From Holosporales bacterium (GTDB taxonomy: Bacteria > Pseudomonadota > Alphaproteobacteria > JAJTHO01), in assembly GCA_046318675.1 (NCBI GenBank), contig JBKCUA010000013.1:109042-173041 (forward strand): a stretch of DNA of 64,000 nt, in the 5' to 3' direction. The notes beneath the pieces were generated by a model. That model was not told where the DNA came from and did not search any database. It saw nothing but the letters and a program-made list of their open reading frames with translations. Within the stretch, counting starts at the first letter, position 1. Each line of letters starts with the position of its first letter. Below, one piece after another: positions 1 to 64,000 of the stretch. The translations under genes and the position numbers were made by a program.

Positions 1-78
1 AACGCTTAACGCGGCGGCGAAACATAAACTTATAAAACCACGTCACAGTATAACATAATAAAACTATTTCCGATAGAG

Positions 79-2526
79 CTAGTAAATGCCCTCAATAAAA
101 TTTTCTTGTGGTGTTACTGTTTTTTTAGTGGAATCGAGAACTGGTGGATTTTTTAGCTCTAATTCGGTATGAGTTACAGGTGCATCACGCTTAAATACTT
201 CTACAGTAATATGATTGTCCCCTGGGCGAGCAACATTTCCGGTATCCGCGTTAATACGAACCAGTGTGACATCACTGGGTATATTGAAGGGTTTTATGGG
301 CTTGTTGGCGAAGGCTGAGGTCATAAAATCACGGAATGCTGGTACTGCAACGGCAGCACCAGTTTCCTTTTCTCCTAGATTTCGTGGTTCATCATAACCT
401 ATGTATACACCGGCAACAATATCCGGAGAAAAACCAATAAACCACACGTCTTTATAATCATTTGTGGTTCCGGTTTTTCCAGCCAATGGTCGGCCAAGGC
501 TTTTCAAGTTAGTAGCGGTGCCACGTTGAACAACGCCTTCTAGCATACTGACACTTTGATAGGCACTGGCGGAGTCAGTAACCATTTCAATAACACCTGA
601 AGGTGTTGGAACACTCTGACCTTCCCAAGAAAGCGTTTCACAGAATTCACAGGTGCGAGTATCGTGTTTATAAACTGTTTTTCCTGTGCTGTCTTGAATG
701 CGATCGATGAGGGTGGGATCAATTTTTTGGCCGCCATTAACCAACATGGCATAAGCGTTTGTCATGCGCAGCAATGTTGTTTCATGAACACCTAGTGATC
801 CCGATAAGTATAGAGGCATTTTTTCATATATACCAAAGCGTTGAGCCACCGAACTAACGCTTCGCATACCAATAGACTGGGCAATTCGAATTGTCATTAG
901 GTTGCGTGATTTTTCAATTCCGGTACGCATGGGTACAAGACCATAATATTCTTTAGTATAGTTTTCTGGTCTCCATATTCCTTGGTCTGGCCCCATATCA
1001 ATGACGATTGGCGCGTCTAAAACAATAGTAGAGGGATTATATCCGTGCTCCAGTGCGGCTAGGTACACAAATGGTTTAAATGTTGATCCGGGTTGTCGCC
1101 GAGCCTGTGTTACACGATTAAATTGATTCCCCTGATAATTGAATCCTCCGACAAGAGCCAATACTCTACCTGTATGCGGGTCTAAAGCCACTAAGCCGCC
1201 GTTGACTTCAGGGGGCTGAATAAGCTCCCATCCTACAGGAGTCTTGTCCGCCACAGGTCGTGGGCGCACATAAATAACGTCGCCAACGTTTAAAACATCA
1301 CTGATGGTGTTAATAATATTGCCAAGGCTATTATTTGGTAGGCTGCGCCGAGCCCAGCGCATACTATTTAAGTCAAGACTGACTTCATTCTTATCTTGCC
1401 CTTGTAAAATTATGGTTGCGGATTCTTTTGCAATGCGTGAAACAACACCCAGCCTCCAACCAAGTCTAGCATAGGGATTTGGAATTGTTTGAAGACTTGC
1501 TTCCCATTTATTGATATTAAAATCCAACCGCGCTATAGCTCCACGCCAACCGTGACGGCGATCATAAGCGATTATAGCGTTTCGCAGAGCCACTTCAGCC
1601 GCACTTTGTAAACTCGGATCTAGGGTTGTCTTGACGGAAAGCCCCCCACGATAAACACCATGTTGTCCATAACGAGCGACTAGCCAGCGCCGCACTTCCT
1701 CAGAAAAATCTTCAGCCTTAAAAACTTCAGTTTTCGATCGAGGAAGAATAGCAAGAGGTTCATTAACAGAGACGCGAAGCACCTCTCGTGTGATAATGCC
1801 ATCTTCATACATTCGTGACAAAACCCAATTACGCCGACCGACCGCGGCTGCTTTTTCTTGCACCGGATGGTAATTGTTAGGAGCTTTTGGTAGACCCGCA
1901 AGATAGGCGGCTTCAGCCGGAGATAACTCATCAAGGGATTTGTTAAAATAATTCAAAGCCGCTGCAGCCACTCCGTACGAACCCATGCCGAGATAAATCT
2001 CATTTAGATAGAGCTCCAGAATACGATCTTTGCTAAGGGCTGTTTCAATTCGCGTGGATAAAATAGCCTCACGAATTTTTCGGCGCAATGTGCGTTCATT
2101 GCCGACTAAAAAATTTTTAGTCACTTGCTGGGTAATAGTTGAAGCTCCTTGGGGGCGATGTGGCTGCCCAGTAATTTTCAGGAAAGCGTTTGTTAAAGCC
2201 GCTCTAGCAATAGACGGCAAATCAACCCCGGAATGATTATAAAAATTTTTATCCTCAGCGGATAAGAATGCCTGTTTTACCAAATCAGGCATAACCCCTA
2301 TGGGAATGAAAACTCTTTTTTCTTCTGCATACTCAGCCAACAATCGGCCATCACCACTATGTAAGCGACTAACAACAGGAGGCTGATAGCTTTTAAGCTC
2401 TGAATAATCAGGCAAATCCTCACTGAAATGCTTATAAATTATGTACGCAGTGCCAACACTTAATATTGTTCCCGTAACTATAACGGCGGCGAAAAACTGT
2501 ATCAGACGAACAAAAAAGATGCGCAT
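79..2526 (-). CDS. mrcA: penicillin-binding protein 1A (bifunctional transglycosylase/transpeptidase)
   Basis: 815 aa; N-terminal TM, glycosyltransferase GT51 motifs (EDKNFYNHSGVD), transpeptidase STFK and KTGT motifs. Confidence 0.9.
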   Translation of the reverse strand: MRIFFVRLIQFFAAVIVTGTILSVGTAYIIYKHFSEDLPDYSELKSYQPPVVSRLHSGDGRLLAEYAEEKRVFIPIGVMPDLVKQAFLSAEDKNFYNHSGVDLPSIARAALTNAFLKITGQPHRPQGASTITQQVTKNFLVGNERTLRRKIREAILSTRIETALSKDRILELYLNEIYLGMGSYGVAAAALNYFNKSLDELSPAEAAYLAGLPKAPNNYHPVQEKAAAVGRRNWVLSRMYEDGIITREVLRVSVNEPLAILPRSKTEVFKAEDFSEEVRRWLVARYGQHGVYRGGLSVKTTLDPSLQSAAEVALRNAIIAYDRRHGWRGAIARLDFNINKWEASLQTIPNPYARLGWRLGVVSRIAKESATIILQGQDKNEVSLDLNSMRWARRSLPNNSLGNIINTISDVLNVGDVIYVRPRPVADKTPVGWELIQPPEVNGGLVALDPHTGRVLALVGGFNYQGNQFNRVTQARRQPGSTFKPFVYLAALEHGYNPSTIVLDAPIVIDMGPDQGIWRPENYTKEYYGLVPMRTGIEKSRNLMTIRIAQSIGMRSVSSVAQRFGIYEKMPLYLSGSLGVHETTLLRMTNAYAMLVNGGQKIDPTLIDRIQDSTGKTVYKHDTRTCEFCETLSWEGQSVPTPSGVIEMVTDSASAYQSVSMLEGVVQRGTATNLKSLGRPLAGKTGTTNDYKDVWFIGFSPDIVAGVYIGYDEPRNLGEKETGAAVAVPAFRDFMTSAFANKPIKPFNIPSDVTLVRINADTGNVARPGDNHITVEVFKRDAPVTHTELELKNPPVLDSTKKTVTPQENFIEGIY

Positions 2527-2696
2527 GTATGTTCGAGTTTATGACATTCCTTAAAGAACTTGTCGAGAGATGAACATAAAATTGTTATTGCGGTGTTATA
2601 TATCTGGTCAGTGGCTCTTCTTCGGATGCAATTCGAGTTGGAACTATATTGCGAACAAATTGCAGACTTAGTTTAAATGTGATAGCAACTGCTACT

Positions 2697-3269
2697 ATGA
2701 TAAATTCTTCTTTTTCTTTTACATCAGAAAATCAACATCGTGCAACACAAATTGTCGCTCGTTATCCGAAAGGTCGGCAAGCCTCGGCAACTCTTCCGCT
2801 GCTCGATATTGCACAACGTCAAAATGGCAACTGGTTATCCCGCGCAGCCATTGCATATGTCGCCGAATATTTATCTATACCCTTCATGCGCGTCTATGAA
2901 GTTGCCAGTTTCTATACTATGTTTAATCTCAAACCTGTTGGTCAATATTTAGTACAAGTCTGCCGCACAACTCCCTGTTGGTTGCGTGGTAGTGATAACA
3001 TCACCCGCACGTGTGAAGATCATTTGCATATTTCCCTTGGAGACACCACTGCCGATAATAAATTTACCCTAGTAGAAGTTGAATGCCTTGGTGCCTGCGT
3101 AAATGCTCCAGTAGTGCAAATTAATGACGATTACTATGAAGATTTAACAACTGAAAGTATTAAAGATTTACTATCAAAATTGGCACACGGTCAAACACCC
3201 ATCACTGGAAGCCAGACAGGTCGCCAATTCTCTGCTCCTACGGAATCATCATGTACCGCCCCGGCGTAG
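2697..3269 (+). CDS. nuoE: NADH-quinone oxidoreductase subunit E-like thioredoxin-like [2Fe-2S] protein (ORF begins 2649; likely start Met at 2697)
   Basis: Close match to alphaproteobacterial NuoE pattern (YPKGRQASATLPLLDIAQRQNG...VCRTTPCWLRGSD...ECLGACVNAP); cysteine ligands present. Confidence 0.75.
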   Translation: MINSSFSFTSENQHRATQIVARYPKGRQASATLPLLDIAQRQNGNWLSRAAIAYVAEYLSIPFMRVYEVASFYTMFNLKPVGQYLVQVCRTTPCWLRGSDNITRTCEDHLHISLGDTTADNKFTLVEVECLGACVNAPVVQINDDYYEDLTTESIKDLLSKLAHGQTPITGSQTGRQFSAPTESSCTAPA

Positions 3270-3721
3270 GTATTGCGTTATTCAACGCCAAAGGCCAAAT
3301 TTTTATTGGACAAAGAATTGATACTAAAGTGGAATCATGGCAAATGCCACAAGGCGGCGTTGACCCAGGCGAGACACCAGATGTCGCCATGTGGCGTGAA
3401 CTAGCCGAAGAAACCGGGCTAAAAACTGCACGTTTATTACAACAAGTCCCGGGGGTCTTTCGTTACGATCTTCCCGATGACTTGGCTCCTCTTTTTTGGG
3501 GAGGACGCTATAAAGGCCAAGAACAAGTCTGGTTTGCCCTGCGCCACAATGGGGATGATAATGCCATCAATATTCAAACGCCCAATCCTGAATTTAAAGC
3601 TTGGCGATGGGCATCATTAAATGAGCTTCTAAACCTCATTGTACCTTTCAAGCGTCCTCTATACACCGCCTTAGTACCGCAACTGGCAAAAATATGGACT
3701 GACCATGCTGCATCTTGCTGA
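3251..3721 (+). CDS. rppH: RNA pyrophosphohydrolase (Nudix hydrolase)
   Basis: Nudix box (GGVDPGETPDVAMWRELAEETG), N-terminus MYRPGVGIALFN typical of alphaproteobacterial RppH. Confidence 0.8.
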   Translation: MYRPGVGIALFNAKGQIFIGQRIDTKVESWQMPQGGVDPGETPDVAMWRELAEETGLKTARLLQQVPGVFRYDLPDDLAPLFWGGRYKGQEQVWFALRHNGDDNAINIQTPNPEFKAWRWASLNELLNLIVPFKRPLYTALVPQLAKIWTDHAASC

Positions 3722-4682
3722 AAAACTAGGGCGTCGTTTTTTGCATCTTTTACCGCCAGAACTGGCGCATCACTTGGCATTGACTGCTCTCAAAAACAAT
3801 CTTGTCCCGCGCATTAGCGTTCCTGAACGTAAAATTACCCTCTGGGGACACACTCTACGCCATCCTCTTGGCCTTGCCGCTGGATTTGATAAAGATGGTA
3901 TTGCCCTGCCCGGACTCATCAACCTGGGGTTTAGTGCTATTGAAGTTGGCACAACCACCCCGTTGCCTCAGCCAGGCAACGCCAAGCCTAGACTGTTCAG
4001 GATACCCAAACAACATTCACTAATCAATCGCCTAGGATTCAACAATGACGGTCACGATGCCCTGCGCCAACGGTTGGAACGTCTTAGTCCCATACTCCGT
4101 ACCCGAATACTTCTAGGGGTCAATATTGGCAAAAATAAGGATAGCCCTTCCGCTATTGCCGATTACACCGCCGGGGTGAGAGCTTTTGCGGATTTAGCAG
4201 ATTACTTGGTAGTTAACATTTCCTCCCCCAACACCCCGGGCTTGCGCGCCTTACAAGATAGAGCATCACTTGAACCTTTACTAGAAGCCGTTGCCGATGC
4301 CATGTCACGCCAACCATCGCCTAAACCCCTATGCCTGAAAATTGCCCCCGACCTCGATTCTGAAGCTATTGCAGAAATTGCTACTCTAGCGATCGCCTAT
4401 CGTCTTGGTGGCCTAGTTATTAGCAACACCACCATCACTCGCCCAGAATCTCTACCACATTGGGCTCGTCAACAAACCGGCGGTCTAAGCGGCGTTCCCC
4501 TCAAACCCCTAGCTTTGGCTGCCCTTCGTGCTGCTAAAGAAGCTGCCCCTACCTTACCTCTCATTGGGGTGGGCGGCATTAATTCCAAAGAAGACATGGA
4601 AGAGCGCCTTGCTGCTGGAGCCTCATTCGTTCAAGTGTACAGTGCTTTTGTTTATCAAGGCGCGGGCGTGCTGCGCTGGTAA
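3705..4682 (+). CDS. pyrD: dihydroorotate dehydrogenase (quinone), class 2
   Basis: 325 aa; GFDKDG, NISSPNTPGLR, GVGGI motifs of PyrD family 2. Confidence 0.85.
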   Translation: MLHLAEKLGRRFLHLLPPELAHHLALTALKNNLVPRISVPERKITLWGHTLRHPLGLAAGFDKDGIALPGLINLGFSAIEVGTTTPLPQPGNAKPRLFRIPKQHSLINRLGFNNDGHDALRQRLERLSPILRTRILLGVNIGKNKDSPSAIADYTAGVRAFADLADYLVVNISSPNTPGLRALQDRASLEPLLEAVADAMSRQPSPKPLCLKIAPDLDSEAIAEIATLAIAYRLGGLVISNTTITRPESLPHWARQQTGGLSGVPLKPLALAALRAAKEAAPTLPLIGVGGINSKEDMEERLAAGASFVQVYSAFVYQGAGVLRW

Positions 4683-5152
4683 CTGGTATTCAACACCCAC
4701 GTCTGGGCATCCCGCCCATAGCCATAATAATCCCGCCTTATGCCAACCTGCTCACCTCCCATACTGGCATACAGTGCCTGAGCGGGAATATTGCTTACTT
4801 CAACCTCTAAATACAATACAGTAATGCCCTCTTTTTTTGCTACGTTCATGACCGTTTGCAACATTGTTTTCGCCCATCCACGCCGCCGCCATGATGGTAA
4901 CACCCCAATAAAAAGTATCTCGCCAGTATCAGCATCGAGCCGTTGGCAAAGGCAAGCACCAACAAGAATATTTTTTAGCACAGCAAAAGAAAAGCCTTGA
5001 TTTATAATGCACTGATAATAACTATCCTCCCAAATAGTCCCTAGCGTTGCTCGGTGCAACGCGGCCAAACCATCCGAGTTTTGCAACACCATCACATCGG
5101 GCTGTTCTTGAATCACGATGTCTTGTACACTGAAGGGGTGACTAAATTCCAT
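4655..5152 (-). CDS. GNAT family N-acetyltransferase (RimI-like)
   Basis: 165 aa; acetyl-CoA binding motif (RRRGWAKTML) typical of GNAT fold. Confidence 0.6.
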   Translation of the reverse strand: MEFSHPFSVQDIVIQEQPDVMVLQNSDGLAALHRATLGTIWEDSYYQCIINQGFSFAVLKNILVGACLCQRLDADTGEILFIGVLPSWRRRGWAKTMLQTVMNVAKKEGITVLYLEVEVSNIPAQALYASMGGEQVGIRRDYYGYGRDAQTWVLNTSYQRSTPAP

Positions 5153-5596
5153 GCTCCTCGTTATGAAAACCGCAAAGCGCGCTTTAATGTTGCCATTGAT
5201 GAGACGTTAGAGGCTGGCATTGAACTATTAGGCAGCGAAGTCAAATCTCTCCGCCTTGGCCGGGCTAGTATTAATGAGGCATTTGCCATCAATCGCGGTG
5301 ATGAGCTGTACTTGCTAAACTGTACCATTCCTGAATACCCCGGTGCCAACCGCTTTAACCACAACCCAAACCGAGAGCGGCGGTTATTGCTACACCGTGG
5401 ACAGTTAAATAAAATTATCGGCGCGGTCACTAGGGAGAGAGTCGCCGTTGTGCCACTAGCCCTTTATTTCAATCAACGCGGCCGGGTTAAATGCCTTATT
5501 GGTATCGGCAAAGGCAAAAACAAAGAAGACAAACGCGCCACCATCAAAGAACGGGACTGGCAAAGGGAAAAAGCCCGCATCCTCAAAGGCGACTAA
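5138..5596 (+). CDS. smpB: SsrA-binding protein SmpB (probable GTG start at 5138 within ORF 5054..5596)
   Basis: ENRKARFNVAIDETLEAGIELLGSEVKSLR... conserved SmpB core; basic C-terminal tail. Confidence 0.8.
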   Translation: MTKFHAPRYENRKARFNVAIDETLEAGIELLGSEVKSLRLGRASINEAFAINRGDELYLLNCTIPEYPGANRFNHNPNRERRLLLHRGQLNKIIGAVTRERVAVVPLALYFNQRGRVKCLIGIGKGKNKEDKRATIKERDWQREKARILKGD

Positions 5597-6357
5597 AAAA
5601 TGGCTTTGCCCCGGCATCGCCCTGCTAGGTACAAGAACGGGGTGTCACAGATACTGATCGCTACCCGCAGCAGGTACGTTCCGAGAATGTAGGTAAAGAA
5701 TAGCGCATTCCAACCCACGGGCTGCTCGGCTAGAACATTCCATGCCAAGATAGAAAATACTGTATTGTCAATAAAATTTGAAACGAGTGCTGCCGCATTG
5801 TTCCGTAGCCACAGCATCTTCCCCTGCGTCCGACCGCGCAGCCACGCGTACATATACACATCATTCAGCTGGCTCACCAAATAGGCCGCCAGACTAGCCA
5901 CAAGCAACGCCGGCGCGGGCAGGAACAACGCCTTCATATGCTCATGATACGGCAGGTTCCAGGCCATGGCTTCCCCGGCCTGTTCCGGTGTTAGCGGGCT
6001 GTACCCCAGTGCCATCAACACAAACACTGTAAATACTAAATACCCAGCAAAACCAATAAACACCGCCTTGCGGGCAACAGCCTTACCGTACCACTCATTC
6101 AAAATATCCGTCGCCAAATAAATCGACGCATAGACCACAGTACCCAAGGCCACCGGATCAGCGTAAAAGGGAAACTGTACCGCTTTCAGCACGGCAATAT
6201 TAGCCGCAATCACCGCAATGGGAATATACGCACAAATGCCCGCCGGCCCAAAAAGACGCAGCATAACCAGAAGAGAACTATAGCAAATAACCATCTCTGC
6301 CATCAACAACCACGCCGAAGGCAGGCTATTCAGCCATACAACAAAAAACTCAAGCAC
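5593..6357 (-). CDS. YhhQ/VUT-family queuosine-precursor transporter
   Basis: 254 aa polytopic membrane protein; conserved ATD..., SNFIDNTVF and C-terminal motifs shared with E. coli YhhQ. Confidence 0.7.
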   Translation of the reverse strand: MLEFFVVWLNSLPSAWLLMAEMVICYSSLLVMLRLFGPAGICAYIPIAVIAANIAVLKAVQFPFYADPVALGTVVYASIYLATDILNEWYGKAVARKAVFIGFAGYLVFTVFVLMALGYSPLTPEQAGEAMAWNLPYHEHMKALFLPAPALLVASLAAYLVSQLNDVYMYAWLRGRTQGKMLWLRNNAAALVSNFIDNTVFSILAWNVLAEQPVGWNALFFTYILGTYLLRVAISICDTPFLYLAGRCRGKAIF

Positions 6358-6359
6358 GC

Positions 6360-6641
6360 TTATGCGGCAACTTTAAGTAATTGCCTCTTCACGGCCAGAG
6401 CTTCCAATGGTAAATCCATATCGGAAGTTTTCAACAAAAACGCATCCAGGCCGCCGGCGTGTTCGACGCAACGCACCCCATACGGGGTGGCGCGAAAGCG
6501 AAAGCCGCGCTGTAACTTTTCAGATACTAAGGTTATCTGCTGTAAATTCGGCAAAAAACGACGGCGCGTTTTATTATTGGCATGACTGACATTGTTGCCT
6601 GTCTGCACACCCCGACCTGTTAATTCACAACGCCGCGCCAT
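6360..6641 (-). CDS. rpmB: 50S ribosomal protein L28
   Basis: [34 protein letters not shown] matches L28 signature; ORF extends to 6653 but second Met is likely start. Confidence 0.85.
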
Positions 6642-6764
6642 AAAATCCTCCAATCAAAGGACAAGCTTTCTAGCAAAATATAGACCAGCCTGTCAATATT
6701 TTCAGCACTTACAACCACGCAGCAATAAAACCATAAAAAACAAAAACCACAAACTATCTGCTGG

Positions 6765-8354
6765 TTGACCAACCCAAGCATATGCCTATATTTGGCCATC
6801 ATGGCAACAGTTCCAGCATTACCCGATACCCCCGCTTCCTGGCCGTTTCAGGAGGCAGCTAAACTTCAGGATCGTTCCCGCGACAAAGGGTATATTCTAT
6901 TTGAAACAGGGTATGGGCCGTCAGGATTGCCGCACTTAGGCACGTTCGGTGAAGTCTTACGAACAACGATGGTACGCCGAGCCTTCGAAACATTGTGCCC
7001 CGACATTGCGACAAAACTCATCGCTTTTTCCGACGATATGGACGGCCTACGCAAGGTTCCTGGCAACGTACCAAACCAAGACCTTCTAACTAAGCATTTG
7101 CATCAGCCCTTAACAAAAGTACCCGATCCGTTTGAAATTTACCCCAGTTTTGGCGAACACAACAATGCCCGACTGTGCAGCTTTTTGGATGCCTTCGGCT
7201 TTAACTACGATTTTCGCAGTGCCACCGAATGCTACAAGACTGGGATTTTTGACGAAACCCTGCTCAAGGTGCTGCACCATTATGATGCCATTATGGCCGT
7301 GATGCTGCCAACCTTGGGCAAGGAGCGTCAAGAAACTTACAGCCCCTTCCTGCCTATCTGCCCCACCACGGGAAAAGTTCTACAGGCTGCTGTTGTAAGT
7401 CGTGATACAAAAAAAGGTACCATCATCTATACTGACCCAAGCACGAATAAAAACATCGAAGTTTCAGTAACCGGCGGAGCGTGTAAACTGCAATGGAAGG
7501 CCGATTGGGCAATGCGATGGGTGGCTCTGGGGGTTGATTATGAGATGGCGGGCAAAGATTTAACTGATTCCTTAAAATTATCGGATAAAATATGCCGCAT
7601 TCTGGGCGGCACCCCGCCAGTACATTTAATTTATGAGCTTTTCTTAGACGAAAAGGGAGAGAAAATTTCCAAATCCAAGGGCAACGGCTTGGCCTTAGAA
7701 GACTGGCTCCGCTATGCCCCTCAGGAGAGTCTTTCCTACTACCTCTTTCTCACCCCCACCAGAGCCAAAAAATTGTATTTTGATGTTATTCCCAAAGCTG
7801 CCGATGAATATTTAACTTTTTTGGAAAAATACCACAGCCAGTCCTTGGCACAACAGCGGGACAACCCCGTCTGGCATATCCACGGCGGTGCCCCCCCGCG
7901 CCCCGATGCCGATATTTCGTTCAGCCTGCTGCTCAACCTAGCGGCGGCCTGCAACGCCGAAGATGCCAGCATTTTGTGGGGTTTCATCCGACACAGTAAT
8001 CCAACCCTGACCCCGGAGGCTGCGCCTTTCCTCGATCACTTGGTGGGCTTTGCCGTCCGATATTACCATGATTTTGTTCGGGCAAAAAAAAACTACCGCC
8101 CGGCCACGGTACAAGAGGCCGCTGCCATAAAAGACCTCCAAAAACGCTTGCAAATCAGTGATTATCAAGACGCCGAAAGCCTGCAAACCATCGTCTATAC
8201 CGTCGGCACTGAACACGGCTTTACCAACCTCCGCGACTGGTTTGGCGCACTGTACGCGATCCTTCTCGGCCAAGAAACCGGCCCCCGAATGGGATCGTTT
8301 ATCGCCCTGTTTGGCGTGGAAGCGTTTTGCGCACTGATTGACGAAAAACTATGA
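6765..8354 (+). CDS. lysK: lysine--tRNA ligase, class I
   Basis: 529 aa; class I LysRS N-terminus (SWPFQEAAKL), HLGT (HIGH-like) and KISKSKG (KMSKS) motifs; start may be the Met at 6801. Confidence 0.8.
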   Translation: MTNPSICLYLAIMATVPALPDTPASWPFQEAAKLQDRSRDKGYILFETGYGPSGLPHLGTFGEVLRTTMVRRAFETLCPDIATKLIAFSDDMDGLRKVPGNVPNQDLLTKHLHQPLTKVPDPFEIYPSFGEHNNARLCSFLDAFGFNYDFRSATECYKTGIFDETLLKVLHHYDAIMAVMLPTLGKERQETYSPFLPICPTTGKVLQAAVVSRDTKKGTIIYTDPSTNKNIEVSVTGGACKLQWKADWAMRWVALGVDYEMAGKDLTDSLKLSDKICRILGGTPPVHLIYELFLDEKGEKISKSKGNGLALEDWLRYAPQESLSYYLFLTPTRAKKLYFDVIPKAADEYLTFLEKYHSQSLAQQRDNPVWHIHGGAPPRPDADISFSLLLNLAAACNAEDASILWGFIRHSNPTLTPEAAPFLDHLVGFAVRYYHDFVRAKKNYRPATVQEAAAIKDLQKRLQISDYQDAESLQTIVYTVGTEHGFTNLRDWFGALYAILLGQETGPRMGSFIALFGVEAFCALIDEKL

Positions 8355-9202
8355 CCCAAGCAACCGAAGCACAAAAAACTACGGCTGCCGCTTGGTTTGC
8401 GGCACTGCGCGACGATCTATGCGCGGCTTTTGAAGCCATAGAAGACGCAGCCGGCGGCCAACGCCCTGCGGGGCGATTTGTACGCACACCCTGGGAACGC
8501 GATCCGCGCACCGGATCAGGCGGCGGGGAAATGTCCATGATGCGCGGCGGCCGGGTTTTCGAAAAAGTTGGCGTCAATATTTCCACCGTCTGGGGCGACT
8601 TTACCCACGAATTTCGTGGTCAGATTCCGGGGACAAAGGAAAGCCCGGCTTTCTGGGCGTCGGGGGTCTCCTTAGTGGCACATATGCAGTCCCCCCTAGT
8701 TCCAGCCGCGCACTTTAATACCCGCATGATTAGCACTGGTCTTACATGGTTCGGTGGAGGCGGCGACCTGAACCCCATGTACCCGATAGAAAACGATACG
8801 GCAGATTTTCATAAAGCATTCAAAGCCGCCTGTGATAAACATGATCCCGGTTACTATCCCCGTTTCAAGGAATGGTGTGATGAGTATTTCTTTATCAAGC
8901 ACCGTGGTGTAGCGCGGGGGGTTGGCGGAATTTTTTACGATAACCTAACCACCCTATGGGAAAAGGATTTTGCGTTTACTCAAGATGTCGGTCGGGCGTT
9001 TTTGGAGATTTATCCGACCCTGATTCGGCGGCATATGCATGAGCCATGGACGCTGGAACAACGGGCTTGGCAACTGCAGAAACGAGGCCTTTATGCCGAA
9101 TTCAATTTACTATATGATAGAGGCACACAATTCGGCCTCAAAACCGGGGGCAATGTAGAAGCCATTCTCATGTCCCTGCCGCCGGAGGCAACATGGCCAT
9201 AG
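8351..9202 (+). CDS. hemF: oxygen-dependent coproporphyrinogen III oxidase
   Basis: 283 aa; conserved HemF blocks (RTPWERDPRTGSGGGEMSMMRGGRVFEK, YYPRFKEWCDEYF). Confidence 0.85.
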   Translation: MTQATEAQKTTAAAWFAALRDDLCAAFEAIEDAAGGQRPAGRFVRTPWERDPRTGSGGGEMSMMRGGRVFEKVGVNISTVWGDFTHEFRGQIPGTKESPAFWASGVSLVAHMQSPLVPAAHFNTRMISTGLTWFGGGGDLNPMYPIENDTADFHKAFKAACDKHDPGYYPRFKEWCDEYFFIKHRGVARGVGGIFYDNLTTLWEKDFAFTQDVGRAFLEIYPTLIRRHMHEPWTLEQRAWQLQKRGLYAEFNLLYDRGTQFGLKTGGNVEAILMSLPPEATWP

Positions 9203-9210
9203 GAGGCAAC

Positions 9211-9537
9211 ATGAAAGTGTGGGTGGTACTTTTTCTGGTGTTGACCCTGCCCGCTGCGGCGCAACAGCGTTACCCCAGCTATGTTCGCGATCGCACCATC
9301 AGCGATTGCATGACGCAAAAACCACCCGTGGCCGTTCCTTATAGCAATTCCCAAAAACGCGCCTATTGCACTTGTTATTACAACTATTTTCAGCAATACG
9401 TGCCCTACAATGACTTTGAGAAAACGGATCAACTGGCCAGAGCCGGACGAATAAAAGAAATTCCCATGTCTTTTGCCATGCACGTGGAAAAAGCTGTCAA
9501 TGCTTGCGGTCAGAGATTTCTCCTTAACAAGCAATAG
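9211..9537 (+). CDS. small secreted cysteine-containing hypothetical protein
   Basis: Sec signal peptide MKVWVVLFLVLTLPAAAQQ; 5 Cys; no recognised family. Confidence 0.4.
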   Translation: MKVWVVLFLVLTLPAAAQQRYPSYVRDRTISDCMTQKPPVAVPYSNSQKRAYCTCYYNYFQQYVPYNDFEKTDQLARAGRIKEIPMSFAMHVEKAVNACGQRFLLNKQ

Positions 9538-9548
9538 GATAAATAAAA

Positions 9549-9728
9549 ATGGACACTCATACCTTTGATAAAACATTGCTGGACATTCTGGTCTGCCCGG
9601 TGACGCGGCGGCCATTGGAATACCACGCCGACACCAACGAGCTTATCAGCAAGGCCGCAAAGTTAGCCTACCCCATTCGGGAGGGGATTCCCATCATGCT
9701 CCCCGAAGAAGCCCGGCATCTTGATTAG
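9549..9728 (+). CDS. Trm112/YcaR-family (UPF0434) small protein
   Basis: 59-aa ORF (below the 60-aa track cutoff): [25 protein letters not shown]...[18 protein letters not shown], classic Trm112-like zinc-ribbon-like motif. Confidence 0.7.
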
Positions 9729-11497
9729 GCGGCGGTAAAAGCAGCTTTAGCGTCTTCGGCTTGTTGAAGCCTGTACAAGCGAGCGTACAAACCGCCTTTA
9801 GCCAGCAATTCGGCGTGGTTGCCCGTTTCCACCACCTGCCCCTTGTCGAGAACAATAATGGTATCAGCGTTGAGAATCGTCGAAAAGCGATGGGCAATAA
9901 CAAGGGTAGTGCGCCCAGCGGCGAGGCGGGCTATGGCCTTTTGAATCGATCGTTCGGATTCGGCATCTAAGGCAGAGGTTGCCTCATCAAGAAGCAGGAT
10001 CGGCGCATCCTTAATCATCGCCCGTGCAATGGCAATTCGTTGACGCTGGCCACCGGAAAGCAGCGTGCCGTTCTCCCCCAACCGGGTGGCAAAGCCATGA
10101 GGCAAAGCATCAATAAAACCCAACGCGGCGGCATCGGCGGCGGCGGCGCGGATTTCTTCATCTGTTGCATCCAACCGGCCATAGCGAATGTTCGCCTCGG
10201 CAGTATCATTAAAGATATTAACATCTTGGGAGACCAAGGCGGTAGAAGCGCGAAGAGAGGCAACCGTTGCGGTGCTGATATCCTGACCATCAAACAACAC
10301 CCGACCTTCCTGCGTCTCATAAAAGCGCAGCAATAGGTGGAAAATAGTGGACTTCCCCGCCCCCGATGGACCAACAAGGGCCACAAACTTTCCGGGCGGA
10401 ACGGTAAAGCTAAGATTTTTCAGGGCTTCATGGCCGCTGGCATAGCGGAAGGTGACATTGTCAAAGCGAATTTCACCCTTGGTAATCTCCAACGGTTTGG
10501 AACCCGGCTTGTCGTGAATCGTAGGAATGGTATCAAGCACTTGGTAGAGGCGATCCGCCCCGGCGAGGCCTTCTTGAATGCTGAGGTTCACCTTGCTCAA
10601 CCGTTTTAACGGCTCATAGGCCAGCAACAGCGCAGTAATGAACGAGAAAAAACTCCCCGTCGTCTTAGCTCCAGTAATCACTTGATGCCCACCGTACAAA
10701 ATGACGGTGACAATCGCAACCCCACCCAACAACTCCATAATAGGGGAAGAAATCGCCCGAATACGGGTCATTTTCATGCTGAGGTTGAGCACCGCGTCCA
10801 TCTGTCGCCAGCCGCGCTCGGTTTCAAAATCCTCACGGTTGTAGGCCTTAACATGGCGAATTCCTTGAAAAGATTCTTGAATAAATGAGGTAAATGCCCC
10901 CGTCTCCCGGGAGGCGGTGGTGGAAAACCGCCGTACCTTACGACCCAGCTTAGCAATAAAAACAATAGCGATAGGAAAGGTAAAGAAGGAGACCATTGCC
11001 AAGCCCCAGTCCTGATAAAAGAGCATTCCCACCAAAAAAATAATGGTCATCGCATCCTTAAACGCTGCCGTAAGGGTACCGGAAACCATCGCCCGCAGAC
11101 TTCCGGCATCGTAGGCCACCCGGGACAACAGGCCGCTAGAGGTATGCTCATGAAAATACGCCACATCCGCACGAAGCAGGTGGGCATAAGAACGCTTCTG
11201 CACGTCCGTCACCACTCGGTCGCCAACGCTGGTTAAAAACAACGATTCGCCGTAGCTAGCCACGGCCTTGAGGGCAAACACCCCAATCACCGCCAACCCT
11301 ACCAACCACAACATAGCTCCGTTCTTGGCCACGAACACCTCATCCAGCACCGGCTCCATCAGCTTAGCCATAGCCGCCGTAGAGGCCGACACCAACATCA
11401 TGCACAAAACCGCCAACAAAAACGTATTTCGATACTTGCGGACGTGCTCTTTCCACAAACGACGGGTAAGAACGGTAGTAGGGTAATAGCTGCTCAT
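9725..11497 (-). CDS. ABC transporter permease/ATP-binding protein (MsbA-like lipid exporter)
   Basis: 590 aa; 6-TM domain plus NBD with Walker [10 protein letters not shown], signature LSGGQRQR, Walker [13 protein letters not shown]. Confidence 0.8.
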
Positions 11498-11589
11498 ATT
11501 TTTTTCAGTGAGTGGTTAATAAGGGTGAGTGGCGATTCTTTTGCTCATCGTGAAAAATTTTTCAAAATGAACAAAAAACTACTCACCAC

Positions 11590-11910
11590 TCACAACTCCC
11601 CCGTAAGCCACTGCGCCAATGCCGCCTTTGGCAAGCTGCCCACCTTAGTGCTGACAGGTTGGCCATTTTTAAACAAAATCAGGGTTGGAATACTTCGGAT
11701 ACGAAACTTATTCGGGGTGTTGGGGTTTTCGTCAATGTTCACCTTAGCGATTTTTACCTTGCCGGCAAATTGCGCGCTCAACTCTTCCAGAACCGGGCCA
11801 ATGGCCTTGCACGGGCCGCACCATTCCGCCCAGAAATCCACCAATACCGGGCTTTTATCTTGTAAGACTTCTTGTTCAAAGGTGGCATCGGTAACTTTGA
11901 CAGTGCTCAT
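11590..11910 (-). CDS. trxA: thioredoxin
   Basis: 106 aa; WCGPC active site. Confidence 0.9.
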
Positions 11911-12394
11911 GGCAAGAATCCTTTATCTCTTCCCTAAATAGAGTGTTTTTGCAGCTTCCGCAAGCAGCACCTCTGTGCACACAAGCCCTAATATTGGCTC
12001 TTTTTCAGCATCGGTCCGTTGTAACGCCGTTGCCTTGAATGAAGATAACCGCTGCACGTTGCCCCCTTGTCTTCTCCCGCGCAGCGGGGGAAGGGGGGGA
12101 TGGGGGTGTTTAAAATTATTAAAAATAATACCTTGTCTTTGCACTCTTGCCCCCCTCCCCGTAAGGCCATCGGCCTTACGCCTCCCCCGCAAGCGGGAGA
12201 GGAAGTTGCACCGCGCTCTTCGATAGACTCATACTAATTTTCAGTCTATCGTGTATGATTCAAAATAAAACTGGTCATGGCGAGGCACGAAGTGCCGTGG
12301 CCATCTAGGAAAAATGAATGCTGGATCGCCACGCGCCTAGCGGCGCTCGCGAAGACGACCGAGGATGTATACTGGCAAGTTTTTTACGTACGCA

Positions 12395-12403
12395 TTATCC
12401 ACA
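12395..12403 (+). promoter_or_regulatory. perfect consensus DnaA box TTATCCACA in 635-bp non-coding region
   Basis: exact 9-mer read in sequence. Confidence 0.3.
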
Positions 12404-12477
12404 ATAATCGCTTTATATTACCTGATAGACTGAGAATTGGGATCACAACACTTGTGTGCATAGGATAGCCGCAAACA

Positions 12478-12508
12478 GAAAGGGGCGGAGAATTTCCCCG
12501 CCCCTCGC
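12478..12508 (-). terminator. rho-independent terminator of porin gene
   Basis: perfect 8-bp GC stem AGGGGCGG/CCGCCCCT with 9-nt loop, followed by T-rich stretch on the minus strand just after the porin stop. Confidence 0.6.
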
Positions 12509-12546
12509 CGTCTTTCGTTCATTCCGAGGAATTTCCCCGGCGGAGA

Positions 12547-13764
12547 TTAGAACTCCAATTTGGTACCGAGCATTACGACGGTGCCTTCGTTGTCTTTGTT
12601 GGTTGCTGTTTTGGCAGCACCCGTTTCGTAGTTGAACATCGTGCCTTCTACGAAGGTGGACAAGCCAGGGGCTACGACATACGTCGCGCCAAGGGAGTAC
12701 ACATCTAGGCTTTGATCGCGACGGTGGTCTTGATCGCCTTCGTTTTCTGCCCACAGCGCGCTGGCACCCACTACAAATGGGCCAGTCTCGTATTGCAGAC
12801 CAAGGTTGTAGCCTTGAGCATCGCTTCTGTTAGCGGTTTTCTCATAGCCAGAATCACCTTGGAACACATAACCACCACCAAGAGTCCAACCGAGGTAGGA
12901 CAACTGACCGCCCAATTGATAGGCGGAGAGGTCTTGGTAGCGTGTCGTCGTTGTGGTGGAGATATGATCTTTTGCTTCAGCACCAACATGAGTTGCGCTC
13001 ACGGCCACACCAACACCAGAGAAGGTGTTTACGTAGTTCAGACCCAATTCATAAGCGTTCTGGAAATTTTCGCGGTTCAACAAGCCGTCTGTAGTTCCAG
13101 GAGTGGTGGTGCTACTTACAAACTTCTCGGAACGACGACTACCGGCCGACGCCTTATCCCCGTTCAGATCGGGAGCATAAGACGCACCGAACTGGAAGCC
13201 CGCTACGCGAGGGGTGAAGTAGGTCACTTTTGAGGCGTAGTCCGTGTCAAAGGCCTTGAACATTTCGGTCAGGCCAGCAAGGCTTTTACGGCCATCGGCA
13301 AGACCATTGCCAGTGGCACTAGCACCGTCAAAGTTATTCACGACGAACTCTTTGTAATCGCCATCAATACCGCCGGTACCGAACTTGTTCGGGGCGTAGT
13401 AAGCCATACGGTCGGACGCACCATTGTAGTTGCCCACTTCCGCACGACCAGCAGAGCCGGAAGCGAACACGAGGTAACGCTCACCGTTGTTGGTATCGGA
13501 AGTACTGGTGGCCAATTTAATACGCCCACCGTATTTCCAGCCGGCCGCCGCCGTACCATTGGCACGCAGGGTGACATCGGAATCGTTGTAGAAGGCGTCA
13601 GGGCGTTGATTCTTATCGCCGTCTTCGTTGGCCAGACCATATACAGCCTTAACGGTACCGCCAAGGGTAATGGTGAGGGGAGCAGCTTTGTCCGCAGCGC
13701 TGGCAAAAGAGGCGGAAGCCACAATGCCAACAAGAGCGGTTGTGCCCAGTAAAAACTTTTTCAT
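12547..13764 (-). CDS. outer-membrane porin (alphaproteobacterial Porin_2/Omp2/RopA-like)
   Basis: 405 aa; signal peptide MKKFLLGTTALVGIVASASFASA, beta-strand-rich, C-terminal aromatic residue (…KLEF). Confidence 0.8.
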   Translation of the reverse strand: MKKFLLGTTALVGIVASASFASAADKAAPLTITLGGTVKAVYGLANEDGDKNQRPDAFYNDSDVTLRANGTAAAGWKYGGRIKLATSTSDTNNGERYLVFASGSAGRAEVGNYNGASDRMAYYAPNKFGTGGIDGDYKEFVVNNFDGASATGNGLADGRKSLAGLTEMFKAFDTDYASKVTYFTPRVAGFQFGASYAPDLNGDKASAGSRRSEKFVSSTTTPGTTDGLLNRENFQNAYELGLNYVNTFSGVGVAVSATHVGAEAKDHISTTTTTRYQDLSAYQLGGQLSYLGWTLGGGYVFQGDSGYEKTANRSDAQGYNLGLQYETGPFVVGASALWAENEGDQDHRRDQSLDVYSLGATYVVAPGLSTFVEGTMFNYETGAAKTATNKDNEGTVVMLGTKLEF

Positions 13765-13975
13765 TCGGAGTCTCCATGAACGAAAGGGTTACGACACTTA
13801 GGTCAAGTTGAGGCATAAGAACACTGGTGCAAAAAAGCTGCAATCCTTTTTGCACACCCCCGCGTCACAAAAACAACGAGCTGTTGCATTTGCGACACAG
13901 CTTTAAGAATTGCTTAAGAAATTCCCGACGTAAACACCCTTTGCGCCACGGCCATTTTTCTGAAAGAACAGGTGT

Positions 13976-14767
13976 ATGAGTTTACCCTTCATCAAAATGC
14001 ACGGAACCGGAAACGATTTTGTGATTCTTGACGCACGCACTGTCCCGTTGCCTACATCGCTGGATTTTCAACGACTGGCCGATCGCCGCTTCGGGGTTGG
14101 GTGCGATCAGATAATTATTCTGCGCCCTAGCCGCACCGCCGATGTGTTCATGGACATCCGCAACAGCGACGGCAGCCCTTCTGGAGCCTGCGGCAACGCC
14201 ACGCGCTGCGTCGTCAAGCTGCTGGGATCGTCTATCCGCATTGAAACCGCCGCCGGGCTTTTGGAAGGGCATCTTGAGGCCGACGGCACTATCACCGTGG
14301 ATTTAGGTCCCGTGCGGCTGGACTGGCGGGAGATTCCCTTAGCAAAGGCTCTTGATACCAACGCCTTAACCTTTGACGAACTTCCCCTAGGCTGCGCCAT
14401 TAATGTTGGCAACCCGCATTGCGTGTTTTTCGTGCCCAATGTGGAGGCCATTGACCTTGCCACTATCGGCCGTCGCCTTGAACATCATCCCCTGTTCCCC
14501 GAACGATGCAATATCGAATTTGCTGAAGCCCTTGGCGACAACCGTTTTCGCGTCCGGGTTTGGGAGCGGGGATCGGGTGTCACCCTGGCCTGCGGCACCG
14601 GCGCAGTAGCCGTGGGCGTGGCGGCGTTCCGGCGTAAACTGGCCGGACGGCATACCACCATCATCATGGACGGCGGCACCTTATATATAGAGTATCTCCC
14701 CGATGGGCATGGATTACTGCGCGGGGAGGCAGTACGTGTGTTTGAGGGGGTGTGGGAAGGATCCTAA
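13976..14767 (+). CDS. dapF: diaminopimelate epimerase
   Basis: 263 aa; FIKMHGTGNDFVILD, NVGNPHCVFF, catalytic Cys motifs. Confidence 0.9.
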   Translation: MSLPFIKMHGTGNDFVILDARTVPLPTSLDFQRLADRRFGVGCDQIIILRPSRTADVFMDIRNSDGSPSGACGNATRCVVKLLGSSIRIETAAGLLEGHLEADGTITVDLGPVRLDWREIPLAKALDTNALTFDELPLGCAINVGNPHCVFFVPNVEAIDLATIGRRLEHHPLFPERCNIEFAEALGDNRFRVRVWERGSGVTLACGTGAVAVGVAAFRRKLAGRHTTIIMDGGTLYIEYLPDGHGLLRGEAVRVFEGVWEGS

Positions 14768-15828
14768 CGCCGCCATACCCACGTCACGTGCCCCAGCTTC
14801 CGCCCCGGGCGAATGTCTGCCTTGCCGTACAGGTGTACCGCCGCGCCGCCGCAATGGCGGTGATCGGCGGCCTCTAAGGCTTTATTCCCAATCAGGTTTT
14901 CCATTTTTGCCCGGACGCCGACTTGCCCCGTGGCTCCTAATGGCCAGCCCAGCACCGCCCGGACGGCTTGGGCAAACTGGCTGGTCTGTGCCCCCTCGAT
15001 GGTCCAATGGCCGGAATTATGAGGGCGGGGAGCGCACTCATTAAACAGCACCTCCCCCGCCTCGGTCACAAAAAACTCAATGGCCAATAGACCCACCAGC
15101 TCAAGATGCGCCGCCAGCCGCACCGCCGCCGCAAAAGCCCGCGCCGCCACCCCGGCATCAACCCCCGCCGGGACAATCGTCTGGCGCAAAATGCCGCCCT
15201 CATGATGGTTTTGCGCGAGGGGATACAGCCGCCGCTTGCCGTCCACTCCTTGAGCAATAATCACCGAGACTTCGCTGACAAATCCTACCCGTTTTTCCAG
15301 CAACGCCGGTACCCCGCCAAGGCGATCCCACGCTTTGGTATCAGGCTGTTCCAGCGCAATCTGCCCCTTGCCGTCATAGCCATCCCGGCGGGTTTTGAGG
15401 ATCGCCGGGTACAAGGACTCTGGCGCAGCATCAAAAGCAGCCGCGCTGGCCAAGGGTAAAAACAACGTCGTGCCTAGGCCTGCGGCTTTAGCCGCCTGTT
15501 TTTCCAGCAGGCGATCCTGGCTGATGGCCAGAATTTTCGGGCTGGGACGAACGGGTTTCAGCTTTTCCAGAAACTCAGCCGTCGCCACGGGAATATTCTC
15601 AAACTCATAGGTAATAACGTCCACTGCCGCCGCGAACGCCGTCAGGGCCGCCTCATCGGTATACGCCGCGCAGGTATGGCGTTCCGCCACTTCAGCAGCG
15701 ACACAGTCAGCTTCGGGGGCAAAAATATGGCAACGCACCCCCATCTGTGCCGCCGCAAGAGCCAGCATACGGCCAAGCTGGCCGCCACCAAGAATACCAA
15801 GAACAGGACGAGTGAGCGTTTGAGTCAT
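14764..15828 (-). CDS. purK: N5-carboxyaminoimidazole ribonucleotide synthase
   Basis: 354 aa ATP-grasp; ILGGGQLGRMLA N-terminus typical of PurK. Confidence 0.85.
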   Translation of the reverse strand: MTQTLTRPVLGILGGGQLGRMLALAAAQMGVRCHIFAPEADCVAAEVAERHTCAAYTDEAALTAFAAAVDVITYEFENIPVATAEFLEKLKPVRPSPKILAISQDRLLEKQAAKAAGLGTTLFLPLASAAAFDAAPESLYPAILKTRRDGYDGKGQIALEQPDTKAWDRLGGVPALLEKRVGFVSEVSVIIAQGVDGKRRLYPLAQNHHEGGILRQTIVPAGVDAGVAARAFAAAVRLAAHLELVGLLAIEFFVTEAGEVLFNECAPRPHNSGHWTIEGAQTSQFAQAVRAVLGWPLGATGQVGVRAKMENLIGNKALEAADHRHCGGAAVHLYGKADIRPGRKLGHVTWVWRR

Positions 15829-15911
15829 TGTTTTTTCTAGCTACCTTACCCAGCCGCCGCAATACCAAACCGGACTTGTGCCGCCGGGTTTTTATCCCTA
15901 GAAAACAGAAT

Positions 15912-17357
15912 ATGGAAACGATTCCCGCGCTGCTGGCTCTGTTGCCCCGCCTGCAAACGGCGCGGGTGCTGGTTATTGGTGATACAATCCTGGATAGGTA
16001 TGTGACGGGTGAAGCTTCGCGCCTATCGCCCGAGGCTCCTATTGCCGTTCTACATGCTCAAACAAGCCGGGATGTTCCCGGCGGGGCGGGGAACGTCTGC
16101 CGCAACCTTGCTGCCCTGGGGGCACAGTCGTTTCTGGTCAGCATTGCCGGAAATGATGAGGCGGCAGAGCGGTTGCGGGAACACCTCCCCCAGGCAACCT
16201 TCATTCCTGTTCCTGACCGCCCTACCCCCGTCAAAATTCGCTACCTCGCCGGGACGCAGCAATTGCTGCGCGTGGATCATGAGGTTGTGGATGCCATGCC
16301 CTCTGCCAGCGAAGATGCTTTACTCGATGCCGTGCGACAAAGGGCAACACAAATAGACATCATCATTCTTTCCGATTACGGCAAGGGAACCCTATCCCCC
16401 CGTGTCTGTCAGGCCATCATTGCCATAGGTAAACCCGTTATCGTTGATCCCAAAGGCCATAGCTACAAAAAATACGCCGGAGCCGCCTATGTTACCCCCA
16501 ACCGTAAGGAGCTACGGGAAGCCACTGGCCGGCCCGTGGGCACCGATGCAGAAATTGAGGCGGCCGGACGTTGGCTGTGCACCCAGCACGATATTGGCAC
16601 CATTGTTGCCACCCGCAGCGAACAGGGAATTAGTATTGTCCGCACCGATGCCCCCACCGTTCACCTGCCCACCTACGCGCGGGAAGTATTTGATGTTTCC
16701 GGGGCCGGGGACACCGTTGTGGCGGCATTGGCGGCGGCACTGGCAACGGGTGCCAGCATCACGGAAGCAGCGCAACTGGCCAACACCGCCGCCGGGATTG
16801 TCGTCGGCAAACGTGGTACCGCCGTTGCCACCAGCGCGGAGCTGGCTGGTTACTGGCTACGTCGTGAACATCTTGGGTCTCACGGCGGCAAACTCATGCC
16901 CGTGGAAACCGCTGCTAGCCTTGCCGCTCTTTGGCACGGTCAAGGGCTGAAGGTAGGTTTTACCAACGGCTGTTTTGATATTCTTCATGCTGGTCATGTG
17001 ACGATGCTGGCTGCTTGTCGGAAGAAATGCGATCGACTGATTGTTGGCCTCAATACCGATGCCTCGGTGCGCCGCCTCAAGGGCGAAGGGCGTCCCGTTA
17101 CCCATGAAACAGGACGCGCCGCCGTCCTCGCCGCATTAGAAGTCATTGATGGTGTTATTTTATTTGAAGAAGAAACCCCGTTGGCACTTATTGAAGCCAT
17201 TTGCCCTGATGTGCTGTTCAAGGGGGCAGACTACACCGTCGCAACGGTGGTAGGCGCAGATCGGGTTCTCTCATGGGGCGGCACCGTTGAGCTAATTGAC
17301 CTTGTTCCAGGGGTGAGTACCACACAAACTATTGCCAAGGTGCTGGCAAAAGCGTGA
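15912..17357 (+). CDS. hldE: bifunctional D-beta-D-heptose 7-phosphate kinase / D-beta-D-heptose 1-phosphate adenylyltransferase
   Basis: N-terminal pfkB sugar-kinase domain (GAGDT) plus C-terminal cytidylyltransferase (GCFDILHAGH); likely start METIPALL at 15912. Confidence 0.85.
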   Translation: METIPALLALLPRLQTARVLVIGDTILDRYVTGEASRLSPEAPIAVLHAQTSRDVPGGAGNVCRNLAALGAQSFLVSIAGNDEAAERLREHLPQATFIPVPDRPTPVKIRYLAGTQQLLRVDHEVVDAMPSASEDALLDAVRQRATQIDIIILSDYGKGTLSPRVCQAIIAIGKPVIVDPKGHSYKKYAGAAYVTPNRKELREATGRPVGTDAEIEAAGRWLCTQHDIGTIVATRSEQGISIVRTDAPTVHLPTYAREVFDVSGAGDTVVAALAAALATGASITEAAQLANTAAGIVVGKRGTAVATSAELAGYWLRREHLGSHGGKLMPVETAASLAALWHGQGLKVGFTNGCFDILHAGHVTMLAACRKKCDRLIVGLNTDASVRRLKGEGRPVTHETGRAAVLAALEVIDGVILFEEETPLALIEAICPDVLFKGADYTVATVVGADRVLSWGGTVELIDLVPGVSTTQTIAKVLAKA

Positions 17358-18517
17358 CGGCGGATATCGTCCTTTACGTTCAAAATCTTCTGGGCGTTGG
17401 CCATCTGGCTAGGGTTGCCGCCATTGCCGAAACCGTCGCCGATCTGGGCGGCAATGTTGCCATCTTATGCGGCGGTGTGCGCCCGGCGGGTTACGCCCCG
17501 CGAGGGGTAGACTATATCCAGCTAGAGCCGTGCCAGGCCGACGATGCCAGTTGCAAAAGCATTCGGGATAACAGTGGCACCCTCATTGATGATGAATTCC
17601 TAGAGCGGCGCAGTGCCCAGCTCAAAGATATTCTCTTGAGGCTACAGCCCAAGGTTTTTGTCACGGAAATGTTCCCTTTTGGACGCTGGCGTTTCCGGCG
17701 GGAGCTGTTACCCGTCCTCAACTGGCTACGGGAATGGGCAGCGCCGCCGCGCCTAGCCATTTCCGTCCGGGATATCATTAATCAAGGTTCCGTAACGGGC
17801 GAGCGATCCGAACAGGTTGCCGCCCTCATTCGTGAGAAATACGATCATGTCTTGGTGCACGGCGATCCGTTTTTTCTGCCCCTGGAGGCGACTTGGCCCC
17901 CGGCAACAACGTTGGCCGATAAGCTCATCTACACTGGCTATGTCATGCCGCCTCGGCAGTTTAGCCAAGAACTGGCCCCTGCCCTGCCCGTCGATAAGGA
18001 TTTTGTCCTCGTCAGTACCGGCGGTGGTCTGTACGGCGCATCGCTCTACAGAGCAGCCCTGGCAGCACGCCCACTATCCCAACGCTTCAGCCAGCATCAC
18101 TGGATCATTGTCGCCGGGCCTTATTGCCCAGCTCATGTTCTTGCAGAACTTCAAGCCGCCACCCCCGCTGGGGTAACGGTATTGCCCCAGCATCCGCATT
18201 TAGGGACTTTGTTTCCCCTAGCAGCCGCTTCCATCTCCCAAGCTGGGTGCAACACCGTGCTGGAGTTACTCAACACTCGCACCCCCGCCGTGGTAGTGCC
18301 TTTCGATGAGGGCAAGGAATCCGAGCAAACCGATCGGGCGCGGCTGTTGGCTGAAAAAGGAGTGTTTACCCTATTACCTGCCGCTAGCCTCACCCCGGCA
18401 ACGCTGGCCGAAGCCCTCGACAACACCCGCCCGCCCACCGACTTGCCCGACGAAATTCACACCCACGGCGCGGAAGTCAGCGCGATGCACTTACTGTCGT
18501 GGTCTCGATCCGCTTAA
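17354..18517 (+). CDS. putative GT-B glycosyltransferase (UDP-glycosyltransferase/MurG-like fold)
   Basis: 387 aa; N-terminal GVGH motif and C-terminal nucleotide-sugar binding region; translationally coupled to hldE. Confidence 0.5.
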   Translation: MTADIVLYVQNLLGVGHLARVAAIAETVADLGGNVAILCGGVRPAGYAPRGVDYIQLEPCQADDASCKSIRDNSGTLIDDEFLERRSAQLKDILLRLQPKVFVTEMFPFGRWRFRRELLPVLNWLREWAAPPRLAISVRDIINQGSVTGERSEQVAALIREKYDHVLVHGDPFFLPLEATWPPATTLADKLIYTGYVMPPRQFSQELAPALPVDKDFVLVSTGGGLYGASLYRAALAARPLSQRFSQHHWIIVAGPYCPAHVLAELQAATPAGVTVLPQHPHLGTLFPLAAASISQAGCNTVLELLNTRTPAVVVPFDEGKESEQTDRARLLAEKGVFTLLPAASLTPATLAEALDNTRPPTDLPDEIHTHGAEVSAMHLLSWSRSA

Positions 18518-19878
18518 GCCACCAACCTCCGCAGCTCCCGCACATGGCGCAGAGCCGCCACGGTGGGCGCGCTGGCCTTGCTGGCACCATCGGGGGTAAA
18601 GGCTTGGGTAAAGCCCAGCTTAGCCGCTTCCTTCAGACGGCTTTCGGCATGGCCCACCCGGCGGACGTCACCAGATAACCCTACCTCGCCAAAAAACCCC
18701 GCGTCCATGGGAATCGGCACGTTGGCTAAGGCGGAGACGAGAGCCGCCGCCACGGCCAAGTCCGCCGCTGGCTCCTGTATCCGCAAGCCCCCCGCCACGT
18801 TCAAATAGACTTCCTTATCGGTAAAGCTTAGCCCCGCCCGAGTTTCCAATACTGCGAGCAGCATCGCCAACCGGTTGCTATCCCATCCCACCGTTGTGCG
18901 TCGCGGCGTACCATACGGGGCGGGAGCCACCAGTGCCTGAATCTCAACCAGCAGCGGCCTTGTCCCCTCAATCCCGGCAAAAACAGCACTGCCCGAGGCC
19001 TTATCCCGGCGTTCGGACAAAAACAGGGCTGAGGGATTGGCAACCTCCTCCAGCCCTCGTTCGCCCATGGTAAACACGCCAATCTCATCCGTGGCCCCAA
19101 AGCGGTTCTTCACCGCCCGCAGCATTCGGTAGGTATGGCTTCGATCCCCCTCAAAGGTCAGCACGGTGTCCACCATATGCTCCAGCACTTTGGGGCCAGC
19201 AATCGCTCCATCCTTGGTCACATGCCCCACCAGCAACAGCACGCAATCATGCTTTTTCGCCGCCCGAATCAGTTCGTGGGCGCAGGTACGCACCTGTGCC
19301 ACCGTGCCGGGGGCGGAATCCAGCACATCGGCGTATAATGTCTGAATGGAATCAATAACCAACAAGCCCCAGTCCTGCCGGCTTTCCATAGCCCCAAGAA
19401 TATCCCGAACGTTGGTTGTCGCCGCCAGCCCCAAGGGCGATCCTTCCACCCCCAACCGTTTGGCCCGCAGCCGCACTTGGCCCAAGGATTCCTCTCCCGT
19501 TACATACAGACACGGCACCTTCTCAGCGAGTTGAGCGGCCAATTGTAGCAACAGCGTTGATTTGCCAATGCCCGGCTCCCCGCCGATCAAAAACGCCGCT
19601 CCCGGCACCAAGCCGCCGCCGCACACCCGATCAAATTCCTGATTGCCGGTGAGCAAGCGGCGAATTTCGGCTTCTGGCGCAGCCAAAGGTACAATAGCCA
19701 GACCGCTTTTAGCCGCAGAGGTTGGCACAAGACCGCCCTGCCCCGGCTTATCTTTTTCCGGCCCGGCGCGCTCCTCCACCAGCGTGTTCCACGCACCGCA
19801 GCCGTCGCATTTGCCTTGCCACCGGGGATGGGCGGTGCCGCATTGCTGGCAGACATAGGTTTTGCGTTCTTTGGCCAT
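18514..19878 (-). CDS. radA: DNA repair protein RadA/Sms
   Basis: 454 aa; N-terminal C4 zinc finger (CQQCGTAHPRWQGKCDGCGAWNT), Walker A GEPGIGKST, C-terminal Lon-like domain. Confidence 0.9.
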   Translation of the reverse strand: MAKERKTYVCQQCGTAHPRWQGKCDGCGAWNTLVEERAGPEKDKPGQGGLVPTSAAKSGLAIVPLAAPEAEIRRLLTGNQEFDRVCGGGLVPGAAFLIGGEPGIGKSTLLLQLAAQLAEKVPCLYVTGEESLGQVRLRAKRLGVEGSPLGLAATTNVRDILGAMESRQDWGLLVIDSIQTLYADVLDSAPGTVAQVRTCAHELIRAAKKHDCVLLLVGHVTKDGAIAGPKVLEHMVDTVLTFEGDRSHTYRMLRAVKNRFGATDEIGVFTMGERGLEEVANPSALFLSERRDKASGSAVFAGIEGTRPLLVEIQALVAPAPYGTPRRTTVGWDSNRLAMLLAVLETRAGLSFTDKEVYLNVAGGLRIQEPAADLAVAAALVSALANVPIPMDAGFFGEVGLSGDVRRVGHAESRLKEAAKLGFTQAFTPDGASKASAPTVAALRHVRELRRLVA

Positions 19879-19881
19879 ACA

Positions 19882-20139
19882 TTACTCAGTACTATGCTGT
19901 TGCAACTGTTCAATAAGGCTTTGATATTGTCCCGGCGGGGCTTTCTCCCCAATGAGCCAAGCCCAAGTTTGACGTTCATCCTCGCTTAATAAAGCATCCA
20001 GAACCTGACACTCCTCAAGGCTCAACCTATCTAAATATTTTTCAGCAAAATTCCCCAGAACAAGATCAAGCTCCTTAGTCCCCCGATGCCCGGCTTGATA
20101 GTGCAAGCGTCGGCGCAGCAGGGTTAGATCATCAGTCAT
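19882..20139 (-). CDS. sdhE: succinate dehydrogenase assembly factor SdhE (FAD assembly factor)
   Basis: 85 aa; RxxYxxGxRGTKELDLVLGxF ... W motif of SdhE/Sdh5 family. Confidence 0.6.
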   Translation of the reverse strand: MTDDLTLLRRRLHYQAGHRGTKELDLVLGNFAEKYLDRLSLEECQVLDALLSEDERQTWAWLIGEKAPPGQYQSLIEQLQQHSTE

Positions 20140-21503
20140 TGGGGAAGTACATGCCGGGTATAGCCCTGCATATGCCGCTGCACCCTCTCCAGACCCTCCG
20201 TGTCGGCAGCCTCACAACGCGCCACCAATACAGCCTGTGTGTTAGAAGCCCGCAACAACCACCAACCATCGGGCGTTGTCACGCGCACACCATCAACATC
20301 ACTAAAGCTCTCTCCAGCCTTTTGGAGCAAAGGTCGCAGGCGTTCGATAACCTGAAATTTTTCCGCCTCTGGGCAAGGCAGGCGGATTTCCGGTGTGTTC
20401 ACAGCTACGGGCAAAGCGCGGCGCAAGGTGCTTAGGGACTCGGGTCGATTACTCAAAATCTCCAGCAGCCGCAAGCCTGCGTACAGCGCATCATCAAAAC
20501 CGTAATACCGATCAGCAAAAAACAAATGTCCGCTCATCTCCCCGGCTAAGGGAGCCTTAGTTTCCTTCATCTTGGCCTTGATCAAGGAATGCCCGGTCTT
20601 CCACATCAACGGTACACCGCCCAGATCGTCCACCCGCTGAAACAGCGCACCACTAGCCTTCACGTCGGCAATGATCGTGGCTCCGGGGTGTTCTTTCAGC
20701 ACTGGCTCTGCGTACAATTGCAACAGCTGATCACCCCATAAGATTTCCCCCGTTTCATCCACAACCCCCAGGCGATCGCCATCGCCGTCAAAGGCCAAGC
20801 CAAGCGCGCATCCTTCATCCCGCACACTGGCAATAATTTGCTCCAAGTTCTTCGCCACCGTCGGATCGGGATGATGCGCCGGAAAGGTGCCATCAATAGT
20901 GGTATTGAGCAGGATATGCTGTCCCATTAATTGCTTAGCCAGCATTTCTACTACTTCCCCAGTCGCACCATTGCCCACGTCCCAGGCAACTTTCAGGGTA
21001 CGCTTGCCGAGGCGCAGGTCAGACAACAAAGCCCTGACATAATCTTCCCGCACGTCGTGCTCCACCAACTCGCCGCCGCCGGGCTGAGCCACATCTGTCG
21101 CCGCGATCGAAGCTAGTTCTTGAATCGCAGCACCATAAAATGGTGCACCCTTAATCGTCATCTTAAAGCCATTATATTCTGGCGGGTTGTGCGACCCCGT
21201 TACCTGAATACCCCCATCGGTACCCAAATGATGCACGGCAAAATACAGCATCGGTGTTGCCCCAAGACCCACCCGGTGGACGGTAATGCCCGCCGCCTGC
21301 AGGCCCTCCTCAAGAGCCAAGGCCAGCTCCGGCGAATGCAGCCGCCCGTCCCAGCCAACGGCACAAGTTTTACCGCCGCCACGTTTGAGCACCGCCGCAA
21401 AGCTCAAACCCACCGCCCGCGCATCGGCCGTGGTCAAAGTCTCATCAACAACACCGCGAATATCATATTCGCGGAGAATAACAGGGGCAAATTTATGGGA
21501 CAT
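20136..21503 (-). CDS. phosphomannomutase/phosphoglucomutase
   Basis: TGSHNPPEYNGFK active-site serine loop, Mg-binding DGDGDR; likely start MSHKF at 21503. Confidence 0.8.
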   Translation of the reverse strand: MSHKFAPVILREYDIRGVVDETLTTADARAVGLSFAAVLKRGGGKTCAVGWDGRLHSPELALALEEGLQAAGITVHRVGLGATPMLYFAVHHLGTDGGIQVTGSHNPPEYNGFKMTIKGAPFYGAAIQELASIAATDVAQPGGGELVEHDVREDYVRALLSDLRLGKRTLKVAWDVGNGATGEVVEMLAKQLMGQHILLNTTIDGTFPAHHPDPTVAKNLEQIIASVRDEGCALGLAFDGDGDRLGVVDETGEILWGDQLLQLYAEPVLKEHPGATIIADVKASGALFQRVDDLGGVPLMWKTGHSLIKAKMKETKAPLAGEMSGHLFFADRYYGFDDALYAGLRLLEILSNRPESLSTLRRALPVAVNTPEIRLPCPEAEKFQVIERLRPLLQKAGESFSDVDGVRVTTPDGWWLLRASNTQAVLVARCEAADTEGLERVQRHMQGYTRHVLPQ

Positions 21504-21571
21504 AATGTTCCTTGTCCTAAGCGGTAGCGGCAATAATTGCAACGTTGCCGGATTGTTGATACAAAGATTGT

Positions 21572-23296
21572 ATGTCCGCATCCCCGCCCACATGGAATCT
21601 TAACGATCTCTATAATAGTGATAACGATCCCGTGATAGAGGCCATATGGCCAGAAATAGACATTGATATTAAAGCCCTAAAGGCCTCTTTTGACGCTTGG
21701 ACAACGGGCAGCATAGCCCCCCTCATTGCTCAATATGAACAGATCAGTCAACGTCTTGCCCGTGTGGGTAGTTACGCGCAACTGCGCCATGCAGCCGCCA
21801 CTGATGATCCCGAAACATCTCGCTTTTACTCCCGTATCAACGATCTGATCGCGCCCCGTTCTGAAGCCTTGGCCTTTTTCACCCACGGCCTTATTAGCTT
21901 AGATAATGAACCTGAAGCCGGAAAGTATCAAAATTGGGTACACCATCTGCGCCGTCACAAGCCGCACCAGTTACCCCTAGCCGTTGAGGAAATCCTCATC
22001 GCCAAAAGCACCACCAGCCGCGACGCTCTAGTGCGCCTGTTTGATGAAACTCTAGCTGCACAGCGTTTCTACCTGAATGATAGTATAAAAACTGAGGCCG
22101 ATCTCCTGCACATTATCTCCACCAACCCCGATCGCAGCCAACGGGAGACGGCCGCCAGAGCACTGGCGGCCGGACTGGAAAAGCTCCGTCACCTATTTAC
22201 CCTTATTACTAATACTCTAGCAAAAGATTGGGATATTGAGGTCGCTCGCCGAAGTTTTGCCAACGCCTCCGCACCGCGCCATCTGGACAATGATGTCACA
22301 CCCATAGCAGTAGAAAATCTTGTTGCTGCCGTTACCAAAGCATTACCTAATATATCCCACCGCTATTATAACTTTAAAGCACAGGGGCTTGGCCTTGAAT
22401 CACTGGCCTACTGGGATCGCAATGCCCCGTGGCCGAGTAGTGTTCAGCAAAAGTATACTTGGGATGAAGCCAAAACATTAGTGCTAAAAGCCTTTGCCAG
22501 ATTTTCCCCAGTCTTTGCCGAAATCGCACAAAAATTTTTCGATCATCATTGGATTGACGCACAGCCCCGCCCAGGAAAAGATAGCGGTGCCTTTTCTCAT
22601 CCGGTTACTCCCGATGTGCATCCCTATATCTTAATGAATTTTCATGGCTCATCCCGCGATGTCATGACATTGGCGCATGAATTGGGGCACGGCGTGCATC
22701 AGTACCTAGCTAGACAACAGGGTTTTTTACAGACGGATACCCCGCTTACATTGGCTGAAACCGCTTCTATTTTCGGGGAAATGCTGGTTTTTGATTATCT
22801 GCTAGAACAAACGTCCGATCCTGCCGTGCGTCGCACACTGCTTATTGGCAAGATTGAAGATGCCCTCAACACCGTGGTGCGTCAAATTGCCTTTCACTGC
22901 TTTGAAACCACTGTGCATGAATGCCGCAAAAAAGGGGAGCTGAGTAGTGAGGATATTGATACTCTATGGCTTAAAGTACAGCGAGCCTCACTCGGCGATG
23001 CCTTTGATTTTGATCCAACGTATCGTTTATATTGGATGTACATCCCTCATTTTATTCATACACCCTTTTATGTGTATGCTTACGCTTATGCTGATTGCTT
23101 GGTAAATAGCCTTTATGCACGCTATCGCCAAAAACCAGAAGGTTTTGCTGATGCTCTACTCCAATTGCTAAGAAATGGTGGTAGTATACCATCAAACCAA
23201 GCCTTAGCTTCCTTTGGCCTCGATCCAACAACCCCAACATTTTGGGATGAAGGGCTAGGCATTATTGCCAAAATGGTTGACAGCCTTGTAGTTTAA
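21572..23296 (+). CDS. pepF: M3-family oligoendopeptidase F
   Basis: 574 aa; HELGHGVH zinc-binding HEXXH motif. Confidence 0.75.
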   Translation: MSASPPTWNLNDLYNSDNDPVIEAIWPEIDIDIKALKASFDAWTTGSIAPLIAQYEQISQRLARVGSYAQLRHAAATDDPETSRFYSRINDLIAPRSEALAFFTHGLISLDNEPEAGKYQNWVHHLRRHKPHQLPLAVEEILIAKSTTSRDALVRLFDETLAAQRFYLNDSIKTEADLLHIISTNPDRSQRETAARALAAGLEKLRHLFTLITNTLAKDWDIEVARRSFANASAPRHLDNDVTPIAVENLVAAVTKALPNISHRYYNFKAQGLGLESLAYWDRNAPWPSSVQQKYTWDEAKTLVLKAFARFSPVFAEIAQKFFDHHWIDAQPRPGKDSGAFSHPVTPDVHPYILMNFHGSSRDVMTLAHELGHGVHQYLARQQGFLQTDTPLTLAETASIFGEMLVFDYLLEQTSDPAVRRTLLIGKIEDALNTVVRQIAFHCFETTVHECRKKGELSSEDIDTLWLKVQRASLGDAFDFDPTYRLYWMYIPHFIHTPFYVYAYAYADCLVNSLYARYRQKPEGFADALLQLLRNGGSIPSNQALASFGLDPTTPTFWDEGLGIIAKMVDSLVV

Positions 23297-23916
23297 CGAC
23301 AAGCGCGAACAAACGCCATGATCTTATCAGCATCCTTTATTCCTAAGCCACTTTCCACCCCGGAGGAGACGTCCACGCCGTCGGCTCCGGTCAACCGCAA
23401 CGCCTGCGCTACCGTATCAGGACGCAACCCCCCGGCCAGCATCCACGGCCGCCGGATACTCTGACCGGAAAATAATCCCAACTCAACGGTCTGTCCTGTC
23501 CCGCCTGCTTGATTTGGTAGCGGCGGGGCATCATATAGTAACATATCCGCGGCAGTATATAATCCACCGCGTTCAATATCAAACAAGGTACGCACGCCAA
23601 TAGCTTTGATAATGCCCGTGCGAAACTTTTCCTTGATTATACTAACATATTCTGGGGTTTCTTGGCCATGCAATTGCAAAAAATCAGGGCGCACAATGGT
23701 AACTATTTCAGCTAAAAATTCCAACGAAGCATTGGCCGTGAGTATCACTACTTTAGCCCTAGGCCTATATTCATTTAATAAAGATACCGCTGCATCTACT
23801 GATAAGAACCGCGGCGACCCCGCCACAAATACCAATCCCACGTATTCAACGCCCAGATCATCGCAATGGCGTAATATCGCTGGGGTACGCACACCACAAA
23901 TTTTAATCAAAGTCAT
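23293..23916 (-). CDS. trpF: N-(5'-phosphoribosyl)anthranilate isomerase
   Basis: 207 aa; MTLIKICGVRT N-terminus and TIM-barrel motifs of TrpF. Confidence 0.85.
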   Translation of the reverse strand: MTLIKICGVRTPAILRHCDDLGVEYVGLVFVAGSPRFLSVDAAVSLLNEYRPRAKVVILTANASLEFLAEIVTIVRPDFLQLHGQETPEYVSIIKEKFRTGIIKAIGVRTLFDIERGGLYTAADMLLYDAPPLPNQAGGTGQTVELGLFSGQSIRRPWMLAGGLRPDTVAQALRLTGADGVDVSSGVESGLGIKDADKIMAFVRACR

Positions 23917-25967
23917 TCGCGCTTCTGTGAGAAAAGCCGCGAACCTTTGTCATCAGGCAGCAGTCCGCATGATAAAGTACACCAAGCATTATGATGCACA
24001 TTTCTGGCATCATCAAACCCTTCTATTCCAGCCAAGCGAATACGATAAACATCAACACCCTCCATAACCCGCTGCACATAATTTCGGGTTTCCCTGAACG
24101 GAATAGACTCCATCCAATTCAACATAGATATTTCATCCGTTCGCGGATCACCAAAAGTCGCCACCCACTTATTCACATTACCAGCCCCGGCATTATATGC
24201 TGCGGCGATCATAGGGTATGAGCCATCAAACTGGCTAATCAATCGATCAAGATGTGCTGCTCCTAAAGTAATGTTGTACTTTGGATCACGGGTAAGCTCC
24301 ACAGGAGAGAATGGTAATCCCACTGTTCTTGCTTCTATTTTTGCGGTTGCAGGCATCAATTGCATCAAACCACGGGCACCCACGGGGCTAAGTGCTGCTG
24401 GAGCAAAGACACTTTCTTGGCGAATAATTGCATGAATCAATGGAGGTTCCGGGCTTTCAACTCTTACCGGCAATAACAACAAAGGGAATTCCGCATCCAA
24501 AAGAACCACCCCCTCCTGACGCGCTCTTTTAGCTATGTCCAATGCCAAATCCGGACGTCCTTGATGTTGCAGGAATGAGGTCAAAGCAGTAAGATTTTCA
24601 TAAGATTTATCTGCTTCAAACAGAGCAATGGCAAAAGGGACAGCACGACGTTCAAGACCCGCTGCCTGCAAATAACGAATAGCCCTCGCCAACGGATTTT
24701 CCTCAAAACGAATATCGGCATCAATCTTACGATAAACAATATCAAGACTTGGCGGCAGGTGCATTTCTGCTGAAGCAACCTGTCCATAAAATGTTGTTGG
24801 ATTAGACGCTGCCGCATTAAGCATTTCGCTAGCCAAGCTACGTTCACCATTAGCCTTCGCCGCTCTAGCTAACCAATATTGAGCCCGTGCCTTGGTAATA
24901 GGGAACTGCGCGGCACCAACCATATTCTGAAAATGATCTTGTCCTTTTTCAGGGTCTTTAAGATATTCTAAGGCGATCCAACCTGCTAAAAATTCACCAT
25001 CAACAAAATTTTTCTCCCCGACGACCATACCATGATTGCTAGCAATTGTATATGCTACCTCGTAATCTTTACGAGCATGGGCACGGCGCGCTTGTAGCTC
25101 TCGCTCATTCCACCAATCTTCCAAGAAGCCATTAGGTCGAGGAGCACGCCGCATCAAATCATTGGCTGCTGCATCATCACCACGCTTTCGTCTCCAGACA
25201 ATTCGATCATAGGAAATTCCCGGTGTACCCCGTAATTGCGGCTCCACATTATGATAAGAAGAATCGGCATCCTTATTACCAGTTTGCAATAATCGCCGAG
25301 CCTCTGCCAATTCCCAATGGGCGGGACGAACCAGTCGTCGCATCCGCGCCGCCTGACCATACTGCTTCTCCCACATCAAGTGATCCAAACGATTATGGTG
25401 ATCGTCTTGGGTTAAATAGCTACCAAAACTCGCTTGAAATTTATCTTCAGAATCATTGCTGAAATCGCTGGTAATCCAGATATATTTAGCTAAGTCAATC
25501 GCTTCTCTTTTGTTCCCATCCCGTTCCAACAGGATGAGCTGAGCCCAACGCCCCCGGGTCGTTTGTGGCGGATTATCCGCAAGCCATTCAGCAAGATCAT
25601 CATCCACTAAATCTAAATCAATTTTAGCCTCAGCCTTACGCAACAACAAAGAGCGCTGTGGAAAATCAGATCGCTCATTAAAAAACCGCTTATAATCAGA
25701 AAAGGAAGGCTCTACATCATCAAACCGCAACCACGACCAAGCCACAATATCCCGCACCACCGGATCATCGGCTTTTCTCCCAATATTAAGTGCCCCCGCC
25801 CAATTACCACTATCACCAGCTTGCAATGCTCTACGCAAAATTTCCACATCATCATCATTAATAACAATACGCGCTGCCTGAACAGGCATGGCATATGCCA
25901 ACATGAATACCAGAATAAAAAAGTACTTCATGAGGGAAACTATCACGAAGTGCAGGCGTATCGTCAA
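23913..25967 (-). CDS. slt: soluble lytic murein transglycosylase (Slt70-like)
   Basis: 684 aa; signal peptide, superhelical repeats, catalytic ES...GLMQLMPATA motif. Confidence 0.8.
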   Translation of the reverse strand: MTIRLHFVIVSLMKYFFILVFMLAYAMPVQAARIVINDDDVEILRRALQAGDSGNWAGALNIGRKADDPVVRDIVAWSWLRFDDVEPSFSDYKRFFNERSDFPQRSLLLRKAEAKIDLDLVDDDLAEWLADNPPQTTRGRWAQLILLERDGNKREAIDLAKYIWITSDFSNDSEDKFQASFGSYLTQDDHHNRLDHLMWEKQYGQAARMRRLVRPAHWELAEARRLLQTGNKDADSSYHNVEPQLRGTPGISYDRIVWRRKRGDDAAANDLMRRAPRPNGFLEDWWNERELQARRAHARKDYEVAYTIASNHGMVVGEKNFVDGEFLAGWIALEYLKDPEKGQDHFQNMVGAAQFPITKARAQYWLARAAKANGERSLASEMLNAAASNPTTFYGQVASAEMHLPPSLDIVYRKIDADIRFEENPLARAIRYLQAAGLERRAVPFAIALFEADKSYENLTALTSFLQHQGRPDLALDIAKRARQEGVVLLDAEFPLLLLPVRVESPEPPLIHAIIRQESVFAPAALSPVGARGLMQLMPATAKIEARTVGLPFSPVELTRDPKYNITLGAAHLDRLISQFDGSYPMIAAAYNAGAGNVNKWVATFGDPRTDEISMLNWMESIPFRETRNYVQRVMEGVDVYRIRLAGIEGFDDARNVHHNAWCTLSCGLLPDDKGSRLFSQKRE

Positions 25968-26041
25968 GATACGTTATAATAATAATGCCAATATCTACAT
26001 CGTCACTGCACCTATGATAGGTCACATAATTATAGCAGGCT

Positions 26042-26200
26042 AAAGACTTTTTCGATCTTCCATTATAGCGCGCTGCGGAATTAACAGTAGACTTTAAAAA
26101 TTCTTCAGCGCGCTATAAGTTATTTTTGTTCGTCCATTCGGACGCGGCACTTTGTGCCGTGCGCTGGTTGCAAGTATACTTTTTTAATTATGCAACCAGC
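26042..26200. repeat. structured intergenic repeat, copy A (multi-hairpin, ~140 bp)
   Basis: Near-identical to 42193..42333 (about 135 bp aligned, 2 substitutions plus a 2-nt indel in a T-run); contains perfect 12-bp IR TATAGCGCGCTG/CAGCGCGCTATA plus CGTCC/GGACG, CGGCAC/GTGCCG and GCTGGTTGC/GCAACCAGC hairpins. Confidence 0.8.
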
Positions 26201-26270
26201 TATAAAACACCACGCGAGGTTACGACTTTAGGTAAATAACATCTACACATTAAACATAAACCAGTATCAA

Positions 26271-26816
26271 TTACGCCATTTGTGATTTTTTAGCTCTGGC
26301 TTTCTCCAGAGCAAGATTAAATTCTGCCAATGAACACAATCCAAGCTCTACAGGATTCGTTGACTTGAGATTTTTTTGATTCCAATGCTCTTTATCCCGA
26401 ATGCGGGCAATAGTTGTTTTTGTTGTGCCTATAAGCTTACAAATCGCCGCGTCACCTAATTCGGGGTAATTTTTAATAAGATAAAAAATGGCATCCGGTT
26501 TTTCACCGCGTTTGGTAACAGGAGTGTATCTAGGTCCCTTAACCCGCGGCAATGCTTTAGGAAGAGTATTAGTCGCCAGCGTAAGACGCGCAGCCGGATC
26601 GGCCTCACAACGATGAATTTCGTCCAGTGTTAATTGATTAGCAGCAACGGGATCAGCGGGACGTATTTGAGCATACACCTCTCCATCGGCCAAAGCCTGG
26701 ATTTCCAAACCATGCAAACCGGTAAACTCCCCAATTTGATCAAAGGTTAAAGCCGTATTATCCAGCAACCATGCAGCAGTGGCTTTAGGCAATAAAGGAC
26801 GGTGCAATGAACTCAT
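26271..26816 (-). CDS. conserved alphaproteobacterial hypothetical protein (DUF1013-like)
   Basis: 181 aa, soluble; family assignment from memory only. Confidence 0.45.
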   Translation of the reverse strand: MSSLHRPLLPKATAAWLLDNTALTFDQIGEFTGLHGLEIQALADGEVYAQIRPADPVAANQLTLDEIHRCEADPAARLTLATNTLPKALPRVKGPRYTPVTKRGEKPDAIFYLIKNYPELGDAAICKLIGTTKTTIARIRDKEHWNQKNLKSTNPVELGLCSLAEFNLALEKARAKKSQMA

Positions 26817-26838
26817 AAAAACCTCATTCTTTGGAAAA

Positions 26839-27807
26839 TCACGCTACTAATACGACTTTACCATAAAAATTACCAGCCCTAAGTACGGCATGAGCTTCCC
26901 GAGATTGATCCAACAACATGGTTTTATAAACACAAGGGACTACTTTACCTTGTACAATCAAAGGCAAAAATACCTTCCGTGCCCAATTGGCGGCATTATC
27001 CACCGCCGCACGCGATAATCGTCGTAAAGCACCACCACGCCACGTTAATCCTTTTGTAACCAATATACTAACAGGAATACCCGAGGCATTACCTTCTAGA
27101 GCCGCCAATTGAACAAGAATGCCATAGGGCGCAAGGCAACGCAAATGTTGTGCAGCCATAAAGCCACCGCGGTGATCAATAATAAGAGAAAATCGCTCCG
27201 CCAAGCCGTCAAGGTACCCTGGTTTTATAAAATCCAGACAATCCGCAGCTCCTTGCGCCAACACCAAAGATGCCTGCGCTGCTCTGGCTGTTGCTACTAC
27301 CCGTGCCCCAAGTGCCGCAAACAGACCTACTCCCACGTGACCAATACCACCACCTCCTCCTTGCAATAAAATTGTTTTTGGCATATCTTCGCCCTCACGC
27401 CAAGCAAATGCGGCATACGTCAGCAATGCCTCCGGCAGACAAGCTCCCGCCGTAAAAGATACCGTCGCAGGCAACTCAAAACACCATGATGCTGGAACAT
27501 CAACAATATCGGCATATCCCCCTCCCGCACAAAGAGCAGCAATGCGCTGACCAGTATAAAACCCATCAACGGCAGCACCAGTTGAGATTATTTCTCCAGC
27601 AATCTCAAGTCCAAGAAAAGGAGACGCCCCCGCAGGAGCGGGGTATAACCCATCGGCTTGCAAAACATCCGCCCGGTTAACTCCAGCGGCATGAACCCGC
27701 ACCCGCACATGATCTGCCGCCAATAATGGTAGCAGCACTTGATGCACGACGTAATCAGGGGAAATGGCTGTGGCGTACAAGGTGGATGGATGATTTTTTA
27801 AAGGCAT
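26839..27807 (-). CDS. NADPH:quinone oxidoreductase / zinc-type alcohol dehydrogenase family
   Basis: 322 aa; MDR fold with GGGGIGHVGVGL nucleotide-binding motif. Confidence 0.75.
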   Translation of the reverse strand: MPLKNHPSTLYATAISPDYVVHQVLLPLLAADHVRVRVHAAGVNRADVLQADGLYPAPAGASPFLGLEIAGEIISTGAAVDGFYTGQRIAALCAGGGYADIVDVPASWCFELPATVSFTAGACLPEALLTYAAFAWREGEDMPKTILLQGGGGGIGHVGVGLFAALGARVVATARAAQASLVLAQGAADCLDFIKPGYLDGLAERFSLIIDHRGGFMAAQHLRCLAPYGILVQLAALEGNASGIPVSILVTKGLTWRGGALRRLSRAAVDNAANWARKVFLPLIVQGKVVPCVYKTMLLDQSREAHAVLRAGNFYGKVVLVA

Positions 27808-27884
27808 TGCTTGTTGAGCTTGACATCGTAGCGCGAGTAAGGCAAGTCATCCTTAATTAATTTTCTAAAAATAAAGAGGGATTT

Positions 27885-28391
27885 ATGTCTAGCGCTGGAT
27901 TGCCGTGGAGTATTAAGGGCATAAGCGAAGAGGCTCGTTCCTTGGCAAAAGTTCGCGCCGCCCAAACCGGACAAACTATTGGAGCTTGGCTCAATGAGAC
28001 TATTCTTGGCCATGCAACCAGCGAAAAAACAACATCGGGAAATCCTGAAGGAATTGGTGAAGGTTTTTCTTCTGATACTACCGCAATCTTGCCAACAGGG
28101 AGTCGCCTCCCAGCTGCAACTTTACAAAAAATTGCCACTTTAGAGCAAGGGCATAATAAAATTCGCCAAACCAATGAAGACCTTCTACAATTAACCTTAA
28201 AATTAGCCCAACGACTCGCTGCACTGGAAAAAATCGCAGAACGTTTTGAAATATTAGAAAAAGATACCGTTGGCTTTGCTGCATCTTTTCAAGATCAATT
28301 ATCTGACGTAAGGACAAGGGTGCAACATTTAGAACAACCTTCCAAACAACAATCTATTGCCGAATCTTTAACTTTGGGGGCTGGGGCTTAG
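27885..28391 (+). CDS. coiled-coil protein with PodJ-like N-terminal motif
   Basis: N-terminus GLPWSIKGISEEARSLAKVRAAQTGQTIGAWLNETI resembles polar-localisation factor N-termini in alphaproteobacteria; rest predicted coiled coil. Confidence 0.4.
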   Translation: MSSAGLPWSIKGISEEARSLAKVRAAQTGQTIGAWLNETILGHATSEKTTSGNPEGIGEGFSSDTTAILPTGSRLPAATLQKIATLEQGHNKIRQTNEDLLQLTLKLAQRLAALEKIAERFEILEKDTVGFAASFQDQLSDVRTRVQHLEQPSKQQSIAESLTLGAGA

Positions 28392-29174
28392 GAGTACTTT
28401 TTTAATCCACGCCCTGGGGAAAGTATTTGCCATAATGTTGAAAGCATTATCACTTTGTTCCACAGTATTAAAAATAGCATAAAAAGCACTACCGCTCCCC
28501 GACATACTAGTAGATACAATATTTGGCAGTGCCTCCAAAGCACCCAAAATAGTCCTCAATTCTGGACGTATGCTACAAGCTGCTGGAAAAAGATCATTAC
28601 GCTCATGTTTGCTGCCTAACCGAAACGCAGCGTACACAGATGCTGTTGCCAAGGAAAAATTAGGCCAAAATAACAACGCAGGCTGATCAAAAGGAACATC
28701 TATTGTCTCTAGCACCTCACCAATACCGAGCATTCGGGCTGAGCGATTATAATAACACACAGGCACATCGGCACCGAGGGATAACATCCGATCCTCAATT
28801 TCTTTTTGATGTTTAGGAAAAAAACCAACAGCAAACCGCAATAATGCCGCCGCATCACCACTACCTCCACCAAGGCCAGCACCAACGGGAATATTTTTTG
28901 TAAGACGCAGTTTCCACGACAAGGTATTTCCTATAGCACGCTCTATTAAGCGCAACGCTTTAACTAAACTATTAGTTTCATTCACTGGAACCTGAGAAGA
29001 AAAATCACCATCAACAACAAAATTAAAATTCTGCTCTAGAGTTATTTCCAAAATATCACCCCAATCAGCAAAGACTACCCCACTATCCAATATATGGTAT
29101 CCATCAGAACGCTTGCCTGTCACATACAGCCAAAGATTGATTTTTGCCGGGCATAAAATCTTGAAAGTATTCAT
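28368..29174 (-). CDS. ispE: 4-diphosphocytidyl-2-C-methyl-D-erythritol kinase
   Basis: 268 aa GHMP kinase; PAKINLWL, PVGAGLGGGSGDAAA motifs. Confidence 0.85.
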   Translation of the reverse strand: MNTFKILCPAKINLWLYVTGKRSDGYHILDSGVVFADWGDILEITLEQNFNFVVDGDFSSQVPVNETNSLVKALRLIERAIGNTLSWKLRLTKNIPVGAGLGGGSGDAAALLRFAVGFFPKHQKEIEDRMLSLGADVPVCYYNRSARMLGIGEVLETIDVPFDQPALLFWPNFSLATASVYAAFRLGSKHERNDLFPAACSIRPELRTILGALEALPNIVSTSMSGSGSAFYAIFNTVEQSDNAFNIMANTFPRAWIKKVLLSPSPQS

Positions 29175-30538
29175 CGCGCGGCAGCAGCATCAAGCTGACT
29201 AACCATTTCCTCAAAGACATCATTCCACTCACCAAAAACAGTCTGACGGAACAACCTCATACTAGGATACCAAGGTGTTACTGTTTCCTTATTGCCCCAA
29301 CGCCAATCAACCATTTTTGAAAGCACCGTCCACACTGGACGTCCCATAGCCCCCGCTAGATGTGCTACCGCCGTGTCCACAGTGATAACTAGATCAAGAC
29401 CTGCAAGTACTTGAGCCGTCTCGGAGAAAGAAGACAGCGAATCAGCAAGATCATCAATAAGTCCTTCAGCTCCATGTATTTTTATATCATTGCGCCGTTC
29501 CCCCACTTGGAGGCTAAAAAAAGCCGTCCCTGGAACCGCTAATAATTTTAAAAAAGGCCGCAAACCAACACTGCGTTGTTTATCATTAGGATGACTGGGG
29601 TTGCCCGCCCACACAAGACCAATCTTAAATAAATTACCGGGGCGCATTAAAAAATCAGGAGCGTCTTTATTCGATTCTAGCAATGTAATATAAGGTTTTT
29701 CCGGCCAAAAAGGAGCTGAGGTCATGCCCATTAAATGGGGCAGCGATAATAATGGTGCCTGCACATCACATCGTGGCAATGTATCTCCGTAAGGATGAAC
29801 ACCTGCAAGAAAAGGACAATTCTTTAATAACGAAACAAGTTCAGGCTGAACATACGCATGAACTTCGACTTTACGCTGCTGCAACAATTGAGCATACCGA
29901 ATAAAATGCAAGGTATCTCCAAGCCCTTGTTCTGCATAAACAAGAAGACGCTTATGAGCAATGTTTTCCCCGTTCCAAAGCTGTCCCGATAATTCAGGCT
30001 TAGTCACACCGGGAATATCCCAACGTGACTCATATCCTGCAAAACCTTCTTGCAGCTCTCCTGCCATTAATAAGGTAATGGCGCGTTCCCACGCGGCCTC
30101 AGGATACTCAGAACGCAATGCTAAAGCCCTGTCAAAACAAAATATTGCTTGAGGTAAGCGCCCCATGGCACGCAACGTCAATCCCTTATTAAAGTACGCT
30201 TCTGGTGCGTCGGGACGATTTTTAAGAACTTGATCGTGACACGCCAATGATTCTTCAAAACGTCCTGACAAATAAAGAACATTACCTAAGTTACCCAATA
30301 CGGACAACGATTGTGGATCAAGCGTATAGGCGCGTGTATAAACCGCCATTGCCGCCTCAATATAACCTTTATTTTTGAGCAGCACACCCAGGTTAATAAG
30401 ACTTGGTGTATGATCTGGAAAATAAAGCAATAATTTTTTATACAATACCTCAGCTTTTGCGACATCCCCAGCTCGCTGCAAGCCTAGCGCCTGATTAAAT
30501 ATCGCCTGAAAATCATTGGAATGTTGTGCAGAAGCCAT
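29171..30538 (-). CDS. TPR-repeat protein with C-terminal GT9-like (heptosyltransferase-fold) domain
   Basis: 455 aa; N-terminal TPR repeats, C-terminal GT9-like block (GDTLHFIRYAQLL... VDTAVAHLAGAMGRPVW). Confidence 0.65.
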   Translation of the reverse strand: MASAQHSNDFQAIFNQALGLQRAGDVAKAEVLYKKLLLYFPDHTPSLINLGVLLKNKGYIEAAMAVYTRAYTLDPQSLSVLGNLGNVLYLSGRFEESLACHDQVLKNRPDAPEAYFNKGLTLRAMGRLPQAIFCFDRALALRSEYPEAAWERAITLLMAGELQEGFAGYESRWDIPGVTKPELSGQLWNGENIAHKRLLVYAEQGLGDTLHFIRYAQLLQQRKVEVHAYVQPELVSLLKNCPFLAGVHPYGDTLPRCDVQAPLLSLPHLMGMTSAPFWPEKPYITLLESNKDAPDFLMRPGNLFKIGLVWAGNPSHPNDKQRSVGLRPFLKLLAVPGTAFFSLQVGERRNDIKIHGAEGLIDDLADSLSSFSETAQVLAGLDLVITVDTAVAHLAGAMGRPVWTVLSKMVDWRWGNKETVTPWYPSMRLFRQTVFGEWNDVFEEMVSQLDAAAAR

Positions 30539-30670
30539 GCATTCTTTTTATAAAGATTTTCCCGAAAATCTCCAAGCAAAAGCGTGCAGGTAGCACATGA
30601 ATTTTTCTTGCTCCTACCCATATTCCTTTGCAGAATAGCAATGAAATTTGATCATTGAGGATATTATATC

Positions 30671-31975
30671 ATGGCTCTTGCTGCTTCATACCCATCAACA
30701 TCGGGAAATTCTTTTTTTCAAAACTCGCTAACAACAACCGATCCCGATATTTCATCATGGATTAACAATGAACTTACGAGGCAGCAAACCCAGATTGAAC
30801 TTATTGCTTCAGAAAATATCGTCTCGAAAGCCGTGCTTGAGGCTCAAGGTTCGGTACTCACCAACAAATACGCCGAAGGCTATCCCGGCAAAAGATATTA
30901 TGGTGGCTGTGACTTTGTAGATGGCGTAGAACTCCTTGCCATTGAACGGGCAAAAAAGTTGTTTTCTTGCAAATATATCAATGTTCAGCCTCATTCCGGG
31001 GCTCAAGCAAACCAAGCTGTCTTTCTAACCCTTGTAAAACCGGGGGATACCATTTTAGGGATGTCATTAGCTTCTGGTGGGCATCTTACCCACGGTGCTG
31101 CCCCAAACTTATCCGGTAAATGGTTTAACGCAGTACAATATGGCGTGCGTCGAGACGATGGATTACTTGATTATGAAGAAGTCGCCCAACTGGCGACTCA
31201 ACATAAGCCAAAACTCATTATTGCCGGGGGATCAGCCTACCCGCGCCTCATTGACTTTGCCCGTTTTAGAGCCATTGCGGATAGTGTTGGCGCGTATTTT
31301 ATGGTGGATATGGCGCATTTTGCTGGGTTAGTAGCGGCGGGTATTTATCCCTCTCCCCTCCCCTATGCGCATGTAGTAACAACAACAACCCATAAAACCC
31401 TCCGCGGTCCACGCGGCGGCATGATCTTGAGCAACGATGAAGAACTGGGCAAAAAAATTAACAGTGCCGTGTTTCCCGGTCTGCAAGGTGGTCCGTTGAT
31501 GCACGTTATTGCCGGTAAAGCGGTTTCCTTTGGGGAGGCACTGCAACCTAACTTCAAAGAGTACGCAAAAGCCGTTGTTGCCAATGCAAAAACCGTGGCG
31601 GAGACCCTTATAGAGCGAGGCTTGGCCGTGGTGACGGGCGGCACCGACACTCATTTAGCACTCATTGATCTGCGGCCAAAAAAACTTACCGGCAAAGTCG
31701 CCGAGGCAAGCCTTGAACACGCCGGCATGACCTGTAACAAAAATGCCATCCCCTACGATCCGGAAAAACCTGCGTTTACCTCCGGCATTCGCGTTGGTTC
31801 TCCCGCCGCGACCACCCGCGGTTTTGGCGTGTCAGAGTTTCGCCAGATTGGTCATTGGGCTGGTGATGTCTTGGATGGATTGGCGCTTGGTACTGGGGAT
31901 AATAGCGCAGTAGAAAAGCGCGTGCGTGCTGAAGTTGCTGCACTATGCAAAAAATTTCCGATTTATAATAGCTAA
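30671..31975 (+). CDS. glyA: serine hydroxymethyltransferase
   Basis: 434 aa; PLP-lysine motif [14 protein letters not shown]. Confidence 0.95.
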
Positions 31976-32764
31976 TTAGCCCTCCGCCAACGCCCCCTTA
32001 CGCGGCAGCCGTGCCAGCAGCCTGTCAATCAACCCGGCTGGAAGATTAGCCAAAAGCCAGCAAACGACATACAACCGCCGTGGGAAAGCTATCAGGGCTT
32101 TGTTTCGGGCAACGCCGTGGGCGATAGTGGCAGCAGCTTGCTCCGCACTCACCATCAACGGCATCGTAAAATCGTTGGTATCCGTCATGGGTGTTTTGAT
32201 GTACCCAGGACACACGACGGTGATACCAATGCCTCGGTAACGATACAGAGCACGCAGGGCTTCACCGTACACTTTCACCGCCGCCTTACTGGCGCAATAG
32301 GCTGGCGCACCCGCAAAGCCGCGAAAGGCGGCCAAGCTGCTAATAATCGCCAGATGCCCCTTGCCCGCAGCTTCCATAGCAGGCAGTGCCGCATGAAGAG
32401 TGTGCAGCACCCCTTCGACGTTGGTCTGAAAAATAAGCCGCCGCTGGATATCCGATTCCTCCCCCGCATTGGCCGTACCGCCGGACACCCCGGCGTTGGC
32501 AATAACCAAGTCAAACGCCTCCCCCGCCAGCCATTCCTTCACCGTGCCGGGAAAACGCACGTCGACATTATGTATGGAGACTGTTGCGCCTTTGGCTTTA
32601 CAGGCTTTAGCGACAGATTCTAGCTTCGGCAGCGAACGCCCAGCCAAGCTTAACGTCACCCCCGGGGCGGCATAGTGCTGCGCCAGGGCGGCACCAAGGC
32701 CACTGCTAGCCCCGGTAATGGCAATGCGAGCAAAGGATTTTGGCGTGGATTTTCTGAAGATCAT
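31976..32764 (-). CDS. SDR-family short-chain dehydrogenase/reductase
   Basis: 262 aa; TGASSGLG Rossmann motif, YxxxK catalytic motif (YCASKAA). Confidence 0.8.
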   Translation of the reverse strand: MIFRKSTPKSFARIAITGASSGLGAALAQHYAAPGVTLSLAGRSLPKLESVAKACKAKGATVSIHNVDVRFPGTVKEWLAGEAFDLVIANAGVSGGTANAGEESDIQRRLIFQTNVEGVLHTLHAALPAMEAAGKGHLAIISSLAAFRGFAGAPAYCASKAAVKVYGEALRALYRYRGIGITVVCPGYIKTPMTDTNDFTMPLMVSAEQAAATIAHGVARNKALIAFPRRLYVVCWLLANLPAGLIDRLLARLPRKGALAEG

Positions 32765-32780
32765 AGGCTAATCCTAGCCC

Positions 32781-33419
32781 ATGGCTGTGCTCCACGACAA
32801 CCCTGGCTTAATGCTGGTACTTTCTTCTCCCTCAGGGGCGGGCAAAACAACCATTTGCCGGGAGTTGCTGCGCCGTAATCCCCGCCTGCGGGCTTCTGTT
32901 TCAGCAACAACCCGTAACCCCCGCCCCGGGGAAAAAGATGGTCAGGATTATTTCTTTATTACCCATGAAAAATTCCAAGAAATGGCAACAAAGAAAGCGT
33001 TTTTAGAATACGCAACGGTGTTCAAAAACCATTATGGAACCCCCCGCGCCCCGGTGGAGGCAGCGTTGGCCGAGGGTTATGATATGCTGTTCGATATTGA
33101 CTGGCAGGGTGCCCAGCAAATCAAGCAGGCGGCGCGCAAGCAGATGCTCAGCGTCTTTATCCTGCCGCCGTCCCTGATGGAACTCCGCCGCCGCTTAGAA
33201 GGGCGCGGGGGTGACAGTGCTGAGGTCATCAACTACCGCATGAGTCGCGCTTTAGAGGAAATCGGCCACTGGGCGGACTATGACTTTGTTATTATTAACT
33301 ATGATCTCGATCGGTCCATCGCCGATGTGGAAGCTATCCTCCGGGCCGAAAAGCTCCGCCGCAATCGACAAGATGGACTGACGGATTTTATTCGGGGGTT
33401 GAAGGCGGAGGTGGAGTAG
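32781..33419 (+). CDS. gmk: guanylate kinase
   Basis: 212 aa; P-loop SSPSGAGKTT. Confidence 0.85.
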   Translation: MAVLHDNPGLMLVLSSPSGAGKTTICRELLRRNPRLRASVSATTRNPRPGEKDGQDYFFITHEKFQEMATKKAFLEYATVFKNHYGTPRAPVEAALAEGYDMLFDIDWQGAQQIKQAARKQMLSVFILPPSLMELRRRLEGRGGDSAEVINYRMSRALEEIGHWADYDFVIINYDLDRSIADVEAILRAEKLRRNRQDGLTDFIRGLKAEVE

Positions 33420-33876
33420 GTTCTAAATCAAGCACCTGCTGCAGCACCACCGCCGCCGCGACTTTATCCCGCACCGCCGCCCTAGTATCTCGGCGTAAAT
33501 CCGCCTCAAGCAACATGCGCTCCGCCGTGCTGGTGGTAAAGCGTTCTTCGGCCCAGAGGATGGGCAAGGCGGGCCGTTCCCGGTGAATCGTCCGGGTAAA
33601 CTGCTCCACGCCTTGAGTGGTGGGGAGTTTTTTTCCCTCAAGGGTCAGGGGATACCCGATGACAAGGCCACACACGGCTTCCTTGTCTATTCTTGTAAAA
33701 ATATCCCTCAGAAGCAGTGCTCCCTTGGTGCGCTCCAACACCTCCCAAGGCGTGGCAACACAGCGGCCGGGATCAGATAAGGCCAACCCCACCCGACGGC
33801 GGCCATAATCAATAGCCAATATTCGCCCCACACGCGGTAGGCAGGCACAAAAATCATGAGTATTACGGTACAGCAA
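33388..33876 (-). CDS. ruvX: Holliday-junction resolvase-like RuvX/YqgF
   Basis: ILAIDYGRRRVGLALSD RNase H-like fold motif; true start may lie downstream of the ORF Met. Confidence 0.8.
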   Translation of the reverse strand: MLYRNTHDFCACLPRVGRILAIDYGRRRVGLALSDPGRCVATPWEVLERTKGALLLRDIFTRIDKEAVCGLVIGYPLTLEGKKLPTTQGVEQFTRTIHRERPALPILWAEERFTTSTAERMLLEADLRRDTRAAVRDKVAAAVVLQQVLDLEPTPPPPSTPE

Positions 33877-33937
33877 GGTTGCCAGCTTTAACGTATTGCG
33901 CTATGAAAAAAAGCATTTTCTTGTGGGGGAAAATCTT

Positions 33938-34600
33938 ATGAGCCATACTATTATTACGATTGCCCAGCAAAAAGGCGGTGCCGGGAAAACAACATTAGCC
34001 GTTCATCTGGCCACTACCTGGTGCCTCCAGGGCAAGAATGTTGCTCTGGTGGATATTGATCCGCAGGGTAGCTTAACGCGCTGGTATGATGTTCGCAAAA
34101 CCACTTATGGGAACACGGCACTACAACCAGAAGTTCGCACCGTCACCGGGTGGCGATTATCCAACGAGGTTTCTCGTCTTGCTGAGTCCCATGATATTGT
34201 CATTATTGACTCCCCCCCCCATACACAATCAGAGGCAAAAAGTGCCATTCGTTCCGCAACGGCGGTGATTATGCCGGTGCAGCCCAGCCCGATGGATTTA
34301 TGGGCAACGGAACCTACTTTACGTCTGTGCCGCGATGAAAAAGTACCGGCATTAGTGGTTCTCAACCGCGTCCCCGCCCGGACACTACTAACCGAACAGA
34401 TTCGGACTAAATTAATTGATGAATTAAACGCAAAGATCGCGAACACTCAACTGGGTAATCGGGTTCAACTGGCCAGCACTCTGCTCAAGGGTCGGGGTAT
34501 TGGGGAACTTGCCCCGCGCACCCCAGCGGCCGAGGAAATTGAAGAGTTAGCAACAGAAGTCTTTCGTTTTTCAAAAAACAAGGTTCCCGAACCCGCATAA
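33938..34600 (+). CDS. orphan ParA/MinD-family ATPase
   Basis: Deviant Walker [11 protein letters not shown]; likely start [10 protein letters not shown] at 33938; no adjacent ParB. Confidence 0.7.
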
Positions 34601-36474
34601 TGATGTCCTTATCTTTTGATGTGTTGGTCATTGGCGGTGGCCACGCCGGATGCGAAGCAGCAGCGGCGGCGGCGCGGACTGGTGCGCGCACAGCCCTGCT
34701 TACCCTCGATCCAACCAATATTGGCGAGATGTCTTGTAACCCGGCCATTGGCGGAATTGGTAAAGGGCACTTGGTTGCGGAAATAGATGCCTTGGACGGC
34801 GTGATGGCCAAAGCCGCCGACAGAGCCGGTATTCAATTTCGGCTTCTAAACCGCAGCCGCGGTGCGGCAGTACAAGGAAACCGGGCACAAATCGATCGCA
34901 AGCTGTACCGCCGGGCGATGCAGGGTATTTTGAAGCAACAAGAGAATCTTACGATACTCAAGGGCGAAGCGGCCGATTTCGTACTGGACGCACAAAGCCA
35001 CATTGCCGGGGTAGAAACCACCGATGGCCGCATCATTAAGACTGGTGCTGTCGTGCTAACCACCGGAACATTCCTCGGCGGCATCATTCACCAAGGGGAA
35101 AAACAATGGCCTGCCGGACGGTATGGCGAGCAAGCAGTGGTAAAGTTAAGCCAACGGTTGCGCGGCCTAGGTCTGTCCATAGGCCGCCTAAAGACAGGAA
35201 CCCCGGCGCGACTGTTTGCCGGAAGCATTCACTGGAACCGCTTGCAACGTCAAGAAGGCGATAGTAATCCGCGGCCATTTTCTGCATTAACCAAAACACT
35301 GATAACAAAGCAAGTTCCCTGCTATATCACCCGCACCACCCCACAAACACACGCGATTATTGCCGCCAACAAGCACCGATCCCCGGTATATTCTGGACAG
35401 ATAAATTCGGTGGGACCAAGGTATTGCCCCTCCATTGAGGATAAAGTCACCCGCTTTGCCGATCGTGATGGACACCAGATTTTTCTTGAGCCTGAAGGAC
35501 TGGACGATCCTCTAATTTACCCCAACGGGATTTCCACCGCTTTACCCATAGAAGTGCAAGACGCCTTCCTGCGAACAATTCCGGGTCTTGAGGATGTGCG
35601 CGTGCACCGATACGCTTACGCCATTGAGTATGATTTTCTTGATCCGCGCCAGTTATGGCCGACACTGGAGTCCAAAGCTATTCCCGGTTTGTTCTGCGCT
35701 GGACAAATCAATGGTACTACTGGATATGAAGAAGCTGCCGCACAGGGTTTGGCGGCAGGCCTCAACGCCGCGCGCAAGGCCGGTGGCTTGAGCGGTATTA
35801 CTTTCAACCGTGAGACAAGTTATATCGGTGTTCTCATTGACGATCTGGTGCACAAAGGAACGGAAGAACCCTACCGAATGTTTACCGCACGGGCGGAAAA
35901 TCGCCTGCATTTGCGCGCCGATAATGCAGCAGAACGCTTAACAACACTTGGGCTGGAAACCGGCCTTATCAATAAGGAGCGCGCTGTGTTTCATGCAAAG
36001 CAGCAAGAAACACTAACGCTATTAAAAAAAGCCGCGCTTGAGCTGGCTTGGACACCTATGCAGTTGGCCAAAATGAACATAACGGTAAGTGCCGATGGCC
36101 GTCGGCGAACATTGCTGGAATTAATAGCAAAAAGTCATGTCGCGATAGAGCAAGCTCGTGCGCTGTGCCCGGCTTGGGTCAATGCGGACATCTTGCTGTT
36201 AGAGCGGCTTCAAGCATCGGCGTACTACGGGATAGAACAAGAACGTCTTGCTCTAGAAACAGGGCAATTGGGTGATGGCGGACTATTGCTACCTGCGGAT
36301 TTGGATTATGCTGGTATTTCCGGTCTTTCTAATGAGGAGCGAGGAAAACTCACCTTAGTACGTCCAGCAACCCTAGCAGCAGCAGGGCGTATTCCTGGTG
36401 TGACCCCAGCAGGGGTATTATGCTTGCTGCGTCATGTGCGTATTGAAGCAAAGAAAAGCAGGGTAGCGGCATGA
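34600..36474 (+). CDS. mnmG: tRNA uridine-5-carboxymethylaminomethyl modification enzyme MnmG (GidA)
   Basis: 624 aa; FAD-binding [12 protein letters not shown] and conserved MnmG blocks. Confidence 0.95.
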
Positions 36475-37046
36475 ATTTACAATATTACGATGCTTGTTGG
36501 GATGATCACAAAATAGTATCCGCATCCACCCCCAATGCCTGCCGCGAAGGATTTGCAAAATTGTTGCAACTGGGCGTGACCAGTATCCGATCCGGCGGGA
36601 AAATTGTTCTATTTGGCAACGGCGGCAGCGCGGCGGATGCCCAACACCTTGCTACAGAACTAACCGTACGATTTGGTAAAAATCGCCCGCCAATTCCGGC
36701 ATTAGCACTAACTACAGATACATCAGCACTCACGGCAATTGGTAATGATTTTGATTTCTCGATGCTTTTTGCCCGGCAAGTAGAGGCATTAGTAAGCCCT
36801 GCTGATTTAGTTATTGGAATCAGCACCTCCGGCAACAGCACCAACGTCATTAATGGCCTTGAAGCCGCAAAAACTAAAGGTGCTTTTGTCGCTGCGTTCA
36901 GTGGTGGCAGCGGCGGTTTATTATCAGGACTTGTTGATCCGCTTTTGTGTGTGCCCAGCACCAATACAGCCAGGATTCAGGAAATGCATATTACCCTAGG
37001 TCAAATTTTTTGCGGTGCGCTGGAACAAAACCTTGGATACGTCTAG
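36471..37046 (+). CDS. SIS-domain phosphoheptose isomerase-like protein (GmhA/DiaA-like)
   Basis: 191 aa; [11 protein letters not shown] and ISTSGNS SIS-domain motifs. Confidence 0.65.
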
Positions 37047-37593
37047 AATAAACCTTTATCGCCGGGAACTGGAGTCTTGGGCATCTAAAACCGCCCTTAT
37101 TTCAAAAAATCAGCGACAACATATCGATGATCAAATTGCCGACAGCGCAGCGCTGATTCCGTGGCTACATGGCACACAGTTACGAATTGCCGATGTGGGC
37201 AGTGGCAATGGCCTGCCAGGGGTGGTGTTAGCCTGCGCCTTGCCGAGGAACCACTACACGTTTATTGAGAGCAACCATAAAAAAGCGGCTTTTCTACAAC
37301 ATCTTACTCAAAAACTTTCCCTACCAGTGACGGTGCGTTGTGCTAGAGTGGAAAGCCTGCCCCCGTTGGATGTGGATTATTTCACTGCCAAGGCATTTGC
37401 GCCATTGCCGCGACTACTGGAGCTGCTGGATACCATTGCGCCAGAGAACCGACGATTGCTCCTTCTCAAAGGAAAAAACATTGACACAGAGATAGCAGAA
37501 GCGAGGAGACAGTGGACTTTTTCTTCTCTAGAGGTTACAGCCACAGCGACGGGGTCTTTTATCGTAGCTATCAGGGGGTGGAAACGTGGTTGA
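37015..37593 (+). CDS. rsmG: 16S rRNA (guanine527-N7)-methyltransferase RsmG (GidB)
   Basis: 192 aa; SAM motif DVGSGNGLPG; position after mnmG. Confidence 0.8.
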   Translation: MRWNKTLDTSRINLYRRELESWASKTALISKNQRQHIDDQIADSAALIPWLHGTQLRIADVGSGNGLPGVVLACALPRNHYTFIESNHKKAAFLQHLTQKLSLPVTVRCARVESLPPLDVDYFTAKAFAPLPRLLELLDTIAPENRRLLLLKGKNIDTEIAEARRQWTFSSLEVTATATGSFIVAIRGWKRG

Positions 37594-37627
37594 AGTGTTG
37601 CAAGGTAGCGCACATGACGTTGAGCCG

Positions 37628-38443
37628 ATGCTAAAGCCTGAGCGTCGACCCCGTATCATTGCCCTTGCCAACCAAAAAGGTGGGGTGGGGAAAACCACAA
37701 CAGCAGTAAACCTGGCCACGGCACTTGCAGCGATTAAACGCAAAGTATTGCTTATTGATCTTGATCCTCAGGGAAATGCCAGTACCGGTTTCGGTCTCGC
37801 CGATAAAAAACAAATTACTAAGGGTATTTATCAGGCATTGTTAGGCGAGACATCGTTATCAGATGTTATTTTACCTACCCGTATTCCCGGATTGGACGTG
37901 GTGCCCGCTACTGCCGACCTCATGGGAGCTGAGCTAGAGCTAGTGGACGTTGCGGATCGGGAAAAAAAGCTGCGCCAAACATTTGGCAATCTTGATCGGT
38001 ACTATGATTTTATTTTTATTGATTGTCCGCCTGCGTTGGGGTTGCTCACTCTCAATGCTCTAGTAGCGGCCAACGGTGTTTTAGTACCATTGCAATGCGA
38101 GTATTACGCCCTTGAGGGGCTGAGTGGCCTTGTTAAAACTTTAGATCGCGTCCGCCAAGCCTACAATAGAGAGCTTATCATTCAAGGTATTGTCCTAACA
38201 ATGTTCGATCGCCGCAATCGGTTATGTGAGGGCGTAGCCGAAGATGTACGCGGCTTTTTTGGCGATAAAGTTTATAAAATTGCTATTCCCCGCAACGTCC
38301 GGGTATCCGAAGCCCCTTCCCACGGGGTGCCTGTTATGCTCTACGATCCACGGTGCCCTGGGGCGCGTGCTTATATGGAACTAGCCAGTGAATTTTTACA
38401 GCGTGAAAAAGCCCGTGTTGTTATGGAGACGCCTGTATCATGA
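37628..38443 (+). CDS. parA: chromosome-partitioning ATPase ParA
   Basis: Deviant Walker A NQKGGVGKTTT; upstream of parB; ORF begins 37586 but conserved core starts near 37628. Confidence 0.9.
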   Translation: MLKPERRPRIIALANQKGGVGKTTTAVNLATALAAIKRKVLLIDLDPQGNASTGFGLADKKQITKGIYQALLGETSLSDVILPTRIPGLDVVPATADLMGAELELVDVADREKKLRQTFGNLDRYYDFIFIDCPPALGLLTLNALVAANGVLVPLQCEYYALEGLSGLVKTLDRVRQAYNRELIIQGIVLTMFDRRNRLCEGVAEDVRGFFGDKVYKIAIPRNVRVSEAPSHGVPVMLYDPRCPGARAYMELASEFLQREKARVVMETPVS

Positions 38444-39378
38444 CATCCGTTGTTACCCCTTCCACTTTAACAGGGAAAAAAGCCGGGCTTGGTCGGGGAT
38501 TGTCCGCATTATTTGCCCCAACAGGGGAGACTCAAGAAACACAAGAAAGCGTGTTGCAGTTGCCCATGCGCCAAGTGCGCCCCAACACCCAACAACCGCG
38601 GCGGCATTTTGATGAAACGGCTTTAACCGAATTAGCCGATTCCATTCGCACCCACGGAGTGCTGCAACCCATTATCGTCCGCAAAGTTGCAGATGCGTAT
38701 GAAATTATCGCCGGGGAACGCCGCTGGCGCGCAACAGGCAAAGCGGGACTAGAAACGATTCCCGCTATCGTACGAACAGCAGACGATCGCGAAGCACTAG
38801 AACTAGCACTACTAGAAAATTTACAGCGTGAAGACCTTAACCCCTTGGAAGAAGCAGAATGCTATCAGCAATTGCTCAAGGCGGGATTATACGATCACGC
38901 AGGTTTGGCCCAACGGCTAGGGCTGAGCCGCAGTTATGTGTCCAACCAAGTGCGCCTGCTCAATCTTGCCCCCGCAACCCGCGCCATGCTAGCCGCAGGC
39001 CGCATTGGCCCCGCCCATGCGCGTCTTATTCTCTCACTTCCGGCAGATCAGCATGACGATCTCGCAGAGCGCATTGAAAAAGAACATCTTACTGTACGCC
39101 AAGTAGAAGTATTATTGCGATTTGGTGATACGATACCTGAGCCTGATGTAAGCGAAAACAATGATACTAAATCAGCATCTCAAACTTTCCAGCGTCGCTT
39201 GCCTGACCCCGCTTTTACAAAATATATCAATATTTTGCAGCAACGCTGGCACGCCCCAGTGCGCCTACGTCGGGTGCAGGAAAGTGGCGTAGAAGTCCGC
39301 GTATGCTTTAAAACCGAAGCAGAATTTCATGCATTTCTGGAAACAGTGCCCACCGCAACAATTTCCCAAAAGAAATGA
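38440..39378 (+). CDS. parB: chromosome-partitioning protein ParB
   Basis: 312 aa; ParB box GERRWRA, HTH region; coupled to parA. Confidence 0.9.
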   Translation: MTSVVTPSTLTGKKAGLGRGLSALFAPTGETQETQESVLQLPMRQVRPNTQQPRRHFDETALTELADSIRTHGVLQPIIVRKVADAYEIIAGERRWRATGKAGLETIPAIVRTADDREALELALLENLQREDLNPLEEAECYQQLLKAGLYDHAGLAQRLGLSRSYVSNQVRLLNLAPATRAMLAAGRIGPAHARLILSLPADQHDDLAERIEKEHLTVRQVEVLLRFGDTIPEPDVSENNDTKSASQTFQRRLPDPAFTKYINILQQRWHAPVRLRRVQESGVEVRVCFKTEAEFHAFLETVPTATISQKK

Positions 39379-39478
39379 TACCGCTTTGCGTTCAATATGT
39401 AGAAATTATCTGCGCAAAGCGGCCAGCCCGCGCGGCGTTTGAGCGAATCATTTTGCAATCATTTGATGGCAAAATGGT

Positions 39479-40144
39479 ATGAGTACTCTCATTCATTTTA
39501 TTGCTCCGCAAACTATTCTTGATGCATACCGCCTAGGACTATTTCCTATGGGGCAAACTCGGGATGATCCGACAGTCTATTGGGTGCAACCAACGTGGCG
39601 GGGCATTCTCCCTTTTGATAAGTTCCATGTGCCCCGCAGTCTCGCTAAAACTTGGCGGCGCGGAGATTTTGAAATTCGCATAGATACTGATTTCCGCTCT
39701 GTCATTCGAGCCTGCGCCGACAATCGCCGAGCAAGTACGGATTCTTGGATTAATGACACTATTCTGGAAACCTTTACTGAATTAAACATACTCGGTCATG
39801 CTCACTCCATAGAATGCTGGCGCGGTTCCGATCTCATTGGTGGTTTATATGGTCTCGTCATCGGCGGGGCTTTCTTTGGAGAATCAATGTTTAGCCGCGC
39901 ACCGGATGCAAGCAAATTAGCTCTCATTGATTTGGTTGCCCGCCTGCGGTTTAGCGGCTTCTGCCTTCTTGACACCCAATTTGTTAACAAACATTTACAA
40001 CGCTTTGGTGCAATAGAAATCCCCAAGGCAGCTTTCTCTAGAATGTTGGAGGATGCTTTAAAAATCAGCCCTGTTTTCTACCGTGGTATGTTACCAGAAG
40101 GAGCAGTATCAGGATTTTTACATCCTAACAACCAAACATCATAA
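39479..40144 (+). CDS. aat: leucyl/phenylalanyl-tRNA--protein transferase
   Basis: 221 aa; YRLGLFPM and conserved Aat core. Confidence 0.85.
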   Translation: MSTLIHFIAPQTILDAYRLGLFPMGQTRDDPTVYWVQPTWRGILPFDKFHVPRSLAKTWRRGDFEIRIDTDFRSVIRACADNRRASTDSWINDTILETFTELNILGHAHSIECWRGSDLIGGLYGLVIGGAFFGESMFSRAPDASKLALIDLVARLRFSGFCLLDTQFVNKHLQRFGAIEIPKAAFSRMLEDALKISPVFYRGMLPEGAVSGFLHPNNQTS

Positions 40145-40602
40145 ACGGGATGTTCTAACGCCGATAGAGCTGGGCTACTGGCAAACATCCACCCAGTAAA
40201 GCGACGGATATTTTCGTAACTTGGTTTCTGCTCATCAATTTCAATAAAGGCCGCACTATCGGGAACTTCTTCATCCACAGTATTTTGGCAAGCTCGCACG
40301 GAAAGTCTTAATGTACCAAATCGCACCACCTTATCCACACCAGCCTCAAATCTACTAACTCTTGCTGTTATTTTATCCAAACCTTGGAGCACAGCAATGC
40401 TATTAGGAGTATATTTCTTCGCTGTCGTACCTACAGCTTGCGGAGGAAGAACAGGATCAAGCCCCCCCTGACTTTCCGGCTCAGTTCCCAAGGGAACACT
40501 CACTGTTTCCTCAATTACAGGTGTTTGTTCTACTCCAATTTGCGCCATAGCAGAGAACTGGATCAATAAGATTGCCAGCCCACAAACAATAGCACGCATC
40601 AA
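40078..40602 (-). CDS. secreted DUF2155-like protein
   Basis: 174 aa with signal peptide; conserved neighbour of the MlaD-like and NDUFA12-like genes in alphaproteobacteria. Confidence 0.5.
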   Translation of the reverse strand: MMRAIVCGLAILLIQFSAMAQIGVEQTPVIEETVSVPLGTEPESQGGLDPVLPPQAVGTTAKKYTPNSIAVLQGLDKITARVSRFEAGVDKVVRFGTLRLSVRACQNTVDEEVPDSAAFIEIDEQKPSYENIRRFTGWMFASSPALSALEHPVYDVWLLGCKNPDTAPSGNIPR

Positions 40603-41108
40603 GGCTGTGCCCCCAAAGGACTGACTGTAGGAGTTGTCACAGTTTTTTCTCCATTTCCACCACTCGCCGAAGAAAATACAAATCTTGCCAACAAATCGCT
40701 TAAATTTGTAGGAGCTTCCGTAAAAGCAAAAGTCTCACCATTTTTAAGCGTATCCGGATCGCCGCCGGGAGTAATTGCAACAAAGTTACCACCCAATAAT
40801 CCCTCTGAAGCAACCGTGATAACAGAATCTCTGGGCAATTGGATACTTTCGTCTAATGTTACACTAAGGCGGGCGAGAAAAGTGCGTTGATCCAAGCTAA
40901 GATTGCTGACGCGACCCACCTTGATTCCAGCAATACGAACATCTGTACCGACGGTCACACTACCCACCTTGCTAAAAACAGCGTGCAGTACATAACCATC
41001 TTTCACCCCACGATGGGTGGTGCTGCTATTATAAGCAAATATTACAAAAACACCCGCGATAAGAAGAACTACAGCCCCCAATATAGTTTCAAAAACACTA
41101 CGGCTCAT
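40599..41108 (-). CDS. MlaD/Mce-domain outer-membrane lipid asymmetry protein
   Basis: 169 aa; N-terminal TM anchor then Mce domain (GIKVGRV…). Confidence 0.65.
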   Translation of the reverse strand: MSRSVFETILGAVVLLIAGVFVIFAYNSSTTHRGVKDGYVLHAVFSKVGSVTVGTDVRIAGIKVGRVSNLSLDQRTFLARLSVTLDESIQLPRDSVITVASEGLLGGNFVAITPGGDPDTLKNGETFAFTEAPTNLSDLLARFVFSSASGGNGEKTVTTPTVSPLGAQP

Positions 41109-41521
41109 ACGTCATTCTTTCTGGAAAAAGCTGTTTTTTGTACAGGAGGGCACCATGCTTCATAATCTCCTGTAGCGTGAGAACGGTGACTACCCCAGCG
41201 TAACTCTCCCGGAGGGTAATAAGCATAAATAGTTCCTGTCAAATTAGGTGTATGATTTTTTTGCCAAACATAGCGATATCTCTCCAATTGGGGTAGGGTA
41301 TTTTCAGTACGAGTAAGCCAAGCCTGCCATTCTGGTGGAACTTTAGATGCTTCTGTGGAACCCTTAAAAAGCACCCAGCGTCGTGCGTCTTTTTTATCAT
41401 GAAAATAACGATTACCAAAACTGTCCGCACCCACGTATTGACCTACCCACCAAGTTTTAAGCTGCATTCCCAAACGGCTGAAGTCCATTATCCTTTTCCT
41501 GTTCATGTTATTGTGATACAC
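41105..41521 (-). CDS. NADH:ubiquinone oxidoreductase 17.2-kDa subunit (NDUFA12) family protein
   Basis: TWWVGQYVGADSFGNRYF motif of the NDUFA12 family. Confidence 0.65.
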   Translation of the reverse strand: MYHNNMNRKRIMDFSRLGMQLKTWWVGQYVGADSFGNRYFHDKKDARRWVLFKGSTEASKVPPEWQAWLTRTENTLPQLERYRYVWQKNHTPNLTGTIYAYYPPGELRWGSHRSHATGDYEAWCPPVQKTAFSRKNDV

Positions 41522-41562
41522 GCCTGTCGTCTATTGTCAATTCTAAGGGAAGGAAGTTTTTA

Positions 41563-42036
41563 ATGTTTAATGCCGATGAATTATTCCATGTCTGTGCCCG
41601 TCTTGGAATATCCTTAAGTCTTCCACCAGCTCCCGTTGCCAATTATGTTGCTTATAATTTTGATGGAAGTATTTTATGGATTTCTGGTCAATTGCCTTTT
41701 GTTGATGGAAAAATCAGCTGTACCGGAATTGTAGGAGATACAGTAGATCCAACAGATGCAGCCGTGGCCGCTAAAGTAGCTTCTATTAATTTGTTATCTC
41801 AATTGCATAATTTTTTAATTCAAAACAACCGCCAAGTTAAAGGATGCCTGCGTTTAGGCGGCTTTATTGCATCGGTGCCAAAATTTACAGGGCATTCTTT
41901 AGTAATGAATGGAGCATCCGATATTATTGCTAGTGCCCTTGCACCTCACGGTCGCCACGCTCGTACCAGCATTGGTGTGGCTAGCCTACCCTTAGGAGCT
42001 TCTGTAGAAGTTGAAGGACAATTTCTCATTGCTTAG
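41563..42036 (+). CDS. RidA/YjgF/L-PSP-family protein
   Basis: 157 aa; C-terminal SLPLGASVEVEGQFL typical of the RidA fold. Confidence 0.7.
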   Translation: MFNADELFHVCARLGISLSLPPAPVANYVAYNFDGSILWISGQLPFVDGKISCTGIVGDTVDPTDAAVAAKVASINLLSQLHNFLIQNNRQVKGCLRLGGFIASVPKFTGHSLVMNGASDIIASALAPHGRHARTSIGVASLPLGASVEVEGQFLIA

Positions 42037-42183
42037 GGCACCTCTAATAACCTCATTTCTAGGGCGATTGACGTCGTCAGGTCTATGCTCGCAATCCGCA
42101 CGTACGTTTGAGTACGCTTACGTTTGCTCGCACATCCCATCAGAGCCACTCATCCCTAATAAATGGGGTTATTAGAGGTGCCC
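42036..42183. repeat. 148-bp palindromic MITE-like element with perfect 17-bp terminal inverted repeats
   Basis: GGGCACCTCTAATAACC at 42036-42052 and exact reverse complement GGTTATTAGAGGTGCCC at 42167-42183; imperfect extension to about 29 bp; internal TGACGTCGTCA palindrome. Confidence 0.7.
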
Positions 42184-42192
42184 CTTAGTAGA

Positions 42193-42333
42193 AAAGACTT
42201 ATAGCGCGTTGCGGAATTAACAGTAGACTTTAAAAATTCTTCAGCGCGCTATAAGTTATTTTTGTTCGTCCATTCGGACGCGGCACTTTGTGCCGTGCGC
42301 TGGTTGCAAGTATACTTTTAATTATGAAACCAG
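42193..42333. repeat. structured intergenic repeat, copy B
   Basis: Near-identical to 26042..26200. Confidence 0.8.
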
Positions 42334-42347
42334 ATATATACCCGCAA

Positions 42348-43262
42348 TCAGAAAAGGTTTTCTGATGTAAATTCAAAGCTTTTATTACAAAACGCACAAT
42401 TCATTTCGATTCTATTCGAATCATCCCACATGGTGGATATCTCTTCATTGGGAAGATTCGAAAGAATCATTTTCAACCGCTGTGAGGTGCATCGACAAGT
42501 GGCAAAAACTGGTTGAGGTGGGAATACTCGTACCTCAATCCCACCAAAAAGACGATACAATAACCTTTCCGCTGCAAGCCCACTATCTAATAATTCAGCC
42601 TTAGATAGAGTTTCAAGAAGTGCCCCAACCTCATCCCAAGCCGCGTCCTTATCAGTAGCTTTATTCTCATCCTCCGGAAGAGACTGTATAAGCAACGCAC
42701 CCGAACGCCAAGCGTTCGCCGCTTCTTGCTGTGTTGCAACTATAATTTTAGTGGGCAATTGCACCGATTGGTTGAAATAATGCTCGACCGCCACCCCAAG
42801 ACGTGAGCCTTCAAGGGCGACAATTCCTTGATAGCGTTCCTTAGTGGCACTAAGCGTTGCCGTAAAAGCTAAGTATCCTTTACCAGTCAGCGATTGTAGG
42901 TTTTCCGGATTCACTGGTACAGGTCCCGTGCACTGGGCATAACCACGCACCCCGCCATCGGAGGTAATATCAACCACCAACATAGAGACAGCACCCTCGC
43001 TACTCGTTTGCAGAATGAATTTGCCATCCACATCAAAAAAACTGGCCATACCACTTGTTAATGCCAATGCTTCGCCCAATAATTCACCTACTGGTAGTGG
43101 ATAAGCATGGTATCCTAAAATTGTTGTTACCGTTTGTGCCAAGCGTACCAGCCGACCGCGCACCCCATACGTAGGCAAAAGAAACGACAAAATAATGTCA
43201 TCCGTCGGACTAACAACAAAAGGATCAAGAACAGTAGGAGGATTGGTTATGTCCACAACCAA
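42348..43262 (-). CDS. hslO: redox-regulated chaperone Hsp33
   Basis: C-terminal zinc centre CxC…CxxC (CRCTSQR…CAFCNKSF); start probably downstream of the ORF start. Confidence 0.85.
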   Translation of the reverse strand: MVVDITNPPTVLDPFVVSPTDDIILSFLLPTYGVRGRLVRLAQTVTTILGYHAYPLPVGELLGEALALTSGMASFFDVDGKFILQTSSEGAVSMLVVDITSDGGVRGYAQCTGPVPVNPENLQSLTGKGYLAFTATLSATKERYQGIVALEGSRLGVAVEHYFNQSVQLPTKIIVATQQEAANAWRSGALLIQSLPEDENKATDKDAAWDEVGALLETLSKAELLDSGLAAERLLYRLFGGIEVRVFPPQPVFATCRCTSQRLKMILSNLPNEEISTMWDDSNRIEMNCAFCNKSFEFTSENLF

Positions 43263-44107
43263 TCCAATAATGCCATTTGAACATATAAACGATTTTCTGC
43301 TTCGTCTAAGACGCGAGATTGTATGCCATCCATTACCGCGTCAACAACTTCTTCACCGCGCATGGCAGGAAGACAGTGCAAAAAAATTGCGGATGTCTTA
43401 GCTGCGGCCATCAATGTGGGGGTTACTTGATAAGGCCGAAGCCGATCTTTTTGGGCGAAAACATCCGTACAGCCCATAGACACCCAAGTATCCGTAACAA
43501 CAACATCAGCACCTCGAACAGCTTCTACTGGATCGATCGTCAAATAACCATCGGCTTTTTTCCACAAAGCCTCTGGTGTTGCAGTCCGCAAAGTAAAGCC
43601 GAACACCGTGGCGGCCTCATACCAAGAACGCCAAACATTGTTTGGATCGCCAATCCAGGCAACATTCATTTTTCCAAGATTTAACCCTGCTTCCCGGCAA
43701 GTAAGCATATCTGCAAGAATCTGACAGGGATGACTTTTATCCGTCAAGGCATTGATAACTGGAACAGCACTGAATGTAGCCAACTCGGTTAACCGTGCAT
43801 GAGCCGTAGTACGAAGCATGATAGCGTCACCATACCGTGACAATACCCGAGCCGTATCAGCAATACTTTCACCCCGACCAAGCTGCATTTCATCACTGCG
43901 TAAGATAATTGCTTGAGCACCCAATTTCCACGCAGCGCGCTCAAAAGATACTCTTGTACGAGTGGAGGGTTTTTCAAAAATACATATTAACGCCCGATTT
44001 GAATGCCGAACCTCAGCAGATTTATTTTTAAAACGAGCCGCCGCTTCAATGAGTGCTGTTAATGTTAACGCATTATGCCCAACAATATCTAGAAAATGCT
44101 TAAGCAT
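43247..44107 (-). CDS. argF: ornithine carbamoyltransferase
   Basis: STRTRVSFE carbamoyl-phosphate motif, HCLP motif; likely start MLKHFL at 44107. Confidence 0.9.
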   Translation of the reverse strand: MLKHFLDIVGHNALTLTALIEAAARFKNKSAEVRHSNRALICIFEKPSTRTRVSFERAAWKLGAQAIILRSDEMQLGRGESIADTARVLSRYGDAIMLRTTAHARLTELATFSAVPVINALTDKSHPCQILADMLTCREAGLNLGKMNVAWIGDPNNVWRSWYEAATVFGFTLRTATPEALWKKADGYLTIDPVEAVRGADVVVTDTWVSMGCTDVFAQKDRLRPYQVTPTLMAAAKTSAIFLHCLPAMRGEEVVDAVMDGIQSRVLDEAENRLYVQMALLDWLWT

Positions 44108-45290
44108 AACTGACTCTTGCCTCCAAGGCAACAGCAACTCTTTCCAGCTTCATCAATGCGTCTTCTACTTCTTTTTTATTTATAATCAAAGGTGGTAATA
44201 AACGAATGACGCCTCCTCCTGCGGGAATAACAAGCAAGCCTTCGGCCAACAACATCTCTGCTACCAAACGATTATCAGGAACACAGACGAGCCCTAACAT
44301 GAGGCCAGCACCACGGGTGGCACTGAAAACTTGTGGATAGCTTGCAACAAGACTACGCATTCCTTGTATAAAAAAGCTACCCATCTCAATAACATTAACA
44401 AGAAAATCAGGCTTGAGAATTTCATGAAGAACGGCAGCACCAACAGCGGTAGCTAAAGGATTTCCGCCAAAAGTAGAACCATGCGTTCCCGTAGTCATAC
44501 CACGTGCAGCTTCTTTCGTAGCAAGACACGCCCCAATGGGAAAACCACCACCAAGCCCCTTAGCACTAACCAAAATATCGGGTTGAATATTTTCACCCTC
44601 GTATGCAAATAAATGTCCTGTACGCCCAATTCCGGTCTGAATCTCATCAAGAAACAATAGAATATTATTTTCATCACACAAATCACGCACGGCTTTAAAG
44701 TACCCTGGCGGGGGCATATTGATGCCGCCTTCACCCTGAATAGGCTCTAAAAGAATAGCGGCAGTTTCATTGTTTAAAGCTGATTTAAGCGCATCTATAT
44801 CCCCATAGAGTACTTGCTCGAACCCAGGAAGCATTGGCTCAAATCCACCTTTACCACAAGCCGACAATGCTGCGAAGGTACGACCATGAAATGAATTTTT
44901 AGCGGCAATAATTTTATACCGTTGTGGCTGGCCATTGCTTCGAAAAAAACTACGAACAATTTTAATACCACATTCAATGGCTTCAGCCCCAGAGTTACCA
45001 AAAAAGACATAATCAGCAAAACTGTTTTTAATTAATATTTTACCAAGATTTTCCTGACCTATAGATTGATACCAGTTGGAGATATGCCAAACTTTTTCGG
45101 CTTGATTATAAAGGGCCTTCATTAAAGCCGGATGGTGGTGACCCAAAGCGTTTACGGCAACACCACTGCCACAATCAAGATATGCTCTATTTTGAATGTC
45201 ATACACCCAGCAGCCTTCACCACGCACAAAAGCAACCGGAAACGGGCTGTACACAGGGAGAATCGGCGATGAGCTTACAGAAGATGTCAC
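44100..45290 (-). CDS. argD: acetylornithine aminotransferase
   Basis: 396 aa class III PLP aminotransferase; DEIQTGIGRTG motif. Confidence 0.85.
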   Translation of the reverse strand: MTSSVSSSPILPVYSPFPVAFVRGEGCWVYDIQNRAYLDCGSGVAVNALGHHHPALMKALYNQAEKVWHISNWYQSIGQENLGKILIKNSFADYVFFGNSGAEAIECGIKIVRSFFRSNGQPQRYKIIAAKNSFHGRTFAALSACGKGGFEPMLPGFEQVLYGDIDALKSALNNETAAILLEPIQGEGGINMPPPGYFKAVRDLCDENNILLFLDEIQTGIGRTGHLFAYEGENIQPDILVSAKGLGGGFPIGACLATKEAARGMTTGTHGSTFGGNPLATAVGAAVLHEILKPDFLVNVIEMGSFFIQGMRSLVASYPQVFSATRGAGLMLGLVCVPDNRLVAEMLLAEGLLVIPAGGGVIRLLPPLIINKKEVEDALMKLERVAVALEARVSYA

Positions 45291-45452
45291 GAAAAATCCG
45301 AAAAGAAAATTTTAATCATGATGAATTATTTCGTCAATAAGAACAAGCTTATTAATTATAATAAAATTATTTTATTATCTGAATACAAAGTATTTCCCTT
45401 GACATAAACCATCATCTTTCCAACAACAGAGTACTTTCTTTCAGGATTCTTT

Positions 45453-45830
45453 ATGTCAAAGCGTTTATATACAAACTCTCACGAATGGCTCGAAGTAAAA
45501 GATAACATAGCCACTGTAGGTATTACCGACTATGCTCAACACGCCTTAGGCGATGTGGTATACGTTGAAGTCCCAGAATCTGGAAAAACTATTACAGCCG
45601 GATCGCCCGTTGCTGTGGTAGAGTCAGTAAAAGCCGCCAGTGAAGTCTATGCACCGGTGTCCGGCACCGTTACTGAAAGCAACACTGCTATCCAAACTGA
45701 TCCATCTTTAGTCAATCGCGCCGCTAATAGTGATGGTTGGTTTTTTCGTCTAAAAATTAATAACCCGAACGAACTTGAAAAATTACTCACCGAAGATAGC
45801 TATAAATCGTTGATATTAAATTTATCATAA
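45453..45830 (+). CDS. gcvH: glycine-cleavage system H protein (lipoyl carrier)
   Basis: 125 aa; lipoyl-lysine motif VESVKAASEVYAPVSG. Confidence 0.85.
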   Translation: MSKRLYTNSHEWLEVKDNIATVGITDYAQHALGDVVYVEVPESGKTITAGSPVAVVESVKAASEVYAPVSGTVTESNTAIQTDPSLVNRAANSDGWFFRLKINNPNELEKLLTEDSYKSLILNLS

Positions 45831-45836
45831 AAATTT

Positions 45837-46403
45837 TTGGAGGCTGCTGTGCCCACTATAACATTGGCTGATTATTTTACTTTAGCAAGATTTGTTGCGG
45901 TAATACCGTTACTATTATTTTGGTGGCTTCCAGGTGGTGCATGGTTGGCTTTTACTGTTTTCACCATTGCTTGTATTACAGATTTTGCTGATGGAATTAT
46001 TGCCCGTCATCGCAAAGAGGTTTCCCCGTTTGGTACGATGATCGATCCTATTGCAGACAAAATTCTGGTCATCTCCGCCCTGTTAATACTAGCATTGAGT
46101 GAGATTCTAACCATAATAGGAATGGTGGGGTTTTGGATTATCTTATGGCGAGAAATTATTGTATCTGGCCTGCGGGAATACCTCGCTCAGCGCAATCTTA
46201 ATATTCCAGTAACCCCAATAGCAAAATACAAAACCGCCTTACAGATGATTTCTTTGTCCGGATTATTTTTTGAATATGCTTGGCGAGGTGCAAATACTAA
46301 TTCCTGGCTTTGGAGTGAAAGTATTTTATTATTGGCTGCTGCTTTAACTGTATGGACAGGAGTGACTTACGTTAAGGCAACGCTTCAGGCATTAAAAAGC
46401 TAA
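45837..46403 (+). CDS. pgsA: CDP-diacylglycerol--glycerol-3-phosphate 3-phosphatidyltransferase
   Basis: CDP-alcohol phosphatidyltransferase motif DFADGIIAR…G…DPIADK. Confidence 0.8.
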   Translation: MEAAVPTITLADYFTLARFVAVIPLLLFWWLPGGAWLAFTVFTIACITDFADGIIARHRKEVSPFGTMIDPIADKILVISALLILALSEILTIIGMVGFWIILWREIIVSGLREYLAQRNLNIPVTPIAKYKTALQMISLSGLFFEYAWRGANTNSWLWSESILLLAAALTVWTGVTYVKATLQALKS

Positions 46404-47692
46404 TCTCTTTTCCACGCTGCTATAAAAAATCCGTCCGTTTGATGCTCATGGGGTGTTAATTGTAAGGTGTTATCTTTTGCCTGTAGTGGTTTTGAAAAAT
46501 CCACACGACTAAGTGCTTCAACCATTAAAATTGGTGAAAAATCGGTTTTAATTTCATTAAACCAGGCAACCTGATCATCATTTTCTTCCGCCAGCAATGA
46601 ACAGGTCGCATACCATAATTCACCGCCAGGCTTTACTAATTCAGCAGCTTTTTTAAGAATAGATTTTTGCTTTTTTGATAATTCTTCAAGATCAGTTTTT
46701 GTATAGCGAAATCTCGCATCAGGATTACGTCGCCAAGTACCCGTACCTGTACATGGGGCATCAACCAAAACGCGATCGAACTTTCCGCTGTTATTAGCAC
46801 ACCAGCGCTCTTCCAACATCCGCACGGTAGCATTATGTACCCCTGCTTTACGTAAACGACGCTGAGCCTCCTCCAATCGCTTTGGAGCTATATCAAGAGC
46901 GACCAATCTCCCTTTATTCTCCATGTTAGCAGCTAACGCTAAACTCTTCCCCCCTGCGCCGGCACAAAAATCAAGCACCGCCATTCCTGGTTTTGCCCCT
47001 ACCAAAAGAGCGGCAAGTTGAGCTGCTTCATCCTGAATTTCTGCTTGGCCATTATGCAAAACCGATAAACGATCGAAAGAAAAACGCTCACCTATGCGCA
47101 CACCTAATGGTGAGTATGGCGTTGGTTCCGCCGACAAACCTTCTGCTCGAACTTGATCTAATAATGCCGTTCTGTCACCATGCAATGTATTCGCCCGTAA
47201 ATCAACCAGGGCTTGTTCTTGAAGCGCACCAAGCAATCTTGATAGATCGGCTCCATAACGGTTTTGTAAAGAGGCTATCGCCCAGTCAGGGCATTCACCC
47301 TTCACCGCTACTGGCATACTAGACTCAGCTTCAGTATCAAGACAAAGCTGTTCCAGAGTACACAATTCTATATGTGATAATGGTGCAGGTGCATATCGAT
47401 CCCCACTATAAAAGTTCTTTAATAATAATTGATTTTTACCTTCTACAATAAATTGATAAGAAAGAAGCCCCAAGCGCGGTGTCCAGTGTACACCAACGCG
47501 CATCAGTCGCCACGTTAAACGTACCCGATAACGAAACACACCATACACTAAATAAGCAAGATGTTGCCGATCCTTACTTCCCGCAAAACGATGTTCTCTC
47601 CCCCAATGATGTAGTGCCCTATCGACAGGAACACCGCCGTTAGCAGCAGTAAGAACTTCTAAAGCCGCACTGGCCAATGCTTGGGGGGTCAT
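46400..47692 (-). CDS. rsmB: 16S rRNA m5C methyltransferase, RsmB/Sun (NOL1/NOP2) family
   Basis: 430 aa; SAM motif LDFCAGAGGKS and catalytic DAPCTGTGTWRR. Confidence 0.75.
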   Translation of the reverse strand: MTPQALASAALEVLTAANGGVPVDRALHHWGREHRFAGSKDRQHLAYLVYGVFRYRVRLTWRLMRVGVHWTPRLGLLSYQFIVEGKNQLLLKNFYSGDRYAPAPLSHIELCTLEQLCLDTEAESSMPVAVKGECPDWAIASLQNRYGADLSRLLGALQEQALVDLRANTLHGDRTALLDQVRAEGLSAEPTPYSPLGVRIGERFSFDRLSVLHNGQAEIQDEAAQLAALLVGAKPGMAVLDFCAGAGGKSLALAANMENKGRLVALDIAPKRLEEAQRRLRKAGVHNATVRMLEERWCANNSGKFDRVLVDAPCTGTGTWRRNPDARFRYTKTDLEELSKKQKSILKKAAELVKPGGELWYATCSLLAEENDDQVAWFNEIKTDFSPILMVEALSRVDFSKPLQAKDNTLQLTPHEHQTDGFFIAAWKRD

Positions 47693-48789
47693 GATAACAC
47701 AGCTAAAATATCACTATCGTCCACATCCCTACGTTCCACAGCATCTCCAATTGCATTCAACAAAATAAATGTTTTTTTGCCGCCAATCGTCTTCTTATCA
47801 CTTTCCATCGCCATTAGTAATTCATTTTTATTTAAAGTTAGATCAGGTAATAATTCTTTTAATGTCTTAGGATACTTAAGGCCATTAAGATGTTCTTCAA
47901 TGGCTGTTGCTTGATCAGCTACCAACATACCTAATCTGACCGATAACCGTGCTGCCAACCGAATACCGTATGCCACTGCCTCACCATGAAGAAGTATTTT
48001 ACTATCGTATCCAGCAGCAGCTTCCAACGCGTGACCAAATGTATGACCAAAATTGAGCAATGCTCGAATACCAGTTTCTCGTTCATCTTTACTAACTATT
48101 AGAGCTTTTGCACGACAGCTATAAGTAATAGCTTTTTGTAAAGATTCATTATCACCATCAAGTATTTTTTGAGCATATTTTTGGCACCACTCAAAGAAAG
48201 TGGAATCACTAATAAGACCATATTTAAGAATTTCTGCATAACCAGCACGACGTTCGCGTAAAGGAAGCGTCTTTAAAAAATTGATATCAATAATTACCCT
48301 AACTGGTTGGTAAAAAGTCCCTATCAAATTTTTACCAAAATTACTATTGATGGCTGTTTTTCCACCAACAGAACTATCAACTTGAGCCAAAAGGGTTGTG
48401 GGAATTTGTACAAAAGGTATCCCCCGTAAGGTAATACTAGCCACAAAACCGCCTAAATCCCCAACTACACCACCACCTAAAGCAATAAGAATCGTCTTGC
48501 GATCAATGCGCCATGATATTATTTTTTCAAGAACTTTTTTTAGAGTCGTAAAACTTTTTGCTTTTTCTCCGGCAGGGAGAGTGACAAAAAGTACATTCTT
48601 TTTATCAAGGGATTTTTCAATTGTTTTTTTATATAAAGGAGCAACATTTTTATCACTAAGGACTATAACTTTTTTTGTTATATCTAACCATGGTGCAAGG
48701 TCTTTTTCTAAATGCGATAAAATATCGCTACCAATCATGATATCGTATTGATGTTGTTTTGTTTCTATAGAAATAATACCAAGAGTCAT
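47689..48789 (-). CDS. aroB: 3-dehydroquinate synthase
   Basis: 366 aa; GGGVVGDLGGF NAD-binding motif and metal-binding HTFGHALE. Confidence 0.9.
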   Translation of the reverse strand: MTLGIISIETKQHQYDIMIGSDILSHLEKDLAPWLDITKKVIVLSDKNVAPLYKKTIEKSLDKKNVLFVTLPAGEKAKSFTTLKKVLEKIISWRIDRKTILIALGGGVVGDLGGFVASITLRGIPFVQIPTTLLAQVDSSVGGKTAINSNFGKNLIGTFYQPVRVIIDINFLKTLPLRERRAGYAEILKYGLISDSTFFEWCQKYAQKILDGDNESLQKAITYSCRAKALIVSKDERETGIRALLNFGHTFGHALEAAAGYDSKILLHGEAVAYGIRLAARLSVRLGMLVADQATAIEEHLNGLKYPKTLKELLPDLTLNKNELLMAMESDKKTIGGKKTFILLNAIGDAVERRDVDDSDILAVLS

Positions 48790-49087
48790 TCTTCAATATA
48801 ACAGTTTCATTATAAGAAAAAACTTAATAACACTTTCCTTCTATAATTTTTTTGAAAAATAATGGTAGTAGTAAGTAGTACCCATAAAAACGGGGATAAC
48901 TTTTGAAATTTTTTTATTCACAGAATTTTCCACAACAATTTTTAAAAAAGTATTTTTGAAATCAAAAAACTAAAAATAATCCCCAACTGCTAAAACTTTT
49001 TCATAACAATATTTTTTTATAAGGAACCAGTATAAATAAGGCAAAGACAACGGGAATAGTATTGTTGGTTTTTTAAAATCGATAAGT

Positions 49088-49106
49088 TATCCACAAGTTA
49101 TGCACA
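49088..49106 (+). promoter_or_regulatory. tandem DnaA boxes (TTATCCACA perfect, TTATGCACA 1 mismatch)
   Basis: two direct boxes 10 bp apart in a 320-bp AT-rich intergenic region; further near-matches at 48926-48934 (TTTTCCACA) and 48891-48899 (minus strand). Confidence 0.45.
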
Positions 49107-49109
49107 GTT

Positions 49110-49847
49110 TTAAGGATAGTTATAATTAGCTACAAAAACCTTTAGTAGCGACAATACCACAATCGCTAAAATTGCTATTCCTACAATTATTTGTGCCGGG
49201 ACTATAATAAAAAATATTTGTACTTGTGGCATTAGACGCGACACTATCCCAATGGTAATATTAAATAAAATTCCTAAGATAAGCAGTGGTGCTGCTAATT
49301 GAATTCCGATATGAAAGGCATCGGCAAAAACGCGACTGAGATGATTGCTTGCATCAATAATACTGAATGCGGTTCCAATAGGGAAAGAAATGTAACTTTG
49401 TGCTAAAGCTTTAAAAGTATTATGGTGAAGATCAGTAGTAAAAATTGCCGTTATACCAGCCATAGTTAAAAATACGGAAAAGAGGTTTCCTTGCTGACCT
49501 AGGCTTGGGTTTAACAGTGAAGCATTTGACATTCCAGTTTGAAGACCAATGATGGAGCCCGCGACGTCCAAAGTACTAAGTAAAAATTTAGCCATTAATC
49601 CAAAAAAAACGCCAATTATAATTTCCTGACCAATGTAAATAAATGTCTGTAAACCGCTTTCTGGAACAATAGGAATGGGTGTAAGAGGCCAAAGTACTAA
49701 ACTGAACAGTATAGCAAAAGCTAAGCGCACTTTTCCGGGAACAAACATTTGATCTAAACCGGGCATTAAATAAATAAGGGAGCCGACGCGGCAGAAAGTC
49801 ATTAAAAAGGCAAAAGTTTCCTGCGGAAGAAAGGTTAGCAGGGACAT
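49110..49847 (-). CDS. fliR: flagellar biosynthetic protein FliR
   Basis: 245 aa, 6-8 TM; FliR/SctT-like pattern. Confidence 0.75.
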   Translation of the reverse strand: MSLLTFLPQETFAFLMTFCRVGSLIYLMPGLDQMFVPGKVRLAFAILFSLVLWPLTPIPIVPESGLQTFIYIGQEIIIGVFFGLMAKFLLSTLDVAGSIIGLQTGMSNASLLNPSLGQQGNLFSVFLTMAGITAIFTTDLHHNTFKALAQSYISFPIGTAFSIIDASNHLSRVFADAFHIGIQLAAPLLILGILFNITIGIVSRLMPQVQIFFIIVPAQIIVGIAILAIVVLSLLKVFVANYNYP

Positions 49848-49848
49848 C

Positions 49849-50115
49849 TTAACTTCCTTGAATCATGCGCTGAAAAAGTTCCAGGGTGAATCCCTGTAAA
49901 GTGCTAAACATAAAAGGAAGAAATAATGCTGTTGCGGCAAAGACAGCAATGACTTTTGGAACAAAGGACAGCGTACTTTCCTGTATCTGCGTAAGAGCTT
50001 GAAATAAAGATATTATAAGCCCAACAACAAGAGTAATTATAAGAAGTGGTGCCCCAACTTTTAGGGTTGTCCAGAGTGCTTGCTGGGTAATCTCTAAAAC
50101 ATCACCGAAGTTCAT
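49849..50115 (-). CDS. fliQ: flagellar biosynthetic protein FliQ
   Basis: 88 aa from internal Met; GLIISLFQALTQIQESTLSFVPKVIAVF matches the FliQ/SctS signature. Confidence 0.8.
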   Translation of the reverse strand: MNFGDVLEITQQALWTTLKVGAPLLIITLVVGLIISLFQALTQIQESTLSFVPKVIAVFAATALFLPFMFSTLQGFTLELFQRMIQGS

Positions 50116-50175
50116 AATGTTGGATGTAAAAGTCAATGGTTGATAAATTGTAAACAACAAGCAAAATGTGTACCT

Positions 50176-51096
50176 ATGATAATCATTCTTTTACAGCGTA
50201 TAGCACCCTTATATGTTTATGTTTTATTAGGATTTTTTGCTGGTCGTTTTTTAAAAATAGACAGACAACAAATGGCGCGTTTGGTTATTTATCTGATTGC
50301 ACCGTTGATGTTTTTAGGTTCGGTGAGTATTGCCCCATTAGATATCCGTTATTTGTTATTACCCGTTATTACTTTTGTTTTGGCAATATTTATGAGTGGG
50401 TTAATGTTTTTGTTGGTTGGAAGATTTTATCCGGATGCGCGGCGTTATCTTATTGCTTCAATATCTGGTACTGGAAATACGGGATATTTTGGTGTGCCAG
50501 TCTTTTTGACCTTGGCTGGATCAGAGGCATTGGGTGTGTATATGCTGGCAATGTTGGGGATGACTTTTTTTGAGGCTAGTATAGGTTATTACCTTATCGC
50601 GAGGGGTAACTATTCCGTGCGAGATAGCATGAAGCGGTTGTTAATGCTGCCAACACTTTATGCGGTTGGGTTGGGATTATTGGTTAAGGTGAGTGGCGTG
50701 GCTATTCCTACTTGGATGTTGACGGGTCTTGAGCAAGTACGCGGGGCTTATGTGGTTCTTGGCATGATGTTGGTGGGTGTGGGATTATCAATGGTGCGAC
50801 GACTTCAATTTGATATTGCTTTTAATTTCATCTTGCTATTGATGCGATTTGTTTTTTGGCCAATTTTAGTGATGGGAGTATTAGCTTTAGATTATGTATT
50901 TTTAGGATTTTTTGATTCATTAGCACGCACAGCTCTATGGGTGCTGGCTATTGTACCTTTGGCTGCTAATACTGTTGCGTTTGCAAGTGAAATGAATCTT
51001 CATCCGGAAAAAACAGCTACGGCAGTTGCAATTAGTACCGTGTTGGCAATATTTACCGTTCCACTCGTTGCACAGACATTGTTTCTCTTTTTTTGA
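50176..51096 (+). CDS. AEC-family (auxin efflux carrier-like) transporter
   Basis: about 306-aa polytopic membrane protein with two-fold repeat topology typical of the AEC family; ORF begins 50140. Confidence 0.65.
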   Translation: MIIILLQRIAPLYVYVLLGFFAGRFLKIDRQQMARLVIYLIAPLMFLGSVSIAPLDIRYLLLPVITFVLAIFMSGLMFLLVGRFYPDARRYLIASISGTGNTGYFGVPVFLTLAGSEALGVYMLAMLGMTFFEASIGYYLIARGNYSVRDSMKRLLMLPTLYAVGLGLLVKVSGVAIPTWMLTGLEQVRGAYVVLGMMLVGVGLSMVRRLQFDIAFNFILLLMRFVFWPILVMGVLALDYVFLGFFDSLARTALWVLAIVPLAANTVAFASEMNLHPEKTATAVAISTVLAIFTVPLVAQTLFLFF

Positions 51097-51574
51097 TGGG
51101 ATCAGATACTGAAATTTTTTCACCCCAAGATTCTATAAGTTTTTTTTGTAACCCTACGTTATATTTTATGCCACTTTGGTGATGCCAAATAAGTATAGTT
51201 CTAATAATTTGTGGAGTAACGATGATAATACCCCATCCAACGCCCGCAGCACTAAGAATTCCAAGCCACTCTCTTGCATCGTTGAGAATTTCAAATCCAG
51301 CGGCGAGACTCCACCCTAAAGGAAGAACCCTAATAAGGGTTGGAGCAATGCCAGCAGCATTCATTATAATGACAGATAAGGCTATACGTTTATTGGGATT
51401 TTTATCCCATGACCATGCTACTAGTCCAGGAAGCATACCTATTGTACAAAGAAGAACTCCGGATAAAGAAATTAAAGACATACAAAGAACAATAAGTCCG
51501 TAAAGAAATTTCACTTTTCCAGTCCAAGATTTTTTTAAATTTGGCGCTCTATTGGGGTTATTTTTTATTTTCAT
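51053..51574 (-). CDS. hypothetical 4-TM membrane protein (T4SS-cluster associated)
   Basis: 173 aa, four predicted TM helices; no recognised family; last gene in the minus-strand T4SS transcript direction. Confidence 0.4.
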   Translation of the reverse strand: MKIKNNPNRAPNLKKSWTGKVKFLYGLIVLCMSLISLSGVLLCTIGMLPGLVAWSWDKNPNKRIALSVIIMNAAGIAPTLIRVLPLGWSLAAGFEILNDAREWLGILSAAGVGWGIIIVTPQIIRTILIWHHQSGIKYNVGLQKKLIESWGEKISVSDPIKKRETMSVQRVER

Positions 51575-51578
51575 GAAA

Positions 51579-53621
51579 TCACATCCTTAATAGGAAAAAA
51601 CAAATAGCAGAAAATAGAGCAATAATTGGAGAAACAACGGCGGTTTTCTTAGCCACAAGGGAATTTATATCTTGTAAGGCATACCGATGAAGGTTTATTT
51701 TTTTATCGATTCTCAAGTATTCGTTGCGTGCATTTTTGAATTCAATGGAATCTTTTTGTCGTTCTTGAGGGCTGTCAATAATATCTAAAATTTTTAAGAA
51801 AGAGCCACTTTGTGCAGCTTGGTCAAGATTTTTAGTAATCTGTGCGCGACGTGGTTCACTATTAAAATGATCAAGATTCTGTTGCAAGGTTTTACTAAAC
51901 CATGTTGTTATTTTTGGAAAAGATTTATTTCCGTTTTTTTGATTTATTGAATGGAAAATACGAAGTAATGCAATATGTGGTATCCAAGGTTGGCTCTTAT
52001 CATTTAATTGACGAAAATATTCTTCTTTTAAAAACTTACAGCGGCTGGCAATAAATGCAGTAATATGTCTATCAATAATAGGATTTTTATAATTTAGATC
52101 AGTATATTTATTTAGCATTGCCTCAAGAGCTGGAAGAATATCTATAGATTCAAGGACTATAGTGTCCTCAAGAATAGAACTTAAACAAGCAGCTTGCGGA
52201 TTAAGCTCATAAAAACATCGCTCAAATCCATAACCAAGTCCTTGGTTCATTATAACAGTTTTGAGAAGTTCTAAAATTTTATCAAGGCGATTTTGTTCTT
52301 CGGAAATAGAACTTTGAGCACGTAACCAAGAAGATGCAAGACCATGTCGGATAATGTCTGTACAAAATTGTCGTTTCTGGTTATCAAAAAGTCCGGCAAG
52401 AAATAGACCCCCAAGCCCATTAATATCAATGGCAACACCTTGATAAAACAAGGGTGCTTCAGGGCATAGAGCAATCAGGGCTTTCGCACTGGTAACGCTT
52501 GGGGGTTGGGTTGCTCGTGTGGCAACGGCAAATATTTCATGCAATGAATTGGCTACATCTTCTGCTTCAAGACTTCGTCGAAGCCATATGTTCATTTTAT
52601 TATCTTGTAGAATTTTTAATGCACTATCCTTGGTTTTTCCTAGTGCATAAACAAGTGATGGAATATTGATATAGTTTATATTATTAAATATTAATGCCCG
52701 ACCAGCTTTTTTCGGAAATGTGGGCACTTTTGGCGATATGCTTTGTCCACCTAACCATTGGGATACTTGATCGATTGTCCATCGGTTTTCTGGATTATCA
52801 TGTAAGGTGCCTTTAAGAAAATCCATCATTTCTTTAGAAAATCGTTTATCGCCGATAAAAGTAGCTAAAGTACCGTTCGTTGTTTTTTTAAAAAGAAGAT
52901 TATCCAGCGTAAGATTTTGTGCGGGATTTTCTCCTTCCAAAAGATGCAAACTAAGTATTCCAAGATTATAAATATCTTCTTGAAATCCGTTGGTACTTTT
53001 TTTATTGGCAGGATCAATAAGCATCATTTCAAGGGGTTCAACGGTAAACGGTATTCTCCAACCAAGATGACCCATGAAGCATTCACCTAAAACAATCGAT
53101 GTTTTTGTATGATCAGAATAAAATATATTACTTGGAGATAAAAATCTGTAAGATAATGAGTTTTTTTGTAATTCGGCAAGTGTATTAATAATCGGACGAA
53201 TAAAAATTTCACGAACATTGAGTTCTGTCCACGGGGTTATTTTTTGTTTGCCGCCCTCAGGAAAGACAGAAGATCCAGGTAAGGGCGCAACAGCGAATAA
53301 AAGACTACCAAAACCAGCACCCAGTGTTTTTTTTTCATAGGCTTCAGGACAAAGAATCGTTGCGTTTGACGTTTTTTTTAGTAGTTCGAGCATATCATAG
53401 CGCGGTGACATCATTTTATCGGCCATGAAAGCAACCATTAAACGTTCTTCATTTAGTAAATCTGTTGCTTTAAAAGCAAAAACCTGACCAAGCGAAAGAT
53501 CATGCATACATTCATGAATAATATCGCCCATATGGACAATGTAACGCTCGCTCAGAATAATTTGGCTTTTTTTACGGCCATCGGTGCCGTCCTGAGGCTG
53601 CGGTTCTTTAATTAAAGTCAC
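51579..53621 (-). CDS. membrane-anchored protein with degenerate Hanks-type protein-kinase-like (pseudokinase) domain
   Basis: 680 aa; Gly-rich-loop-like LGAGFGSLLFAV, degenerate catalytic loop YRFLSPSNIF (cf. HRDLKPSNIL; catalytic Asp and Lys absent), subdomain IX-like DIYNLGILSLHLLEGENP, subdomain XI-like LHDNPENRWTIDQV; C-terminal TM helix. Confidence 0.5.
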   Translation of the reverse strand: MTLIKEPQPQDGTDGRKKSQIILSERYIVHMGDIIHECMHDLSLGQVFAFKATDLLNEERLMVAFMADKMMSPRYDMLELLKKTSNATILCPEAYEKKTLGAGFGSLLFAVAPLPGSSVFPEGGKQKITPWTELNVREIFIRPIINTLAELQKNSLSYRFLSPSNIFYSDHTKTSIVLGECFMGHLGWRIPFTVEPLEMMLIDPANKKSTNGFQEDIYNLGILSLHLLEGENPAQNLTLDNLLFKKTTNGTLATFIGDKRFSKEMMDFLKGTLHDNPENRWTIDQVSQWLGGQSISPKVPTFPKKAGRALIFNNINYINIPSLVYALGKTKDSALKILQDNKMNIWLRRSLEAEDVANSLHEIFAVATRATQPPSVTSAKALIALCPEAPLFYQGVAIDINGLGGLFLAGLFDNQKRQFCTDIIRHGLASSWLRAQSSISEEQNRLDKILELLKTVIMNQGLGYGFERCFYELNPQAACLSSILEDTIVLESIDILPALEAMLNKYTDLNYKNPIIDRHITAFIASRCKFLKEEYFRQLNDKSQPWIPHIALLRIFHSINQKNGNKSFPKITTWFSKTLQQNLDHFNSEPRRAQITKNLDQAAQSGSFLKILDIIDSPQERQKDSIEFKNARNEYLRIDKKINLHRYALQDINSLVAKKTAVVSPIIALFSAICFFLLRM

Positions 53622-53706
53622 GCCTATATTTACCTTGTTGGAATAAAATGGAATCCAAAGATAAAGATAGTATAGAAGTACTAATGTTTCGTAATCGCTT
53701 CGATTT

Positions 53707-55755
53707 TTAAGATGAAGCTAGTTCTAAACTAGCTTTCATGGCTTTTTTAAGCCTTTCTTGCTCTTGTTCGGCAAGGTACTCTGTTTTTCGCCGTTCCATC
53801 ATAAAAGCAGGCATAGGGGGAGCGGCTTTATATTTACCGCCTTTGCTTGGATCCACAAGGGTTTTGAGGACGGGATGTTTGTAATATGCTGGGGTATCAC
53901 ACAAAATAGGCCGAGAAAGATACCCTTGAAAAAGGACATAATGCTTTCCTTTGGGAATGGTCATAAAATCTTCGGGGCGGAGCAAGGGTTGTCCCTGCAG
54001 GCTACGCTGAACGTTGGCGGCAAACGGGTTTGTCTCTCGGCTTACCCCCATGGTGCGGGAACGAGAGGCCGTTTCCACGGTGCGTTGACCCACCATTTCT
54101 GAAAAGCGTTTCGCAGTAGTCTCATTGTTCTGGGCAAGAACAACCTTGGCGGCAGTGGTGGAAATAACCGTTTCTACCTCGTCCTTGCCGTACACGGCGG
54201 TAATCTGCCCTAAATCTTGGCCAATCATCAAAAAGCTTACTTTTTGACCCCGACCAACAGCGGGTCCATCAATCAATGCGCGCAGTTTGGGCATTTGTGG
54301 AAATTCATCAAGAACGAACAATGCAGCAAAAGGACCAACCTTGCGACCATCAGCAGTGGATGACTTTGGTGGGTGGGCAACTAGCCAGGCGGAGAGAGCT
54401 TCGACCAGCAGCCCAGTGATAACGCCCAGAGCTTTGGCATCTTGCTGGGTTACGCAGACATAGATGCTCATGGGTTTATATTCCCCAGTTACCGGATCGC
54501 GCATCCCTCGTACGTCCATGAAGGAAAAATCGCTTTGACTGGTACGATCGCGGACAGCTTTATTTTTAAACACAACAAGACCCCCGTCCATGGTGGACAT
54601 GATAGAGCCACGTTCTTTATCGGGGGTATTGGCCAAGGCTGTAAGTTCTAAGATGGCACGATTACTATAATTACCCGCACGGCATTCTTTTACGGCATCT
54701 GTGAGCATATCCCGCATAGGATCGGCACTCATGGCTGCCATTGGATTGGTTTTGCGAAGCTGTTCAACTTTTTCTTGGGCGGAAATTTGTGCTTCTGTCA
54801 TCCAATCCAGTAGCATAGGAATGCTTGGTTCTTTGCCTTGCCAATTTAGAGGTATATTATTCCAGTTCCCTGCTTCTATTTTTGAGCATAAATAGTGAAT
54901 GAATCCGGCCAGCACGGCTCGTCCTCGTTTTGTCCAGTGGGGATCGGCACTGCCCTTTGGTTCTTCGATAAGAATATTGACCAAGCGATCAACGTACAAA
55001 TCGCGCTGTGCCCCTGGGGGAGGCATAGAAGACGGAGAAAGAGCATTCCATCGTGGATAGAAAATCCCCTTTTCTGGCTGATCAGATGCTGCCCATTCTA
55101 GCTTGAGGCAAAAGCTGTGTTGGCTGCGATAGCCACTTGTAATATCAAAAAGTTCCGGCTTAACGTCATTAATAATCATGGACACGTTATTACAGGTAAG
55201 AATAGTAGGCACGACAATAGCGACGGTTTTACCAGTTCCAGGGGGGGCAACGCACAGGACAGATAAAGTTTCGGGAAGTTTAAGGAATTTACGTTGATAT
55301 TCGCCTAGAACGACAATCCAACCTTTAAGAAGCTGCATTTTGTCAACGTCACGTTTGGTTGCCATTCGGGCATTACCAAAAGTTGTTACCAAAAAGGTGT
55401 AAGGATTGCTTAGCATAAACCCGACAAAAACCACCAAGGTACCGCCCAATGCCGTAACAATCTCAACGGGTAGAAAAATAAACCGCCAATCGTAGGGGTT
55501 TCCGTGGCGAATAGTGGTAATCCAGTTGAGATGCCATTGCCACCAAGCAATAGGATTTTTGGCCATACCAAAATATTGTTCTACTGCCATGACGACTTTT
55601 TGTGAGACACCAAACTTAATAAATGTATATGTTGCTGTAACTAAAGGCACAAAGAAAAAAAAGGCGATAACAGACCCGATAAGCACCTGAAAAAGATATA
55701 GGGTTGCCTGCTTTTGTTCGGCGTAATCTTGGCGGTTAAAGGGGCTTAGAACCAT
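53707..55755 (-). CDS. virD4: type IV secretion coupling protein VirD4/TraG
   Basis: 682 aa; N-terminal TM helices, Walker A PPGTGKTVAIVVPT, TraG/VirD4 family blocks. Confidence 0.9.
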   Translation of the reverse strand: MVLSPFNRQDYAEQKQATLYLFQVLIGSVIAFFFFVPLVTATYTFIKFGVSQKVVMAVEQYFGMAKNPIAWWQWHLNWITTIRHGNPYDWRFIFLPVEIVTALGGTLVVFVGFMLSNPYTFLVTTFGNARMATKRDVDKMQLLKGWIVVLGEYQRKFLKLPETLSVLCVAPPGTGKTVAIVVPTILTCNNVSMIINDVKPELFDITSGYRSQHSFCLKLEWAASDQPEKGIFYPRWNALSPSSMPPPGAQRDLYVDRLVNILIEEPKGSADPHWTKRGRAVLAGFIHYLCSKIEAGNWNNIPLNWQGKEPSIPMLLDWMTEAQISAQEKVEQLRKTNPMAAMSADPMRDMLTDAVKECRAGNYSNRAILELTALANTPDKERGSIMSTMDGGLVVFKNKAVRDRTSQSDFSFMDVRGMRDPVTGEYKPMSIYVCVTQQDAKALGVITGLLVEALSAWLVAHPPKSSTADGRKVGPFAALFVLDEFPQMPKLRALIDGPAVGRGQKVSFLMIGQDLGQITAVYGKDEVETVISTTAAKVVLAQNNETTAKRFSEMVGQRTVETASRSRTMGVSRETNPFAANVQRSLQGQPLLRPEDFMTIPKGKHYVLFQGYLSRPILCDTPAYYKHPVLKTLVDPSKGGKYKAAPPMPAFMMERRKTEYLAEQEQERLKKAMKASLELASS

Positions 55756-56842
55756 CTTTTTTCGCCCTTATTTTTGTCATGCTAGCAGGTTTTTGTACCA
55801 GCGTCACCCCTGATGCTTCATGGGCAACTTTTTTGACAAGATTTGGCGCATCCACAGCGGTGATGATGCGTTTTCCTGAAGATCTATCGATTTGAACAAT
55901 TCGGCCAAAGCTGCGGGCAAGAATTTCAACGGCGGCCTCGGCATCGAGTTCTGGATCAGTCTGGGTGAGGTTTTGCCAGAACGCCCGCAATGCCATTTCT
56001 GGTGAATCGGCGTGAATGGTTGCCATAAAGTTGGAATGACCAGTAGTCATTAAACGGTATATACTTTTAGCATTGGTAACCGAAACCTCTCCGCAGACAA
56101 TAACATCAGGCGTCATTCGGACAACGGTATCAAGGATATGAGTATAGCCAATCTTGTTGGCACCGGCGGTACGCGAAACAACAAAATGAACACGGTTAGG
56201 GTGAGGAACAACAACTTCTCGTGTGTCTTCCACGGTCACAATGCGTTTGTCACGCGGAATAAAATCAATAAGGGCGTTTAAAAATGTTGTTTTTCCTGTA
56301 GATGTTGCGCCGGATATTAATACAGCTTCGCCATGTTGTACGGCGGATACCAAATCTTCATAAGGAAAATCGCTGTAACGCTTTTTTTCAACGCCTCGAT
56401 GCACTAAGTCTTCTTTTGTTTTTTGTTGAGGGCGCAAATCAAAATCATCGAGGCTGAATTTTTTATTCAGATCAAAACGTCTTATACATATAGCTACCCC
56501 ATTGGTATCACCCATTTCATAGCGCACATTGGTGCCAAGCACTGCCTGAAAACGATGTCCTTGTGGTAAGGTTGCGGCAAGAATAGGAAGATCATTGAGA
56601 TCAAAAGACTGTTCTGTAATATTGGCGAGCATTCTACAAAGGGCGTGCAAACTGCGCAGATTTAATTCTGTTGCCGCAACAGGTTCCCACCCAGGCTTTC
56701 CATGTTTTTTTATCATGATTTCGCTGGGACGATTGATGGCGATTTCTTCTACTTCTCTGCTGGAATAATATTTTTCAATGGGCTGAAGTGCCCTGAGGAG
56801 AAGGGGATTATCAAGAGCGGTGCTATTGTTAAAAGTACTCAT
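55736..56842 (-). CDS. virB11: type IV secretion ATPase VirB11
   Basis: 368 aa; Walker A GATSTGKTTFLNAL and conserved His box of the VirB11/GspE-like family. Confidence 0.9.
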   Translation of the reverse strand: MSTFNNSTALDNPLLLRALQPIEKYYSSREVEEIAINRPSEIMIKKHGKPGWEPVAATELNLRSLHALCRMLANITEQSFDLNDLPILAATLPQGHRFQAVLGTNVRYEMGDTNGVAICIRRFDLNKKFSLDDFDLRPQQKTKEDLVHRGVEKKRYSDFPYEDLVSAVQHGEAVLISGATSTGKTTFLNALIDFIPRDKRIVTVEDTREVVVPHPNRVHFVVSRTAGANKIGYTHILDTVVRMTPDVIVCGEVSVTNAKSIYRLMTTGHSNFMATIHADSPEMALRAFWQNLTQTDPELDAEAAVEILARSFGRIVQIDRSSGKRIITAVDAPNLVKKVAHEASGVTLVQKPASMTKIRAKKDGSKPL

Positions 56843-56846
56843 AAGG

Positions 56847-58556
56847 CTAAGGTTTGTTTATAGTTGGATTAACATTGGGGCGGCCTGGACCATAATTATT
56901 TGCGGCGCTGCCGACTTGATTGGTGCCGCTGTTATCAACACCAAAAGCACCAGCAGGGGAGCCGCCTGTATCTAGGCCAGGCTGGCCAAGTGCACCCGCT
57001 TTCGATACTTGGCCTATAATTTCAATCAGGCGTTCAGAACCTCCAGCAATATCACCGCGTTGCAGGGCGCGAATAAGTGCTTGAGCCTGACTCACAAGAT
57101 TTCCGGCTTCACCCGCAACAGTAAGAAGCTGCGGGGTTTTGAATTCAATATCCTGTGTGGGAAGGATAACAAACCGCGTTCCGGCGGGAACAGTGATAAT
57201 GGGCTGAAGGGCAACGGTATTCTGGATAAATTCTTGGGATTTTTGTACTGCGTCAGCACTGAGCTGGCGTACCGCTTGATTTTCTCGTGTGGTTGTCTCG
57301 GAAGTGGATGTGCCAAGAACGCCCAATGCGCCTGTGGTGGTAGTCGTGGTGACTTGTGAGGGTGATGCGGCATAATTAGCCGCAACTCCAATGGCAGAAA
57401 CCAAAAGTGGTATTCCAAAGCGATCAAAAAGACGGTTATCAACATCGCCTATTAAGCCAACGCGCCCCATGGGATCAGCAGAAGGAGAGCGAACATTTAT
57501 ACCAACACCGTCAGGACGAATGATGCGATTCCAGACAACGGAAAGCCGTGACGTTCCCGCCTTGTTAGACCCGTCGTATTCACCAATGGCGCGACTGCCC
57601 GCGGGAATAAGTATGTTACGACCTTCAGCAGAATAAACGTGGTTTTCTATAATGGCAATAACACGTCCTTTGGGGATTTGTGAGCTGATGGTGTTTTCCA
57701 GAACGGCTGGAATATAGCGATCGCTGGTAATCATCCGCGTTCTGTCAATCGGGTATGTTGCCACTGTTTTACCATAACCAATATCTTTGTAGTCTGAGTC
57801 AGACATAATCCATTGATTGCGTTGTTGACCAGTAAAGGAAGGAGTGCTGCTGAGGCGACCTTGGCGACGTTCCATTTGCATACGCATGGCCTCAATTTGT
57901 TGCTGTGTTGGGCCTTCGGGTTTTTGTTGAGCAATTTCGGGGGGAATATAGGCTTCGGCACCGGAACCGGAAAGCTGTATAATAAGGCTGTCGTTCTGAC
58001 CGTTATGGGTGATGACAATACTGGCGGAAATTTTCTGATTATTAACTGGTCTGAACGTAACCTCAAGACGGCAAGCTTTTCTAGAAGGATCAAGCACAAC
58101 CCCAGATAGACAATTTCCGCCGAGGATAAATTCTGTTACGGTCTGCGGGTTAAGGGTGATATTTTTGATGGTGAGTGGCTCATCACCCTCATTTTCAAGT
58201 GTAATGTCACGAGTTTGATCGTCCCCAATGGCGTTACCACTGCCAAAATCAATATTGCCGGTAAGATTTGTTAATAAAGCCGGCTTTTTCGGAGCGTCTT
58301 GTTGTTGACTGGCGATATTAAGCAGATCCTGCACCGGGGTGGCGTCAGCTTTTTGCTCCTGTTGTAGTTGTTGGGGAGCTTGTTGTTCGCTTTTGCCACA
58401 GGCAGATAAGCCCAATACAGCTAAGAATACAATGGCTATGACTAGAAAGTTGTGAAATCCAAAAAGGGGAGCATCCTTGCTCATCATCTGTTTGCCTCGC
58501 TTTCGATACAAACAGTATGGCAAAAATTTAAAATATGTCAATAAAATTTGTGACAT
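56847..58556 (-). CDS. virB10: type IV secretion protein VirB10/TrbI
   Basis: 569 aa; N-terminal TM anchor, Q/P-rich linker, C-terminal TrbI domain (RLSVVWNRIIRPDG…GLIGDVDNRLF). Confidence 0.8.
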   Translation of the reverse strand: MSQILLTYFKFLPYCLYRKRGKQMMSKDAPLFGFHNFLVIAIVFLAVLGLSACGKSEQQAPQQLQQEQKADATPVQDLLNIASQQQDAPKKPALLTNLTGNIDFGSGNAIGDDQTRDITLENEGDEPLTIKNITLNPQTVTEFILGGNCLSGVVLDPSRKACRLEVTFRPVNNQKISASIVITHNGQNDSLIIQLSGSGAEAYIPPEIAQQKPEGPTQQQIEAMRMQMERRQGRLSSTPSFTGQQRNQWIMSDSDYKDIGYGKTVATYPIDRTRMITSDRYIPAVLENTISSQIPKGRVIAIIENHVYSAEGRNILIPAGSRAIGEYDGSNKAGTSRLSVVWNRIIRPDGVGINVRSPSADPMGRVGLIGDVDNRLFDRFGIPLLVSAIGVAANYAASPSQVTTTTTTGALGVLGTSTSETTTRENQAVRQLSADAVQKSQEFIQNTVALQPIITVPAGTRFVILPTQDIEFKTPQLLTVAGEAGNLVSQAQALIRALQRGDIAGGSERLIEIIGQVSKAGALGQPGLDTGGSPAGAFGVDNSGTNQVGSAANNYGPGRPNVNPTINKP

Positions 58557-58565
58557 AAATCACTT

Positions 58566-59924
58566 TTATGGCTGGGGTGTGGTTGAGTGTTTTTTGGGTG
58601 CAACTTTTTTCTTTGATTTTTCAGGTTTAATATCTGTTTTTGCAGGTTGTTCGAGTGGTGATTCTTGAACAACCTGGGTTGTCGGGGCAATAGAAACACC
58701 ACTGTCATCTTTTATCAATGGGGTAGAGGGAAATGGCCGTGGTGGTTTAACGTCGGTGTGTCCGATAACATTTGGAGATTCAAGGATTAAACCTAGATTG
58801 CGATCTTGGCCAATAGTCACGCCAGGTAAAAACACGGAGCGCCCACCTTCAATAACAAATGACTGGGTGGTTGAAATCAAAGGTAAAGTATCAGGCAGAC
58901 GGCAGGGTGCACTTGGCCGTTCTAGTGTTATTGCATTCATGGTTAAATTGACTCCTAGAATACCCTCTTGATTGCGTGTGGCTAATTGTAATGTTGTTGC
59001 CCCCATCGGGTTATCCAGCATTGGGCAACCTTCTGTGGCAGTATTAACGCCGGCAGAGGCTTGTATTTCCCCGCCAAGTGGAACAATAATAAGGCCATTT
59101 TCAATAATACTGTTGCCTAAACGCTGTGCTGTCAGGCGCCGAACAACATCATCGGCGGTAAATTTTCCTAACCAGGCGTCGTTTTGTTCTACAGCACCAG
59201 GTACAAGATCAGTCGGTGAGGCTGTGCTCGCATAGCTAATAAGCCGTGTACGGAAAGCCACCGTAGGTAGACGGCGTTGTTCTTGTAAGAATGATTCTAC
59301 GGCAGCTAAGCTAGATCGACTGGCGGTGAAATGTAACAGGCGTTCTTTGCTGTCAATGTTGACATTAACAGCTCCGGCGGCAGTGATGGCTTCAACAAAA
59401 GAGCGATAGGGATTGCGGGACGCGTTGTATAAGGCGGCATTACTTTTTGGATTGTCTCTTTGATAATCACTAAAGAAGCCCAAGGGAGGAAGGGGTACGG
59501 TGTAGCTGAGCGTTTGTTTTAGATAGAGGGTTTGCCCCTGGCGCAATACGAAAAAATTATTATCTTGGCCTAAAGTATTTAATGCTTCGTCAAGGGTTCC
59601 TGATAAATTAATATTTTGTAGGCCTCGATCGGAAATCCCCGTATCAATATTTAGCTGTAAATCACTGTCCGCAATTAATCCGAGCAATACATCGGATAGT
59701 AATGCTTCTGGTAAAACAATGGATTTGATAGGTCGATTGGGGAGAGGCTCACCTAATTGATCTTGATAAGCCCAGAAAAACGGCCGATTCGTGGCACTGT
59801 CTATAGCAACAGGTATTACAGGCTTAACAATAGAGGGTTCTGGCGGCGTGATTGTTGCGCATCCTGTCATGAATAAATATAAAGCTGTCACTATAATGTT
59901 TTGATTTTTTAATTTTTTTGACAT
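58566..59924 (-). CDS. T4SS-associated lipoprotein with secretin-N0/STN-like domain
   Basis: 452 aa; lipobox LFMTGC; N0/STN-like segment INLSGTLDEALNTLGQDNNFFVLRQGQTLYL; Lys/Pro-rich C-terminal tail. Confidence 0.45.
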   Translation of the reverse strand: MSKKLKNQNIIVTALYLFMTGCATITPPEPSIVKPVIPVAIDSATNRPFFWAYQDQLGEPLPNRPIKSIVLPEALLSDVLLGLIADSDLQLNIDTGISDRGLQNINLSGTLDEALNTLGQDNNFFVLRQGQTLYLKQTLSYTVPLPPLGFFSDYQRDNPKSNAALYNASRNPYRSFVEAITAAGAVNVNIDSKERLLHFTASRSSLAAVESFLQEQRRLPTVAFRTRLISYASTASPTDLVPGAVEQNDAWLGKFTADDVVRRLTAQRLGNSIIENGLIIVPLGGEIQASAGVNTATEGCPMLDNPMGATTLQLATRNQEGILGVNLTMNAITLERPSAPCRLPDTLPLISTTQSFVIEGGRSVFLPGVTIGQDRNLGLILESPNVIGHTDVKPPRPFPSTPLIKDDSGVSIAPTTQVVQESPLEQPAKTDIKPEKSKKKVAPKKHSTTPQP

Positions 59925-59951
59925 TGTTTAATCTCCTATTTTTTCAGGTAA

Positions 59952-61592
59952 TTATTTGATCCATCCTTGCTGAATAGCAGTAGGAGATGGTGGGGGTGAA
60001 TCGTAGGTGCGTGCGCCGCTGAAGGGCAGTACAGGCATAGATTGGATGGGCGGACGTTGGCCGAAACCAGTACCAGCTGTTGCGGGTACTGTGGTAACAG
60101 AGTTTTGATTATAAATGCTTTGTGGCCTAGTATAGCCCGGAGGTAGCATATGAGTGGTAGATGGCATATTGCTATATAATTGCGGGCCGCCAACGCTGGC
60201 CGGGCCAGCGATACTGATATTATTGGCTACGCCGCCGTAAGCTTGACTGTAACTGCCGGGTTGCGGGGCGGGCTGAAGTGGCACAACGGGGGCGTTTTGG
60301 TAGTTGGCGATCCCTTGTGCTGCAATAGGCCCAGCAACGGCGGGGATGGAACTGCCGCCAATGGCGCCGCCATTGCCATTGGCGAAGTTGGGCTGGCGAT
60401 TAACCCCGCCAATAGGAGCACCGCTGTATTGTGCGCCAAGCCCGGCATCGGCAACACCATCAGGGCGATTGTTGAAGAATAGGGAAGGATCATTGCTGGG
60501 TACTGGCGGTGGCATACTGCGATTGCCTTCGAAGGTTCTTGGCGCGCCGGCCTGGTAAACACAGACGACGCGATCGCCATTGCGTAAGGTGAAATTGCCA
60601 ATGGCTTCGGCAACAATGATATTGCCATTTGGCCCCATGGTTCGGGTGTTGACCATACTGTCTACACCATCAACCACGCGGAAGACGACTGGACGGCGGA
60701 CGGTATCGGCTTTTTCACCGTAATCAAAATACGTCCATAGGCCATCGGTGAACGCTCGAAGGGGGGCAATCTCTACGTCGGCTGGGGTGGGGGCGTAAAT
60801 TTTTAAATCAAAGCGCAGATTGGTGGGATCAAAAGCAATGGAGCGAACAAAATCCGGTTTGGTGGGAGCAGTGCTTCCGGTGAAGGCAGTACCGCTGGGT
60901 GTGCCGGTGAGGCCACTCATGGGTTGATTCACAAAAGGCTGTCCCGTCAAGGCATTGATAGGAGTTCCGGAGCCGGGTGCCATGGGAACGGCACCAACGC
61001 TTCCCGATGCGCCGGAATTGGCGGGGTTGGCTAGAACAAATACCGTGAAATCGGTGATATTTTTGGAGTTCCATCCCTCTGAACGCAAATAAAAGTTATA
61101 TATATTGCCCGATGCGCCAATAACGGTCATGTTGGTATCGGCTCCAGGATGGGTGGGGCGGATAGCAATCATATAATCTCTACTTAGTTTTTGGGCTTCG
61201 AAAACGGTTCTGTCCCCCAGAATAACCTCTGAAATGCTCTCCCATTGCGGTAATTCAATGGTAGTTTGCATAAATTCCCGCGTTCTGATCGCCATGACGT
61301 AGTCAGGCCGCCAGACGTAGCGAACGATGCCGGGGGAAATTTGGCCACTACTGGGGGCTGGGTTGTTCCAGCTTTGTTGAATTGCTCCCAGCGGTGTTAA
61401 ATCCCGAATCATTTGGGGATAGTTGCCTTGGGACTGTTGTTGCATATCTTGTTGTGTTTGTTGAATAAAGTCAGGCTGCCCTGTGTCTGTTGGTGCCACA
61501 TTCGGATTGCCTAATGGTGGTGCAAGACCAATCTGCGCCCATGCGGGAACAGCTAAAAATAGGCTAACTATTAAGGGTAGAAACCCCTTCAT
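59952..61592 (-). CDS. virB9: type IV secretion protein VirB9 (CagX/TrbG-like) with long low-complexity C-terminal extension
   Basis: 546 aa; signal peptide; VirB9 blocks (YVWRPDY…, RPTHPGADTNMTVIGASGNIYNFYLRS); about 240-aa G/P/A/Q-rich tail. Confidence 0.8.
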   Translation of the reverse strand: MKGFLPLIVSLFLAVPAWAQIGLAPPLGNPNVAPTDTGQPDFIQQTQQDMQQQSQGNYPQMIRDLTPLGAIQQSWNNPAPSSGQISPGIVRYVWRPDYVMAIRTREFMQTTIELPQWESISEVILGDRTVFEAQKLSRDYMIAIRPTHPGADTNMTVIGASGNIYNFYLRSEGWNSKNITDFTVFVLANPANSGASGSVGAVPMAPGSGTPINALTGQPFVNQPMSGLTGTPSGTAFTGSTAPTKPDFVRSIAFDPTNLRFDLKIYAPTPADVEIAPLRAFTDGLWTYFDYGEKADTVRRPVVFRVVDGVDSMVNTRTMGPNGNIIVAEAIGNFTLRNGDRVVCVYQAGAPRTFEGNRSMPPPVPSNDPSLFFNNRPDGVADAGLGAQYSGAPIGGVNRQPNFANGNGGAIGGSSIPAVAGPIAAQGIANYQNAPVVPLQPAPQPGSYSQAYGGVANNISIAGPASVGGPQLYSNMPSTTHMLPPGYTRPQSIYNQNSVTTVPATAGTGFGQRPPIQSMPVLPFSGARTYDSPPPSPTAIQQGWIK

Positions 61593-62323
61593 CGTGCTTC
61601 CATCCGTTGATAAGTAAGCACTGTAAACCCAAGAGGGTTAAGATATTGTTCACTTAAAGACACAGCCTGTTGCCTAAAGCCAAAAGTGACGCGGGAAATC
61701 CACGATTTTCGCCCTTTGACAGTGCCGCGTTTATCAATGACTGTTATCTCAAAGTACACTTCGATTACATTGGAGCTTATCCGTTGTGTTCTAAATATCT
61801 CAACATTCTGTCCAAGATTTGCATCACGAATTTTGGGATAGACATCAGCCATTTCTTTAAGAAAGGATTCAAATTCGCGTTGTGGTACGCGGGGTCTGAT
61901 GTACTGCGTCCAGCGCCGTTGTTGTTCTTGTTCATCAAAAACAAACTCCTCACGAATTTTGACGAATTCGTTGGCCATGCTTTCTATAAGAAGTTGGAAA
62001 CCACTGGCGTCCTTGCTGATGGGCTCAATGCGTACAATCTGTTGATTTTTATCGCTGAAGGTGAGTAAAAATGGTTCTACCCGCTTTAGGGGGGTGAGGA
62101 CGCTTATGGTAAAGACCAGTACAACATTGAGCAACATACTCACGGTAAAGGCCAGCGCAAACACGCGGGTGGTGAATAGCTGGCGTTTGCCTTCTAAGGC
62201 CGGAACGCTGACATCGGCGGGGTAGGCACCTATTTTATCTTCCCCTGCATAGGGGGCAGGGCGGAGCGATTCGCCAGTATTGACGCCACCAAAAGCTGCT
62301 TTGAGTTTATCGCCCAGTCCCAT
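61589..62323 (-). CDS. virB8: type IV secretion protein VirB8
   Basis: 244 aa bitopic: cytoplasmic N-terminus, one TM, periplasmic NTF2-like domain with VirB8-like pattern; position between VirB7-like and VirB9. Confidence 0.7.
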   Translation of the reverse strand: MGLGDKLKAAFGGVNTGESLRPAPYAGEDKIGAYPADVSVPALEGKRQLFTTRVFALAFTVSMLLNVVLVFTISVLTPLKRVEPFLLTFSDKNQQIVRIEPISKDASGFQLLIESMANEFVKIREEFVFDEQEQQRRWTQYIRPRVPQREFESFLKEMADVYPKIRDANLGQNVEIFRTQRISSNVIEVYFEITVIDKRGTVKGRKSWISRVTFGFRQQAVSLSEQYLNPLGFTVLTYQRMEAR

Positions 62324-62337
62324 GAATATTCCTTATT

Positions 62338-62520
62338 CTAGGTGTTGCCAACAATAACCGTTCCCCATTGCTGGGGGACTTCAAGACAGGCGCAGGGGCT
62401 TTGTTTCAAGGCATCGGGGGCGCGGCCAATGCCTACGGGTTCCGGCACTTCTTTGCTGCCAAAAATAAAACTACAGCCTCCCAAGAGGAGAGATATTAAT
62501 AGAACAAATCCAAGCCTCAT
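62338..62520 (-). CDS. small VirB7-like lipoprotein
   Basis: 60 aa; lipobox LLGGCS; immediately upstream of virB8. Confidence 0.45.
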   Translation of the reverse strand: MRLGFVLLISLLLGGCSFIFGSKEVPEPVGIGRAPDALKQSPCACLEVPQQWGTVIVGNT

Positions 62521-62575
62521 CCCTTCGCTCCCTTTGTTGTATTAAAGGTTTGGAGTAAGTGTAGGCGTGGGAAGG

Positions 62576-63988
62576 TTACTGATTCGTTAAAATTGTCCGA
62601 ACGTCGGTCAGGTGGCCATGAATGGCGGCGGCGGCGGCCATGATGGGGCTGACAAGATGGGTGCGCCCTCCCCTGCCTTGCCTGCCTTCAAAGTTGCGGT
62701 TGGAGGTGGAGGCACAGCGTTCCCCCGGTTCCAAGCGATCGGCGTTCATGGCCAGGCACATTGAACAGCCTGGCTCCCGCCAGTCAAACCCGGCGTCGCG
62801 GAAAATTTTGTCGAGGCCTTCGCTTTCGGCTTGTTCTTTGACCAGACCAGAGCCGGGGACGACCATGGCGCGTACGCCAGTTTTGACGTGTCGGCCTTTG
62901 GCGATGCTGGCGGCGGCGCGGAGGTCTTCGATGCGGCTATTGGTGCAACTGCCAATGAACACGGTATCAATGGCGATACTGTCCAGCGAACTGCCAGGCG
63001 TAAGACCCATATATTCCAGCGATCGGGCGACTGCTTTCTGGCGACCTGAATCGTTGAAATCCGAAGGATACGGAACCTTTCCGGTAATGGGGAGGACATC
63101 CTGCGGGCTGGTGCCCCATGTGACATGAGGAGCTAGATCCGCCGCGTTTAAGGTTACTTCCCGATCAAAGACAGCATCAGTATCGCTGTGCAAGGTTTTC
63201 CAGTAGGCGACCGCTTGATCCCATAAATCCCCCTTGGGGGCGAGGGGACGACCCTTGAGGTAGGCGAAGGTTTTTTCATCCGGGGCGATAAGACCCGCCC
63301 TAGCTCCAGCCTCAATGGCCATGTTGCAAATGGTCATCCGTTCTTCCATGGATAACCCGCGAATGGCGGAGCCGGCAAACTCCAAGACATAGCCGGTGCC
63401 GCCCGCTGTGCCGATAGTACCGATAATAGCAAGGACGATATCCTTCGCGGTGACGCCAAGACCCAAGGTTCCGTCTACCGTGATCCGCATATTCTTGGCT
63501 GGTTTTTGCAACAACGTCTGAGTGGCCAGAACGTGCTCAACCTCAGAGGTACCAATACCAAAAGCTAACGCCCCAAACGCGCCGTGGGTCGAGGTGTGGC
63601 TGTCGCCGCAGACAATAGTGGTACCGGGTAAGGTAAACCCCTGTTCCGGACCGATAACGTGGACAATGCCCTGCCGTTTATCATCCATGCCAAAACAGGT
63701 TATTCCAAACTCGGCGGCATTGTGCATCAGGGTATCCACCTGAAGCTTTGATTCTGGATCGGCAATGCCCTTGACCCGGCCCTCGGTGGGGACGTTGTGA
63801 TCGGGCACGGCCAGCGTGGCCTTGGGTGCGCGCACCTTGCGACCGGAAAGTCTCAACCCTTCAAAGGCTTGAGGGCTGGTCACTTCGTGCACCAGATGGC
63901 GATCAATGTACAGAATGGTGGTGCCGTCGTCTTGAGCATGAACAACGTGGGCGTTCCAGATTTTATCAAACAGTGTCTGTGCGGGCAT
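62576..63988 (-). CDS. leuC: 3-isopropylmalate dehydratase large subunit
   Basis: 470 aa aconitase-family; Fe-S cysteine ligands and conserved LeuC blocks. Confidence 0.9.
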
Positions 63989-64000
63989 AGAGGGGTATTA

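What the first reader, a model, noticed from the sequence alone, without database searches (positions are those of the whole stretch)
58566..59924. 452-aa lipoprotein with secretin-N0/STN-like domain between virB9 and virB10
Canonical virB operons have nothing between virB9 and virB10. This lipoprotein (lipobox LFMTGC) contains a segment INLSGTLDEALNTLGQDNNFFVLRQGQTLYL resembling N0/STN domains of secretins and of Xanthomonas-type VirB7. It also has a Lys/Pro-rich tail. It may be an expanded VirB7-like or pilotin-like outer-membrane core component. A separate 60-aa VirB7-like lipoprotein also exists at 62338..62520.
Basis: inference. Interest (0 to 1): 0.6.

Follow-up and report, generated by a model that had tools for sequence, protein, structure and literature searches.

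The report
Trimmed secretin inside a virB operon
The gene between virB9 and virB10 encodes a shortened, lipid-anchored relative of the secretins (outer-membrane pore proteins of pili and type II/III secretion), apparently left from a pilus gene block that once sat there and probably kept as an extra part of the type IV secretion machine.

Summary
A 452-aa ORF (58566..59924, minus strand) with a signal peptide and lipobox lies between virB9 and virB10. A separate 60-aa VirB7-type lipoprotein lies upstream of virB8. The ORF matches no Pfam or NCBIfam family, and every public copy is called "hypothetical protein", mostly from Holosporales MAGs.

It is homologous to lipoprotein secretins along its whole length: linker, N0, N3-like ring domain and a secretin-type beta-domain shortened by an estimated 50-65 residues. 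Profile comparison gives 99.85% probability (E 8e-31). Each domain matches only its cognate secretin domain. An AlphaFold2 model (pLDDT 79) finds only secretins among its first 46 PDB matches, with BfpB best.

Related T4SS operons carry a genuine secretin in the same slot, followed by PilB-like and PilC-like genes. In one contig (L022) a block of about 10.8 kb, containing this pilus module, sits between virB9 and virB10.

The target family has lost those partners and the Pfam secretin signature. It has gained an invariant cysteine pair and is under purifying selection (dN/dS 0.10; N0 region 0.04).

The best reading is a secretin remnant co-opted as an accessory outer-membrane or periplasmic ring of the T4SS. 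The "expanded VirB7 or pilotin" reading is not supported. Function is inferred, not shown.

The parts
59859..59924 (-). Signal peptide and lipobox (residues 1-22; FMTG|C, Cys22 followed by Ala)
   Evidence: The lipobox pattern matches in the target and in most family members. Cys22 is present in at least 90% of the family. An AGGAG Shine-Dalgarno sequence ends 8 nt before the ATG.
59733..59858 (-). Linker after the lipidated Cys (residues 23-64). Its C-terminal part carries the conserved motif K/RPFF...G-x-PLP (47-64), shared with true secretins.
   Evidence: pLDDT is low for residues 23-44. The hhalign match to secretins starts at residue 47. P62 is invariant in the family. It occupies the same position as the LG (lipidation and BfpG-binding) domain of BfpB (PMC12531336).
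59475..59732 (-). N0 (STN-like) domain (residues 65-150).
   Evidence: hhalign against the secretin N0 part gives 99.4-99.5%, E 2.5e-21 to 4e-22, and 0.8% or less against non-cognate parts. pLDDT is about 90-95. This is the most constrained region: dN/dS 0.037 and 40% mean family identity.
59127..59474 (-). N3-like ring-building domain (residues 151-266)
   Evidence: hhalign against the cognate secretin part gives 97.2%, E 3-4.5e-11. The model shows helix-strand-strand-helix at 174-217, a long strand at 221-232 and a small hairpin. dN/dS is 0.064.
58740..59126 (-). Shortened secretin-type beta-domain (residues 267-395) with invariant Cys300 (59025..59027) and Cys341 (58902..58904), ending in the motif LILE-x-P-x-x-IGH (secretins have ELVIVMRPRVIRF)
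   Evidence: hhalign of residues 223-395 against the C-domain of 23 secretins gives 93.6%, E 2e-7 over 136 columns, while 20 shuffled-column controls gave 0.3% or less. The model has about 8 strands of 12 residues or fewer, with pLDDT 72-93. PF00263 does not match at E <= 1. From the alignment I estimate it is about 50-65 residues shorter than the closest true secretins, and it lacks RPGDTxLIGG. dN/dS is 0.087.
58566..58739 (-). Disordered Lys/Pro-rich tail (residues 396-452) and stop codon
   Evidence: pLDDT is below 50. It has 9 K and 10 P in 57 residues, 40% identity to the 77% orthologue and dN/dS 0.28.
62338..62520 (-). 60-aa VirB7-type lipoprotein (lipobox LLGGC; motif LKQSPCACLEVPQ)
   Evidence: The ORF is present. 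It is conserved directly upstream of virB8 in every related locus, at 44-66% identity. Its K-x-S-P-C motif resembles the [KI]KSP+Cys motif of Rickettsia VirB7/ComB7 (PMC2653234).
61589..62323 (-). VirB8
   Evidence: PF04335, E 1.9e-23
59952..61592 (-). VirB9 (CagX domain plus a low-complexity C-terminal extension of about 190 aa)
   Evidence: PF03524, E 4.4e-27, matching residues 88-347 of 546
56847..58487 (-). VirB10 (546 aa from the MMSKD start) with a lipobox-like N-terminus and an Ig-like insert at about residues 97-199
   Evidence: PF03743 E 2e-44, PF22544 E 1e-5, NF012200 E 1.8e-10. Lipobox pattern VFLAVLGLSAC.
55736..56842 (-). VirB11 ATPase
   Evidence: TIGR02788, E 1.3e-58
53707..55755 (-). 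VirD4 coupling protein
   Evidence: PF02534, E 1.3e-59

Best explanation
The 452-aa protein is a divergent, shortened member of the secretin superfamily, of the self-piloting lipoprotein type (BfpB/PilN/MshL-like). Its layout is lipidated Cys, linker, N0, N3-like ring-building domain, reduced secretin beta-domain and disordered Lys/Pro tail.

It most likely descends from the secretin of a type-IV-pilus-like gene module (secretin, small partner, PilB-like ATPase, PilC-like platform protein and others). That module sat between virB9 and virB10 in an ancestor of this T4SS lineage. In the Holosporales-type lineage the pilus genes were lost and only the secretin gene was kept. It was trimmed, gained a conserved cysteine pair and stayed under purifying selection.

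The inferred mechanism is as follows. [quoted passage not shown] It oligomerises through its N0 and N3-like domains into a periplasmic ring associated with the VirB7/VirB9/VirB10 outer-membrane core. This would resemble the extra N0 rings supplied by Xanthomonas VirB7 or Legionella DotD. It probably contacts VirB10, whose gene it almost always precedes, and possibly the unusual Ig-like insert of that VirB10. It probably no longer forms a canonical gated double-barrel pore.

What is shown: homology, architecture, synteny and selection. What is inferred: direction of evolution, oligomerisation, partners and role in secretion.
For: Homology to secretins:
- Exhaustive phmmer found only 14 cluster representatives. 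Five of them (P0011-P0015) are Pfam-positive secretins matching target residues 37-234.
- Family profile against secretin profile: 99.85%, E 8e-31, target 47-392 aligned with secretin 73-492.
- Domain by domain, each part matches only its cognate part: N0 99.5%, N3-like 97.2%, C-domain 93.6% (E 2e-7). All 20 shuffled controls scored 0.3% or less.
- The AF2 model has pLDDT 78.9 and pTM 0.70. The first 46 Foldseek PDB matches are all secretins, with BfpB (9u5s_A) best at E 1.9e-11 over 461 columns.
- BfpB has the same domain order and also lacks an S domain (PMC12531336).

Origin:
- In L013/L014, L017 and L022 a true secretin follows VirB7-VirB8-VirB9 directly. Those proteins are homologous to the window's: VirB9 47-63% identity, VirB8 35-38%, VirB7 with the same SPCAC motif.
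- In L022 a block of about 10.8 kb lies between virB9 and virB10: secretin, PilB/GspE-like, PilC/GspF-like and further ORFs, the last three unannotated. That virB10 shares the window VirB10's lipobox-like N-terminus, Ig-like insert and IPAVLENTI motif.

Retention and link to the T4SS:
- The gene lies directly upstream of virB10 in five of six relatives examined, spanning 23-99% identity to the target.
- dN/dS is 0.10 overall and 0.037 in N0.
- Invariant C300, C341 and LPPxG.
- No pilus-module genes were found in the 64-kb window or in the fetched parts of five related contigs.
Against: - No experiment or complex prediction bears on oligomerisation or on contact with VirB9/VirB10. Function is inferred from homology and gene order alone.
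- The AF2 alignment included the true secretins, which may have pulled the C-domain model towards a secretin-like fold.
- The NJ tree does not place the family next to the virB9-adjacent secretins. The family is monophyletic 100/100, but its sister group is unresolved. The origin therefore rests on synteny.
- One family member (P0004) lies next to hisI on a 2.4-kb contig with no vir gene visible. Another (P0009) has virB10 but no virB9 beside it.
- Only 64 kb of this genome was seen, so pilus genes could lie elsewhere.
- It is the fastest-evolving protein of the operon.
Confidence: 0.55

Rival explanations
1. It is still a working, minimal secretin. It would form an outer-membrane pore for a type IV pilus or type II-like system encoded elsewhere in the genome, or for the T4SS itself, and it merely sits in the virB operon.
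For: - It is collinear with secretins along its full length, and the fold matches are secretins only.
- It is a lipoprotein like the self-piloting BfpB.
- It is under purifying selection.
- Only 64 kb of the genome was seen.
Against: - PF00263 gives no match at E <= 1 in the target or in the six other family members tested (P0003-P0006, P0009, P0010), while the true secretins tested score 63-71 bits.
- From the alignment I estimate that about 50-65 residues of the secretin domain are missing, including RPGDTxLIGG and the segment after it. The strands in the model are 12 residues or shorter.
- No PilB/PilC/partner genes were found in the window or in five related contigs.
- The window's VirB10 appears, from reading its sequence, to keep its own two-helix antenna region. 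If so, the T4SS does not need a substitute pore.
Confidence: 0.2
2. It is an expanded VirB7-like or pilotin-like lipoprotein. It would stabilise or target VirB9/VirB10 in the outer membrane, in the way that Xanthomonas VirB7 carries an N0 domain.
For: - It has a lipobox and an N0 domain, and it lies next to virB9 and virB10.
- Xanthomonas VirB7 is a precedent for an N0 domain in a T4SS core (PMC3093366, listed).
Against: - A separate RvhB7/ComB7-type VirB7 is present upstream of virB8 and is conserved in all related loci.
- The target has three domains homologous to secretin domains, not a VirB7 motif plus N0.
- No pilotin and no VirB7 structure appears among the 50 fold matches listed.
Confidence: 0.07
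3. It is a decaying relic of the lost pilus module with no present function.
For: - It evolves fastest in the operon (77% identity against 87-96% for the neighbours).
- The secretin signature and the partner genes have been lost.
- The tail is nearly unconstrained (dN/dS 0.28).
Against: - The ORF is intact in lineages down to 23% identity.
- dN/dS is 0.10 overall and 0.037 in N0, equal to the core Vir proteins.
- The family has its own invariant Cys pair and LPPxG motif.
- The gene has a good Shine-Dalgarno sequence and tight operon spacing.
Confidence: 0.08
4. It works independently of the T4SS as an outer-membrane lipoprotein. For example it could be an envelope tether, or a surface-exposed protein through its Lys/Pro tail. 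In that case the operon position is only historical.
For: - P0004 stands beside hisI without visible vir genes.
- Type IVb pilus secretins are reported to have extracellular C-termini (title of PMC4453517, listed).
- Tails in the family are long and variable.
Against: - Adjacency to virB10 is kept in five of six relatives examined, across very deep divergence.
- The most conserved part is N0, which in secretins is a protein-docking domain. The tail is the least conserved part.
Confidence: 0.1

Closest known systems
BfpB (EPEC bundle-forming pilus) and other lipoprotein secretins of type IVb/MSHA-type pili (PilN of R64, TcpC, MshL)
   Same: - N-terminal lipidated Cys and a linker, followed by N0, N3 and a secretin-type beta-domain.
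- No N1/N2 domains and no S domain.
- BfpB is the best PDB fold match (9u5s_A, E 1.9e-11).
- The nearest sequence relatives hit TIGR02519 (MshL) and TIGR02520 (PilN) below their cut-offs.
   Different: - The beta-domain is an estimated 50-65 residues shorter and fails PF00263.
- A family-specific Cys pair has been gained.
- No adjacent BfpG/TcpQ-like partner, ATPase, platform protein or pilin genes.
- The gene is embedded between virB9 and virB10.
Xanthomonas citri VirB7 (XAC2622) with a C-terminal N0 domain
   Same: An outer-membrane lipoprotein of a P-type T4SS that carries an N0 domain. It is a precedent for an extra N0 ring around the core complex (PMC3093366).
   Different: - VirB7 is about 139 aa, with a VirB9-binding motif plus N0 only, and it is the system's VirB7.
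- Here a separate VirB7 exists. The target also has N3-like and secretin-type domains and lies after virB9.
Legionella DotD (type IVB secretion)
   Same: A lipoprotein with a secretin-like N0 domain in a T4SS outer-membrane core (PMC2951367, listed).
   Different: DotD is small with a single domain, and belongs to the Dot/Icm system rather than VirB. No sequence or fold comparison was made here.
Conjugative elements that combine a T4SS with a type IV pilus (IncI plasmid R64 pil operon; PAPI-1 island)
   Same: - A type IV pilus module with a lipoprotein secretin is carried together with T4SS genes (PMC12857230).
- The same module occurs on a Rhodoferax MPF_T conjugative plasmid and on an element carrying an integrase and ParM.
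   Different: - In the known cases the pilus genes form a separate cluster.
- Here the module, or its remnant, is interleaved within the virB7-virB11 operon, and in the window only a trimmed secretin survives.
Rickettsiales vir homologue (rvh) T4SS
   Same: - Chromosomal, scattered T4SS genes in an alphaproteobacterium.
- A virB8-virB9-virB10-virB11-virD4 block.
- VirB7 with a K-x-S-P-C motif (PMC2653234).
   Different: No secretin-like gene is described between rvhB9 and rvhB10. The organism here is Holosporales-like, not Rickettsiales.

Membership tests
Secretin family (Pfam PF00263; GspD/PilQ/InvG/pIV) | C-terminal secretin domain that matches the family model | tested here: not met
   PF00263 gives no match at E <= 1 in the target or in P0003-P0006, P0009 and P0010. 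The true secretins tested score 63-71 bits.
Secretin family (Pfam PF00263; GspD/PilQ/InvG/pIV) | Remote homology of the C-terminal domain to the secretin domain | tested here: met
   hhalign of residues 223-395 against the C-domain of 23 secretins gives 93.6%, E 2e-7 over 136 columns. Twenty shuffled controls gave 0.3% or less. The C-terminal strand motif (LxLEPxxIRF against ELVIVMRPxxIRF) is shared.
Secretin family (Pfam PF00263; GspD/PilQ/InvG/pIV) | Periplasmic N0 domain followed by a ring-building (N1/N3-type) domain | tested here: met
   N0 99.5% (E 4e-22) and N3-like 97.2% (E 4.5e-11), each against its cognate part only. Foldseek matches the N0-N1 structures 3gr5, 3ezj and 4e9j.
Secretin family (Pfam PF00263; GspD/PilQ/InvG/pIV) | Homo-oligomer of 12-17 subunits forming a gated double beta-barrel pore in the outer membrane | not testable with these tools
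   Only a monomer model was available. Its short strands (12 residues or fewer) and the estimated 50-65 missing residues argue against a canonical barrel, but this is inference.
Secretin family (Pfam PF00263; GspD/PilQ/InvG/pIV) | Encoded with a cognate type II/III secretion, type IV pilus or phage assembly machinery (ATPase, platform protein) | tested here: not met
   No PilB/PilC/partner homologues were found in the 64-kb window or in L001, L011, L006, L008 and L009. The rest of the genome was not seen.
Lipoprotein (self-piloting) type IVb-pilus secretins (BfpB/PilN/TcpC) | N-terminal lipobox Cys preceding N0 through a linker (LG domain) | tested here: met
   Lipobox pattern with Cys22. A linker spans residues 23-64, and its conserved C-terminal part is shared with true secretins. 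Equivalence to the BfpB LG domain is by position only.
Lipoprotein (self-piloting) type IVb-pilus secretins (BfpB/PilN/TcpC) | Adjacent small N0-like partner (BfpG/TcpQ type) | tested here: not met
   virB10 follows the target after about 78 nt. The true secretins in L013, L017, L018 and L022 are followed by a small ORF of 143-264 aa.
VirB7 (including Xanthomonas VirB7 with N0) | Small lipoprotein encoded before virB8, with a VirB9-binding motif, acting as the system's only VirB7 | tested here: not met
   The target is 452 aa and lies after virB9. A distinct 60-aa lipoprotein with the RvhB7/ComB7-like K-x-S-P-C motif occupies the VirB7 position in all related loci.
Pilotins (PulS/AspS, MxiM, PilW/TadD types) | Small lipoprotein with a pilotin fold that binds a secretin S domain or barrel | tested here: not met
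   The first 46 fold matches are all secretins and none of the 50 listed is a pilotin. No cognate secretin gene is nearby.
DotD-like N0 lipoproteins of type IVB secretion | Single N0-like domain lipoprotein in the DotC/DotD/DotH core | not tested
   No direct comparison was run. The architecture differs (three domains against one).

The most novel reading that the evidence does not exclude
A secretin-derived ring is a stoichiometric structural subunit of a VirB-type (type IVA) secretion machine. It would dock on VirB10, perhaps through the Ig-like insert, in the way that GspC or PilP beta-sandwich domains dock on secretin N0. The L022/L013/L017-type loci would then represent chimeric machines in which a type IV pilus and a T4SS are built from one interleaved operon and may share an outer-membrane assembly. 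This would be the first direct evolutionary and structural bridge between secretin-based machines and type IVA secretion systems.
Probability: 0.3. Interest if true: 0.85.

Novelty: new variant of a known kind. Interest (0 to 1): 0.68.

Why it matters
Secretins are the outer-membrane portals of type II and III secretion, type IV pili and filamentous phages. Type IVA secretion systems are thought to cross the outer membrane without them, using VirB7/9/10.

A 2025 nomenclature review of T4SS diversity does not contain the word "secretin" at all (PMC12857230).

This locus and its relatives point to a T4SS lineage of intracellular (Holosporales-like) alphaproteobacteria in which three things hold:
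- A pilus module was inserted inside the virB operon.
- Its secretin was kept after the pilus was lost.
- That secretin was remodelled under selection.

If the protein is part of the machine, it adds a new kind of accessory ring to T4SS architecture. It would also be a natural example of a secretin being stripped to its ring-building core.

The family is unannotated in every public source. Naming it would improve the annotation of symbiont genomes.

Tried and rejected
- Single-sequence AF2 gave pLDDT 34 and was discarded.
- Sequence searches of the PDB with the target and with the family profile gave only chance matches. The combined profile hit only phage pIV, weakly (E 0.002).
- The word-indexed protein search found only close relatives, even with the alignment as query.
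- The search for related loci with the ten-member alignment failed because no stretch was conserved enough. The first metagenome scan, with A3, found nothing.
- The NJ tree of the N0-N3 region left the sister group of the family unresolved. An earlier version of the script timed out.
- Plasmid collection: no family member was found. The only hit was a remote N-terminal match to a true secretin of a Rhodoferax plasmid.
- Literature searches found no description of a secretin-like gene in a virB operon.
- Rejected: expanded VirB7, pilotin, and pseudogene. Reasons are given under the rival explanations.
- I did not map the missing segments onto the gate and lip elements of solved secretins, because no model coordinates or reliable residue-level alignment to a solved structure were available.
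Full report
**1. Observation**

- The window holds a minus-strand gene row:
  - a 60-aa lipoprotein (62338..62520)
  - VirB8 (61589..62323, PF04335)
  - VirB9 (59952..61592, PF03524)
  - the 452-aa target (58566..59924)
  - VirB10 (56847..58487/58556, PF03743)
  - VirB11 (55736..56842, TIGR02788)
  - VirD4 (53707..55755, PF02534)
- leuC lies upstream (read from the translation; the syntenic gene in L001 hits the Pfam Aconitase family). The rest of the window holds chromosomal housekeeping genes: PBP1, class I LysRS, MnmG, SHMT, RadA and others.
- The target starts 27 nt after the virB9 stop, behind an AGGAG Shine-Dalgarno sequence. It ends about 78 nt before the likely virB10 start.
- Its N-terminus fits the lipobox pattern, with Cys22 followed by Ala.
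- The tail (396-452) is rich in Lys and Pro.

**2. No database name**

- The target matches no Pfam or NCBIfam family at E <= 1 and no PDB sequence.
- An exhaustive phmmer search of 1.84 billion cluster representatives found only 14 proteins.
- Nine of these form the target's own family: P0001 and P0003-P0010, at 25-99% identity. P0002 (77%) came from the word-indexed search.
- Every public copy is labelled "hypothetical protein". Where a taxon is given it is mostly "Holosporales bacterium" (MAGs), or "Alphaproteobacteria bacterium".

**3. What it is**

- The other five hits (P0011-P0015) match only target residues 37-234. They are genuine secretins: PF00263 scores 63-71 bits in the four scanned (P0011, P0012, P0013, P0015), with partial hits to MshL/PilN/GspD/PilQ models. 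P0014 has a precomputed PF00263 hit.
- Several carry an N-terminal lipobox-type Cys.
- Profile-profile comparison of the family (A1) with these secretins (A2) gives 99.85%, E 8e-31. It is collinear from target residue 47 to 392 and from secretin residue 73 to 492.
- To make sure the N-terminus was not carrying the score, I cut both alignments into three parts. Each target part matches only its cognate secretin part:

| Target part | Probability | E-value | Controls |
|---|---|---|---|
| N0 | 99.5% | 4e-22 | non-cognate parts 0.8% or less |
| N3-like | 97.2% | 4.5e-11 | non-cognate parts 0.8% or less |
| C-domain (vs 23 secretins) | 93.6% | 2e-7, 136 columns | 20 shuffled-column controls 0.3% or less |

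- AlphaFold2 with the 15-sequence alignment gives pLDDT 78.9 and pTM 0.70, with about 90 over residues 50-395.
- The first 46 Foldseek PDB matches to the model are all secretins. The best is BfpB, the lipoprotein secretin of the EPEC type IVb pilus (9u5s_A, E 1.9e-11, 461 columns). InvG, PilQ, GspD/EpsD, pIV and the N0-N1 crystal structures follow.
- TM-scores are low (0.33 or less). I attribute this to comparing a three-domain monomer model with chains taken from assembled rings.
- One caveat: the alignment given to AF2 contained the true secretins.
- The BfpB paper describes the domain order lipidated Cys, LG linker, N0, N3, secretin domain, with no N1/N2 and no S domain (PMC12531336). This is the order seen here.

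**4. How it differs from a secretin**

- The beta-domain (267-395) fails PF00263.
- It lacks the motif RPGDTxLIGG and the roughly 30-residue segment that follows it in secretins.
- It has two further deletions. From the alignment I estimate about 50-65 residues missing in all.
- In the model it has about eight strands of 12 residues or fewer.
- It has acquired two invariant cysteines (C300, C341), which lie in loops between strands in the model. It also has an invariant LPPxG between N0 and N3.
- The C-terminal strand motif (LILE-x-P-x-x-IGH, compared with ELVIVMRPRVIRF in secretins) is retained.

**5. Selection**

- Against the 77% orthologue (L001), dN/dS is 0.10. The six neighbouring Vir proteins give 0.02-0.08. 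dS is 1.1-1.5, close to saturation, so these values are approximate.
- By domain:

| Region | dN/dS |
|---|---|
| N0 | 0.037 |
| N3-like | 0.064 |
| beta-domain | 0.087 |
| Lys/Pro tail | 0.28 |

- The gene is maintained. Its docking and ring domains are the most constrained parts.

**6. Genomic context of the family**

- P0001, P0002, P0003, P0005 and P0006 all lie in the row: small lipoprotein, VirB8, VirB9, family member, VirB10, VirB11.
- P0009 has only virB10 beside it, with ribosomal protein genes upstream.
- P0004 sits next to hisI on a 2.4-kb contig with no vir gene visible.
- The family is therefore essentially confined to T4SS loci. Its most constant neighbour is virB10.
- Four of these VirB10 proteins (window, L006, L008, L010) carry an Ig-like insert (PF22544/PF22073).

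**7. Origin**

- The true secretins P0012 (L013, L014) and P0011 (L017) are encoded directly after a VirB7-like protein, VirB8 and VirB9.
- Those proteins are clearly related to the window's:
  - VirB9: 47-63% identity
  - VirB8: 35-38% identity
  - VirB7-like: the same P-x-GIG...K-x-SPCAC-x-E-x-PQ motif
- Each secretin is followed by a small protein, a PilB/GspE-like ATPase, a PilC/GspF-like platform protein and conserved proteins of about 290 and about 160 aa.
- A metagenome scan with these secretins gave 29 more loci. In most contigs long enough to show neighbours the same module stands alone, with no VirB8/VirB9 hit next to it.
- The module also occurs on an element carrying integrase, ParM, primase and SSB genes and on the MPF_T conjugative plasmid of Rhodoferax ferrireducens T118.
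- In L022 the gene order is:
  - VirB4
  - VirB7
  - VirB8
  - VirB9
  - secretin (726 aa, PF00263 E 1e-19)
  - 218-aa protein
  - PilB-like ATPase
  - PilC-like platform protein
  - 285-aa protein
  - 162-aa protein
  - 91-aa protein
  - 256-aa protein (weak prepilin-like N-terminus)
  - 248-aa protein
  - 263-aa protein
  - VirB10
- That VirB10 has the same lipobox-like N-terminus, Ig-like insert and IPAVLENTI motif as the window's VirB10.
- This is the arrangement expected of an intermediate: a block of about 10.8 kb containing the pilus module sits exactly where the window has only the 1.36-kb trimmed secretin gene.
- No pilus-module genes remain in the window or in five related contigs.
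- An NJ tree of the N0-N3 region shows the family as monophyletic (100/100) on a long branch. It does not resolve its sister group. The inferred origin therefore rests on synteny, not on the tree.

**8. Mechanism (inferred)**

- The N0 and N3-type domains are what secretins use to build periplasmic rings and to dock inner-membrane partners.
- N0 domains on lipoproteins are already known as accessory rings of T4SS cores, in Xanthomonas VirB7 (PMC3093366) and DotD (PMC2951367).
- I therefore propose an outer-membrane-anchored ring that decorates the VirB7/9/10 core and contacts VirB10.
- The Ig-like insert of VirB10 is a candidate docking site. From my own knowledge of type II secretion and type IV pilus systems, the beta-sandwich domains of GspC and PilP bind secretin N0.
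- From reading its sequence, VirB10 appears to keep a hydrophobic helix, a Thr-rich loop and a second helix where the outer-membrane antenna lies in other VirB10 proteins. A replacement pore therefore seems unnecessary.
- My confidence in each step:

| Claim | Confidence |
|---|---|
| Homologous to secretins | about 0.95 |
| Derived from a pilus module located between virB9 and virB10 | about 0.75 |
| Acts as a T4SS accessory ring | about 0.45 |

**9. Comparison with what is known**

- The protein fails the defining sequence test for the secretin family (PF00263) and the context test (no cognate machinery). It meets the N0, N3, lipobox and remote C-domain homology tests.
- It is best described as a new, reduced subfamily of the secretin superfamily rather than as a secretin proper.
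- It is not a VirB7. A RvhB7/ComB7-type VirB7 with the K-x-S-P-C motif described by Gillespie et al. is present separately (PMC2653234).
- It is not a pilotin.
- Literature searches found no description of a secretin-like gene inside a virB operon. A 2025 T4SS nomenclature review does not contain the word "secretin".
- Known T4SS and type IV pilus combinations (R64, PAPI-1) keep the pilus genes in a separate cluster.

**10. Verdict**

- The finding is a new variant of a known kind: a trimmed lipoprotein secretin fixed inside a chromosomal VirB-type T4SS operon of Holosporales-like bacteria.
- Sister loci show the likely intermediate state.
- Function is unproven.
- Interest: 0.68.

Noticed in passing
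window 56847..58487 (-); also L022 ~20700..21524 and the VirB10 genes in L006, L008 and L010: VirB10 has an Ig-like insert (HYDIN/VesB/choice-of-anchor-D type, about residues 97-199). Its N-terminus fits a lipobox pattern (VFLAVLGLSAC) rather than looking like a plain bitopic anchor. The Ig-like insert is present in four VirB10 genes next to a family member (window, L006, L008, L010), and the sequence shows it in L022, which has a true secretin.
   Followed up: partly
L022 7694..21524; L013 7600..15687; L017 7606..17272: A type-IV-pilus-like module (secretin, small protein, PilB-like ATPase, PilC-like platform protein, and proteins of about 290 and about 160 aa) follows virB7-virB8-virB9 directly. 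In L022 virB10 comes after the module, so pilus genes are interleaved within a virB operon.
   Followed up: partly
L050 (Rhodoferax ferrireducens T118 plasmid NC_007901.1) 10560..13944: The same pilus module on an MPF_T/MOBH conjugative plasmid has two tandem secretin paralogues (471 aa with a partial PF00263 match, and 622 aa). The target family aligns full-length to the shorter one (99.1%, E 1e-18).
   Followed up: partly
window 51053..53621 (-): A 680-aa ORF with a weak protein-kinase C-lobe match (PF00069, E 7e-7, below the cut-off) and a 173-aa membrane ORF lie just downstream of virD4 in low-GC DNA (about 0.37). They are absent from the 77% relative (L001). They could be a horizontally acquired effector pair.
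   Followed up: no
window 45453..51096 compared with L001 16421..21425: The block gcvH-pgsA-rsmB-aroB-fliR-fliQ-membrane transporter is inverted relative to the T4SS operon when compared with the related Holosporales contig.
   Followed up: no
window 59952..61592 (-): VirB9 is 546 aa. The CagX domain ends near residue 347, and the remaining roughly 190 residues are a Gly/Pro/Gln/Ala-rich low-complexity extension.
   Followed up: no
window 62338..62520 (-): The 60-aa VirB7-type lipoprotein has two adjacent Cys in the motif LK-x-SPCAC-x-E-x-PQ. The motif is conserved in all related loci, including those with a true secretin. It resembles the [KI]KSP+Cys motif reported for Rickettsia VirB7 and ComB7.
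   Followed up: partly
P0003 and P0006 (L006, L009), C-termini: Two distant family members have long low-complexity tails that end in a shared motif GVIVNPxxGL. The window protein lacks it.
   Followed up: no
window 58566..59924 (-), start codon: NCBI annotates a 434-aa form of a near-identical MAG protein (MFN7901869.1). By length it would start at Met19 and remove the signal peptide. The Shine-Dalgarno sequence and the conserved lipobox favour the 452-aa start.
   Followed up: partly
window 1..64000: GC content ranges from 0.35 to 0.60 across the window (highest at 14-20 kb, lowest at 48-54 kb), which suggests a mosaic composition.
   Followed up: no
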